Shown here in pieces: positions 1 to 64,000 of a stretch of DNA of 64,000 nt. Source of the stretch: Isurus oxyrinchus (lineage: Eukaryota); the NCBI GenBank assembly GCA_026770705.1, contig JANJGN010000724.1, positions 124,001-188,000 on the forward strand, in the 5' to 3' direction. A program made the position numbers and the translations under genes. Below the pieces are notes generated by a model. The model ran no database searches. It was not told the DNA's origin and saw only the letters and a program-made list of their open reading frames with translations. How positions within the stretch are numbered: the stretch's first letter is position 1; the number at the start of each line of letters is the position of its first letter.

Positions 1-303
1 ATTTTGGACTGTTGCCTTAAACAGGCTCTGTAACTGGGAGTCAGGTTAATTAGGAATTTGAGAATATATTTTAGCTGTAACTAACCGTGGTATTATGTCT
101 GTACTTGAAATCTTTTATTTTGTTAATAAATATCTTAATTGAATTTTTAAAATGTCTAAAGGTTGTGGTCAACTCATTACTCCTGAATTCAGTGCACGCT
201 TCTTGTAATAAATACAAATTGCAAAACTATTGTGATAGCGTGACCAATTTTCCCTTGTGGATTTGGAGCACCAAGCACACATCATCTGCCATGTCATGTC
301 ACA
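1..303. mobile_element. End of an LTR-like element abutting a LINE; same family as 47902-48625, opposite orientation
   Basis: 240-303 resembles the reverse complement of 47902-47965; ends in tcaca. Confidence 0.6.
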
Positions 304-1372
304 GGGAAAACTCTCCACTCGTTGGATTCATACCAAGTACAAAGGAAGGTGGTTGTGGTTGTTGGAGGTCAGTCATCTCAGTTCCAGGACATCACTGCAG
401 GAGTTGCTCAGCGTAGTGTCCTAGGCCCAACCATCTTCAGCTGCTTCATCAATGACATTCATTCTATCAGATGGTCAGAATTATGGAAGGTCGCTGATGA
501 TTGCACAACATTCAACATCATTCATGACTCATCAGATGCTGAAGCAGTCCATGTCCAAATGCAGCAAGACCTGGACAATATCCAGGCTTGGCCTGACAAG
601 TGGCAAGTAACATTCATGCCACACAAGTGCCAGGCAATGACCATTTCCAACCAGAGAGAATATATCCATCTCCCCTTAATGTCCAATAGCATCACCATTG
701 CTGAATCCCACACTATCAACACTCTGGGGGTTACCAATGACTAGAAACTGAACTGTACTAGCCATATAAACACTGTGACTATAAGAGCAGGCCAGAGCCT
801 GGGAATCCTGTGGTGAGTAACTCACCTCCTGACTCCCCAAAGCCTGTCCACCAACCTCAAGGCACAGGTCACAAGTGATGGAATACTCTCCACTTTCCTA
901 GATGAGTGCAGCTCCAACAACACTCAAGAAGCTCGACACCGTCCAGGACAAAGCAGCCCCGCTTGATTTGCGCCCCGTCCACAAACATTCTCTCCCTCTA
1001 CAACTGACGCACAGTGTGTGTACCATCTACAAGATGCAATGCAGGGCGTCACCAAGCCTCCTTAGACAGCACCTTCCAAACACATGATCACTACCATCTC
1101 GAAGGACAAGGGCAGCAGACACATGGGAACACCACCACCTGGAAGTTCCCCTCCAAGTCACTCACCATCCTGACTTGGAAATATATCACCGTTCCTTCAC
1201 TGTCGCTGGGTCAGAATCCTGCAACACCCTCCCAAACAGTTCTGTGGGTGTACATACACCACAGGGACTGCAGCAGCTCAGGAAGGCAGATCACCACCAT
1301 ATTCTCAAGGACAATTAGGGATGGGCAATAAATTCTGGCCTAGCCAGTGTCAGTGAATGAATACAAAAAAGA
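304..1372 (+). mobile_element. CR1/L2-clade LINE, 3' part of RT plus tail
   Basis: QRSVLGPTIFSCFIND..ADD..QQDLD..W motifs; 3' tail ending in an A-rich run. Confidence 0.9.
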
Positions 1373-1789
1373 AGCAATTAAAATGCCCTGACATTTCTGT
1401 ACATATTTATCAAATTAAATACGTACTCTAGTGAATAATTCCATTCTTCAAGGCACCACTTCCTGTTGTCACATGCCCTTCTGATTATTTAAATTCCTGT
1501 GTCATTGGTAATGGAACATTCCCATGTAAACATGTCACACTGTAATTACAGCCTCCTACCAGTGGTGGTGCTTTAGTGTCCTAGTTTTGCTTCTCAGAGA
1601 CTGGAGGAGCTGTATACATTGTGTTTACAATATTAGTAACACTCAGGGGTGACCAGGGGGATTCTTTTGGCCAAGTTTACGATGTTGCTAAGATACAATG
1701 GCCCCGTGGGATATTTCCTACTGCGTTTACAAGGTTGAATTGAAGAGATTTTTGAAGTGTCTGGCACAGTTTTATTAAGGTCCCCTCAC

Positions 1790-2305
1790 ATCCAATCTGG
1801 AGTCACTGGGTTCAGTTCTGAGTCCAGCAGCTTAGGAAGGATATATTGTCCTTGGAGGGGGTACTGTGCAGAGTCACCAGGATGATCCCGGGTCTGAAAG
1901 GGTTAAATCCCGAGGACAGGTTGCACAGACCAGGCTTGTGGTCCCTCGAGTCTCGAAGATTAAGGGGTGATCTAATCGAGGGGTTTAAGATGATTAAAGG
2001 CTTTGTTACGGGCAATAGAGAGAAACTATTTCCTCTGATGGGGTTGAGGTGAGGAGGGTTCAGAACAAGGGGGCAGAACATTAACATTGGAGCCAGGCCG
2101 TTCAGGGGGTGATGTCAGGAAGCACTTCTTCACACAAAGCGGGGGTGGAAATCTGGAACTCTCTCCCCCAGAAAAAGCTGTCGATTGTAAATTTCAAAAC
2201 TGAGATTGGGAGATTGTTGTTGGGTCGGGGGTTAAGGGTTACAGAACCGAGGCGGGTGGATGGGGTTAAGATACAGATCGGACGTGATCCAATCAAATGT
2301 TAGGA
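1790..2305 (+). mobile_element. CR1 LINE 3' fragment
   Basis: LWSLESRRLRGDLIE motif. Confidence 0.85.
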
Positions 2306-2999
2306 CGGTGAGTCTCAGGGAGGCTGGCCCAACCCCAGACGCAGCCGTCTCTGTGACCTGCTTCAACCCTGTTGGTCAGCAATGACAACATGAGTTGATG
2401 TTAGCCTGATATGTAGTGCATGGAGGGATATTACTCTCCAGGGTGTGTGTGCATCACAGTGCTCATTCACATGTGTTCCATGTGCACCTACATCAGCTGT
2501 GTAGACATACAAGCCTCAATACTGCATCCGGGGAATGTGCCATGTCTCACACCTTAGCTGCAGCACGACCCTTCACTTGGAGCTCTGTGTGCTCGAGACA
2601 TATTTTGTTATTTTTTCCTGCCGTCTCTGTGTCCCCCGACCCGGGAGTGAAAATCCGGCCTTAACTTCCACTTTCTAGTGTCTGAGACAAGAGGCAATGA
2701 GTGAGTGGGCTGACGGTCAGGATTAATGCTGTTAATCTGTGTTTGAGGGGCTGTGAATTCTCGGGGGACTAGTTACTCTCTGAGCAGCAGCTTCCAAATC
2801 CTTATTTGATGCCGTGCATATGGGGTTGGAAGATTCTTTTTAAAACCACAGGCAGTTCACAGAAACCCACAGGAAACCCACAGAGAGACAGTCACTGAGA
2901 AAGTCACTCACTCCTTGTGGTTTCACCTTTTAACCACATCCTGTCTGTGTGCCTTAAATGTTAAACACAGTGGCCAGACTCAAGGAGGTTTCACTCTGT

Positions 3000-3223
3000 N
3001 NNNNNNNNNNNNNNNNNNNNNNNNNNNNNNNNNNNNNNNNNNNNNNNNNNNNNNNNNNNNNNNNNNNNNNNNNNNNNNNNNNNNNNNNNNNNNNNNNNNN
3101 NNNNNNNNNNNNNNNNNNNNNNNNNNNNNNNNNNNNNNNNNNNNNNNNNNNNNNNNNNNNNNNNNNNNNNNNNNNNNNNNNNNNNNNNNNNNNNNNNNNN
3201 NNNNNNNNNNNNNNNNNNNNNNN
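3000..3223. other. Assembly gap
   Basis: Run of N. Confidence 1.
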
Positions 3224-4130
3224 CAGACAGACACAAACACACACATTCACACACACACACATTCACTCACACACTCACTCACACACACAAACACACACAC
3301 AAAGACAATATCCCAATGACAACAAACTGCGATTAAGAACTTCCTACAACTTAACTAAGAGACCAAAGACATATTGAACTGTCTAAAAGCGACCTGTTTT
3401 TCAAAGAAATACAAGATTGTACACAGATCAAAAATGGCTGACACAAGTCACCTGATTGCTGATACTGTGAAGTTGATCACTTCTCTGGAAAGGTTCAAAT
3501 GAATTGCACTGCAGACCTGTTGCATGGAAGTTCACGCCTGGGGTGTGTCAGGGTCCACTTCAAATAGAGACACTCTTAAAAGGAAGGCATTAAAATGTAA
3601 AGTGCTGGACTTTGATCAGCTGTAGTTCAATCAAAACATTGGGAACTGCTCACCAAGCGGATAATCATCAACCATTCAAAACCCCCTGTGGAGGATACAA
3701 TACCCCCGTCTCCTGTTGATTTATATCTTGAAATGCATCAAAGGTTTCAGAGATGCAAAATAAAAAAATGGGAATACTTGGTCTATAACAATGAATGCAA
3801 AACATGCTGATCGAATTGACTTCAGGGATATACAGACAGGAGTTTAACAAATGGTTCTGCCAAGCAGATATAAGAGAAAGGAGGGGAAAAAGAAATATGG
3901 CAGTCTTCCACAAACACTGCTGGAAAAGAGCAGAAATTCTCTCTCTCTCTCTCTCTCTTTCTGAAGCTAACAGCGCATCTTCAACAAAGTGCAAATCTGA
4001 ATCAAATCACCACCAGGATGCCACAGGAAACCAATTAACCTTGAACAGCTGCAAACGTCAACAATCTACACCTCAAAGACAAGCTATTGTATTAATCATA
4101 TATTCTTTTAAATTTTTATTGGACTCTAAC

Positions 4131-4270
4131 NNNNNNNNNNNNNNNNNNNNNNNNNNNNNNNNNNNNNNNNNNNNNNNNNNNNNNNNNNNNNNNNNNNNNN
4201 NNNNNNNNNNNNNNNNNNNNNNNNNNNNNNNNNNNNNNNNNNNNNNNNNNNNNNNNNNNNNNNNNNNNNN
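4131..4270. other. Assembly gap
   Basis: Run of N. Confidence 1.
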
Positions 4271-4532
4271 AGTGAGTGTGTGTCTGTCTATGTACCCTTG
4301 TGAGTGAGTGTGTGTGTGTGTGTACATGTGTGCGTGTGGATTGTTGCATCTTTATTATTAACGTTATTTAAAAATAGTGATCACACAAGCCTGGTTTCTA
4401 AGGAAATGAAACTGCAAACAATTTACAGTAAAGTGAAACGTACAGGAATAATCTATTTATTTTGAGCTGATGATATATAATTATACATGAGGCATGTTGC
4501 TAATTTCAAATGTCATCTGAAATATGGCAGGT

Positions 4533-4690
4533 CTGACAGTGCAGCACTCCCTCAGCACTGACCCTTTGAGAGTGCAGCACTCCTTCAGTACCGACCCTCC
4601 GACAGTGCAGCACTCCCTCAGTACTTACCCTCTGACAGTGCAGCACGCCCTCAGTACTGATCCTCTGACAGTGCAGCACTCCCTCACCAC
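4533..4690 (+). repeat. Short 33-bp minisatellite array
   Basis: About 5 tandem units. Confidence 0.9.
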
Positions 4691-4759
4691 TCCCTCACTG
4701 GGGAGAATCTACCTGGGTTTTGAGCTGAAATCATGAGCAGGTCTTAAAACATTCTGTAT

Positions 4760-6506
4760 CAGAGAGAGAGAGAGTGTCTGAGAGACAGAGAGAGACCGAG
4801 AGACTGTGTGAGAGAGAAAAAGAGATAGAGAGAGTGTGTGCATGTGTGAGGGAGAGTGTTTGTATATGAGGGAGAGAGTGTGCATGTGATAATGTGTGAG
4901 AGAGAGTGTGTGGGAGAGAGCGTGTGTTTGTGACAGAGAGAGTGTGTGTGTGTGAGAGAGAGTGTGTGTGAGAGAGAGTGTGTGTGTGACAGAGAGTGTG
5001 TGTGTGTGTGAGAGAGAGTGTGTGTGAGAGAGCGTGTGTTTGTGACAGAGAGTGTGTGTGTGTGTGAGAGAGAGTGTGTGTGAGAGAGCGTGTGTTTGTG
5101 ACAGAGAGTGTGTATGTGTGCGAGGGAGAGAAAGAGGGAGACAGCAGAAGATCGAGATGAAGAGAAATGTTAAATGTTTGAGAGAGAGAGAATGTGTGTG
5201 TCTGAGAGAGAGAGTGTGTGTGTGTGAGAGAGAGTGTGTGCTTGACAGAAAGAGAGATTGTGTTATTTTTAGGGAAAGTGTGTGAGTGTGTGAGAGAGTG
5301 TTTGTGTCTGAGAGAGAGAGAGAATGTATTTGAGGGAGGGAGACAGAGAGAATGTGTGTGTGAGAGAGAGAGAGATAGAGCAGAAGAGTGTGATAGAGAG
5401 AGATTGTGTTTGTTAGAGAGAGAAAGTGTGTGTGTGAGAGAGAGAGAGATAGAGCAGAAGAGTGTGATAGAGAGAGATTGTGAGTGTTAGAGAAAGAATG
5501 TGTGTGTGTGTGAGAGAGATAGAGCAGAAGAGTGTGATAGAGAGAGATTGTGAGTGTTAGAGAGAGAAGGTGTGTGTGTGAGAGAGAGAGAGATAGAGCA
5601 GAAGAGTGCGATAGAGAGAGATTGTGAGTGTTAGAGAGAGAATGTGTGTGTGTGTGTGAGAGAGATAGAGCAGAAGAGTGTGATAGAGAGAGATTGTGAG
5701 TGTTAGAGAGAGAAGGTGTGTGTGTGTGAGAGAGAGAGATAGAGCAGAAGAGTGTGATAGAGAGAGATTGTGAGTGTTAGAGAGAGAATGTGTGTGTGAG
5801 AGAGAGAGAGATAGAGCAGAAGAGTGTGATAGAGAGAGATTGTGAGTGTTAGAGAGAGAATGTGTGTGTGTGAGAGAGAGAGAGATAGAGCAGAAGAGTG
5901 TGATAGAGAGAGATTGTGAGTGTTAGAGAGAGAATGTGTGTGTGTGAGAGAGAGAGAGAGAGCAGAAGAGTGTGATAGAGAGAGATTGTGTTTGTTAGAG
6001 AGAGAATGTGTGTGTGTGAGAGAGAGATAGAGCAGAAGACTGTGATAGAGAGAGATTGTGTTTGTTAGAGAGAGAAAGTGTGTGTGTGAGAGAGAGAGAG
6101 ACAGAGCAGAAGAGTGTGATAGAGAGAGATTGTGAATGTTAGAGAGAGAAAGTGTGTGTGAGAGAGAGAGAGATAGAGCAGAAGAGTGTGATAGAGAGAG
6201 ATTGTGAGTGTTAGAGAGAGAATGTGTGTGTGTGAGAGAGAGAGAGATAGAGCAGAAGAGTGTGATAGAGAGAGATTGTGAATGTTAGAGAGAGAATGTG
6301 TGTGTGAGAGAGAGATAGAGCAGAAGAGTGTGATAGAGAGAGATTGTGAGTGTTAGAGAGAGAATGTGTGTGTGTGAGAGAGAGAGAGAGATCGAGCAGA
6401 GGAGTGTTTTAGAGAGAGATTGTGTTTGTTAGAGAGAGAATGTGTGTGTGTGAGAGAGAGATAGAGCAGAAGAGTGTGATAGAGATTATGAGTGTTAGAG
6501 AGAGAA

Positions 6507-6538
<32 letters not shown>

Positions 6539-6860
6539 CAGAAGAGTGCGATAGAGAGAGATTGTGAGTGTTAGAGAGAGAATGTGTGTGTGTGAGAGAG
6601 AGAGAGAGATAGAGCAGAAGAGTGTGATAGAGAGAGATTGTGAGTGTTAGAGAGAGAATGTGTGTGTGTGTGAGAGAGAGAGATAGAGCAGAAGAGTGTG
6701 ATAGAGAGAGATTGTGAGTGTTAGAGAGAGAATGTGTGTGTGAGAGAGAGAGATAGAGCAGAAGAGTGCGATAGAGAGAGATTATGAGTGTTAGAGAGAG
6801 AATGTGAGTGTGAGAGAGAGAGATAGAGCAGAAGAGTGCGATAGATAGATATTGTGAGGG
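4760..6860 (+). repeat. GA/GT microsatellite grading into a ~60-65-bp compound minisatellite (gatagagcagaagagtgtgatagagagagattgtgagtgttag...)
   Basis: About 24 units from ~5370, with variable (GT)n/(GA)n tracts. Confidence 0.95.
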
Positions 6861-7122
6861 CTAAACTCACTGAGAGAAAAAGCTGGACACCCAGCACAGG
6901 GAGTGAGGGAACAATGAATTTTTGCCGTGTTTGGTGAATTGGTTTGCGATGTCCCTTCTCAATCTCTCCTTCCTTGTCTTGACATTAGTTTATTCCCTGG
7001 GGCTGTTTAACTCACTGAAAGGTGCCATTTAACCACAAGTTGTTGTTTGAGGAAGAAACGCTGGGGACAATTTATGAAAAAGTCTCTGTCTTTATCATTT
7101 CCATTTAGATGAGGAACTGAAG

Positions 7123-8275
7123 ATGGGAGAGGTCGGTCTGATATTGATCTTCATCAGCTTGCTGCAAGGTACAAATTCATTACTGATCGGAACTCAGGGA
7201 ATTGGATTCTTTCCTGGAGTGAGGAAGTGAACATTTAATTTTAGAGAACAGGGTTAGTGATCACACAGAGAGTGAGTGATTAGCGAGTCAGAGAATTTAG
7301 CAAAAGAAAAAGCCTCATACGGACTCGAAACACCAACTCTGTTTCTCTCTCCACAGATGCTGTCAGACCTGCTGAGTTTTTCCAGCATTTTCTGTTTGTG
7401 CACCAGAGAGCTTGTTTCAATAGGAATGACAGTGCATTTATATAGCACCTTTAATGCAGTAAAACATCCTTATTGCTTCACAGGATTCCCCCACAAGGGG
7501 TAACATCCCCTCAGCATCCACCCTGTCAAACCCCCCACCACCTCAGAATCTTATATGTTTCAATAAGATCACCTCTCATTCTTCTAAACTCCAATGGATA
7601 CAGGGCCCAACCTGCTCAACATTTCCTCATAAGACAAACCCCCTTCATCCCAGGAATCAGCCCAGTGATCCTCCTCTGAGCTGCCTCCAATGCAGAGTCT
7701 ATCCCTCCCTAAGTAAGGAGACCAGAACTGTACACACTGCTCCTGATACAATCTCACCAACGCCCTGTGCAGCTGTTGCAAGACTTCCCTCCTTTTATAC
7801 TCCATCCCTTTGCAATAAAGGCCAACATTCCACTTGCCTTCCTCATTCCGTGCTGTTCCTGAATGCTGACTTTCTGTGATTCATGTACAAGGACACCCAG
7901 ATCCCTTTGTTCCGCATTCTGCTGCCTCTCTCCATTGAAGTAATATTCTGCTTTTTGATGTCCTGTCTCTTCCCTTGTTGCCTTTCAGGAGTGACGTCAG
8001 AGGGATGGTCTATGAAGGCGCTGCCTCGGAGGGCCATCAGCAGCTCTTGTGTGGTTATTCCGTGTAGCTTTGACTTTCCTTCCCACTCTTACACAGCACT
8101 GCACGGAGCTTGGTATAAATATTGGTATAGATGGAAATATACCATCACATACACCAAAGATCCCAACTATGGGATGGCCACATTCGTGGGACATGCTAAA
8201 ATAATCGCCGACTTGGAAGGGAAGAATTGTTTGGTGAGGATTGACAGTCTCAGAGCTGAAGACAGTGACGTGTAT
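7123..8275 (+). pseudogene. Divergent MAG/Siglec-like gene fragment: signal exon 7123-7168 (MGEVGLILIFISLLQG) plus V exon 7989-~8275
   Basis: caag|gt and tttcag| phase-1 sites; GWSM..SSCVVIPCSFDFP..GAWYK..KNCLVRIDSLRAEDSDVY, then abruptly Gypsy gag sequence. Confidence 0.8.
7490..7920 (-). mobile_element. CR1 LINE 3' fragment in the intron of the 7.1-kb gene
   Basis: EYKRREV..ALVR..CVQFWSP motif. Confidence 0.8.
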
Positions 8276-8284
8276 TGCACCCAA

Positions 8285-9345
8285 TTCTAAATCTTTTCAC
8301 CAATTAGTCGACCTCATGAAGATGTGTTTTCAGCTGAAGCCGTGGGTAATAATGAAAAGGTTTAAGTTTAACTCCAGAGTAAGGGCCCAGGGAGAGTCCA
8401 TCGCAACCTATACAGTGAAGTGGAAGCAGGTGACTGAGCACTGGGACCTCGGAGACACACTCAATGACATGTTGCGGGGCCGATTGGTTTGTGTCGTTCA
8501 CCCCAACGCCATTCAGAGCCGTTTACTCACAGAAGCCGACATCAATTTGAAGCGCTCCATGAAAATAGCGCCAGGCATGGAAAGTGCTGGGTGAGACTGG
8601 CGGGATTTACAGGATGTACAACATGGCACCAGTCCTCAGCTGGGACAGGAAACAACCACCGGGCGTGAGGCTCAAACTGGAGAGAGAGAGAGAGAGAGAG
8701 AGACAGCCGCCAAGCGAGAGACAGTCTCTGCCGCTCCAGAAACTAAAAGGCTTCGTGGGAGTATTTCAGCAGCAACTCCGAAGTTGGTCTGTTCTCGATG
8801 TGGGGGGCATTGAGCACGTACTGGACACCTGCAGGTCCAAGGGGGCAGAATGCCATCACTGCCACAAGAAAGGGGTGGGTAATAAAGCAATGCAGGGTGA
8901 AATCGAGACAGCCCATCAGACAGTGCACCAACATGATGGAAGTGAATAATATCACAGAGCCTGAAGCTGCTGATACCGATGTCTATTCCCTGTCCAATGT
9001 CACAGTGGTAAAAACTGAACCTATAACCATCACAACCCAAGTGAATGGGCAGCCACTAGTAATGGGGCAGATACGGGAGCCTCAGACACAGTGGTGGAAG
9101 AGCCCACATTTAAACAGCTAAATGAAGGAACCCAGACGCTGAATTTAGAGCCAACAATGGATCAGCTGAAGACACACACTGGAGAATCCATACAGGGAAA
9201 GGACCTCATCCCAGTACCTGTGTCCTACAGGCAGCAGACAGCCCAGCTTCCAGTGATCATAGCGACAGGTGAGGGCCCTAGTCTTCTGGGCCGAGACTGG
9301 TTCCAGAAAACCAAGCTCAGCTGCTCTGAAATGTTTCACTGGAGG
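8285..9345 (+). mobile_element. Degenerate Ty3/Gypsy gag-protease fragment
   Basis: RFKFNSR..QGESIATY..LNDMLRGRLVC gag; CxxC zinc-knuckle remnants; VNGQPL..DTGAS..GPSLLGRDW protease motifs split by frameshifts. Confidence 0.85.
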
Positions 9346-9850
9346 AGTTGCTGAGTTGCTGGGGGAATATGAGAGTGTATCTCGGAATGAGTTTGAAGAA
9401 TTGAAGCATCCTCACAGGCTGCAAGTGTCCCTCAGGTCAGAGTTGGTTCCACTGGAAAATCCTGAAGAGAAAGAAAGCGAATTCTGTGCCGCTCTGAGCA
9501 AACTGAAGAAACAGTTGGCAGGGAAGACCCAACCATGTCCAATGTTCCAGGAGGAAGGCAAGAGATACAAGGAAGAGACTGAAGAGCTGAAGATTCAGCT
9601 GAATGAAACCAAAGAGGCAGTTACAGTATCACAACAATTTTACAGTGCAGAAGGAGGCCATTCAGCCCCTCGAGCCTGTTACACAGGAACAGGAGCAAGC
9701 CCATTCAGCCCCCTCGAGCCTGTTACACAAGAACAGGAGGAGGCCCATTCAGCCCCATTGAGCCTGTTACACAGAAAAAGGACGAGGCCCATTCAGCCAC
9801 TGATGCCCGTTACACAGGAACAGGAGGAGGCCATTCAGCCCCTTGTAGGG

Positions 9851-11074
9851 TGTGGTGGTGTGTGTCAGCTTCACCTGCGACTTCTGAGCCGTCTGAATCA
9901 CTCCCACTCCCTGGGTTCTAGACCTTGGACTTATTCGGGGCTTGTCACAAAGTGCAGCAGACAACTGGTTTTGGTGCAAGACAAAAACTGAGTTTATTGA
10001 AGTCACAAATGAACTTCTAACATTAGGATGACACTGAGATTATACAGACTTACAAAGTACACTCAGTTAAGAATAGGGAACACATGGCATAACGAGGGAG
10101 AATCACGCTACTAATGCCCTTACCCTTGTCCCACCCCCCATCCCTAACTAAATTGCACTAGGAGAGGTCAGGGGTCACGCTCACCAACCCAGGGTTCCTT
10201 GACAGGTGGAAATCCAGCCAGGTAAGCCGGTTGCAGTTTTGGGGGACGCTCTTTGTGTCCTCTGGGGCCTGTCATCCCCACGTGGTCCTGGTCTGTGGAA
10301 TCTGTGAAGGGTCTTCAGTTGGGTGGAGGGCGCGGTTGTGGGTGGTCGATCTTCATGGAGGGCAGCGGTTGTGGCCTTGTTGTCTTCGGTTGAGCCTGCC
10401 ACCCCGTGCCCCTCACCGTGATGTTGCCTGTGGGCCTGCAAACCTCCAGATCTCCTTGCTTAAACTCTGTTTCAACCGCTCCCAACTGCTCACTGCCCTG
10501 TGTCAGCTTTCAACACTGCAACCCTTCTGCTGGCTGGTTTCTCTCCCAACTGACTGCCCAGTTACACTGCCTTTCGAGTTTCTTATCGCAATCCAAATCA
10601 AGGTTCGTTCTTTGTTTGTCTTTGGTGGGCTTCCCCAGGTGATTGATGTCTCGTTGTTGTTAATGGGCTCGCATGATGTTTATCATTGTCTTCCTGCCCA
10701 GTAACTAGTTTTGAACTGAAAGCCATTGTATGTGTGGAGTATTGATGGGTTCGCATAATTAAATTGCCGGCCTCAGAAGTTAGGAGCGATTATTGATGCA
10801 AGATTTAGATGGGCTTCAGTTGCGTGTGAAGTGAAGTCTTTCTCTGGGTTGATTGTATTAAAGGGAAGAATGCGTATTCTGTCTCCTCTCGTTGTCTGGT
10901 TTCAGGCCAAACATTCCACACTGCTCTCAATAAGCCCGGACATGTGCAGCCCCAGGCCTTCATGGGCCCAGCCTCCTGTCTGCAGGGTTTTCCACTTAAC
11001 TCAGCAGTTTAAAGGTGCAAAAGTGATATCCTTGTTGATGATATGGAAAATGTGGGAATTTTGAGAACCCTTCA
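9851..11074 (-). mobile_element. Possible long solo LTR
   Basis: On the minus strand it begins TGAAGG and ends CA, with AATAAA about 140 nt from the end; no target-site duplication found. Confidence 0.3.
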
Positions 11075-11469
11075 AGAGATAGGGAGGGTTACAGGGGCTG
11101 GAGGAGGTTACAGGTATAGGGAGGGGTGTAGGGGTTGAAGGTGGTTACAGAGATGGGGAGGGTTGTGGGGGTTGGAGGTGGTTACAGATATAGGGAGGGG
11201 TGTCGGGGTTGAAGGTGGTTACAGAGATGGGGAGGATTGTAGAGGCAGGTGGAGGCTGCCTTAGGGAGGGTTGTAGGGGCTGGAGGAAAGGGAGAGAGAG
11301 AGGAGGTTACAGGTATAGGGAGGGAGACAGTCAGAGAGAGAGCCTCCAGGAGATAGAGAGCGATAGAGAGATTGAGAGACAGACAGAGACTGAGAGAGGG
11401 AGAAGAGAGAAGGAGAGTGAGAGAGAGAGAGAACAAGTGTGAAAGATGGTGGAAGGGAAGAGTGGGGAG

Positions 11470-11822
11470 GTGTTGGCCTGATGGTATTTTCACTGGACCA
11501 GTAATCCAGAGACCCAGTGTAATGCTCCTGGGACCCTGGTTAGAATCCCATCACAGCAGTTGGTGGAATTTGAACTCAGTAAAAACCTGGAATTAAAAGT
11601 CCGATGATGACCAGGAAACCATTGCTGATTCTTGTATTTGGGTCACAAATGCCCTTTAGGGAGGGAAATCTGCTGTCCTTACCTGGTCTGGCCTACATGT
11701 GACTCCAGACCCACAGCAATGTGGTTCACTTTTAAAAAGTGGCCTCTGAACAAGGGCAATTAGGGTTGGGCAATAAATGCTGGCCTAGGCAGTGATGTCC
11801 ACATCACATGAAAGAATGAAAT
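11470..11822 (+). mobile_element. tRNA-derived SINE with a LINE-like 3' tail
   Basis: Degenerate A/B-box head; tail gcaattagggttgggcaataaatgctggcctag shared with LINE ends at ~1312-1345 and ~23015-23050. Confidence 0.7.
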
Positions 11823-12399
11823 AAAAGGACAGAGAGGGACAGACAGAGTCGAGAGACACCCAGAATGAAAAAAACACAGTAAACACTGGAAAATAAACAT
11901 TCTGGTCTGATCTGGTCTTGTATACCTTCAAATGGAACATCAGTAAAACAGGGAAATAAGAGTACTGGGCCAAACTGTTAGAGAGGGTCACATTTAGAGA
12001 GAGAGAGAGAGAGAGAAAGAGGGAGACACTGAAAGAGATAAGGACAAGGAAAGAAAGAGTGAGAGAGAGAGACAGACAGAGACACACAAAGAAGTAGAAA
12101 GAAAGTGATAGAGATGAAGCAGGAGAGAATGAGGAGAAAGATAGATAGATAGAGAGAGAGGATGGTAGAGAAAGAGAACGAGAGGAAAAGAGACAAAGGC
12201 AGAATGTGATGGAACACTGAATCCTTGTCTATGCGTTTTGAAATCCAGCCCAGAACTATCATTGGAAGATTCAGCGAGTGTCCAGTACAGGGGACCCAGC
12301 CCAACCTTCTCATCCTGACCTTCCCAGTGGGGCTGAAGAGGGCAGAGAGGAAACCTTCCTCTGTTATTCTGTTGTCGAATAAACACAACAATTCTGGAA

Positions 12400-13020
12400 C
12401 TCTGCCCTTTCTATCTCACGGATTAGAATATAAGGGGGCAGAGGTCATGCTTCAGTCTACATAAAGCCCTGGCTAGACCACACCTGGAGTCACTGTGAGA
12501 CATTCTGGGCCCCACACCTGAGGAAGGATATATTGACCTCGGAGGGAGAGCAGTGTCAGTTTACCAGAATGAGACCGAGACTCCAAGGGTTAAATCACAA
12601 GGAGAGATTAAACACAAACTCGGCTTGTATTCCTTGGAAGTTAGAATGTTAAGCAGGAGATTTGATGAAAGTTCGCATGATAATAAGGGGAACAGATTGG
12701 GGGCGATAAAGAGAAACCATTTCCCCTGGTTGGGGGGAGTCTGGGACTCGGGGTCAGAGCCTAAAAAGGAGAGGCTGACCTTTCAGGAGTGAAATTAGGA
12801 AGCACAAAGTGTGGGAGAAATTTGGAACGGTCTTCCCCAAACTGAAACTGATGCACGATCAAGTTGTTCATTTTAAAACTGTGAGACTAATAGATTTTTG
12901 TTATCCAAAGGTATTAAAGGAGATGGGACAAAGCCATATGGGGCTAGTTTGCAGCCATGATCTCATTGAATGGTGGAGCAGGCTCGAGGGGCCAAATGGC
13001 CTCCTCCTACCCTCATGTAA
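12400..13020 (+). mobile_element. CR1 LINE 3' fragment
   Basis: GLEYKGAEVMLQ..LGLYSLE motifs and CR1-type tail. Confidence 0.75.
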
Positions 13021-13969
13021 TAGAAACTTACCTGTCAGAAGCCAGTTTATGTTGATGTGAGTCTGAGTCGATGACTGAACCCAGTTGGTGACTTGTTCCA
13101 TACAAAGCAAGAACGTTCATGACCTTCAATGTTCCTGGATAAACCATGAACAAAGCTGGTGACAGACAGTCTCCACATGGTAAACACTGACCGATCAACA
13201 CATGACATGGCTGTTAACCCTTAAACCTCAGCGTAAATCAGTTCCCCCTCGAGGCCCCTTGTCCAAAATAAAAGCAACGCACACAATTTGTAAAATAGTA
13301 AGTGTAGCAATGAGAGGAGTAAGGGGTTAGGGGGCATGCGGTTCACCTGATTTGCCGACATAAGAACCAGCCCCTCTGTTTTTGCTATGTTGTGTTGCGT
13401 CAATATGAACACATATTTGCACAAGGTGAAGGGCGTTGCGGAGGGACTGATAGTTCTCGGCGCCAGACAGTCAATGTCCCAGTGACCTTACTGCTGGTCC
13501 CAGGCCAGTGGGACAGGGAACATCGACACTGCAATATCCAGAAATGGGTGTGATACCACACAGCTACCCACCCGCGGCTGTCCCCTTCAAGTGTTTCAGG
13601 TATAAGAGCAGGAAGCTCCTCTAGTTACAAACCAAAGCATCAAAGCAGAGCCAGAAGATCAGAAGAGACAGGCAGAGATGGGAAGCTCCCAGATGAAATG
13701 GCGACTTGTCTTGTTCACTCTGACTTTGCTGCTCTCCCTGCAGCTGAGTCACTTCTTCTCCTTGTCGAGGGTAAGCTAAGAGATGTCCCTCTGGGTGAGG
13801 TGTTTCTTGCACATGAATCTATGTCTACCACCCAGATAGACTGGTCTCTTCCGCAGTTTGATATTATTATGTTCGTGCCTTTAATATTGTCGCCCTCTAT
13901 AAATTTAACATCATTTCCTTCTGTCGTTTCCCCTGAAATTCTCATTCTTGTTTTCAATCCCTCCTCAGC

Positions 13970-14900
13970 GACTCCCTATCTCTGTAACCTCCACCAGCCC
14001 GTACAACCCTCCCTATCTCTGTAAACTCCTCCAGCCCCTACAACCCTCCCTATCTCTGTAACCTCCACCAGGCCTTACAACCCTCCCTATCTCTGTAACC
14101 TCCTCCAGCCTCTACACCCCTCCCTATCTCTGTAACCTCCTCCAGCCGCTACAACCCTCCCTATATCTGTAACCTCCTCCAGCCCCTCCAACAATCCCTA
14201 TCTCTGTAACTTCCTCCAGCCCCTACAACTGTCCCTATCTCCGTAACCTCCTCCAGCCCCTACAACCCTCCCTATCTCTGTAATCTCCTCCAGCCCCTAT
14301 AAACCTCCCTATCTCTGTAACCTCCTCCAGCCCCTACAACCCTACCTATCTCTGTAACCTCCCCCAGACCCCACAACCCTCATGATCACTGTAACCTCCT
14401 CTAGACCCTACAACCCTCCCTATCTCTGTAACCTGCTCCAGACCCTACAACCCTCCCTATCTCTGTAACCTCCTCCAGACCCTACAACCCTCCCTATCTC
14501 TGTAACCTCCTCCAGGCCCCACGACCCTCAGAATCACTGTAACCTCCTCCAGCCCCTACAATGCTCATGAACTCTATAACGTCCTCTCCACACTATAACT
14601 CTCCCTATCTCTGTAACCTACTGTGGCCCCTACAACAGTATCTATTTTGGTAACCTCCTCCAGCCTCTACAACCCTCCCTACCTCTGTAACCTCCTCCAG
14701 CCCCCACAACCCCCCCATCTCTTTAACCTCCTACAGCCCCTACTCACCTCCCTATCTCTGTAACCTCCTACAGCCCCTACAACCTTCCCTATCTCTGTCA
14801 CCTCCTACAGCCTCTAGAACCCTCCCTATCTCTGTTACCTCCTACAGCCTCTACAACCCTCCCTATCTCTGTAACCTCCTCCAGCCGGAACAACCCTACC
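13970..14900 (+). repeat. 37-bp minisatellite (ccctccctatctctgtaacctcctccagcccctacaa); related arrays at 11075-11330 (-) and 46585-46890
   Basis: About 25 tandem units. Confidence 0.95.
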
Positions 14901-14964
14901 TAAATCTCTGGTCTGAGTCTCACTCCAGGGAATTCAGTCCCATAACGTCGGTCAACACTCCGTG

Positions 14965-15615
14965 TTGAGGGAGTGCTGCACTGTCAGAGGGTCAGTAGTG
15001 TGGAAGTGTTGCACTATTGGAGGGACAGTACTGAGTGAGTGCTATACTGTCGGAGGTCAGTACTGAGGAAGTGCTGCATTGTTACAGGGTCAGTACTGTT
15101 GAAGTGTTGCACTCTCGGAGGGTCAGTACTGAGGGAGTGCTGCACTGACGGAGGGACAATACTGTGGGAGTGCTGCTGTGTCGAAGGGTTAGTACTGAAA
15201 TAGAGCTGCACTGACGGAGGAACAGTACTGAGGGAGCGCAGCACTATCGAAGGGTTAGTACTGAGGGAGTGCTGCAGTGTCAAAGGGTTAGTACTGAGGG
15301 AGCGCAACAATGTTGAATGAGACATTAAACCGAGTCCCCCGTCTGCCCTCTCGGGCGGGTGTGAAAGATCCCACAGCCACTATTTGGAGGAAGAGCAGGG
15401 GGTGTTCTCCCCGGTGTCCTGGGACCAATATTTATCCCTCAACCAACATCACCAAAAACAGATGATCTAGGCCATGATCACATTGCTATTTGTGGGATCT
15501 TGCTGTGCACAAATCAGCTGCCACATTTCCTACAGTGTGAGTGCACTTCAAAAACATCCTTCAGTGGCTGTGAAATGCTTTGGGATGTGGTGAAAGGCGT
15601 TAGAGAAATGCAAGT
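14965..15615 (-). repeat. 33-bp minisatellite array joined to a SINE-like body (same arrangement at 17465-18075)
   Basis: Units run into ..gagacattaaaccgag..gatcccacagccactattt..ttgctgtgcacaaat.. Confidence 0.8.
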
Positions 15616-18584
15616 CTGTCTTCCTCCCTCTCTCTCTCCTGTACCTCTCTCTCTCTCTCTCCCTCTCCCTCAATCCTCCTCTCACTTTCTCCCTGATAAA
15701 TTCTTTCTTTTTGCAGGTTGACACTGCTTTAGGTTCTTCGACGATTGAGAAATCTGTGGATTCCCCGGACACGGTAGGTGGAAATTCATTCCTTATTTTA
15801 AGGTTTCTCCCTGCTCGTTTCTTCCACAGAAAGTTTTCTGATTTCAAGCTGATTTCAGTGGCAGTCTGTCTCGGTTATACTCAGGAGGCAGGTTTGAAAT
15901 CGAGCCCCCCCCCCACTTTTTTTGCAAAGCTGGGAAGAGGCAATTCCAAGGAAGTGAACATATCCCCACAGGAATTTTAAATGTAACCCACGCCGGGAAT
16001 AGTGAGAGGGAGACTGATCCAGCCTGGGAGTGGGTTAAAGAGAGGCTGGGAGTCGAGAGTCGGAGAGAGGGATGGAATGGGGGAGGGAGGGATTGGAAGA
16101 GAGAGACAGAGAGTGGGACGGGGAGGGGTGAAAGGGAAAGAACATAGGTGGGAGAGAGTGACAGAGGGAGAAATTAAAGAGATGCAGAGTGAGGGAAAGT
16201 GAAAAGGGAAGAGAGATTATCCAAGAGAGAGAAATTAACAGGAAAGGGAGAGTTACAGAGTGAGCGAAAGGTACAAAAATAGTGTGAGAGAGAGGGAGAG
16301 ATACAGAGTGGGAGAAGGAGACAGGGGAGAGAGAGGGAGAGAGACAGGAAAAGGGAGAGAGGAGAGAAAGATTGGGAGAGAGGGCAATTGAGCGGAAGAG
16401 TAGGAGAGAGAGAGACAGGGAGAGGAGGAGTGGAAGAGAGGAAGAGAGAGAGAGATATGGAGCAGGAGAACACCTCCTCCGGTCCCGATGTTCCTCCAAA
16501 ATCTCTGACATTACTGCATCTCCCGGGTCCCCCTGATTCCCATCGCTCCACCATTGGTGGCCGTGCCTTCAGCTGCCTGGGGCCCTGAGCTCCGGAATAC
16601 CCTCCCTTAACCTCTCTGCCTCTCTCTCTCTCTCTCCTTTAAGACGCTCCTTAAAAACTGACATCTTTGACCAAGCTTTTGGTCACCTATCCCTAATATC
16701 TCCATATGTGACTCAGTGTTAGACTTCTCTCTGATTTACGCTCCGGTAATGTGGGCTGGGACATTTTGCAATGTCAGAGGCGCTGTGTAAATGCAAGTTG
16801 TGAGTGTTATGTGGAAGGGAGACCCCAGGCGGCAGTCAGTGCCAGAGACTGGAGTCATTGTGTGCAGACCGTATCTAATCTCTCCGAATGCACAATCAGT
16901 TTGACTGTCAGCCAAAGCATTTTTGATATTTGATCCTTCTACCTGTTTATAACCAGGCCTACATCAAACACCGAGAGGCTGGTTAATCAACAGACACCTT
17001 AGAGGATCGAGTGAAAGACAAAGAGGACTTGCATTTCTCTATAAAAACAAAGAAAACTGCAGATGCTGGAAAGCCAAAACAAAAACAGAATTACCTGAAA
17101 AAACTCAGCAGGTCTGGCAGCATCGGCGGAGAAGAAAAGAGTTGACGTTTCGAGTCCTCAGAAGGGTCATGAGGACTCGAAACGTCAACTCTTGCATTTC
17201 TCTAGCGCCTTCCAACACATCAGGACGTCCCAAACTGTTTCGCAGACAATCAAGTGCTTTTTTTCTTTCATGTGAGGTCACTGATGTACTGTGGGAAAAG
17301 AATCAGCCATTGGCGCACAGTAAGATCCCACAGACAGCAGCATGATAATGACCAGCGCGCTCCCAGTACTTGCACTGCAAGTGTCAGTTCAGGGTGTCTG
17401 CTCGATTCTCTGCAACTCTCAGCTCTGAGTTAAAAGGACCACCAGGCATAATTGAGAAATTACCGAGCTGTCGGAGGGTCAGTACCGGCGGGGGGGCAGG
17501 ACAGTCGGAGGGTCAGTACTGAGGGGGTGCTGCATTGTCAGACGGTCAGTCTTGGAGTGCTGCACTGTCAGAGGGTCAGTACCGGCGGGGGACTGCACAG
17601 TCGGAGGGTCAGTACTGAGGGGGTGCTGCATTGTCAGACGGTCAGTACTGAGGGAGTGCTGCACTGTCGGAGGGTCAGTACTGAGGGGGTGCTGCACTGT
17701 TGAAGGCGCTGTCTTTCAGATGAGATGTTAAACTGAGACAACATCTGCCCTCTCAGATGGATGTAGAGGATTCCATGGCCACAATTTAAATGAAGTGCGT
17801 CAGGAGTTGGGGTGTATGTGTGGAGGGGGTGGTGGGGGGTGGATGGGATGCGGTTATGTCTGCTTTCCTGGGGCAAACATTTATCCCTCAACTGACATTG
17901 GTAAAAAACTGAAAATCGGGGCCATTATCACATTTCTGTTTGTGGGATCTTGCTGTGCGTGAATTGCCTGCTGCGTTTCCTACATTACAGCGGTGAGCTC
18001 ACTTCAGAAAAAGTCCTTCCTTCAGCTGTGGAACACTTTGGGCCATCCTGAGGAGGGGAAAGGCGCTATAGAAATGCGCCATCCTCCTTCCAATGACGCG
18101 CCTGATTGAAATGATGCCTTCTTTCTTTCCGGAATGGTCTCACCTATTGTGCTCCTGCTTTTCCAGGGCTCCTTGCTGCAGCGCCAGAAGAGAATGGGCA
18201 GACAGCAGCTCTGCAGATTCTGCTGTAACTGCTGTAATTGGAGAGAACCAAATGAGACTTGTGGTCTCTGCTGTAGATATTAGACCCTGGCCTCATTCAC
18301 GCAAGGACATCCTGCACCATGCCACAGCCTCTCCCCTCCTTATCTACTGCTTAGCAATCTATTTCACACAGGCCCTGTTCATTAATTCCAACTGAAACTT
18401 TACCTGCGTTTTACAGCAGGGAAAGAAGCCATTCGGCCCATCTGCTCCATGCTGGTGTTTCTGCTCCACACGAGTCTCCGCCCACCCCTTCTCCATCTCA
18501 CCCCATCACCATATCCTTCTATTCATTTCTCCCTCGTGTGTTTATCCAGCTTCCCCTTAAATACATCGACACTATTCACCTCAC

Positions 18585-19045
18585 GTGACTGTTTGTGTCT
18601 GTCTTTATGAGCGTGTGTGTGTGACTGTCAATATGTGTGTGTAAATGTGAATGTGTGTGGTTGTGTCAGCGTGTGTGTGTGTATGTGTGACTGTCAGTGC
18701 GTGTCAATGTGAATGTGTGTGATTGTGTCAGCGTGTGTGTGTGTGTGTGTATGTGTGTGTGTGACTGTGTCAGTGTGTGTCAATGTGAATGAGTGAGTGT
18801 GTCAGTGTGTCTGTGTGGGTGTGTGTGACTGTGTCAGTGTGTGTCAATGTGAATGAGTGAGTGTGTCAGTGTGTCTGTGTGGGTGTGTGTGACTGTGTCA
18901 GTGTGTGTCAATGTGAATGAGTGAGTGTGTCAGTGTGTCTGTGTGGGTGTGTGTGACTGTGTCAGTGTGTGTCAATGTGAATGAGTGAGTGTGTCAGTGT
19001 GTCTGTGTGGGTGTGGGTGTGTGAGTGTGCAAGTGAATGTGTGAG
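18585..19045 (+). repeat. GT-rich repeat with a 64-bp unit, about 4 copies from 18761
   Basis: Unit recurs at 18761, 18825, 18889 and 18953. Confidence 0.9.
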
Positions 19046-20889
19046 GAATCTTATGACTAAGTCATTTGAATGGATGTTACTGGGGTTAATGATAGTTAAA
19101 ATTCAGAGAGATGTAAAGCGGGATTTTGATTTTGCTGCTTTATGCTCCCGGGCACAGATTCACCCCGACAATGTGTTCATGATTCACCATTATCTTGTCG
19201 GGACTTTAATTGTAAAGATTATGATTTGTGAAAAAAAATGAATAAACAACTTTTGTCTTCACAAAGTGTCTGGCTTGGTATTTCAGGCTACTTGTCTCCC
19301 CCTCACCCTCCCCCCCCACCATGCCCCCCACACCAGGGAACAATTGTCCCCCCTTCCTCTGAAGTTCTGGGTAAAGATCAGCTTTGTTCAATGCAAACTG
19401 TTCCGACATCGAGAACGTTGTTACAAATATCACACAAAGGGCACACGCCATGATAGCCCACTTTCAACAGATTTTACCAGTTGACCAGGTTAAAAACCTT
19501 TTCATAAACCACAACGTAGGTGTTCAATTCTTGCTGCTGTTTGCTTAATGTTCTCATAACTGCTATAACCTCTCTAGTTCCACTACATAACAACACCAAC
19601 ATAAATAAACAGAAGCAGGAGTAGGCCTTTTGGCCTCCCAAGCCAGCTTGTCCATTCAATTTGAACCTGGCTCCTGCTGAAAGTTATTTAAGTTGAAGCG
19701 ATAAAGCCATCAGGTGCAGGGATTAAAATGTAAGCAAAGGAAAAATAATACTTAGACATGAGATTTAAAATCAGTTTCTGTGAAGAATCATACTGAGGCC
19801 ATTGCACTGGATTCCTTCTTTCCAGAGTGAAGGGTTTAAAACTAGGAGTCACATTCAGCAGCTGCGTTGTCTTCTCTAGTTGACTATTTGGAGGTTGCCT
19901 GTAGATGTGAATCAGCAGGTCAGCAGCTTTGGGGAGTGAGTGAAGGTCCCTTTTATTTACAGGATCTGCCACAGGGTGTGCAGGAATATTCCTGCTGAAT
20001 TCTCCATCCTTGCATTCATGAAGGGTTTGAAACTGGAAGTCATATTCAGCAGCTGCAATGGCCTCTGTAGCCAACTGTCTGGAGGTTGCCTGTACAGGTG
20101 GACTCAGCAGGTCAACAGCTTTGTAGGGCGGGGGGGTGCATGGGTAGTAAAGGTCCCTTTACTTTAAAGGCTCTGCCAGTGCAACACTTGATGATCCTGG
20201 GTCAAAATCATGTATCACCCTCCCCAACAGCACTGTGGATGTGCCCTATGGAGGTTCCTTGGCTTCGACAAGCAGCCTACCAGCTCTACTCTCAATTCCT
20301 CTTCGCACTTGCTTCCTTCCTCCTCTGGTCTTTACTTTGTTATAGTGTTAGTGTCCGCTCTGCCTTTTTTGTTGCTTTCCCAATTCTTCCCACCAACTCT
20401 CTCTGGCTTGATCCTTCTCTGTGCTCATCTCATTGGTTTGGGTTTCTATCCGTTCATTGACCTGGTGTAATCTGAAACTGGTGCAATCAGGTAGGGGTGG
20501 GGGGGTTGGCGCTGGCCGTGGGTGGTGATACACGGCTACCTTTTTACCAAAATTCTTTCACGGGATGTGGACAGCGTTTGTTACCTGTTCCAGACTGACC
20601 CCTTGAGAAGGGGGTGCTGAGCTGCCTTTTCGAAGTGCTGCAGTTCACCTGGTTTGACTGGTCTGTGGTGGGTTTTGATATAACTCAGTGGCTTGCTCGG
20701 CCATTTCAGGGGCCAGTTAAGAGTCAACCACATTGCTGTGGGTCAGGAGTCACACGTAGGCCAGAATGGGTAAGGACGGCCGGTTTCCTTCCCCAAAGGG
20801 CATTAGTGACCCAGATGGGTTTTTGCAACAATTGGCCTTAGTTTCATGGTCACCATTACTGAGACTAGCTTCGCATTCCAGATGTCACA

Positions 20890-23090
20890 TCCAGTCATGG
20901 ACAATTAAACAACTCACTGGAGGAGGAGGCTCCACAAATATCCCCATCCTCAATGATGGAGGAGCCCAGCACATCGGTGCAAAAGACAAGACTGAAGCAT
21001 GCGCAACAATCTTCAGCCAGAAGTGCTGAGTGGGTGATCCATCTCGGCCTCCTCCGGAGATCCCCAGCATCAGAGATGCCAATCTTTAGCCAATTCGATT
21101 AATTCCACGTGACATCAAGAAAGGGCTGAAGGCACTGGATATTGCAAAGGCTCCAGGCCCTGACAATATTCTGGCAATAGTACTGAAGACTTGTGCTCCA
21201 GAACTTGCTGCGCCCCTAGCCAAGCTTTTCTGGAATTTTCTAGTACAGCTGCAACACTGGCAACTACCCGGCTATGGGGTACGTCCTGTACACAAAAAGC
21301 AGGACAAATCCAACCCAGCCAATTCCCCAGCAGTCTATTCTTGATCATTACTAAAGTGATGGAAGGGGTCATCAACAGTGCTTGCAAGCAGCACCTGCTT
21401 AGCAAGAACCTGCTCACTGACGCTCAGTTTGTGTTCCACCAGGATCATTCAGCTCCTGGCCTCATTACAGCCTTGGTTCAAACATGCACAAATGAGCTGA
21501 ACTCCAGAGGTGAGAGTGACTGCCCTTGATATCAAGGCAGCATTTGACTGAGTGTGGCAAATCAAGGAGCCCGAGCAAAACTGGAGTCAATGGGAATCGG
21601 GGGAAAACTCTCCGCTGCTTGGAGTCATACCCAGCACAAAGGACGATGGTTGTGATTATTGGGGGTCAATCATCTCAGTTCCAGGACATCACTGCAGGAG
21701 TTACTCAGGGTAGTGTCCTAGGCTCAAACATCTTCAACTGCTTCATCAATGACCTTCCTTCCATCATAAGGTCAGAAGTGGGGATGTTTGCTGATGTTTG
21801 CACAATGTTCAGCACCATTCACGGCTCCTCAGATACTGAAGCAAGTTATGTCCAAATGCAGCAAGACCTGGACAACATCCAGGCTTGGGCTGACAGGTGA
21901 CAAGTAACATTCATGCCACACAAGTACCAAGCAATGACCAACTCCAACAAGAGAGAATCTCATTGAAGGTGCAGAAAATTTGGATTTATGTTCAAGAGCC
22001 AGCCAGGACCAACAGCTAGGGCGCCAAAGCGTACACATCCTTACGTGAAAACTTAAAAACCTGTACTAAGGGATCCGTTGGAAATTTGCAATGAGGAAAT
22101 GGGAGACACACACACAAGGACACTGGGTGACTCAATCAAGAAATGGGGAAGGTTATTTCACACCGTCCGATGGCCTTGAACCACATCCAGTCAGCCCCCG
22201 GAAACCTTTTGTAGCGAACAAACATAGATTCTTTGCTGTCTCAAAAGGACAATAGCCAGTCTCTGCCCTGTAATTACTGTACAAGAACACAATTATCAGC
22301 CCACCGGGGGGTCATTGTGCTGTGGCCTTTGTCTAACTAATACCATTACGTTGTAACTGAGAGTAAAAATATATAAACTGTGCTCATTTGAACCTCGGTG
22401 GAGAAGCGCCTGGACTGCCCAGCGTTTGCTCCCCACATGCGTAATATAGGAACCACTTGAATATTGCATCTGGAGTCCGAGTGTTGAAATTTTGTACCAG
22501 AATATTCCACAGACCATTCATAACCATCGCCCCTTGGCATTCAATGGCATTACCATCAATGAATCCCCCAATATCAACATCCTGGGAGTTACCATTGAGC
22601 AGAAACTGAACTGGACCAGCCATATAAACACTGTGGCTGCAAGAGCAGGTCAGAGGCTGGGAACCCTGCAGACAGTAACTCACCTCCTGACTCCCCAAAG
22701 CCTGTCCACCATCTACAACGCACAAGTCAGGAGTGTGATGGAATACTCTCCACATGCCTGGATGAGTGCAGCTCCAACAACACTCAAGAAGCTCGACACC
22801 ATCCAGGACAAAGCAGCCCAATTGATTGGCTCCCCTTCCACAGAGCTAGATAGATTCTTGATTAACAAGGGGGTGAAAGGTCATTGGGGGTAGGCAGGAA
22901 TGTGAGGTTGAGGTGACAATCAGATCAGCCATGATCTTACTGAATGGCGGAGCAGGTTCGAGGGACTGAGTGACCTACTCCTGATCCTAACTCAGATATC
23001 CAGATGTTCTCAAAGGCAATTGGGGATGGGCAACAAATACTGGCCTAGTCAGCGACACCAACATCCCTGAAATGAATAAGAAAAAAATGT
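20890..23090 (+). mobile_element. CR1/L2-clade LINE (same family as 304-1372), interrupted by insertions
   Basis: QGSVLG..FINDLP..FAD..QQDLD and ILGVTI..LNW RT motifs; strong similarity to 304-960. Confidence 0.9.
21964..22520 (+). mobile_element. Solo-LTR-like insertion, 557 bp
   Basis: Splits the LINE sequence gaatct/aaccatc; TGAA...TTCA ends; internal TATA-like motif; target-site duplication imperfect. Confidence 0.6.
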
Positions 23091-24334
23091 ATCAATCAAT
23101 TAAATTTATTGATTAATCGAATTGAAATTCCTCCAGCTGCCGTGGTGGGATTTGAACCCGTGCCTTCAAAGCATTCACCTGGGCCTCTGGATCACTGGCC
23201 TAGTGCCATTCCCATTGTGCGACTGTCTGCTATCATCATGGCTCTTTCACATCGATGTGGAAGTCCTGATAACAGAAGCATTGGACGAGGTACAGAAAGG
23301 TGACAGATCAGGAGCTCCATTGCTCAATATGAACGGATAATAAAGATAAATGAACATAAACCTTCCAGTCGCTAATTAGGGAGTCACTGTGGAGCCCATG
23401 AGTCCCTCGCAGCGCTATTGCAACCTTCTGGATCCCCAGTAGGGGACTCGGGGTGCAACTGTGTCTTCCTCATCATTTGGAAAAGCCGGAATTGTTCGGG
23501 TGCCCCTTCAAACAGGCCGAAGATGCAGTGGGTGATGTCTCCCACAGGCCCTGGGAGACCTCCCCTGCCAATTTGTTTTGTAGCTTATTCTTCAACTGCG
23601 ACATTGGATCAGCTTGAAAAAGGGTGGGGCTGAGGCAATACCACCAGGTAAGCGTCTATCCCCTCACACGTCACTCCCCCCCACCCCCGTAACCATCACA
23701 GTCCCTCCCATCGTGCTGGAGGAGCATAATGTGCACATTCCCCTCCTTCCAATCAGTCTCCTCCCTTCCTCTCTAATCCTTGATCTTATTGTGTTCGGGG
23801 TTCACATCCCAGTCCTCCTCCCTAGACTGTCTGATGTTGACATCCCAATGCCCCATGTAGACCTGACCTCTCTCCAACTAGAGGCCCATTGTACTGTGAC
23901 TTACAGAGACCACCGGCCCCCCTCGATTCCCACCCCCACCCCTACTCTCTATATTACCTGCTCCCCACTGACAGGCTGCAGATGCCTCCCCTGACTGGGA
24001 TTGTGCCACCTGCGGCCTAGTATCAAGCCCCCACCCCCAGGATGGACGTGTGTGAGGGACTGACCACGTCACTCACACCATGCTGGGCACGACCAACCCA
24101 GGACTGCCAGGCTGTCCCCACCACACTGGACTGAGACTAGAATAGGCGTGCCAAGCACAGCTCTCTAAATCGTGGCGCAGACCCACAGCACTCGCAATGT
24201 TTTGTGGCCCGAATCCTTGCTGAGGAACTGCCCAGCACTAAAAGCAAAAAAACTGCAGATGCTGGAAATCCAAAACAGAAACAGAAACAGAAATACCTGG
24301 AAAAACTCAGCAGGTCTGGCAGCATCGGCGGAGA

Positions 24335-24755
24335 AGTACTGAGGTAGTGCGGCACTGTCGGAGGTTCAGTACTGAGGGAGTGCTGCACTGTCGGAGGGTC
24401 TGAGCTGAGGGAGTGCTGCACTGTTGGAGGCTCTGAACTGAGGGAGTGCTGCACTGTCGGAGGGTTTGAACTGAGGGAGTGCTGCACTGTCGGATGGTTT
24501 GAACTGAGAGAGTGCTGCACTGTCGGAGGTTCTGATCTGAGGGAGTGCTGCACTGTCTGAGGGTTTGAACTGAGGGAGTGCTGCAAAGTCGGAGGGTCTG
24601 AACTGAGGGAGTGCTGCACTGTCGGAGGGTTTGAACTGAGGGAGTGCTGCATTGTCGGAGGGTCTGATCTGAAGGAGTGCTGCACTGTAGGAGGGTCTGA
24701 ACTGAGGGAGTGCTGCGCTGTTGGAGGGTCAGTACTGAGGGAGTGCTGCGCTGTC
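24335..24755 (-). repeat. 33-bp minisatellite array at the distal end of inverted copy E
   Basis: Tandem units in reverse orientation. Confidence 0.95.
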
Positions 24756-25645
24756 TAAAGAACATTATACAAATTGCACAAAATTGCATCTGATGCCTGT
24801 GTCTCATGCTAACATGAAGTTCATGCACACAACAGGAATATTTCTCGCTGTTTCTCAGCAGCAAGACAGCTTTGGTATCACACCACCCACTGGCAAGAGT
24901 GTGCAGCTACAATGTGACATGTTTACATTGGAAATTTCTATTATAAAGATGGACAGAGGAATTCATCTGATTGGAAAACGTGACAACATGAAGTAATGTC
25001 TTTGAGCCAAGAATTTTGCAGCAAAATAAGAATTTTAATCTCTAAATATCTACAGAACAGGCTGAGCATTTTAATCACTTGAGTTAATCAATGTAATTTT
25101 ATTCATAAGCCAAATGCTTCTTACAAACTATCGCAGCATGAAAAAGGTGCAGCATTCAGAAAGCACATTCCAATCAGAGAACAGAGTTTAGCAACGTCAC
25201 ATTTCTGTTCATTCCTATTCGACCATGTTGGCTGCACACAGCCAGACAATGCCGTGGTTATGATGTGTCCACACAGCAGGACTGGGGAGCACCAGGTATA
25301 AGGAAAAGTTTCAGCTTGCTGAGGAGAAGAAGGAGAATCTCTCGTTCCAGGTTTCTCTCCGTACATTAAGAAGCAGGCATGCCGATGTTTCATTGCACTC
25401 TGTCTGCTGATGGGAGTCCGCTTGGAAATTGCTGTTTGTGCTGCTGGAAAGAATAAGCTTTTCATAAATTGAGGGATTGAGTACAAACACAGGGAGGTTA
25501 TGCTGAACATTTATAAAGCTCTGGTTAGGTGACAACTAGAGTATTGTGTCCAGTTCTGGTCTCCTCACTTTGGGAAGGAAGTGAGGGTCCTTGAGAGGGT
25601 GGGGAGGAGATTGAGCAGAATGGGTCCAGGGATGAGGGATTTTAG

Positions 25646-28600
25646 CTACAAGGTTGGGTTGGAGAAGCTGGGGTTGTTCTCCTTGGAGCAAAGGAGATTG
25701 AGGGGGGATCTGATCGAGGTGTACAAGATGATGATGGGTTTAGATAAGGCAGACAAAGAGAAGCTGTTGCCATTAGCTGATGGGACAAGGACTGGGGGAC
25801 ACAGATTGAAGGTTTTGGGCAGAGGGGGGATTTGAGGAGGAACTTTTTTACACAGCGAGTGGTAATGAGCTGGTACTCTCTGCCTACGAGGATGGTGGAA
25901 GCGGAGACGATGAACGATTTCAAAAGGAAATTGGATGGACACTTGAGGGGAAATAACCTTGCAGGGATACGGGGATAGAGCGGGGGAATGGGACTGACTG
26001 GATTGCTTTACAGAGAGACAGCATGGAGTCGATGGGCCGAATGCCGTTCTTCTGTTCCATGATGAGATTGTTGCTGTGCAAAGCTTTAAACTTCCTTTCA
26101 CTGTTTGTCTCTCCCAGACACAGACTCCAGTGATAGTGATAACCACAGCCACAAGGAATATCACAGCTCGTATTCCCAGGATCAGGATCACGTGCAGAAT
26201 CTCTCCTCCACTGTCTAGAGAACACACAGAAAGAAATCATCACTGACTCTCCGCTTTCAATCTCTCACTCTGGCTGAACAATCAAGCTTCATATCACTGC
26301 AACATTTGCTGTAATATTGACCCATCCACTGGGATTCAATGTGGAATGAATGTTTTCATTGTAAACACTCTAAGAGTGGACAATCGCAACTTTCCCCTTA
26401 GCGTGGAACATTGGTGAGAATGGATCATTGTGCTGTTGGACTCCCTGTCCAATGTTTCTCTCCATCGCTGTGTACAGGATTGTGCTGTAGAAAATTCTGG
26501 AAACGTTTAGTGCAGGGTGGAAATCCATCTCGGACGCGTGTGCGAATCGGGCAGGATCAAGATGGACTCCCCTTCGGACTTACACCCCCCGCTTAATAAA
26601 CAGTTCCAATCTTTACCCAGAGAGAGGGGAGAATGTGGAACTCGCTCCCACTGGGAGTGTGTGATGTGAACAGTATCGATGTATTTAAGGGGCAGGAGGG
26701 TCGGTAACCAGAGGGACACAGATTGACGAACCGGAGGGGGAGATGAGGAGAATTTGTTTTGACAGAGCGAGTTGTTGTGATCTGGAAGGTTCTGCCTGAA
26801 AGGGCAGTGGAAGCAGATTCAATAGGAACTTTCAAAAGGGAAATTGGATAAACACTTGAAGGAGGAAGATGGGGGCAAAGTGGAGTGGTGGTTAGTGGAT
26901 CTGATGGGATAGAACATTGAAAGACCTGGCACAGGCTCAATGGGCTGAATGGCCTCCTCCTGTGCTGTATCATTCTCCGCTTCCATGATCTCTCCCCCAG
27001 TCAGTAACCACTCCAGATCCCTCTTGAAGGTGACAGAGAAACAGCAACCACCACACCCACTGACAGCACATTCTCAAGGATCCCTACTCTCTGGGAAAAG
27101 ATGAACTCCCCAACATCCAGCCTATTCCTGCTTCCCGGAGAGTGTAAACCCTTCAGGGAGGCACTGAGGAAGTTTTCAATAAAATGACATCAAATCTACC
27201 GTTTGAGAAATAATTGAATTCCGATGAACTCACAGCTTGTGGAGCAATCTGGGAAGTAGAGTTGCTGGGAAAGCTGGGAAACACAAGGATTAAGGGCTAC
27301 AATGCCACCACTGGTGGGAGGCTGTAACTACAGCGTGACGTTTACATAGGCAGTCATCATTATAAACAGGGGCATTGCACATAATGGGAATTATGTGCAC
27401 GGAAATAGTGAGAACATTATGTAAGCTTTTCACCAGCAGGAATTCTCTTCCTAAACCTCTCCAACTCTCTCTTACTCTCAGATACACAAAGAAAATCACA
27501 CAGAATCAGATAAGGAAGAGTTGGGTTGGTGATTCATCAAAGGGTTAGGTTTCAGGAAGCTTCTTAAAAGGAGAGAGAGAGTTGGAGACGCAGAGAGTAT
27601 CTGTGAGTGTCTCTATGCATCTGAGTGTCTGTAATAGTAATTTCCATATTCTTCCATAAATATGAATGGGAACACAAATCCCAGATTTCAGGCCAACTCT
27701 CCAGTGCAGTACTGAGGGAGGTCAGGTAACCCATGAGGGAGTGAGTGTTAGTGTTTGTATGTGAGTGTGTCTTTGTGTGTGGTCATATATGTGTGTCTGC
27801 ACGTGTCTATTTAGGTGTGTATGTTCGATGGTGTTTGTGTCGTGTTCGAATCTGAGAGAGTTGTTGAAGTCTGTGTAACTCACGTTCCACACTGATGGTT
27901 ATGAACCCATCCACTGCTCCATGTTCTTTCTCTGCCACACACTGATAGTCTCCAGTGTCCCTGGATGTAACATGAGGAATCACCAACCACAGCTCATTGT
28001 TGGAACTTGTTCTGTTCATTTGGACATTCAGATGTCATGGCAGGAATCAAGAAGCCCGTTCACAGGATTACCAACAGAAAGTGAACAACAATTTATACTC
28101 AATGGGAAGAGAGTGCTGATTGGTTGGCAAGTGGTCTCTGATAGGTGGAGGTGTTGCCATGGAGAATGGTGTGTGCGAGATGTAAAGTTTAGACAGCTTG
28201 TCTCTTCATTCAGCAATAATCAAATAAAGATCAATTAACTTCTATCGACTTTGAAGCACTTAGAGAGGCCTTAGAATGTGGATACAGAGAACGGGCTGCA
28301 CTGTCAGAGGGTCTGCGCTGAGGGAGTGCTGATGTAGAATGAAAGGTGTATGTAATTACCTTGCACTGTTAGTACGAGGGTCCGCTCCGATGAAACAGAT
28401 GGATAACTCACTCTGCAGCTGAGATTGTGTCCGTGGTGTTTGAGTGATGGGATCAGGGTCAGAACAGAAGCATAGGACAGAGTGACACCATGCTGAGTTA
28501 CAGTGTTTGAAACTGATCCAGGTACGTCAGTGGGAGTGTCCCAGGTTAAGACAGGTGCTGCTGTTCCATTGCACGTTGTGTTGAAGGTGCAGCTTACATC

Positions 28601-28656
28601 CACACGCTTTCCTGCAATAATTTCAGCAGGGAATATCGTGGGTTTATCTGTGAAAT
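25646..28656 (-). pseudogene. Siglec-like copy E, inverted V-less fragment (C2 28360-28656, half domain 27884-28036, TM exon from 26214 reading through to 25646)
   Basis: Reverse complement of the copy C/D-type 3' region; no minus-strand signal or V exon anywhere in the window; an 11-nt deletion removes the normal stop. Confidence 0.85.
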
Positions 28657-29276
28657 CTAACAGACAGAGAATGGATCCTTTTAGAAAAATATAACGTGAA
28701 GCATCAGTTCAAATAGAAATCACAGTCCCACAAGAGAAAGCACTTTTACAAGGATGATATCAGAACTGAGAGGTTACAATGATCAGGAAAGATTTTCTTG
28801 CTCTTTGGCAGTAGTGTTTCTGTCTCTCAGCTTAATACACGTTCACTCCGAGACATGTGAATTGAGAATACTGGATGAGAGAAGAGGCTCAGACCAGAGA
28901 TTGGAGTTAAAAGCAGAATACTGTGGATGCTGGAAATCTGAAACCAAAACAAGATCATCCTTGTGAAGCTTTTTACCACCCTCTCCAGTGTCTCTATATC
29001 CTTTTCCAAATGCTGAGTCTGCTCTCCCCGAGCTGTGAGCTGTTCCTCCACCCTCACCCATTCTGGTCAAATCAAGGGTCACTGAGTGAGAGTGTATTAA
29101 TCTGAGTGACAGAGATTCAACAAGTGTAAAAATAGACAATTCTTTAATGATCATTGTAACCTCTCAGTTCTGATATCATCCTTGTAAAAGTGCTTTCTCT
29201 TGTGGGACTGTGGTTTCTATTTGAACTGATGCTTCACGTTATATTTCTCTAAAAGGATCCATTCTCTGTGTGTTAG

Positions 29277-30048
29277 ATTTCACAGATAAACCCACGATAT
29301 TCCCTGCTGAAATTATTGCAGGAAAGCGTGTGGATGTAAGCTGCACCTTCAACACAACATGCAATGGAACAGCAGCACCTGTCTTAACCTGGGACACTCC
29401 CACTGACGTACCTGGATCAGTCTCAAACACTGTAACTCAGCATGGTGTCTCTCTGACCTATCCTTCTGTTCTGACCCTGATCCCATCACTCAAACACCAC
29501 GGACACATCACAGCTGCAGAGTGAGATATCCATCTGTTTCATCGGAGCGGACCCTCGTACTAACTGTGCAAGGTAATTACATACATCTTTCATTCTACAT
29601 CAGCACTCCCTCAGCGCTGACCCTCTGACAGTGCAGCCCGTTCTCAGTATCCACATTCTAAGGCCTCTCTAAGTGCTTCAAAGTCGATAGAAGTTAATTG
29701 ATCTTTATTTGTTTATTGCTGAATGAAGAGACAAGCTGTCTAAACTTTACATCTCACATACACCATTCTCCATGGCAACAACTCCACCTATCAGAGACCA
29801 CTTGCCAACCAATCAGCACTCTCTTCCCATTAAGTATAAATTGTTGTTCACTTTCTGTTGGTAATCCTGTGAACGGGCTTCTTGATTCCTGCCATGACAT
29901 CTGAATGTCCAAATGAACAGAACAAGTTCCAACAATGAGCTGTGGTTGGTGATTCCTCACATTACATCCAGGGACACTGGAGACTATCAGTGTGTGGCAG
30001 AGAATGAACATGGAGCAGTGGAGGGGTTCATAACCATCACTGTGGAAC
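29277..30048 (+). pseudogene. Siglec-like copy F fragment (C2 29277-29572, half domain 29896-30048; TM exon deleted)
   Basis: C2 exon is 296 nt (1-nt deletion); junction at 30560/30561 skips about 1.66 kb relative to copy C. Confidence 0.88.
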
Positions 30049-31519
30049 GTGAGTTACACAGACTTCAACATCTCTCTCAGATTTGAACACTACACAAACA
30101 CCATCGAACATACACACCTAAATAGACACGTGCAGACACACATATATGACCACACACAAAGACACACTCACACACAAACACTAACACTCACTCCCTCATG
30201 GGTTACCTGACCTCCCTCAGTACTGCACTGGAGAGTTGGCCTGAATTCTGGGATTTGTGTTCCCATTCATATTTATGGAAGAATATGGAAATTACTATTA
30301 CAGACACTCAGATGCATAGAGACACTCACAGATACTCTCTGCGTCTCCAACTCTCTCTCTCCCTTTAAGAAGCTTCCTGAAACCTAACCCTTTGATGAAT
30401 CACCAACCCAACTCTTCCTTATCTGATTCTGTGAGATTTTCTTTGTGTATCTGAGAGTAAGAGAGAGTTGGAGAGGTTTAGGAAGAGAATTCCTGCTGGT
30501 GAAAAGCTTACATAATGTTCTCACTATTTCCGTGCACATAATTCCCATTATGTGCAATGCCACCTCGATCAGATCCCCCCTCAATCTCCTTTGCTCCAAG
30601 GAGAACAACCCCAGCTTCTCCAACCCAACCTTGTAGCTAAAATCCCTCATCCCTGGACCCATTCTGCTCAATCTCCTCCCCACCCTCTCAAGGACCCTCA
30701 CTTCCTTCCCAAAGTGAGGAGACCAGAACTGGACACAATACTCTAGTTGTGTCCTAACCAGAGCTTTATAAATGTTCAGCATAACCTCCCTGTGTTTGTA
30801 CTCAATCCCTCGATTTATGAAAAGCTTATTCTTTCCATCATCACAAACAACAATTTCCAAGCGGACTCCCATCAGCAGACAGAGTGCAATGAAACATCGG
30901 CATGCCTGCTTCTTAATGTACGGAGAGAAACCTGGAACGAGAGATTGTCCTTCTTCTCCTCAGCAAGCTGAAACTTTTCCTTATACCTGGTGCTCCCCAG
31001 TCCTGCTGTGTGGACACATCATAACCACGGCATTGTCTGGCTGTGTGCAGCCAACATGGTCGAATAGGAATGAACAGAAATGTGACGTTGCTAAACTCTG
31101 TTCTCTGATTGGAATGTGCTTTCTGAATGCTGCACCTTTTTCATGCTGCGATAGATTGTAAGAAGCATTTGGGTGATGAATAAAATTACATTGATTAACA
31201 CAAGTGATTAAAATGCACAGGCTGTTCTGTAGATATTTACACATTAAAATTCTCATTTTACTGCAAATTCTTGGCTCAAAGACATTACTTCATGTTGTGA
31301 TGATTTTCCAATCATGTGAATTATTGTGCCCATCTTTATAATGGAAACTTCCCATGTAAACATGTCACATTGTAGTTAGGCACTCCTGCCATTGGGTGGT
31401 GTGATATCAAAGCTGCCTTGCTGCTCAGAAACAGCGAGAAATATTCCTGTTCTAAATTTGAAGTTAGTGAGACAAAGGCATTAGATGCAATTTTGTGAAA
31501 CTTGTACAATGTTCTTTAG

Positions 31520-34030
31520 ATAGTGGAGCACTCCCTCAGTACTGACCCTCCAACAGTGCAGCACTCCCTCAGTACTGACCCTCCAACAGTGCAGCACTCC
31601 CTCAATACTGATCATACAAGAGTGCAGCACTCCCTCAGTACTGACCAACTGACAGTGCAGCACTCCCTCAGTACTAACCCTCCAACAGTGCAGCACTCAC
31701 TCAGTACTGACCCTCCAACAGTGCAGCACTCCCTCAGTACTGACCACACAAGAGTGCAGCACTCCCTCAGTACTGACCAACCGACAGTGCAGCACTCCCT
31801 CAGTACTGACCCTCCAACAGTGCAGCACTCCCCCAGTACTGACCATACAAGAGTGCAGCACTCCCCCAGTACTGACCATACAAGTGTGCAGCACTCCCTC
31901 AGTACTGACCAACCGACAGTGCAGCACTCCCTCAGTACTGACCCTCCAACAGTGCAGCACTCCCTCAGTACTGACTATACAATAGTGCGGCACTACATCA
32001 GTATTGACCCACCAAGTGTCCAGCACTTCCTCAATACTGACCCACTGACAGTGCAGCACTCCCTCAGTACTGACACACCAAGAGTGCAGCATTCCCTCAG
32101 TACTGACCCTCCGACAGTGCAGCACTCCCTCAGTACTGACCCTCCAACAGTGCAGCACTCCCTCAGTACTGACCCTCCGACAGTGCAGCACTACCTCAGT
32201 ACTGACCCGATGACAGTGCAACACTACCTCAGTACTGACCCTCTGACAGTGCAGCACTACCTCAGTTCTGACCCTCCAACAGTGTAGCACTCCCTCAGTA
32301 CTGACCCTCTGAATGTGCAGCACTCCCTCAGTACTGACTCTCTGACAGTGCAGCACTCCCTCAGTACTGTCCCTCTGACAGTGCAGCACTCCCTCAGGAA
32401 CAAGACTCTGACAGTGCAGCACTCCCTCAGTACTGACCCTCCGACAGGGCAGCACTCCTCAGAACTGTCCCTCCAAGAGTGCAGCACTACCTCAGTACTG
32501 AGCCTCCGACAGTGCAGCATTCCCTCTGTACTGACCCTCTGACAGTGCAGCACTACCTCAGTACTAACCCTCCGACAGTGCAGCAATACCTCAGTTCTGA
32601 CCCTCCAACAGTGCAGCACTCCCTCAGTACTGACCCTCTGAATGTGCAGCACTCCCTCAGTACTGACCCTCTGACAGTGCAGCACTCCCACAGTACTGAC
32701 CTTCTGATAGTGCAGCACTCCCTCAGTACTGACCCTCTGACAGTGCAGCACTCCCTCAGTGCTGACCCTCTGACAGTGCAGCACTCCCCCAGTACTGACC
32801 ATACAAGAGTGCAGCACTCCCCCAGTACTGACCATACAAGTGTGCAGCACTCCCTCAGTACTGACCAACCGACAGTGCAGCACTCCCTCAGTACTGACCC
32901 TCCAACAGTGCAGCACTCCCTCAGTACTGACTATACAATAGTGCGGCACTACATCAGTATTGACCCACCAAGTGTCCAGCACTTCCTCAATACTGACCCA
33001 CTGACAGTGCAGCACTCCCTCAGTACTGACACACCAAGAGTGCAGCATTCCCTCAGTACTGACCCTCCGACAGTGCAGCACTCCCTCAGTACTGACCCTC
33101 CAACAGTGCAGCACTCCCTCAGTACTGACCCTCCGACAGTGCAGCACTCCCTCAGTACTGACCCGATGACAGTGCAACACTACCTCAGTACTGACCCTCC
33201 GACAGTGCAGCACTACCTCAGTTCTGACCCTCCAACTGTGTAGCACTCCCTCAGTACTGACCCTCTGAATGTGCAGCACTCCCTCAGTACTGACCCTCTG
33301 ACAGTGCAGCACTCCCTCAGTACTGTCCCTCTGACAGTGCAGCACTCCCTCAGGAACAAGACTCTGACAGTGCAGCACTCCCTCAGTACTGACCCTCCGA
33401 CAGGGCAGCACTCCTCAGAACTGTCCCTCCAAGAGTGCAGCACTACCTCAGTACTGAGCCTCCGACAGTGCAGCATTCCCTCTGTACTGACCCTCTGACA
33501 GTGCAGCACTACCTCAGTACTAACCCTCCGACAGTGCAGCAATACCTCAGTTCTGACCCTCCAACAGTGCAGCACTCCCTCAGTACTGACCCTCTGAATG
33601 TGCAGCACTCCCTCAGTACTGACCCTCTGACAGTGCAGCACTCCCACAGTACTGACCTTCTGATAGTGCAGCACTCCCTCAGTACTGACCCTCTGACAGT
33701 GCAGCACTCCCTCAGTGCTGACCCTCTGACAGTGCAGCACTCCCTCAGTACTGACCCTCTGACAGTGCAGCACTCCCTCAGTACTGACCCTCTGACAGTG
33801 CAGCACTCCCTCAGTACTGACCCTCTGACAGTGCAGCACTCCCTCAGCACTGACCCTCTGACAGTGCAGCACGCCCTCAGGAACAATACAACAATACTCT
33901 GACAGTGCAGAACTCCTTTGCTGCTGACCCTCCAACAGAGCAGCACTTCTTCAGACCTGATCCTGCGACAGAGCAGCACCCCATCAGAACTGACCCCCTG
34001 ATGGTGCCGCACGTGCTCAGTATTTACCCT
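31520..34030 (+). repeat. 33-bp minisatellite array (ctcagtactgaccctccgacagtgcagcactcc), about 75 units, with a 956-bp higher-order duplication
   Basis: Direct tandem units; variant series at 31831 recurs at 32787. Confidence 0.97.
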
Positions 34031-34210
34031 GCAACAGCACAATTAAATATTAACCCTCGGAGCCATGGTAGAAAACTGACGTTACCAAATAGCAAACAAC
34101 AGAAGAGAAGCATCACAGAGTCACAATAAATAGGTCAAAAGTGTGATTATGTTGCAACGCTTTGTGGTATGAAGCACTCATTCCTACTGCCTGTTTACTC
34201 ACTCCTTTGC

Positions 34211-34224
34211 TACTTCCTCATTTT
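34211..34224 (-). promoter_or_regulatory. PU.1/ETS-like site (AAAATGAGGAAGTA); also at 45091, 50283 and 59122
   Basis: Purine-rich GGAA motif immediately upstream of the putative first exon in four copies. Confidence 0.4.
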
Positions 34225-34233
34225 GTCTCACAG

Positions 34234-34351
34234 AGACACATCAACCCTTTCTAATTAAATACACAGAGGGAGCAGCACAGGAAGAGGTCATTCAGCCCAA
34301 GCAGAGCGTGTGGGCAGTTCCTCCCCAGGCGAGCAGTCGGACAGGTCCTGG
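34234..34351 (+). other. Putative 5'-UTR exon of copy A (equivalents end at 45231, 50423 and 59262)
   Basis: Block conserved in four copies, ending in tgg|gtaagt about 0.4 kb before the signal-exon acceptor; 5' boundary uncertain. Confidence 0.55.
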
Positions 34352-34800
34352 GTAAGTAACGGAACGACTGGAATTCACTTCCACGACCAACACCGTCCTT
34401 TGTTGATGTTGTGACTTTATAAAGACAGATTCCAATGATTGATGCCTTTGAAAGATTTCTACTGATTATTGAGATCTGGGTGTGAGACTCAAGTCTGTTG
34501 TACAGAACATCTTTCTAGCTCAAGGGATGAGGGAAGAGCAGGGACATGAGCTTTGGGGTGTCCTGAGCAGGTGAAAGGCGATATAGAAATGCAAGTCCTT
34601 CATTGTTTTTCTTTTTCAAGCCTTGTAACTCTCGCCAGAGCACCTATCATCCCACAGAGAATCAAATTAATCTGTGAAGACATTGTCTAAAAGGAGTTCT
34701 GATCCCTCGAGAGCTGTCGGACAAGAGGTGAGGTCTCATTAACTCCTTTCTCTTTCAGAGTTTGAGAGTGAGAAGCTGTTGAAATATCTGGGAGTGGACA

Positions 34801-34840
34801 ATGATCGGGAAATATTACTGCCTCCTGTCACTTCTCCAAG
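34801..34840 (+). CDS. Copy A signal-peptide exon, coding part (MIGKYYCLLSLLQ)
   Basis: ATG at 34801, hydrophobic run, caag|gtaat phase-1 donor; homologous exon present in copies B, C and D. Confidence 0.85.
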
Positions 34841-37800
34841 GTAATATCATCGTCAGCTCAGATAGATTTATGGTTAATAGTCTTCGTAAAAGATCATTCT
34901 TATTGAGCTCTGATTGGGAAGTGATTCAGCAGTGAGCCAGTGTACAAACTCACACCAAGTCCCATTCACCCATCATCCCTGTGCTCACTGATATACACTG
35001 ACTCCCTGTCTGACAGCAGAATTGGAGGAGTGCAGAGATCACAGAGGGTTGTAGGTTTGGAGGAGGTTACAGAGACAGGGAGTGGAGCGGAGTGATGGAG
35101 GGATTGGAAATCAAGTGTGAAAATAATCACATCGAGGTGTTGCTGGACTGGGAGCCAGTGTAGGTCAGCGAGTGACTTGTGGGGTCGGGGTGGAGGTTTG
35201 GGGAGGTGAAAGTTTGAGTAGAAAATTGGACACAAAATTCAGGGGATGAAGTCTATCTTGTGGCTAGGACTCTGACAGCAATGGCCTGAAATTAGTGTCT
35301 TTTGCTGATTTTAGTCAGAATTTCCCATGAAGACAGCACAGCAGCTCCTAGAATAGACAGGCTGTTCAGTGTCACACTTCTGTCCATTCTCACCATGCTA
35401 GATACTTCAATAAGGGAACAAGATAACTGAAAGAGAGAAGGAAGGCAAAGCTGTCTGTGTGTAAAGGTGTCAATATTCAGTTTGTATATTTGTCTTTCTC
35501 TCGACACATGCAGAGCTCAGGCTAGAGGCACTTTGTTAGTGTGTTTCACAGTGTCTGCTGGAGTAGGGTCAGTGCTGAGCTTGGGGACAAGTCAGTCTAC
35601 AATGCTGCATCGGAATCAACAATACAACAATATGGGGTTTGGTTCAGAAATAATCCCCTAGACAATGAGGATCCAAAGAGATTCCTTAGACAATGAGGAT
35701 CCAGGGTTAAATATTGATATTTCTCTCCCCAGTTGGACTGTCACAAGAGTGGAAAGGTGACACTCCACGAGAGGTGACAGCGCAGGAAGGTTCGTGTGTA
35801 CAGATGCGGTGTCACTACAGTTATCCAGCATATTTTGAAAACAAACGACAAGTCGGAATCTGGTTAAATAATGAGAAATACAAATTCTGGCCTCCCATTG
35901 CCTTTCACTCCAAGGATCACAGTCACGAGTTACCACGGTTCCACCATCGGACCCGGCTGTCTGGAGACCTGAAAGATGGCGACTGTTCCCTGATTATAAA
36001 CAACATCAGACGGGAAGATGCAGGACCTTATTTTTTCAGAATAGAATTTGACAATGGTCCGAGCCATAACTATTACCCTGTAACCCAGCTTCAGGTTTCT
36101 GGTAAGTGCTGTGTTATAATTACTCAACAATTCACATTCAACACTCAATGGGAAATAACACAAACTGTGATGTTTACACATTAACACAAAACACAGTTTA
36201 TTTTCACAGACCGTCTGATTCTCAATAACCTGGTGATAGCTTCCAGTTCAGTCCTTAAGCAACCTCTAATACTCACTTTAATATCAATGATTAAATGTAT
36301 TGACTGTGTCCATCAATGTTATCAGGTTATCCACTCCCATCAGTCTACCTAATGCTTTTTAAATGTCTAACAATTTGACAAAAGAAGGATGTGCATTCCT
36401 ATAGCGCCTTACACCACCTCAGCAAACTTCAAATCATTTCACAGACAATGAAGAAATTCTTGAAGTATAGTCACTGTCTAACGTGGCAGTGAGTTTGTAC
36501 ACAGGAAGCTCCCACAGAGAGCAATGGGATCAGTGACCCAGATCTCTGAGAGAATGATGAGCCAGGGTTCCATGAGCTGTGGGCTGCTCCATCACCCACA
36601 CCCCAGTGTTGGCAATTCAAGGTTCTGGGAGTGAAAGTGTATTCAGCTCAGTGACACATTCCCCACCAAGTTTGAAAATAGGAAAGTTGCTGCTGATTGT
36701 TGTGACCTCTCAGTTCCCATCTCATCCTTGGAAACCTGCTTTCAAAATACAAAAGCAATTCTCGCATTTCCATAGCGCCTTTCACCACCTCAGGACGATC
36801 CTAAATCAATTCACAGCCAATGAAGTGATTCTTGAAGCACACATTCTCCCCACTCTCTGGGTAAAGAAGTTTCTCCTGAATTCCCCATTGGATTTATTAG
36901 TGAGGATCTTATATTGTCAGCCTCTGGTTTTGTTCATTGTGAGGAGTGGAAACACTCTCTCCATGTCTACTCGATCAAAACCTTTCATTACTTCAAAGGT
37001 CAAATGAGGTCACCCCTCAACCTTCTCTGTTCACGGGAACAGAGTCCCAGCCTGTACATCCTCTCCTGATAGGTAAAGCCTCACATTGCTGAGATCATCC
37101 TTGTGAAGCTTTTTACCACCCTCTCCAGTGTCTCTATATCCTTTTCCAAATGCTGAGTCTGTTCTCCCCGAGCTGTGAGCTGTTCCTCCACCCTCACCCA
37201 GTCTGGTCAAATCAAGGGTCACTGAGTGAGAGTGTATTAATCTGAGTGACAGAGATTCAACAAGTGTAAAAATAGACAATTCTTTAATGATCATTGTAAC
37301 CTCTCAGTTCTGATATCATCCTTGTAAAAGTGCTTTCTCTTGTGGGACTGTGGTTTCTATTTGAACTGATGCTTCACGTTATATTTCTCTAAAAGGATCC
37401 ATTCTCTGTGTGTTAGATTTCACAGATAAACCCACGATATTCCCTGCTGAAATTATTGCAGGAAAGCGTGTGGATGTAAGCTGCACCTTCAACACAACGT
37501 GCAATGGAACAGCAGCACCTGTCTTAACCTGGGACACTCCCACTGACGTACCTGGATCAGTGTCAAACACTGTAACTCAGCATGGTGTCACTCTGACCTA
37601 TACTTCTGTTCTGACCCTGATCCCATCACTCAAACACCACGGACACACTCTCAGCTGCAGAGTGAGATATCCATCTGTTTCATCGGAGCGGACCCTCGTA
37701 CTAACGGTGCAATGTAAGTATGGACATCCTTCATTCTGCGTTAGCTGGAATAGTATAAAATGTGCACAGCAAGCTCCCACATACTGCATTTTGTTGACCA

Positions 37801-40800
37801 ACAAACCATTGGTCTTTAACTGGTAAAAGGTGACTCCTGACAGGCAGTACATCCTTAATACTGACTCTCCGACAGTGCATCATGGACTCATAGACTCATA
37901 GACACTTACAGGACAGAAGGAGGCCATTTAGCCCACAATATCCATGCTGGTCAGCAACTACCTCCCCAAGTGAATTACCTCACACTTTTCCAGGTTGAAT
38001 TCCATTTGCGTCGTGATCATTCCCCCTATATTTAAGTCCAATTCATTTATATACACCACAAACAGCAAGTGCCCCAGCACTGAGCCCTGTGGAACCCCAC
38101 TGGAAACAGACATTCAGTCACAGAAACATCCCTCCACCATCACCCTCTGCTTCCTGCCTCAGCCAATATTGGATCCAATGTGCCACTTTGCCTTGGATCC
38201 CATGGGCTCTTACTTTCTTGGCCTCTCTGCCAAGAGGCACCTTATCAAAAGCCTTCCTCAGCCCATGTCGACCACAACAAAGGCATTACTCTCATCAACA
38301 CTCCTGGTTACCTCCTCAAAAGATTTGATCAGGTTTGTCAAACATGACCTTCCCTTAACAAATCCATGCTGAATATCCCAGATTAATCCCTGTCTCTCCC
38401 AGTGCAGATTCATTCTGTCCTTCAGAATTCTTACTAGTAACTTCCCCACCACCGAGGTTAGACTGACTGGCCTGTAATTTCCTGATCTATCCCTTCCTCC
38501 CTTTTTTAATAATGGGACAACATTAGCCATCCTCCAGTCCTCTGGCACCTCACCTGTGGCCAGAGAGGATTTGAAAATTACTGCCAGGGCCCCTGATATC
38601 TCTTCCCTTGCCTCCCTCAACAGCTTTGGATTCATCTCATCCAGGCTTGTGGATTTATCCACTTTTCAGGCCACTAAACCCACTAGTACCTCCTTTCTCC
38701 GCGTTAATTTCCTCTCATATTTCACTGCCCTCCACCCTGATGTTATACCTGCATCATCCTTTTCCATTGTGAAGACTGATGCAAAGTATTCATTGAGGAC
38801 TGTACCCACGTCTTCCAGGTCCACACACACATTACCTCGATAGTCCCTAATCGGCCCCACTCTTTACTGAGTTATTCTCCTGTTCTTTACATATTTAAAA
38901 AACCCCTCTGGGTTTTGCTTTATTCTACCCACCAGTGCTTTCTCATGCACTCGCTTATCTTTCCTAATGTCCTTTTTCAGTTCCCCTCTGCACTATTTAT
39001 ACTCCTCTAGGGACTCTGCTGTATTGAGCCCTCAGTATCTGCCATAAGCTTCTCTTTTTTCTCAATCCTAACCTTTATGTTCCTTGTCTTCCAGGGTTCT
39101 CCAGACTTGGTCTCCCTCTTTGTCTTTACAGGAAGATATCTGCTCTGTACTCTCGCTATTCCCTCCTTGAATGCCTCCCACTGCTCTGACACAGTTTTAT
39201 CTGCAAAGAGCTTCTCCCAGTCCACTTGGGCCCAATCATATCTCATCTTAGTAAAATTAGCCTTTCCCCAGTTTAGAATTTTTATTCCCAGCACAAACTT
39301 ATCCTTCTCCATAAATGTCCTAAATCCAATTGAGTTCCAGTCACTATCTCCCCTACTGATACGCTTTCCAACTTCCCCGGCGCTTTTCCATATATTAGGT
39401 CCAGAACTGTCCCCTCCCTTGTTGAGCTTTCTATGCACAGGCTAAAAATCTTCTCCTGGATGCAACTTCAGAATTTTTCTCCCTCCCTACCTTGCTCACT
39501 AAAGCTGTCCCAGTTAATATTTGGGTAGTTAAAATCCCTGAGTATTACTGCTTTGTTATTCTTACACATCTCTGAAATGTGATCACATGTTGGATTGTCC
39601 ATCTCTCCCTGACTGTTTGTTGGTTTTATATCTTGAGTCTATGAGTTCACTGGTTGATTAAATTCGAATTGCACTGCTTCACATACACTTGTTAGTTGAT
39701 AAAAACAAAAAAACTGCAGATGCTGGAAATCCAAAATAAAAACAGAATTACCTGGAAAAACTCAGCAGGTCTGGCAGCATCGGCGGAGAAGAAAAGTGTT
39801 GACGTTTCGAGTCCTCATGACCTCAGTTCTGTCAAAGGGTCATGAGGACTCGAAACATCAACTCTTTTCTTCTCCCCCGATGCTGCCAGACCTGTTGAGT
39901 TATTCTTAGCTGATGCTCGCTATCAATAACCAAGAGAGACCGACATTAGAACAAGCTGATTATTTATTGTAACAGAGGGCAGAGCACTAAATCCTTGCCT
40001 GCTCCCACAGCCACCTCCAGCTCTAGACTTACAGTTAACCAGTGGCCCACACTGTCCAGTGATTGGTCAGTACTGTCACATGGTTTATCCACTTGTATTC
40101 TCTTAAAGGTACCTGGCACTCCACATTATCACAGGAGGCCTATAGTACACACATAACAGCGTGTTTGCCTCCTCAGCACTGACCCTTCTACAGTGCAGCA
40201 CTCCCTCATTACTGTCTCTCTAATAGTATAATGATCCCTCAGTAGTGCTCCTCCAACATTGCACTGGTCAATCAGAACTGACGCTCTGACTGTGCAGTTT
40301 TACCTCAGCAGTAACCCTCCTACAGTGCAGCACTCCCACAGTACTGTCCCTCCTACAGTGCAGCACTCCCTCAGGACTGACCCTCTGACAGTGCAGCACT
40401 CCCTCAGCACTGAACCTCTGGCAGTGCAGCACTCCCTCAGTACTGACTCTCTGACAGTGCAGCACTCCCTCAGTACTGACCCTCTGACAGTGCAGCACGC
40501 CCTCAATACTGAACTGAAGTGTCTGCCTGGATTACGGGCTATGTGGTGAAAGAACCTACATTGACATCACACTTTTCACATTCTCAGTGTCTTTCAAAGT
40601 GCTTCACAGTCAGTGTAAGTTAACTGATCTGTATTTGTTTTTAGACGCACCACGGAATCTCTCAATTACTTCTCCAGATATGATGAACGCTTCATCGATC
40701 AATATAATTGAGGGGAATTCTGCAGTGATAATCTGCTCTGTCGAGAGCTTCCCAGCTTCTAACCTGACGTGGCGACATCTTAATGTCCCAATGAACAGAA

Positions 40801-42770
40801 CAAGTTCCAACAATGAGCTATGGTTGGTGATTCCTCACGTTACATCCAGGGACACTGGAGAATATCAGTGTGTGGCAGAGAATGAACATGGAGCAGTGGA
40901 GGGGTTCCTAACCATTACTGTGGAACGTGAGTGTACACAGACTTTAAAATTTCTCTCATCTCCGAACACATATACTCAGATGCTCTCCCACGCACACACA
41001 CACAAGCACTCACAAATGTACAGACCCAAAGTGCATGCACACACACAATCCCACACTCATGAGCACACAGAAAGACACACTCACACACTAACACAGTAGT
41101 ACACACTTCCCTGTGAGTTACCTGACCTCCCTCAGTACTGCACTGGAGAGTTCTCCTGGATTCTGGGATATATGTTCCCATTCATATTTATCGAAGAATA
41201 TCCAAATTACAAAGTCTATTCCAGAAACTCACATGCACAAAGATTCCAACTGATACTCCCCACCTCTCTGTGTATCTCTCTCCTCCTTTAAGAAGCTTCC
41301 TAATCCGTAACTCTTGCCTGTCCTAACTCCTCCTTATAATGCCCTGTGTCAAATTTTTTGTGTATCTGAGAGAAAGGGAGAGATACGGAAGTTTAGGAAG
41401 GGATTTCCTGTTAGTGAAGAGCTTACTTCTTTTTCTCACCTTTCCAGTGTTCAGTTTTGCCATCATGTCCAATGACCCTGTTTATAATGGGGGCATCCTA
41501 TGTAAACGTCACACTGTCTTTACATCCTCCCATCAGTGGTGGCACTGTGGTGCTTAAGCTTGCACCTCCCAGCTTTTCAGCCAACTTCACTTCACAATTT
41601 GCTACATATGGTGTAAGTTCATCGAAAGTAACATATATCAAACGGTAGATTTGATAATACAGTTTATTGAAAGGTTCATCCGCGCTCTGGGAAGGGTTTA
41701 CACTCTCCAGGAAGCAGGAATAGGCTGGATGTTGGGGAGTTCATCTTTTCCCAGAGAGTAGGGATACTCGGGAATGTGCTGTCAGTGGGTGTGGTGGTTG
41801 CTGTTTCTCTGTTGCCTTCAAGAGGGATCTGGAGTGGTTACTGACTGGGGGAGAGATCATGGAAGCGGAGAATGATACAGCACAGGAGGAGGCCATTCAG
41901 CCCATTGTGCCTGTGCCAGGTCTTTCAATGTTCTATCCAATCAGATCCACTAACCACCACTCCACTTTGCCCCCACCTTCTTCCTTCAAGTGTTTATCCA
42001 ATTTCCCTTTTGAAAGTTCCTGTTGAATCTGCTTCCACTGCCCTTTCAGGCAGCACCTTCCAGATCACAAGAACTCGCTCTGTCAAAACAAATTCTCCTC
42101 ATCTCCCCCTCCGGTTCATCAATCTGTGTCCCTCTGGTTACCGACCCTCCTGCCCCTTAAATACATTGATACTGTTCAGCTCGACCACTCCCAGTGGGAG
42201 CGAGTTCCACATTCTCCCCTCTCTCTGGGTAAAGATTGGAACTGTTTATTAAGCGGGGGGTGGAAGTTCATGGGGGAGTCCATCTCGATCCTGCCTGATT
42301 TGCACACGCGTCCGAGATGGATTTCCACCCTGCACTAAACGTTTCCAGAATTTTCTACAGCACAATCCTGTACACAGCGATGGAGAGAAACATTGGACAG
42401 GGAGTCCAACAGCACAATGATCCATTCTCACCAATGTTCCACGCTAAGGGGAAAGTTCCGATTGTCCACTCTTAGAGTGTTTACAATGAAAACATTCATT
42501 CCACATTGAATCCCAGTGGATGGGTCAATATTACAGCAAATGTTGCAGTGATATGAAGCTTGATTGTTCAGCCAGAGTGAGAGATTGAAAGCGGAGAGTC
42601 AGTGATGATTTCTTTCTGTGTGTTCTCTAGACAGTGGAGGAGAGATTCTGCACGTGATCCTGATCCTGGGAATACGAGCTGTGATATTCCTTGTGGCTGT
42701 GGTTATCACTATCGCTGGAGTCTGTGTCTGGGAGAGACAAACAGTGACAGGAAGTCGACAGACTGTTTGA
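34801..42770 (+). CDS. Siglec-like activating receptor, copy A, intact: join(34801..34840,35733..36101,37417..37713,40645..40926,42631..42770), 375 aa; signal-V-C2-C2-TM(Arg)-short tail
   Basis: Five exons with GT/AG sites and phase-1 introns sum to 1128 nt with no internal stop. V-set shows the Siglec Cys pattern (SCVQMRC, GDCSL) and YFFRIE; the first C2 has the extra Cys (SCTFNTTC); the second begins YAP; TM is ILHVILILGIRAVIFLVAVVITIAGVCVW. Confidence 0.9.
35733..36101 (+). CDS. Copy A Siglec V-set Ig exon
   Basis: tctctccccag| acceptor and g|gtaagt donor, 369 nt; B-strand Cys pair, C-strand Trp, E-strand Cys, DAGPYFFRIE. Confidence 0.93.
37417..37713 (+). CDS. Copy A first C2-type Ig exon
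   Basis: gttag| and t|gtaagt, 297 nt; DKPTI..VSCTFNTTC..LTW..LSCRV..LTVQ. Confidence 0.92.
37890..40170 (-). mobile_element. CR1 LINE ORF2 fragments in copy A intron 3, with nested insertions
   Basis: PEDWRMANVVPLLKKG..NYRPVSLTS..QHGFVKGRSCLTNL. Confidence 0.9.
39700..39905. mobile_element. Palindromic short interspersed element (related pieces at 17042-17192, 24240-24335, 7310-7400, 28905-28952, 52600-52735, 61450-61585)
   Basis: ctcagcaggtctggcagcatcg...gtcctcatgacc followed by its reverse complement; possibly Penelope-derived (inference). Confidence 0.65.
40170..40510 (+). repeat. 33-bp minisatellite array in copy A intron 3
   Basis: Tandem units. Confidence 0.9.
40645..40926 (+). CDS. 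Copy A second C2/I-type Ig exon
   Basis: tttttag| and c|gtgagt, 282 nt; YAPRN..EGNSAVIICSVESFPASNLTW..DTGEYQCVAENEHG. Confidence 0.93.
42631..42770 (+). CDS. Copy A transmembrane/short cytoplasmic exon (HSGGEILHVILILGIRAVIFLVAVVITIAGVCVWERQTVTGSRQTV*)
   Basis: ttctctag| acceptor, in frame with the previous exon, hydrophobic stretch containing Arg, TGA at 42768-42770. This frame is not shown in the ORF track. Confidence 0.85.
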
Positions 42771-42899
42771 AGCTTTGTACAGCAACAATCTGGTCAGTCA
42801 GTGCGGACAAATAACGTGTGATGTTGGGTTAAATAGTAAAGAAACTGGTCAGTGTCCTGGTTAGAATCACCTTCGTATCAGAGAGGCATTCCAGCACAG

Positions 42900-43490
42900 T
42901 GGGAGCCCATTCAGCCCATTGAGTCCATGCTGTCTCTCTGTAGAGCAATCCAGTCAGTCCCATTCCCCCGCTCTATCCCTGTATCCCTGTGAGTTTATTT
43001 CCCCTCAAGTGTCCATCCAATTTCCTTTTGAAATCGTTCATCGTCTCCACTTCCACCATCCTCGTAGGCAGCGAATTCCAGCTCATTACCACTCGCTGTG
43101 TAAAAAAGTTCGTCCTCACATCCCCCCTCTGCCCAAAACCTTCAATCTGTGTCCCCCAGTCCTTGTCCCATCAGCTAATGGCAACAGCTTGTCTTTGTCT
43201 ACATTATCTAAACCCATCATCATCTTGTACACCTCGATCAGATCCCCCCTCAATCTCCTTTGCTCCAAGGAGAACAACCCCAGCTTCTCCAACCCAACCT
43301 TGTAGCTAAAATCCCTCATCCCTGGACCCATTCTGCTCAATCTCCTCCCCACCCTCTCAAGGACCCTCACTTCCTTCCCAAAGTGGGGAGACCAGAACTG
43401 GACACAATACTCTAGTTGTGACCTAACCAGAGCTTTATAAATGTTCAGCATAACCTCCCTGTGTTTGTACTCAATCCCTCGATTTATGAA
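42900..43490 (-). mobile_element. CR1 3' fragment in the Siglec 3' UTR; duplicated with the gene at 55600-56200, 30561-30820 and 25460-26060 (+)
   Basis: LEYCVQFWSP..LGLFSLEQRRLRGDLIEVYK, near-identical in four places. Confidence 0.9.
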
Positions 43491-43847
43491 AAGCTTATTC
43501 TTTCCATCAGCACAAACAGCAATTTCCAAGCGGACTCCCATCAGCAGACAGAGTGCAATGAAACATCGGCATGCCTGCTTCTTAATGTACGGAGAGAAAC
43601 CTGGAACGAGAGATTCTCCTTCTTCTCCTCAGCAAGCTGAAACTTTTCCTTATACCTGGTGCTCCCCAGTCCTGCTGTGTGGACACATCATAACCACGGC
43701 ATTGTCTGGCTGTGTGCAGCCAACATGGTCGAATAGGAATGAACAGAAATGTGACGTTGCTAAACTCTGTTCTCTGATTGGAATGTGCTTTCTGAATGCT
43801 GCACCTTTTTCATGCTGCGATAGATTGTAAGAAGCATTTGGGTTATG

Positions 43848-43853
43848 AATAAA
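43848..43853 (+). terminator. Candidate poly(A) signal AATAAA for copy A
   Basis: About 1.1 kb after the stop; same motif at the equivalent position in copies C (~56557), F (~31179) and E (~25100, minus). Confidence 0.45.
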
Positions 43854-44197
43854 ATTACATTGATTAACACAAGTGATTAAAATGTTCAGCCTGTTCTGTA
43901 GATACTTATGGATTAAAATTCTTATTTTGCTGCCAGATTCTTGGCTCAAAGACATTACTTCATGTTGTCACTTTTTCCAGTCAGATGAATTCCTGTGCCC
44001 ATCTTTATAATGGAAATTTTCAATGTAAACATGTCACATTGCAGCTGCACACAATTGCCAGTAGGTGGTGTGATATCAAAGCTGCCTTGCTGCTCAGAAA
44101 GAGAGAGAAATATTCCTGATAAATGCATGAACTTCATGTGTGCATCAGACACAGGCATCAGATGCAATTTTGTGCAATTTGTGCAATGTATTTTAGA

Positions 44198-44900
44198 CAG
44201 TGCAGCACTCCCTCTGTTCAGACCCCCCAACAGTGCAGCACTCCCTCAGTTTAGACCCTCCAGCAGTGCAGCATTCCCTCAGTTCAGACCCTCCGACAGT
44301 GCAGCACTCCCTCAGTTTAGACCCTCCAGCAGTGCAGCACTCCCTCAGTTCAGACCCTCCAACAGTGCAGCACTCCCTCAGTTCAGACCCTCCAGCAGTG
44401 CAGCACTCCCTCAGTTCAGACCTTCCGACAGTGCAGCATTCCGTCAGTTTAGACCCTCCTACAGTGCAGCAATCCCTCAGTTCAGACCCTCCGACAGTGC
44501 AGCACTCCCTCAGTTTATACCTTCCAACAGTGCAGCACTCCCTCAGTTCAGACCTTCCGACACTGCAGCACTCTCTCAGTTTAGACCCTCCAGCAGTGCA
44601 GCACTCCCTCAGTTCAGACCCTCCAACGGGTGCAGCACTCTCTCAGTTTAGACCCTCCAACAGTGCAGCACTCCCTCAGTTCTGACCGGCCGACAGTGCA
44701 GCACTCCCTCAGTGCCAACACTCTGACAGTGCAGAACTCCCTCACAGCTGTCCCTCAAACAGAGCAGCACTCCCTCGCTGCTTATCCTCCATCAGTGCAG
44801 CACACCTCAATACTGACGCGCCAACAGTGCAGCACTCCCTCAGTACTGACCCTCTAACAGGGTAGCACTCCAACAATACTGACCCTCCGACAGTGCAGAA
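44198..44900 (+). repeat. 33-bp minisatellite array (gttcagaccc variant)
   Basis: Tandem units. Confidence 0.95.
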
Positions 44901-45565
44901 CATGCTTAGTATTTCTCCTCCAACAGCATTTTTAAATATAAACCCTCAGAGCCATGGTAGAAATTTGAAGTTAACAAACAGCAAACAGAAAGATCACAGA
45001 GTCATGATGAATTGCCAACAGTTTGATTCTGTTGTAACGCATTGTGAAATTACGCACTCATTCCTAATGCCTGTTTACTCACTCCTTTACTACTTCCTCA
45101 TTTTGTCTCACAGAGACACATCAACCCTTTCTCATTAAATACACAGAGGGGGCAGCACAGGAAGAGGTCATTCAGCTAAAGCAGAGCGTGTGGGCAGTTC
45201 CTCCCCAGGCGAGCAGTCGGACAGGTCCTGGGTAAGTAACGGAACGATTGGAATTCACTTCCACGACCAACACCGTCCTTTGTTGATGTTGTGACTTAAT
45301 AAAGACAGATTCCAATGATTGATGCCTTTGAAAGATTTCTACTGATTATTGAGATCAGGGTGTGAGGCTCAAGTCTGTTGTACAGAAAATCTTTCTAGCT
45401 CAAGGGATGAGGGAAGTGCAGAGACATGAGCTTGGGGGCGTCCTGAGGTGGTGAAAGGTGCTATAGAAATGCAAGTCTTTCATTGTTTTTCTTTCTTAAA
45501 GCCTTGTAACTCTCTGCAGAGCAACTATCATCCCACAGAGAATCAAATTAGTCTGTGAAGACATT

Positions 45566-46202
45566 GGGCTGAATTTCCAGCCTGTCGAGCGGGTGGGCCT
45601 GACCCAATCTCCAGCGGGCGGGGAGCCAATCCCCACCGGAGAAGCGGGACCCGCCGCCATTTTAAGTGGGCGTGCCAATTAAGGCCCACCCAGCGTGATG
45701 TCCGGCGGGAAGGGCTATGCCCTTCCTGTGTGGGCCGGGGGTGGGGGGTGGGGGTGGGGACATTCCCCAAATGCGTGAGTGCGCTCTGTCACACATGCGC
45801 ATGATAAAGCCCACATCACCCTGAGGCTAAGTGCTGCCTCAGGGAGATCGCTGAAAGGTTTTCAAACAATCAAAATAGAAAAATAAAAAAATCCTCAACA
45901 TGTCCCCCTCACGTGACAATGTCACGCTAGATGGGACATGTTAATAAACTGCACCAAAACTTGAATAAACTCTTTTAAAACCGACATGAGTCCTCGTCCC
46001 GCCGGTGGATGAGGTTTCATGTTTTCTCTAGTTGTCGCTGGAGCTCCTGCCCTGCCCACCAGCCTTAAGGTTGGACCGGCAGGTCGGTTCATTGTTTAAA
46101 TGTTCCTGTCAATGGCTTCAATTGGCCATTGACAGGTCGGCGGGCCCTCAGCTGATTTCACTGCACGCCTGTCTCCTGCTCACCGACAGCGAAACTCTGC
46201 CC
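45566..46202. mobile_element. PIF/Harbinger-like MITE, 637 bp
   Basis: Imperfect TIRs gggctgaatttc / gaaactctgccc and a 3-bp ATT duplication; empty site gacattgtct in copies A, C and D. Confidence 0.8.
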
Positions 46203-46321
46203 ATTGTCTAAAAGCAGTTCTGATCTCTGGAGAGCTGTCGGACAAGAGGTGAGGTCTCATTAACTCCTTTGTTTTTCACAGCTTGAGAGTGAGAAGCTGA
46301 TGAAATATCTGCGAGTGGACA

Positions 46322-49164
46322 ATGATCTTACTTCCTCCTGTCACTTCTCCAAGGTAATATCATCGTCAGCTCGGACAGATTTATGGTTAATAGTCTTTGT
46401 AAAAGATCATTCTTATTGAGCTGTGATTGGGAACCGATTCAGCAGTGAGCCAGTGTACAAACTCACACCAAGTCCCATTCACCCATCACCCCTGTGATCA
46501 CTGATATACACTGACTCCCTGTCTGACAGCAACAGAAAATTAAAATCCAGGTCATCCTGTAGAAATCCCTCCAAAATTTTGCAACTCTCCCTATCCATGT
46601 TACCTCCTCCAGCCCATACCAACCTCCCTATCCCTGTAACATCTTCCAGCACATATATTACTCCCTACCTCTGTAACCTCGCCCTGCTCCTACAATCCTC
46701 CCTATCTCAGTAACCTCCTCCAGCCCCTACCACTCTCCCTAACTCTATAACCAACTCCAGCCCCTATATCCTTCGCTATCTCTGTTAATTTCTCCAGCCC
46801 CTACAAACCTCCCTTTCTCTGTAACCTCGTCCACCATTACAACCCTCCCTATTTCTGTAATCTCCTCCAGTACCTACAACCCTCCGAGATCTCTGCACTC
46901 CTCCAATTCCAGCATCTTGACCATCCCCCGATTCCCATCATTCCATTATTGGCGGCCGTGCCTTCAGCTGCCTGGGCCCCGAGCTCTGGAATTCAAAATC
47001 AAAATTCAGGGATGAATAAACTCCAATAGTCCATTCCCTGAGAGGCCATGATTACATCACAGCAGCATTCAGAATAGACAGAGGGTCCAGCCCTCACACT
47101 TCTTGCACAGTTTCACCATAATGAAATGAATTAACTGAAAGGTAAACCGTCAGTGTAGAGAGATGAGATATTTACACAGTTTCCCTGTGTATCTTGTAGA
47201 CACTGTGTTGGGTGGAAGACTGGCTTCACTAAACAGGGTCCTGAGGACCATGAGCCAATGTAGAATGAAGTTGTCCACTCCTGTGTCCAGGATTCTCTTC
47301 CATCCATTGTGAAAACTTGGGGAGTTCCTTGTGTGTCCTGTAGATGGTCCACACTGCAGCCACTGTGCCCCAGTGATGGAAGGGGTGGATATCGAGTCTA
47401 GTGAAGCTACAAAACATCCAGAGTTAAATATTGATATTTCTCTCCCCAGTTGGACTGTCACAAGAGTGGAAAGGTGACACTCCACGAGAGGTGATAGCGC
47501 AGGAATATTCGTGTGTACAGATTCCATGTCATTACAGCTACCCATCGTGTCTGGAAAACCAACTGCAAATTGGAATCTGATTTAATGACAAAGTCTTGAT
47601 AAGATTCTTTATAGCCTTTCACTCCAAGGATAATAATCGCGAGTTACCACTGTTCCAACATCGGACCCGGCTGTCTGGAGACCTGAAAGATGGTGACTGT
47701 TCCCTGATTATAAACAACATCAGACGGGAAGATGCAGGACCTCATTTTTTCAGCATAAAATTTGACAATGGTCCGAGCCATAACTATTACCCTGTAACCC
47801 AGCTTCACGTTTCTGGTAAGTGCTGTGTTATAATTACTCAACAATTCACATTCAACACTCAATGGGAATGAACACAAACTCTGACGTTTACATAATAACA
47901 CTGTTATGACATGGCAGGTGATGTGTGCCAAGTGGAGAGAATCCACAAAGGGAACTTGGCCAAGCATAATTTCCAACTACACACCCCCTTGAAGGCAACA
48001 ATCCCAATAAATCTTAAATGGAAATGGGAATCCGGCAAGGTTACTGCAGCACCCACTTGACAGTGTAATTCCAAAGTCTTTTAACACACCTTTAAGTACT
48101 GGAGCAGCAAAAGTGAACAGAAACGTTTTACCCAAGGCTGCTTCACCTACTGTACCTTTCAAGAAATTCATGTCCCCCTCCCACATAACCTTCCATCCTT
48201 CTTTATGTTGGTTTCTCTCTCTCCAATGTATAAAATCCCATTGTTGCACCTTTCTTGGGAAATACACTTTTCCCAAAATATAAAAATCTTTCATGTTGTC
48301 AATATGGCCCATTCCTTTTGGGAAGAATACACATAATAACCTTGCCCTGGTTATCTTGTTAATTATAAACACCCAACTACCCTTTGACAATCAAACATTC
48401 TCTTTACTGATCTAAAATTTCATTTACAGCTTTTCTGTGGAACCCTCATCCTAGCTTGTCCATCCCCATTTCAGAAGTCTGCTTTGCACCAAACTCTATT
48501 GATAATTTTAACCTCATAGTTGATCTGACTCAAATTCAATTAAATCAGACCCACAGACGGAACCATCCACATTCATTCCCATAAGCCGACAATATTATTC
48601 TGAAAAATATCATAGTTTCATCACAACATAAAACACAGTTTAGTATAACGCAGAGTCTGATTCTCAATAACCTGGTGATAGCTTCCATTCAGTCCAAAAG
48701 CAACCTCTAATACTCACTTTAATATCAATGATTAAATGTATTGAATGTGTCCATCAATGTTATCAGGTCATCCACTCCCATCTATCTCTAATCTTAAGGC
48801 TGTGATTTCTATTTGAACTGATGCTTCACGTTATATTTCTCTAAAAGGATCCATTCTCTGTCTGTTAGATTTCACAGATAAACCCACGATATACCCTGCT
48901 GAAATTATTGCAGGAAAGCGTGTGGATGTAAGCTGCACCTTCAACACAACGTGCAATGGAACAGCAGCACCTGTCTTAACCTGGGACATCCCACTGACGT
49001 ACCTGGATCAGTCTCAAACACTGTAACTCAGCATGGTGTCACTCTGACCTATACTTCTGTTCTGACCCTGATCCCATCACTCAAACACCACGGACACACT
49101 CTCAGCTGCAGAGTGAGATATCCATCTGTTTCATCGGAGCGGACCCTCGTACTAACTGTGCAAG
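46322..49164 (+). pseudogene. Siglec-like copy B pseudogene (signal 46322-46353, V 47450-47815, C2 48869-49164; no further exons)
   Basis: 8-nt deletion in the signal exon, Trp TGG>TGA at 47578-47580, essential Arg>Ser (HFFSIK), 1-nt deletion in C2, truncated at a minisatellite array. Confidence 0.9.
47902..48625. mobile_element. LTR-like insertion, 724 bp, specific to copy B
   Basis: TG...CA ends, flanks acac/acat; empty site in copies A, C and D. Confidence 0.75.
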
Positions 49165-49379
49165 GTAAGAACGGACACCCTTCATTATACATTCGCTGGA
49201 ACAGTCTAGATGACGCACAGCCGGATCCCATAGAAAGGTATTCTGATGACAATCAGATAATCTGTTTTTTAAAGAAAATGGTGACCAGAATACAATTAAT
49301 AACAGTTTCTGAACATTAACATAGGGGCTTTTATGTCCAGCCAAGGGGCTGATAGAGCAGAGCAGGAATCGCAATGTAC

Positions 49380-50043
49380 TCACCCCCTGACAGTGCAGCA
49401 CTCCCTCAGTACTGACCCTCTGACAGTGCAGCACGCCCTCAATACTGAACCTCTGACAGTACAACACTCCCTCAGTACTGACCCTCCGACAGTGCAGCAC
49501 TCCCTCAGTACTGACCCTCTGACAGTGCAGCGCTCTCTCAGTACTGACCCTCCAACAGTACAACACTCCGTCAGTACTGACACTCCGACAGTGCGGCACA
49601 CCCTCAGGACTGACCCACCGACAGTGCAGCACTCCATCAGTACTGACCCTCCAACAGTGCAACAATTCCTCAGTACTGTCCCTCTGACAGTGCAACACTC
49701 CCTCAAAACTGTCTCTCCGACAGATTAGCACTCCCTCAATACTGTCCCTCTAACAGTGTAGCACTCCCTCAGTACTGACCTTCCGAGAGCGCAGCACCCC
49801 CTCAATACTGACCCTCTGACAGTGTAGCACTCCCTCAGTACTGATCCTCCGAAAGTGCAGCACTCCCTCAGTACTGTCCCTCTGACAGTGTAGCACTCCC
49901 TCAGTACTGACCCTCCGACAGTGCAGCACTCCCTCAGTACTGTCCCTCTGACAGTGTAGCACTCCCTCAGTACTGACCCTCTGACAGTGCAGCACTCGTT
50001 CAGTCCTGACCCTCTGACAGTGCAGCACTCCCTCAGTACTGAC
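49380..50043 (+). repeat. 33-bp minisatellite array
   Basis: Tandem units. Confidence 0.95.
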
Positions 50044-50866
50044 ACTGGGGAATTTCAGTCTACTCTGTGGGGCAGGCATCTCCTGAATGGGGTCTTGAAC
50101 CCCAGAAAATTCTACAACATACTGACTCCCTGAGTTCGGGTGTGAAACCCACTGACCCACAGGAGAAACTCCTGGTTAATGACTGTCCATCAGTGAGCAG
50201 AAATATCACCACAGGGTCAGGACACAAAGCGTTAACAGTTCACCAACATCTCAAAACATGAGCTGCTCTGTCACTTTGATCCAACTTCCTCATTTTGTCT
50301 CACAGAGACACATCAACCCTTTCTCATTAAATACACAGAGGGAGCAGCACAGGAAGAGGTCATTCAGCCCAAGCAGAGCGTGTGGGCAGTTCCTCCCCAG
50401 GCGAGCAGTCAGACAGGTCCTGGGTAAGTAACGGAACGATTGGAATTCACTTCCACGACCAACACCGTCCTTTGTTGATGTTGTGACTTTATAAAGACAG
50501 ATTCCAATGATTGATGCCTTTGAAAGATTTCTATGATTATTGAGATCTGGGTGTGAGGCTCAAGTCTGTTGTACAGAAAATCTTTCTAGCTCAAGGGATG
50601 AGGGAACTGTAGATACTTTGGGATGCCCTGATGTGGTGAATGGTGCTATAGAAATGCAAGTCCTTTGTTGTTTTTCATTCTTAAAGCCTTGTAACTCTCT
50701 GCAGAACACCTATCATCCCACAGAGAATCAAATTATTCTGTGAAGACATTGTCTAAGAGCATTTCTGATCTCTCGAGAGCTGGTGGACAAGAGGTGAGGT
50801 CTCATTAACTCCTTTCCCTTTCAGAGTTTCAGAGTGAGAAGCTGATGAAATATCTGGGAGTGGATA

Positions 50867-53800
50867 ATGATTGGAAAATCTTACTTCCTCCTGTCACTTC
50901 TCCAAGGTAATATCATCGACAGCTCGGTCAGATTTATGGTTAATAGCCTTTGTAAAAGATCATTCTTATTGAACTGTGATTGGGAACCGATTCAGCAGTG
51001 AGCCAGTGTACAAACTCACACCAAGTCCCATTCACCTATCAACCCTAAACTATCTGACTCCTGGTCCTACAACATCTCAAACTTAAAATTCACATCTCTT
51101 TGTTCAAATGCATCCATTGCCTCACACTGCCTCCTTATCTCTGTAACCTCCTGCAACTCTCCCAACCAACGTCCCAGATCTCTGTGTTACTCCAATTCCG
51201 GCCTCTTGACAATCCCCCGATTCCCATCACTCCAATACTGGCGGCCGGACCTTCAGCTGCCTGGGGCCTGAGCTCTGGAATTCACTCCCTAAAGCTCGGG
51301 ATGTAGGAGATCAGAGGGTTTCATTTTACTGAGAATCACCACGACAACATCACAGCTGCAGTCAGAATAGACAGAGAGTCCAGCCCTCGCACTTCCTGCA
51401 CAGTTTCACCATAGCAACCACAATAAGGAAGTAAAATAACTGAAAGTTAAACCGAAGCTCAACCAGTCAGTGTAGAGAGATGAGATATTTACACAGTTTC
51501 CCTGTGTGTCTTGTAGACACTGTGTTGGGTGGAAGACTGGCTTCACTAAACAGGGTCCTGAGGACCATGAGCCAATGTAGAATGAACTTGTCCATTCCTG
51601 TGTCCAGGATTCTCTTCTATCCATTGTGAAACACTGGGGAGATCCCTGTGTGTCCTGTAGATGGTCCACACTGCAGCCACTGTGCCCCAGTGATGGAGGG
51701 GTTGGATATCGAGTCTAGTGGATCTACAAACCATCCAGAGTTAAATATTGATACTTCTCTCCCCAGTTGGACTGTCACAAGAGTGGAAAGGTGACAGTCC
51801 ACGAGAGGTGACAGCGCAGGAAGGTTCGTGTGTACAGATTCCATGTCATTACAGTTATCCATCACATTTGGAAAATCAACCGCGAGGTGAAGTCTGGTTT
51901 AATAATGAGAATCAGATTCCCTGGGCTCCCATTGCCTTTCACTCCAAGGATCACAGTCACGAGTTACCATGGTTCCACCATCGGACCCGGCTGTCTGGAG
52001 ACCTGAAAGATGGCGACTGTTCCCTGATTATAAACAACATCAGATGGGAAGATGCAGAACCTTATTTTTTCAGAATAAAATTTGACAATGGTCGAGCCAT
52101 AACTATTACCCTGTAACCCAGCTTCATGTTTCTGGTAAGTGCTGTGTTATAATTACTCAACAATTCACATTCAACACTCAATGGGAAATAACACAAAGTG
52201 TGACGTTTACATATTAACACAAAACACAGCTTATTATAACACACTGTCTGATTCTCAATAACCTGGTGATAGCTTCCAGTTCAGTCCGAAAGCAACGTCT
52301 AATACTCACTTTAATATCAATGATGAAAAGCATTAACTGTATTATCAGGTTATCCACTCCCATCAATCTCTCCTGTCCTGTTTAAAAGTCTGACGTATCG
52401 ATAAAAGAAAGATGTGCATTTCTGCAGCGCAATTTACCACCTCAGGAGGATCCAAATCCATTCACAGCCAATGAAATTATTCCTGAATTGTAGTCACAGA
52501 TGTTAAACACAGCAGGCAGTTTGTGCACAGCAAGATCCAACAAACACAATGTAATAAATCACCCAGATCACTGAGGAAATGAGAAGCCAGTGAACTCAAA
52601 CCTCTGGTCTGATGAAGAGTCATACGGACTCGAAACGTTAACCCTGTCTTCCTCTCCACTGATCCTGTCAGACCTGCTGAGTCTTTCCAGCAATTTTTGT
52701 TTTTGTTTCAGATTTCCAGCATCCACAGTATTCTGCTTTTAACTCCAATCTCTGGTCTGAGCCTCTTCTCTCATCCAGTGTTCTCAATTCACATGTCTCG
52801 GAGTGAACGTGTATTAAGCTGAGAGACAGAAACACTACTGCCAAAGAGCAAGAAAATCTTTCCTGATCATTGTAACCTCTCAGTTCTGATATCATCCTTG
52901 TAAAAGTGCTTTCTCTTGTGGGACTGTGATTTCTATTTGAACTGATGCTTCACGTTATATTTGTCTAAAAGGATCCATTCTCTGTCTGTTAGATTTCACA
53001 GATAAACCCACGATATTCCCTGCTGAAATTATTGCAGGAAAGCGTGTGGATGTAAGCTGCACCTTCAACACAACGTGCAATGGAACAGCAGCACCTGTCT
53101 TAACCTGGGACACTCCCACTGACGTCCCTGGATCACTCTCAAACACTGTAACTTAGCATGGTGTCACTCTGACCTATACTTCTGTTCTGACCCTGATCCC
53201 ATCACTCAAACACCACGGACACACTCTCAGCTGCAGAGTGAGATATCCATCTGTTTCATCGGAGCGGACCCTCGTACTAACTGTGCAAGGTAATTACATA
53301 CACCTTTCATTCTACATCAGCACTCGCTCAGCGCTGACCCTCTGACAGTGCAGCCCATTCTCAGTATCCACATTCTAAGGCCTCTCTAAGTGCTTCAAAG
53401 TCGATAGAAGTTAATTGATCTTTATATGATTATTGCTGAATGAAGAGACAAGCTGTCTAAACTTTACATCTCGCACACACCATTCTCCATGGCAACACCT
53501 CCACCTATCAGAGACCACTTGCCAACCAATCAGCACTCTCTTCCCATTAAGTATAAATTGTTGTTCACTTTCTGTTGGTAATCCTGTGAACGGGCTTCTT
53601 GATTCCTGCCATGACATCTGAATGTCCAAATGAACAGAACAAGTTCCAAAAATTAGCTGTGATTGGTGATTCCTCACGTTACATCCAGGGACACTGGAGA
53701 CTATCAGTGTGTGGCAGAGAATGAACATGGAGCAGTGGATGGGTTCATAACCATCACTGTGGAACTTGAGTTATAGAGACTTCAATATCTCTCTCAGATT

Positions 53801-55574
53801 TGAACACTACACAAACACCATCGAACATACACAACTAAATAGACACAAGCAGACACACATATATGACCACACACAAAGACACACTCACACACAAACACTA
53901 ACACTCACTCCCTCATGGGTTACCTGACCTCCCTCAGTACTGCACTGGAGAGTTGGCCTGAATTCTGGGATTTGTGTTCCCATTCATATTTATGGAAGAA
54001 TATGGAAATTACTATTACAGACACTCAGATGCATAGAGGCTCTCACAGATACTCTCTGCGTCTCCAACTCTCTCTCTCCCTTTAAGAAGCTTCCTGAAAC
54101 CTAACCCTTTGACGAATCACCAACCCAACTCTTCCTTATCTGATTCTGTGTGATTTTCTTTGTGAATCTGAGAGTAAGAGAGAGTTGGAGAGGTTTAGGA
54201 AGAGAATTCCTGCTGGTGAAAAGCTTACATAGTGTTCTCACTATTTCCGTGCACATAATTCCCATTATGTCCACTGCCCCTGTTTATAATGATGACTGCC
54301 TATGTAAACGTCACACTGTAGTTACAGTCTCCCACCAGTGGTGGCATTGTAGCCCTTAATCCTTGTGTTTCCCAGCTTTCCCAGCAACTCTACTTCCCAG
54401 TTTGCTACACAAGCTGTGAGTTCATCGGAATTCAATTATTTCTCAAACGGTAGATTTGATGTCATTTTATTGAAAACTTCCTCAGTGCCTCCCTGAAGGG
54501 TTTACACTCTCCGGGAAGCAGGAATAGGCTGGATGTTGGGGAGTTCATCTTTTCCCAGAGAGTAGTGATCTTCGGGAATGTGCTGTCAGTGGGTGTGGTG
54601 GTTGCTGTTTCTCTGTCACCTTCAAGAGGGATCTGGAGTGGTTACTGACTGGGGGAGAGATCATGGAAGCGGAGAATGGTACAGCACAGGAGGAGGCCAT
54701 TCAGCCCATTGAGCCTGTGCCAGGTCTTTCAATGTTCTATCCCATCAGATCCACTAACCACCACTCCACTTTGCCCCCATCTTCCTCCTTCAAGTGTTTA
54801 TCCAATTTCCCTTTTGAAAGTTCCTATTGAATCTGCTTCCACCTCCCTTTCAGGCAGCACCTTCCAGATGACAACAACTCGCTCTGTCAAAACAAATTCT
54901 CCTCAACTCCCCCTCCGGTTTGTCAATCTGTGTCCCTCTGGTTACCGACCCTCCTGCCCCTTAAATACATCGATACTGTTCACCTCAACCACTCCCTGTG
55001 GGAGCGAGTTCCACATTCTCCCATCCCTCTGGGTAAAGATTGGAACTGTTTATTAAGTGGGGTGTGTAAGTCCGTGGGGGAGTCCATCTCGATCCTGCCT
55101 GATTCGCACACACGTCTGAGATGGATTTCCACCCTGCACTAAACGTTTCCAGAATTTTCTACAGCACAATCCTGTACACAGCGATGGAGAGAAACATTGG
55201 ACAGAGAGTCCAACAGCACAATGATCCATTCTCACCAATGTTCCACGCTAAGGGGAAAGTTCCGATTGTCCACTCTTAGAGTGTTTACAGTGAAAACATT
55301 CATTCCACATTGAATCCCAGTGGATGGGTCAATATTACAGCAAATGTTGCAGTGATATGAAGCTTGATTGTTCAGCCAGAGTGAGAGATTGAAAGCGGAG
55401 AGTCAGTGATGATTTCTTTCTGTGTGTTCTCTAGACAGTGGAGGAGAGATTCTGCACGTGATCCTGATCCTGGGAATACGAGCTGTGATATTCCTTGTGG
55501 CTGTGGTTATCATTATCGCTGGAGTCTGTGTCTGGGAGAGACAAACAGTGAAAGGACGTCGACAGACTGTTTAA
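50867..55574 (+). pseudogene. Siglec-like copy C pseudogene (signal 50867-50906, V 51767-52134, C2 52993-53289, half domain 53613-53765, TM 55435-55574)
   Basis: 1-nt deletion near the V-exon end (~52092), CAG>TAG at 53154-53156, third domain 5'-truncated with its donor mutated GT>TT. Confidence 0.9.
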
Positions 55575-56899
55575 AGCTTTGTACAGCAACAATCTCATCA
55601 TGGAACAGAAGGACGGCATTTGGCCCATCGACTCCATGCTGTCTCTCTGTAAAGCAATCCAGTCAGTCCCATTCCCCCGCTCTATCCCCGTATCCATGCG
55701 AGTTTATTTCCCCTCAAGTGTCCATCCAATTTCCTTTTGAAATCCTTCATCGTCTCCGCTTCCACCATCCTCGTAGGCAGCGAGTTCCAGCTCATTACCA
55801 CTCGCTGTGTAAAAAAGTTCCTCCTCAAATCCCCCCACTGCCCAAAACCTTCAATCTGTGTCCCCCAGTCCTTGTACCATCAGCTAATGGCAACAGCTTC
55901 TCTTTGTCTGCCTTATCTAAACCCATCATCATCTTGTACACCTCGATCAGATCCCCCCTCAATCTCCTTTGCTCCAAGGAGAACAACCCCAGCTTCTCCA
56001 ACCCAACCTTGTAGCTAAAATCCCTCATCCCTGGACCCATTCTGCTCAATCTCCTCCCCACCCTCTCAAGGACCCTCACTTCCTTCCCAAAGTGAGGAGA
56101 CCAGAACTGGGCACAATACTCTAGTTGTGACCTAACCAGAGCTTTATAAATGTTCAGCATAACCTCCCTGTGTTTGTTCTCAATCCCTCGATTTATGAAA
56201 AGCTTATTCTTTCCATCAGCACAAACAGCAATTTCCAAGCGGACTCCCATCAGCAGACAGAGTGCAATGAAACATCGGCATGCCTGCTTCTTAATGTACG
56301 GAGAGAAACCTGGAACGAGAGATTCTCCTTCTTCTCCTCAGCAAGCTGAAACTTTTCCTTATACCTGGTGCTCCCCAGTCCTGCTGTGTGGACACATCAT
56401 AACCACGGCATTGTCTGGCTGTGTGCAGCCAACATGGTCAAATAGGAATGAACAGAAATGTGACGTTGCTAAACTCTGTTCTCTGATTGGAATGTGCTTT
56501 CTGAATGCTGCACCTTTTTCATGCTGCGATAGATTGTAAGAAGCATTTGGGTTATGAATAAAATTACATTGATTTACTCAAGTGGTTAAAATGTTCAGCC
56601 TGTTCTGTAAATATTTATCGATTAAAATTCTTATTTTGCTGCCAAATTCTTGCCTCAAAGACAAAGCTTCTTGTTGTCACATTTTCTCTATCATATGAAT
56701 TCCTGTGCCCATCTTTATAATAGAAATTTCCAATGTAAACATGTCACATTGTAGTTGCACACTCCTGTCAGTGGTGGTGCCATTCCAAAGCTGTCTTGCT
56801 GCACAGACACAGTGAGAATTATTCTTGACGTGTACATGATGTTGTTGTTACACAGACATCAGGCGGAATCTTGGGCAGTGCCTAGAATGCACTTAGGAC

Positions 56900-58900
56900 A
56901 GCGCAGACCACACTCAGAACTGACAGTGCAGCGTTTCCTCAGTGCTGACCCTCCGTCAGTGCAGCGCTCCCTCATTACTGTCTCTCTGACAGTGCTGCAC
57001 TACCTCATTATTGACCCTTTTCAAGTGCTTCACCCCGTCAGCATTGACCTTCTGACCGTGCAGGATTCCCTCATGGCTGACAATCTGACAGTGCAACACT
57101 CCCTGAATATTGACCCTCTGATACTGTAACCCTCCATCACTAATGACTTTCCAACAGTTCAGCACTCCCTAGGTACAGACACTCTGACAGGGCAGCATTC
57201 CCTCAGTATTCAAACTCCCACTATGCAGCTGTCCCTCAGTATTCTCACCCCCACAGTGCAGCACTCCCTCAGTACTCTCCCTCCCACAGTGCAGTACTCC
57301 CTCAGTACTCACCCTCCCAAAGTACAGCACTCCCTCAGTACTCACCCTCCCACAGTGCAGCACACCCTCAGTACTCACTCTCCCACAGTGCAGCACACCC
57401 TCAGTACTCACCCTCCCACAGTGCAGCACTCCATCAGTACTCACCCTCCCAAAGTGCAGCACTCCCTCAGTACTCACCCTCCCACAGTGCAGCACTCCCT
57501 GAGTACTCACCCTCCCACAGTGCAGCACACCCTTAGTCCTCACCCTCCCACATTGCAGCACTCCATCAGTACTCACCCTCCCAAAGTGCAGCACTCCCTC
57601 AGTACTCACCCTCCCACAGTGCAGCACTCCATCAGTACTCACCCTGCCACAGTGCAGCACTCCCTCAGTACTCCCCCTCCCACAGTGCAGCACACCCTCA
57701 GTACTCACCCTCCCACAGTGCAGAACTCCATCAGTACTCACCCTCCCACAGTGCAGCACTCCCTCAGTACTCACCCTCCCACAGTGCAGCACTCCCTCAG
57801 TACTCACCCTCCCGCAGTGCAGCACTCCCTCAGTACTCACCCACCCACAGTGCTGCACTCCCTCAGTACTCACCCTCCCACAGTGCAGCACTCCCTCAGT
57901 ACTCACCCTCCCACAGTGCAGCACACCCTCAGTAGTCACCCTCCCACAGTGCAGCACTCCCTCAGTACTCACCCTCCCACAGTGCAGCACACCCTCAGTA
58001 CTCACCCTCCCACAGTGCTGTGCGAGTTGTTTAAATCAAGACTGATGCCCAAATAGGGAGGTTTCAATGCTAAATCATTGAAATCCGTGAAAATTATTTT
58101 TAGGCTGAGGGGAACAAGACTTAGTTCCTCATATCCTTTCTTTAGCAATAACACACAGTACAAGAATCTCTGTTTAAATAAATTCCAGTTAAACTTTGCC
58201 ATGAAAGGATATATTCTCACACTCCGCTCTCCCTCAGTACTAACCCTCCCACAGTCCGGCACCCCCTCAATACTGACCCTCCGACTGTGCAAATCTCACT
58301 CAGTACAGACCCGCTGACAGTTCAGCACTCCCTCATTACTGACCCTCTGACAGTGCAGCACTCCCACATTACTGTCCCTCTGACAGTGCAGCACTCCCAC
58401 ATTACTGACCTTCTGACAGTGCAGCACTCCCTCAGTACTGATCCTCCAACATTGCAGCATTCCTTCACTACTGGCCCTCTGACAGTGCAGCACCCCCACA
58501 TTACTGACCCTCTGATAGTGCAGCAGACCCTCAGTACTGACCCCACTAACAGTGCAGCACTCGCTCAGTACTGACCTTCCCACAGTGCAGCACTCCCTCA
58601 GTACTATACTCCTGACAGTGAAGCACTCCCTTATTAATGACCCTCTTCCAGTGCAGCACTCCCACATTACTGACCCTCTGACAGTGCAGCACTCCCACAT
58701 AACTGTCCCTCTGACAGTGCAGCACTCCCTCAGTACTGACCCTCCGACATTGCAGCAATCCTTCACTACTGGCCCTCTGACAGTGCAGCAATCCCACATT
58801 ACTGACCTTCTGATAGTGCAGCACTCACTCAGTACTGACCCTCACACAGTGCAGCACTCTCTCAGTACTATACCCCTGACAGTGCAGCACTCCTTCAGTA
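56900..58900 (+). repeat. 33-bp minisatellite arrays (actcaccctccc variant at 57250-58020), split by about 200 bp of AT-rich sequence
   Basis: Tandem units. Confidence 0.95.
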
Positions 58901-59712
58901 ATGATATCAGGGATTGTCAATATGTATCATACGGCCAGAGACCTGTATTGGGAAGTCTATCGCCTGCGCTTCAGCTCTGAGATGAGGGGGAGGGGTCTAA
59001 TCCCACGGAGCCAATGGAGAAGCTTGATGACTACAGCTGCCCAAATATGAGCTGACAGATCATCACATGGTAAACGTTTTGCTGAGAGCACAAAACATCC
59101 TCGATCTTCTCACTGATTACCCACTTCCCCATTTTGTCTCCCAGAGACACATCAACCCTTTCTCATTAAACACACAGAGGGAGCAGCACAGGAAGAGGTC
59201 ATTCAGCCCAAGCAGAGCGTGTGGGCAGTTCCTCCCCAGGCGAGCAGTCGGACAGGTCCTGGGTAAGTAACGGAACGATTGGAATTCACTTCCACCACCA
59301 ACATCGTCCTTTGTTGATGTTGTGACTTTATAAAGACAGATTCCAATCTTTGACGCCTTTGAAAGATTTCTACTGATTATTGAGATCTGGGTGTGAGACT
59401 CAAGTCTGTCGTACAGAACATCTTTCTAGCTCAAGGGATGAGGGAAGTGCAGAGACATGAGCTTTGGGACATCCTGAGGTGGTGAAAGGTGCTATGGAAA
59501 TGCAAGTCCTTCATTGTTTTTCCTTCTTAAAGCCTTGTAACTCTCTGCAGAACACCTATCATCCCACAGAGAATCAAACTATTCTGTGAAGACATTGTCT
59601 AACAGCAGATCTGATCTCTCGAGAGCTGTTGGACAAGAGGTGAGATCTCATTAACTCCTTTCTCTTTCAGAACTTCAGAGTTAGAAGCTGAGGAAATATC
59701 TGGGAGTGGACA

Positions 59713-62137
59713 ATGATCGGGAAATCTTACTTCCTCCTGTCACTTCTCCAAGGTAATATCATTGTCAGCTCGGACAGATTTATGGTGAATAGTCTTTGTA
59801 AAAGATCATTCTTATTGAGCTGTGATTGGGAACTGATTCAGCAGTGAGGCAGTGTACAAACTCACACCAAGTCCCATTCACCCATCACCCCTAAACTATC
59901 TGACTCCTGGTCCTACAACATCTCAAACTTAAAATTCACATCTCTTTGTTCAAATGCATCCATTGCCTCACACTGCCTCCTTATCTCTGTAACCTCCTGC
60001 AACTCTCCCAACCAACGTCCCAGATCTCTGTGTTACTCCAATTCCGGCCTCTTGACCATCCCTCGATTCCCATCACTCCAATACTGGCGGCCGGGCCTTC
60101 AGCTGCCTGGGGCCTGAGCTCTGGAATTCACTCCCTAAACCTCGGGATGTAGGAGATCAGAGGGTTTCATTTTACTGCAAATCACCACGACTACATCACA
60201 GCTGCAGTGAGAATAGACAGAGAGTCCAGCCCTCACACTTCCTGCACAGTTTCACCATAGCAACCTAATAAGGAAGTAAAATAACTGAAAGTTAAACCGA
60301 AGACAAACCAGTCAGTTTAGAGAGATGAGATGTTTACACAGTTTCCCTGTGTGTCTTGTAGACACTGTGTTGGGTGGAAGACTGGCTTCACTAAACAGTG
60401 TCCTGAGGACCATGAGCCAATGTAGAATGAAGTTGTCCACTCCTGTGTCCAGGATTCTCTTCCATCCATTATGAAACCTTGGGGAGTTCCATGTGTGTCC
60501 TGTAGATGGTCCACACTGCAGCCACTGTGCCCCAGTGATGGAGGGAGTGGATATCGAGTCTAGTGGATCTACAAACCATCCAGAGTTAAATATTTGATAT
60601 TTCTCTCCCCAGTTGGACTGTCACAAGAGTGGAAAGGTGACACTCCACGAGAGGTGACAGCGCAGGAAGGTTCGTGTGTACAGATTCCATGTCATTACAG
60701 TTATCCAGCACATTTGGAAAATCAACCACGAGGTGGACTCTGGTTTAATAATGAGACACAGATTCCCTGGGCTCCCATTGCCTTTCACTCCAAGGATCAC
60801 AGTCACGAGTTACCACGGTTCCGCCATCGGACCCGGCTGTCTGGAGACCTGAAAGATGGCGACTGTTCCCTGATTATAAACAACATCAGACGGGAAGATG
60901 CAGGACCTTATTTTTTCAGAATAGAATTTGACAATGGTCCGAGCCATAACTATTACCCTGTAACCCAGCTTCACGTTTCTGGTAAGTGCTGTGTTATAAT
61001 TACTCAACAATTCACATTCAACACTCAATGGGAAATAACACAAACTGTGACGTTTACATATTAACACAAAACACAGCTTATTATAACACATTGTCTGATT
61101 CTCAATAACCTGGTGATGGCTTCCAGTTCAGTCCTAAAGCAACCTCTAATACTCACTTTAATATCAATGATGAAAAGCATTAACTGTATTATCAGGTTAT
61201 CCACTCCCATCAATCTCTCCTGTCCTGTTTAAAAGTCTGACGTATCGATAAAAGAAAGATGTGCATTTCTGCAGCGCAATTTACCACCTCAGGAGGATCC
61301 AAATCCCTTCACAGCCAATGAAAGTATTCCTGAATTGTAGTCACAGATGTAAAACACAGCAGTCAGTTTGTGCACAGCAAGATCCAACAAACCACAATGT
61401 AATAAATCACCCAGATCACTGAGGAAATGAGAAGCCAGTGAACTCAAACCTCTGGTCTGATGAAGAGTCATACGGACTCGAAACGTTAACCCTGTCTTCC
61501 TCTCCACTGATACTGTCAGACCTGCTGAGTCTTTCCAGCAATTTTTGTTTTGGTTTCAGATTTCCAGCATCCACAGTATTCTGCTTTTAACTCCAATCTC
61601 TGGTCTGAGCCTCTTCTCTCATCCAGTGTTCTCAATTCACATGTCTCGGAGTGAACGTGTATTAAGCTGAGAGACAGAAACACTACTGCCAAAGAGCAAG
61701 AAAATCTTTCCTGATCATTGTAACCTCTCAGTTCTGATATCATCCTTGTAAAAGTGCTTTCTCTTGTGGGACTGTGGTTTCTATTTGAACTGATGCTTCA
61801 CGTTATATTTCTCTAAAAGGATCCATTCTCTGTTTGTTAGATTTCACAGATAAACCCATGATATTCCCTGCTGAAATTATTGCAGGAAAGCGTGTGGATG
61901 TAAGCTGCACCTTCAACACAACGTGCAATGGAACAGCAGCACCTGTCTTAACCTGGGACACTCCCACTGACGTACCTGGATCAGTCTCAAACACTGTAAC
62001 TCAGCATGGTGTCACTCTGACCTATACTTCTGTTCTGACCCTGATCCCATCACTCAAACACCACGGACACAATCTCAGCTGCAGAGTGAGATATCCATCT
62101 GTTTCATCGGAGCGGACCCTCGTACTAACTGTGCAAG
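59713..62137 (+). CDS. Siglec-like copy D, open through join(59713..59752,60613..60981,61841..62137); 3' end unresolved
   Basis: Signal, V (YFFRIE retained) and C2 exons are intact with canonical splice sites. Third domain is only a 3' half (62461-62613); no TM exon precedes the junction at ~63952. Confidence 0.75.
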
Positions 62138-64000
62138 GTAATTACATACACCTTTCATGCTACATCAGCACTCCCTCAGCGCAGACCCTCTGACAGTGCA
62201 GCCCATTCTCAGTATCCACATTCTAAGGCCTCTCTAAGTGCTTCAAAGTCGATAGAAGTTAATTGATCTTTATATGATTATTGCTGAATGAAGAGACAAG
62301 CTGTCTAAACTTTACATCTCGCACACACCATTCTCCATGGCAACACCTCCACCTATCAGAGACCACTTGCCAACCAATCAGCACTCTCTTCCCATTAAGT
62401 ATAAATTGTTGTTCACTTTCTGTTGGTAATCCTGTGAACGGGCTTCTTGATTCCTGCCATGACATCTGAATGTCCAAATGAACAGAACAAGTTCCAAAAA
62501 TTAGCTGTGATTGGTGATTCCTCATGTTACATCCAGGGACACTGGAGACTATCAGTGTGTGGCAGAGAATGAACATGGAGCAGTGGATGGGTTCATAACC
62601 ATCACTGTGGAACGTGAGTTACACAGACTTCAACATCTCTCTCAGATTCGAACACGACACAAACACCATCGAACATACACACCTAAATAGACACGTGCAG
62701 ACACACATATATGAACACACACAAAGACACACTCACACACAAACACTAACACTCACTCCCTCATGGGTTACCTGACCTCCCTCAGTACTGCACTGGAGAG
62801 TTGGCCTGAATTCTGGGATTTGTGTTCCCATTCATATTTATGGAAGAATATGGAAATTACTATTACAGACACTCAGATGCATAGAGACACTCACAGATAC
62901 TCTCTGCATCTCCAACTCTCTCTCTCCCTTTAAGAAGCTTCCTGAAACCTAACCCTTTGACGAATCACCAACCCAACTCTTCCTTATCTGATTCTGTGTG
63001 ATTTTCTTTGTGTATCTGAGAGTAAGAGAGAGTTGGAGAGGTTTAGGAAGGGAATTCCTGCTGATGAAAAGCTTACATAGTGTTCTCACTATTTCCGTGC
63101 ACATAATTCCCATTATGTGCAATGCCCCTGTTTGTAATGATGACTGCCTATGTAAACGTCACGGTGTAGTTACAGCCACCCACCAGTGGTGGCATTGTAG
63201 CCCTTAATCCTTGTGTTTCCCAGCTTTCCCAGCAACTCTACTTCCCAGTTTGCTACACAAGCTGTGAGTTCATCGGAATTCAATTATTTCTCAAACGGTA
63301 GATTTGATGTCATTTTATTGAAAACTTCCTCAGCGCATCCCTGAAGGGTTTACACTCTCCGGGAAGCAGGAATAGGCTGGATGTTGGGGAGTTCATCTTT
63401 TCCCAGAGAGTAGGGATCCTCGGGAATGTGCTGTCAGTGGGTGTGGTGGTTGCTGTTTCTCTGTCACCTTCAAGAGGGATCTGGAGTGGTTACTGACTGG
63501 GGGAGAGATCATGGAAGCGGAGAATGATACAGCACAGGAGGAGGCCATTCAGCCCATTGAGACTGTGCCAGGTCTTTCAAAGTTCTATCCCATCAGATCC
63601 ACTAACCACGACTCCACTTTGCCCCCATCTTCCTCCTTCAAGTGTTTATCCAATTTCCCTTTTGAAAGTTCTTATTGGATCTGCTTCCACCTCCCTTTCA
63701 GGCAGCACCTTCCAGATCACAACAACTCATTCTGTCAAAACAAATTCTCCTCATCTCCCCCTCCAGTTCGTCAATCTGTGTCCCTCTGGTTACCGACCCT
63801 CCTGCCCCTTAAATACATCGATACTGTTCACCTCAACCACTCCCTGTGGGAGCGAGTTCCACATTCTCCCCTCTCTCTGGGTAAAGATTGGAACTGTTTA
63901 TTAAGCGGGGGGTGTAAGTCCGTGGGGGAGTCCATCTCAATCCTGCCCGATTGAGCCAGTGAGCCAGTGTACAAACTCACACCAAGTCCCATTCACCCAT

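Follow-up and report, generated by a model that had tools for sequence, protein, structure and literature searches.

Human Siglec-14 is the activating partner of Siglec-5 and is coupled to DAP12 (PMC4042635), Siglec-15 is adaptor-coupled through a lysine in its transmembrane (TM) segment (PMC7226832), and an activating KIR of macaques couples to FcR-gamma (PMC8102735). According to overviews based on teleosts, fish have only Siglec-1, CD22, MAG and Siglec-15, and inhibitory or activating Siglecs of the CD33 type are absent (PMC7226832). A survey published in 2014 found no FcR-gamma in sharks and dated FcR-gamma, together with the receptors that pair with it, to the emergence of bony fish (PMC4016189).

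The window analysed here is a stretch of 64,000 nucleotides from Isurus oxyrinchus (contig JANJGN010000724.1, positions 124,001 to 188,000), which holds copies of a Siglec-like gene, labelled A to F. Copy C (34801 to about 43875, forward strand) is likely an intact six-exon gene of an elasmobranch-specific Siglec branch. Its features are as follows.

34801..34840, + strand: exon 1, coding part; ATG and start of the signal peptide (MIGKYYCLLSLLQ), with a phase-1 donor GT at 34841
35733..36101, + strand: exon 2, Siglec-type V-set domain
35804..35893, + strand: hypervariable patch within exon 2 (exon codons 24-53), covering B-C to C-C'
36038..36040, + strand: F-strand arginine codon AGA (YFFRIE), by alignment the sialic-acid-binding Arg of Siglecs
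37417..37713, + strand: exon 3, first C2-set domain (C2a)
40645..40926, + strand: exon 4, second C2/I-set domain (C2b; Pfam Ig_3/I-set in a single-exon search)
42631..42792, + strand: exon 5, which encodes the stalk, the TM helix and the tail of 12 aa, then carries the stop and 3' UTR (22 nt); coding to 42770, GT donor at 42793
42675..42677, + strand: TM arginine codon CGA (LILGIRAV); 11 sequences, drawn from 5 species, all read ILGIRA
42768..42770, + strand: stop codon TGA; the same codon is TAA in copy E and is gone from copy A through an 11-nt deletion
43511..43875, + strand: exon 6, non-coding last exon with 3' UTR; AG acceptor at 43509-43510, AATAAA at 43848, 3' end approximate

The five coding exons, joined by script, give a coding sequence of 1128 nt that encodes 375 amino acids followed by TGA. 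All coding introns run from GT to AG and every exon is entered in phase 1, which bears out the spliceable protein with a signal-V-C2-C2-TM layout proposed in the initial annotation. The leader MIGKSYFLLSLLQ also starts public Siglec-like proteins of sharks. The donor of exon 3 reads CAAT/GT in copy C vs CAAG/GT in every other copy, and within the window exon 4 is intact in copy C only. The TM exon turned out to be internal, which is new here: it ends at 42792, 22 nt past the stop, and joins the non-coding exon at 43511. An RNA contig (X2) runs from 42792 into exon 6, its loose end matching 43511-43540 exactly, and a contig from organism B covers 42629-42792, about the limits of exon 5. Continuing the frame past the stop revealed no ITIM in exon 6 of copy C. 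Splicing of the TM exon into ITIM-bearing exons had been named as a result that would undo the activating reading; since the splice comes after the stop and leads into an exon without ITIM, it does not undo that reading.

The V domain carries the clearest marks of Siglec identity. In single-exon searches, exon 2 matches Pfam V-set at 8.1e-12 and Ig_CD22 at 38 bits (cut-off 27). The nine best-scoring PDB molecules for the V exon in phmmer are all Siglecs (E 7.5e-13 to 7.5e-9), led by Siglec-5 at 7.5e-13 and followed by MAG, Siglec-7, CD33, sialoadhesin, Siglec-8, Siglec-10, Siglec-15 and CD22. The AF2 model of the domain has a pLDDT of 91.8, and its 45 top-ranked PDB matches in Foldseek are all Siglec V domains (TM score 0.78-0.88). 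The Siglec cysteine hallmark consists of an intra-sheet disulfide between strands B and E, an extra cysteine bonding to domain 2, and a C-x5-C in domain 2. The V exon of copy C has the C-x4-C in strand B and the cysteine in DCSLII, and has no cysteine in the YFFR strand; CVQMRC and DCSLII correspond in the alignment to CVLVPC and NCSLSI in Siglec-5, and the domain-2 motif is matched by SCTFNTTC in exon 3. Position by position, YFFRIE lines up with YFFRVE in Siglec-5 and with YYFRGD in MAG, so that the cysteine pattern and F-strand arginine claimed at the outset were confirmed. Exon 3 itself matches Pfam C2-set_2 at 2.2e-9 in a single-exon search, and its PDB matches are domain 2 of MAG, CD33, Siglec-8 and Siglec-10. 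Judged by alignment, copy C thus combines Siglec V-set homology, the strand-F arginine and the Siglec cysteine pattern, and its V domain may bind sialylated glycans.

The membrane part is equally distinctive. The TM arginine is residue 15 of the exon-5 peptide and sits 8-11 residues into a hydrophobic span of 26-29 residues with a mean hydropathy of 2.5-2.9. The cytoplasmic tail (ERQTVTGSRQTV) has 12 residues before the stop and contains no tyrosine, ITIM or ITSM. All three TM exons in the window (copies C, E and A, at 42633, at 55437 and, on the minus strand, at 26212) retain the arginine, in agreement with the initial annotation on this point as on the tyrosine-less tail. ILGIRA is kept in four other sharks, Carcharodon carcharias, Scyliorhinus torazame, S. 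canicula and Chiloscyllium punctatum. The end ...GSRQTV is common to proteins of Carcharodon carcharias and Scyliorhinus torazame; the predictions for S. canicula and C. punctatum stop earlier, the latter at ...VKGS. Across three shark orders the arginine is invariant although the hydrophobic helix around it varies, the tail stays short and fixed, and the stop is conserved. A basic TM residue with a short tail free of ITIM and ITSM is what defines activating receptors of the Siglec-14/15/16 type by sequence, and copy C appears to belong among them. Copy C as a Siglec-family gene with an activating-type membrane cassette is supported, and coupling of the TM arginine to an adaptor would be expected.

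The remaining copies in the window are as follows.

24338..28887, - strand: copy A, with C2a, half C2b, TM(Arg) and exon 6, without signal and V exons; an 11-nt deletion takes the stop
28952..32220, + strand: copy B, head-to-head with A; C2a frameshifted, half C2b, TM exon deleted, exon 6 retained
45078..49230, + strand: copy D, pseudogene; signal exon with an 8-nt deletion, V exon with a stop and Arg>Ser, C2a frameshifted, without TM exon
50284..57619, + strand: copy E; the V exon has lost 1 nt and the half C2b is decayed; signal, C2a, TM(Arg) and exon 6 are present
59109..64000, + strand: copy F; V (86% to copy C) and C2a are both intact, signal and half C2b are present; the window ends before the TM exon

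Copy C had been thought to head a young tandem family, a view that we reject. The young set consists of copies A, B, E and F, which are 95-96.5% identical and have a half-deleted fourth exon in common, their homology to copy C restarting only at 40774; in copy E what is left of this exon contains a TAG, and its donor is TT. Copy C has diverged further, its introns being 81-92% identical to those of E and F. The tract from the TM exon to exon 6 is the homogenised part among the copies (96-100%), and the patch in the V exon is the diversified part.

Public databases place copy C among sharks. Its closest proteins are those of Carcharodon carcharias (C2a 100%, TM 93%, V 86%), which confirms the suspected origin from a cartilaginous fish. 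Leader, V, C2a and ILGIRA as in copy C are found in predicted proteins of the XP_041037xxx type from Carcharodon carcharias, named 'CD33-like' and 'Siglec-12' (P0187, P0173, P0177), in XP_072325011.1 and XP_072326180.1 of Scyliorhinus torazame, in 'Siglec-13/14' of S. canicula (P0160, P0161) and in XP_072409577.1 of Chiloscyllium punctatum. These models are arranged as V-C2-TM, V-V-C2-TM or with several C2b repeats, whereas copy C has a single V-C2a-C2b-TM(Arg), a layout not found among the public shark proteins compared. None of these proteins is identical to copy C, the best V domain reaching 86%. Copy C is a real, yet not unprecedented, member of a large receptor family already predicted in public shark annotations, and on its own it is unsurprising because its cassette already stands in those predictions.

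Inhibitory twins occur in the closest public genome. In the white shark, P0184 has a C2a 100% identical to that of copy C, and the V domain of P0155 is 80% identical to copy C and 91% to copy F; both have ITIM-type tails, and those of P0155 and P0176 read LLYANx plus TEYAQIRF, of the ITIM/ITSM type. Copy C would accordingly have an inhibitory counterpart with a near-identical ligand-binding part, as is expected of paired receptors, with the partners coming from Carcharodon carcharias, the closest public species, and not from the window. The suggestion of a pairing with inhibitory Siglecs outside the window thus gained ground from P0184, P0155 and P0176. Inhibitory CD33-related Siglecs of tetrapods are marked by an ITIM close to the membrane and a distal TEYxxI/V motif. 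Among the shark relatives the tails carry LLYASI or LLYANx with TEYAQIRF, and the tetrapod sequences carry the same pair (LHYASL, TEYSEI), which suggests a common ancestry of shark and tetrapod ITIM-type tails and is not a property of copy C.

In the tree of V domains, which rests on 122 columns and is weak in its deep branches, the tetrapod CD33-related sequences form a 100/100 clade without any shark member, and the shark family forms a separate clade (92/95). The V domains of activating and inhibitory receptors are intermingled within a single starred clade, which includes the window copies; MAG-like and CD22-like proteins of sharks fall outside the clade of copy C's family. We reject copy C as a CD33-related Siglec in the sense of the tetrapod subfamily, its V domain lying outside that clade. 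A lineage-specific, elasmobranch clade is supported by this V-domain tree. The expansion paralleling the mammalian CD33-related cluster, as first annotated, holds as an elasmobranch clade for which the V-domain tree gives no orthology with the mammalian genes, so that "parallels" is the right word. Overall, the original interpretation is partly supported.

For copy C the gene structure, fold, key residues and cassette conservation are established, as is the existence of ITIM-bearing twins. The gene encodes a type I membrane protein: the signal peptide is followed by the V-set lectin domain with its canonical sialic-acid arginine, by the two C2-type domains, by a TM helix whose outer third holds the conserved arginine, and by a 12-residue tail without signalling motif. 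In a paired-receptor system it would most likely be the activating member. Its ectodomain may read sialylated ligands through its fast-changing loop region, and the buried arginine may recruit an ITAM adaptor with an acidic TM residue (FcR-gamma or a DAP12-like chain), with ITIM-bearing paralogues of near-identical ectodomain giving the opposite signal.

Copy C might instead be silent or dying, its frame open by chance; the working activating receptors would then be two-domain V-C2-TM(Arg) genes like E and F, both at this locus and in other parts of the genome. Spliced RNA contigs of the family come from three runs and two organisms and nearly all carry paralogue letters; among those listed, none has copy C's letters at three diagnostic sites. 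At the end of exon 2, copy C reads CAGG (G at 36095) vs CACG in the contig, and the contig joining exons 2 and 3 bears the letter of copies D and F. The last base of exon 3 (37713) is T in copy C vs G in the contigs, the joint of exon 3 with the TM exon reading CAAG/ACAGTGG in three runs, with the donor letter of A, B, D, E and F; position 40820 is A in copy C vs G in every contig. A transcript check thus recovered the splicing of the family and not copy C's own diagnostic letters, and expression of copy C in particular is unproven, this evidence being weak either way because contigs lose rare variants. Of the five other window copies, moreover, three are disabled by changes in their coding exons, and two have neither a V nor a signal exon. 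Yet all five coding exons of copy C are open and have good splice sites despite introns that differ by 8-19% from other copies, its exons are far better preserved than its introns (C2a 96-98% at the amino acid level), and exon 4 reaches 87-91% identity with C2b domains of the expressed type in proteins of the white shark and the basking shark. Only two RNA observations fit copy C best: the 42792 donor, specific to copy C within the window, is used in RNA and joined to exon 6, and a 310-nt contig (42330-42639) has no mismatch to copy C, with copies A and E differing by only 1-2 letters. We infer that copy C is expressed and regard a silent gene as unlikely.

A protein that is made and does not activate, such as a tailless decoy or co-receptor whose TM arginine serves retention, oligomerisation or a non-ITAM pairing, is very unlikely. 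The adaptor is not named by the sequence, the depth of the arginine falls between those we take to be typical of FcR-gamma and DAP12 partners, and the published survey lacks FcR-gamma in sharks (PMC4016189); an invariant arginine, fixed short tail and conserved stop kept over three shark orders are nevertheless the signature of adaptor-coupled receptors such as Siglec-14 with DAP12 (PMC4042635) or macaque KIR with FcR-gamma (PMC8102735). The V domain might also have ceased to read sialic acid and bind a protein or pathogen ligand through its hypervariable patch, a reading we consider quite unlikely. Copies C and F differ in 19 codons of the V exon, 17 of them nonsynonymous and 2 synonymous, and 17 of the 19 lie in the single 30-codon patch; the arginine is gone from copy D. 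Against this, the F-strand arginine (R102) is nearly invariant (90% or more) in an alignment of 25 relatives, C21, C26 and C84 are invariant, and the YFFRIE strand is likewise kept. Superposed on sialoadhesin, MAG, Siglec-7 and CD33 in their ligand-bound forms, the model gives TM scores of 0.83-0.88, and the patch corresponds to what we take to be the loop region tuning glycan specificity in known Siglecs.

Returning to an activating receptor in a pair, we tentatively propose, at somewhat less than even confidence, that sharks built a paired Siglec system independently of the mammalian CD33-related cluster, in which near-identical lectin heads with a fast-evolving loop patch are mounted on ITIM tails or on one common, homogenised Arg-TM cassette coupled to an ITAM adaptor, for example FcR-gamma. 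If true, adaptor-coupled activating lectin receptors would stand at the base of jawed vertebrates, earlier than published surveys date them. Taken with the automatic annotation of numerous genomes of sharks and rays, the locus shows a large elasmobranch Siglec family with ITIM tails, a conserved Arg-TM cassette and a diversifying ligand-loop patch, a picture unlike the published fish overviews. It makes paired lectin receptors open to concrete testing in the most ancient group of jawed vertebrates alive today, and it offers a handle on the adaptor used.

One close known counterpart is Siglec-14, which resembles copy C in its three Ig-like domains, its V-set domain with an essential arginine, its basic TM residue and its short ITIM-free tail; Siglec-14 and the copy C family are each matched by an inhibitory twin whose ectodomain is nearly identical (PMC4042635). 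Copy C is not its orthologue, since the shark V clade lies outside the tetrapod CD33-related clade. The homogenised parts differ as well: in primate Siglec-14, gene conversion homogenises the first two domains, whereas in the shark copies it is the tract from the TM exon to exon 6. MAG (Siglec-4), CD22, sialoadhesin and Siglec-15 have the V-set fold, arginine and cysteine pattern of copy C, MAG and sialoadhesin being the best structural matches of its V domain, but they differ in domain number, tails and tree position. In the macaque activating KIR, as in copy C, the arginine lies on the outer side of the TM helix and the tail is short (PMC8102735). Unlike copy C, this KIR and receptors of the LILRA/OSCAR type, which likewise use FcR-gamma, combine such a membrane part with unrelated C2-type ectodomains without a lectin V domain.

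Copy C, the Siglec-type gene on the forward strand, had been proposed to be a spliceable five-exon gene for a 375-residue protein, and joining its exons with a local script bears this out. The coding exons are 34801-34840 (signal), 35733-36101 (V-set), 37417-37713 (C2a), 40645-40926 (C2b) and 42631-42770 (membrane segment and tail). All introns are bounded by GT...AG, all exons are entered in phase 1, and the coding sequence of 1128 nt yields 375 residues followed by TGA at 42768-42770. Database and fold searches were run with single exons, and the joined protein was only translated for frame and length. Exon 2 matches Pfam V-set (8.1e-12) and Ig_CD22, the family of Siglec first domains (38 bits against a cut-off of 27). 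Exon 3 matches C2-set_2 as well as domain 2 of MAG, CD33, Siglec-8 and Siglec-10 in PDB, and exon 4 matches Ig_3/I-set. An Rfam search of 34000-46000 returned no match.

The window holds five paralogues.

Paralogues of copy C in the window
Copy A, 24338-28887, minus strand: lacks the signal and V exons; an 11-nt deletion took the stop
Copy B, 28952-32220, plus strand, head to head with copy A: lacks the signal and V exons; membrane exon lost
Copy D, 45078-49230, plus strand: 8-nt deletion in the signal exon; V exon with a stop and Arg>Ser; frameshift in C2a
Copy E, 50284-57619, plus strand: 1-nt deletion in the V exon; decayed exon-4 remnant with TAG and a TT donor
Copy F, 59109-64000, plus strand: open to the window edge

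The initial annotation placed copy C at the head of a young tandem family, and this part of it did not hold. The young set consists of copies A, B, E and F, which are mutually 95-96.5% identical over kilobases and all lack the 5' half of exon 4. The introns of copy C are only 81-92% identical to those of copies E and F, and within the window exon 4 is kept in copy C alone. The divergent introns and the sole intact exon 4 thus indicate an older, distinct lineage and rule out copy C as head of the young family. The C2a ends of the head-to-head copies A and B abut at 28887-28952. They are joined there by an inverted duplication, and its breakpoint cost both copies their V and signal exons.

Top PDB sequence matches of exon 2 are Siglec-5 (7.5e-13), MAG, Siglec-7, CD33, sialoadhesin, Siglec-8 and Siglec-10; Siglec-15 and CD22 rank lower. 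In the PDB alignments, CVQMRC and DCSLII fall on Siglec cysteines and YFFRIE aligns on YFFRVE of Siglec-5 and YYFRGD of MAG, so the cysteine pattern and F-strand arginine originally noted are sustained. An AlphaFold model of the V exon, made with 24 relatives in the alignment, has a pLDDT of 91.8, and its best 45 PDB fold matches are all Siglec V domains (TM-scores 0.78-0.88). Between the V exons of copies C and F, 19 codons differ, 17 of them nonsynonymously, and 17 of the 19 changes lie within codons 24-53 (35804-35893).

The peptide of exon 5 (SGGEILHVILILGIRAVIFLVAVVITIAGVCVWERQTVTGSRQTV) contains a hydrophobic membrane span of 26-29 residues, with an arginine (CGA, 42675-42677) 8-11 residues in, and a tail without tyrosine. 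The motif ILGIRA is identical in 11 sequences, adjacent helix residues being variable. The set comprises the three membrane exons of the window, all of which keep the arginine as claimed, together with proteins of white shark (P0187, P0173, P0177), Scyliorhinus torazame (P0059, P0006), S. canicula (P0160, P0161) and Chiloscyllium punctatum (P0021). The arginine-bearing cassette is already present in public automatic annotation. Six of the 11 sequences share the end ...GSRQTV, and P0187 ends in ...GNRQPV. The stop itself is conserved in copy E, though as TAA in place of the TGA of copy C. The membrane exon of copy A (26040-26125, minus strand) has lost its stop to the 11-nt deletion and its frame continues (KGSLKLCTATISSWNRRTA...). 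Copy A also lacks a GT donor at the place corresponding to that used by copy C, and its tail, if made, depends on splicing.

RNA evidence comes from runs of contigs labelled "RNA?", in which rare variants are lost. X1 and X2 derive from organism A and X4 from organism B. Spliced joints in these three runs show that RNA is present in them and that the Siglec family is transcribed; in X17 exon joints are absent and the run looks like DNA. The joint of exon 3 to the membrane exon occurs in three runs, and the joints of exon 3 to an exon 4 and of exon 2 to exon 3 in one run each. Letters at the spliced joints are those of paralogues rather than of copy C. At the end of exon 3 copy C reads CAAT, where the contigs and all five other copies (A, B, D, E and F) have CAAG; at the end of exon 2 copy C reads CAGG, where the contig has the CACG of copies D and F. 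Position 40820 is G in every contig and A in copy C, and the contig joining exons 3 and 4 has five letters absent from every window copy. Favouring copy C are the donor at 42792, which copies A and E lack, and a 310-nt X1 contig (42330-42639) with zero mismatches to copy C and one or two to copies A and E. Since contigs drop rare variants, their letters neither prove nor exclude expression of copy C.

Splicing past the membrane exon bears on the receptor type. One X2 contig tracks the window to 42792 and then matches 43511-43540 exactly, with GTCAGT from 42793 and AG at 43509-43510, which makes the membrane exon internal rather than last. Its end lies 22 nt past the stop, and splicing joins it to a terminal exon with AATAAA at 43848; a contig of organism B covers 42629-42792, approximately the limits of exon 5. 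In the frame continued through the stop, exon 6 contains no ITIM or ITSM, and no inhibitory-type membrane exon was found in the window. The splicing into ITIM-bearing exons that would have refuted the proposed activating type is thus not what the contigs show. Exon 6 was also considered as coding, given a 129-aa ORF at 43441-43830 that is open in four copies. This was rejected, as the copies differ at 2-6 of 390 nt with 0-1 synonymous versus 1-6 nonsynonymous codon changes, near-identity reaches into the upstream intron, and no Pfam family is found in the ORF. We instead read approximately 42300-43850 as a homogenised tract. It takes in the last part of intron 4, the membrane exon and all of exon 6, and shares 96-100% identity with the corresponding stretches of copies A, B and E, except for 42793-42907, a piece missing from copies A and E. 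The other introns of these copies share 81-92% identity. This pattern looks like gene conversion homogenising the signalling end.

A HMMER search with the V exon across the protein library recovered 1011 proteins, of which 28 scored below 1e-30. The close relatives, all predicted automatically, come from sharks, rays and skates and are labelled Siglec-5, -7, -8, -10, -11, -12, -13 or -14, CD33-like or MAG-like. The nearest are from white shark (C2a 100%, P0184; membrane exon 93%, P0173 and P0177; V 86%), in agreement with the suggested cartilaginous-fish origin; they place the source of the window in a lamniform shark, either Carcharodon or a close relative. Inhibitory twins had been expected outside the window, and white-shark P0184, P0155 and P0176 fit that description, with the same ectodomains, a different membrane helix and tails carrying LLYANx and TEYAQIRF. 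In a V-domain tree of 34 rows and 122 columns, with weak deep branches, the window copies fall in a starred clade with activating P0187 and inhibitory P0155 of white shark. The elasmobranch family forms a single clade (92/95) that excludes the MAG-like and CD22-like proteins of sharks. The CD33-related Siglecs of tetrapods group apart in a clade of their own (100/100), and orthology with the mammalian CD33-related Siglecs is thus without support in this tree.

Several further features accompany the gene copies.

Other features of the window
7883-8290, plus strand: V-set-like exon upstream of the Siglec copies
34259-34351, 45139-45231, 50331-50423 and 59182-59262, plus strand: exon-like piece, AG before and GTAAGT after
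39755-39905, intron 3 of copy C: 150-nt near-perfect hairpin
14959-15321, 24300-24755, 31522-33996, 40171-40512, 44197-44898, 49353-50046 and 56920-58900: 33-bp satellite arrays

Each signal exon is preceded, at a distance of roughly 450-1100 nt, by the exon-like piece, which encodes ...SSTGRGHSAQAERVGSSSPGEQSDRSW. This peptide shares 65-81% identity with the juxtamembrane part of the cytoplasmic tail of P0013, a CD33-like protein of white shark whose tail is of the inhibitory type. The piece may be an exon that has escaped annotation; alternatively, each repeat unit may carry a remnant of the tail of an inhibitory gene. The separate V-set-like exon scores below the Pfam cut-off (V-set, 0.0056) and is 33% identical to an unnamed database protein of 184 aa (P0111); it may be part of a different gene of the Ig superfamily. 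The satellite arrays (unit AGTGCAGCACTCCCTCAGTACTGACCCTCCGAC) lie between gene copies, with one inside intron 3 of copy C, and have very deep coverage in every run. The hairpin, an inverted repeat with 85% complementarity, reaches extreme depth in RNA-type runs (241,479 in X1), has no Rfam match and is probably a MITE-like repeat.

The copy C receptor would most probably bind sialylated ligands through its V domain, a loop patch of which would diversify between copies. By analogy, the membrane arginine would recruit an ITAM adaptor, and the resulting signalling would oppose that of ITIM twins with the same heads. Macaque KIR with arginine couple to FcR-gamma (PMC8102735), an adaptor not found in sharks in a 2014 survey (PMC4016189). 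Fish are said to lack CD33-type Siglecs, a statement made on teleosts (PMC7226832). Our literature search found no dedicated paper on shark Siglecs, DAP12 or FcR-gamma, nor one on elasmobranch Siglecs of the kind of copy C. The model for the proposed mechanism is the primate Siglec-5/Siglec-14 pair, in which the adaptor of Siglec-14 is DAP12 (PMC4042635). The apparently homogenised signalling end of the shark copies would run opposite to the pattern of primate Siglec-5/14.
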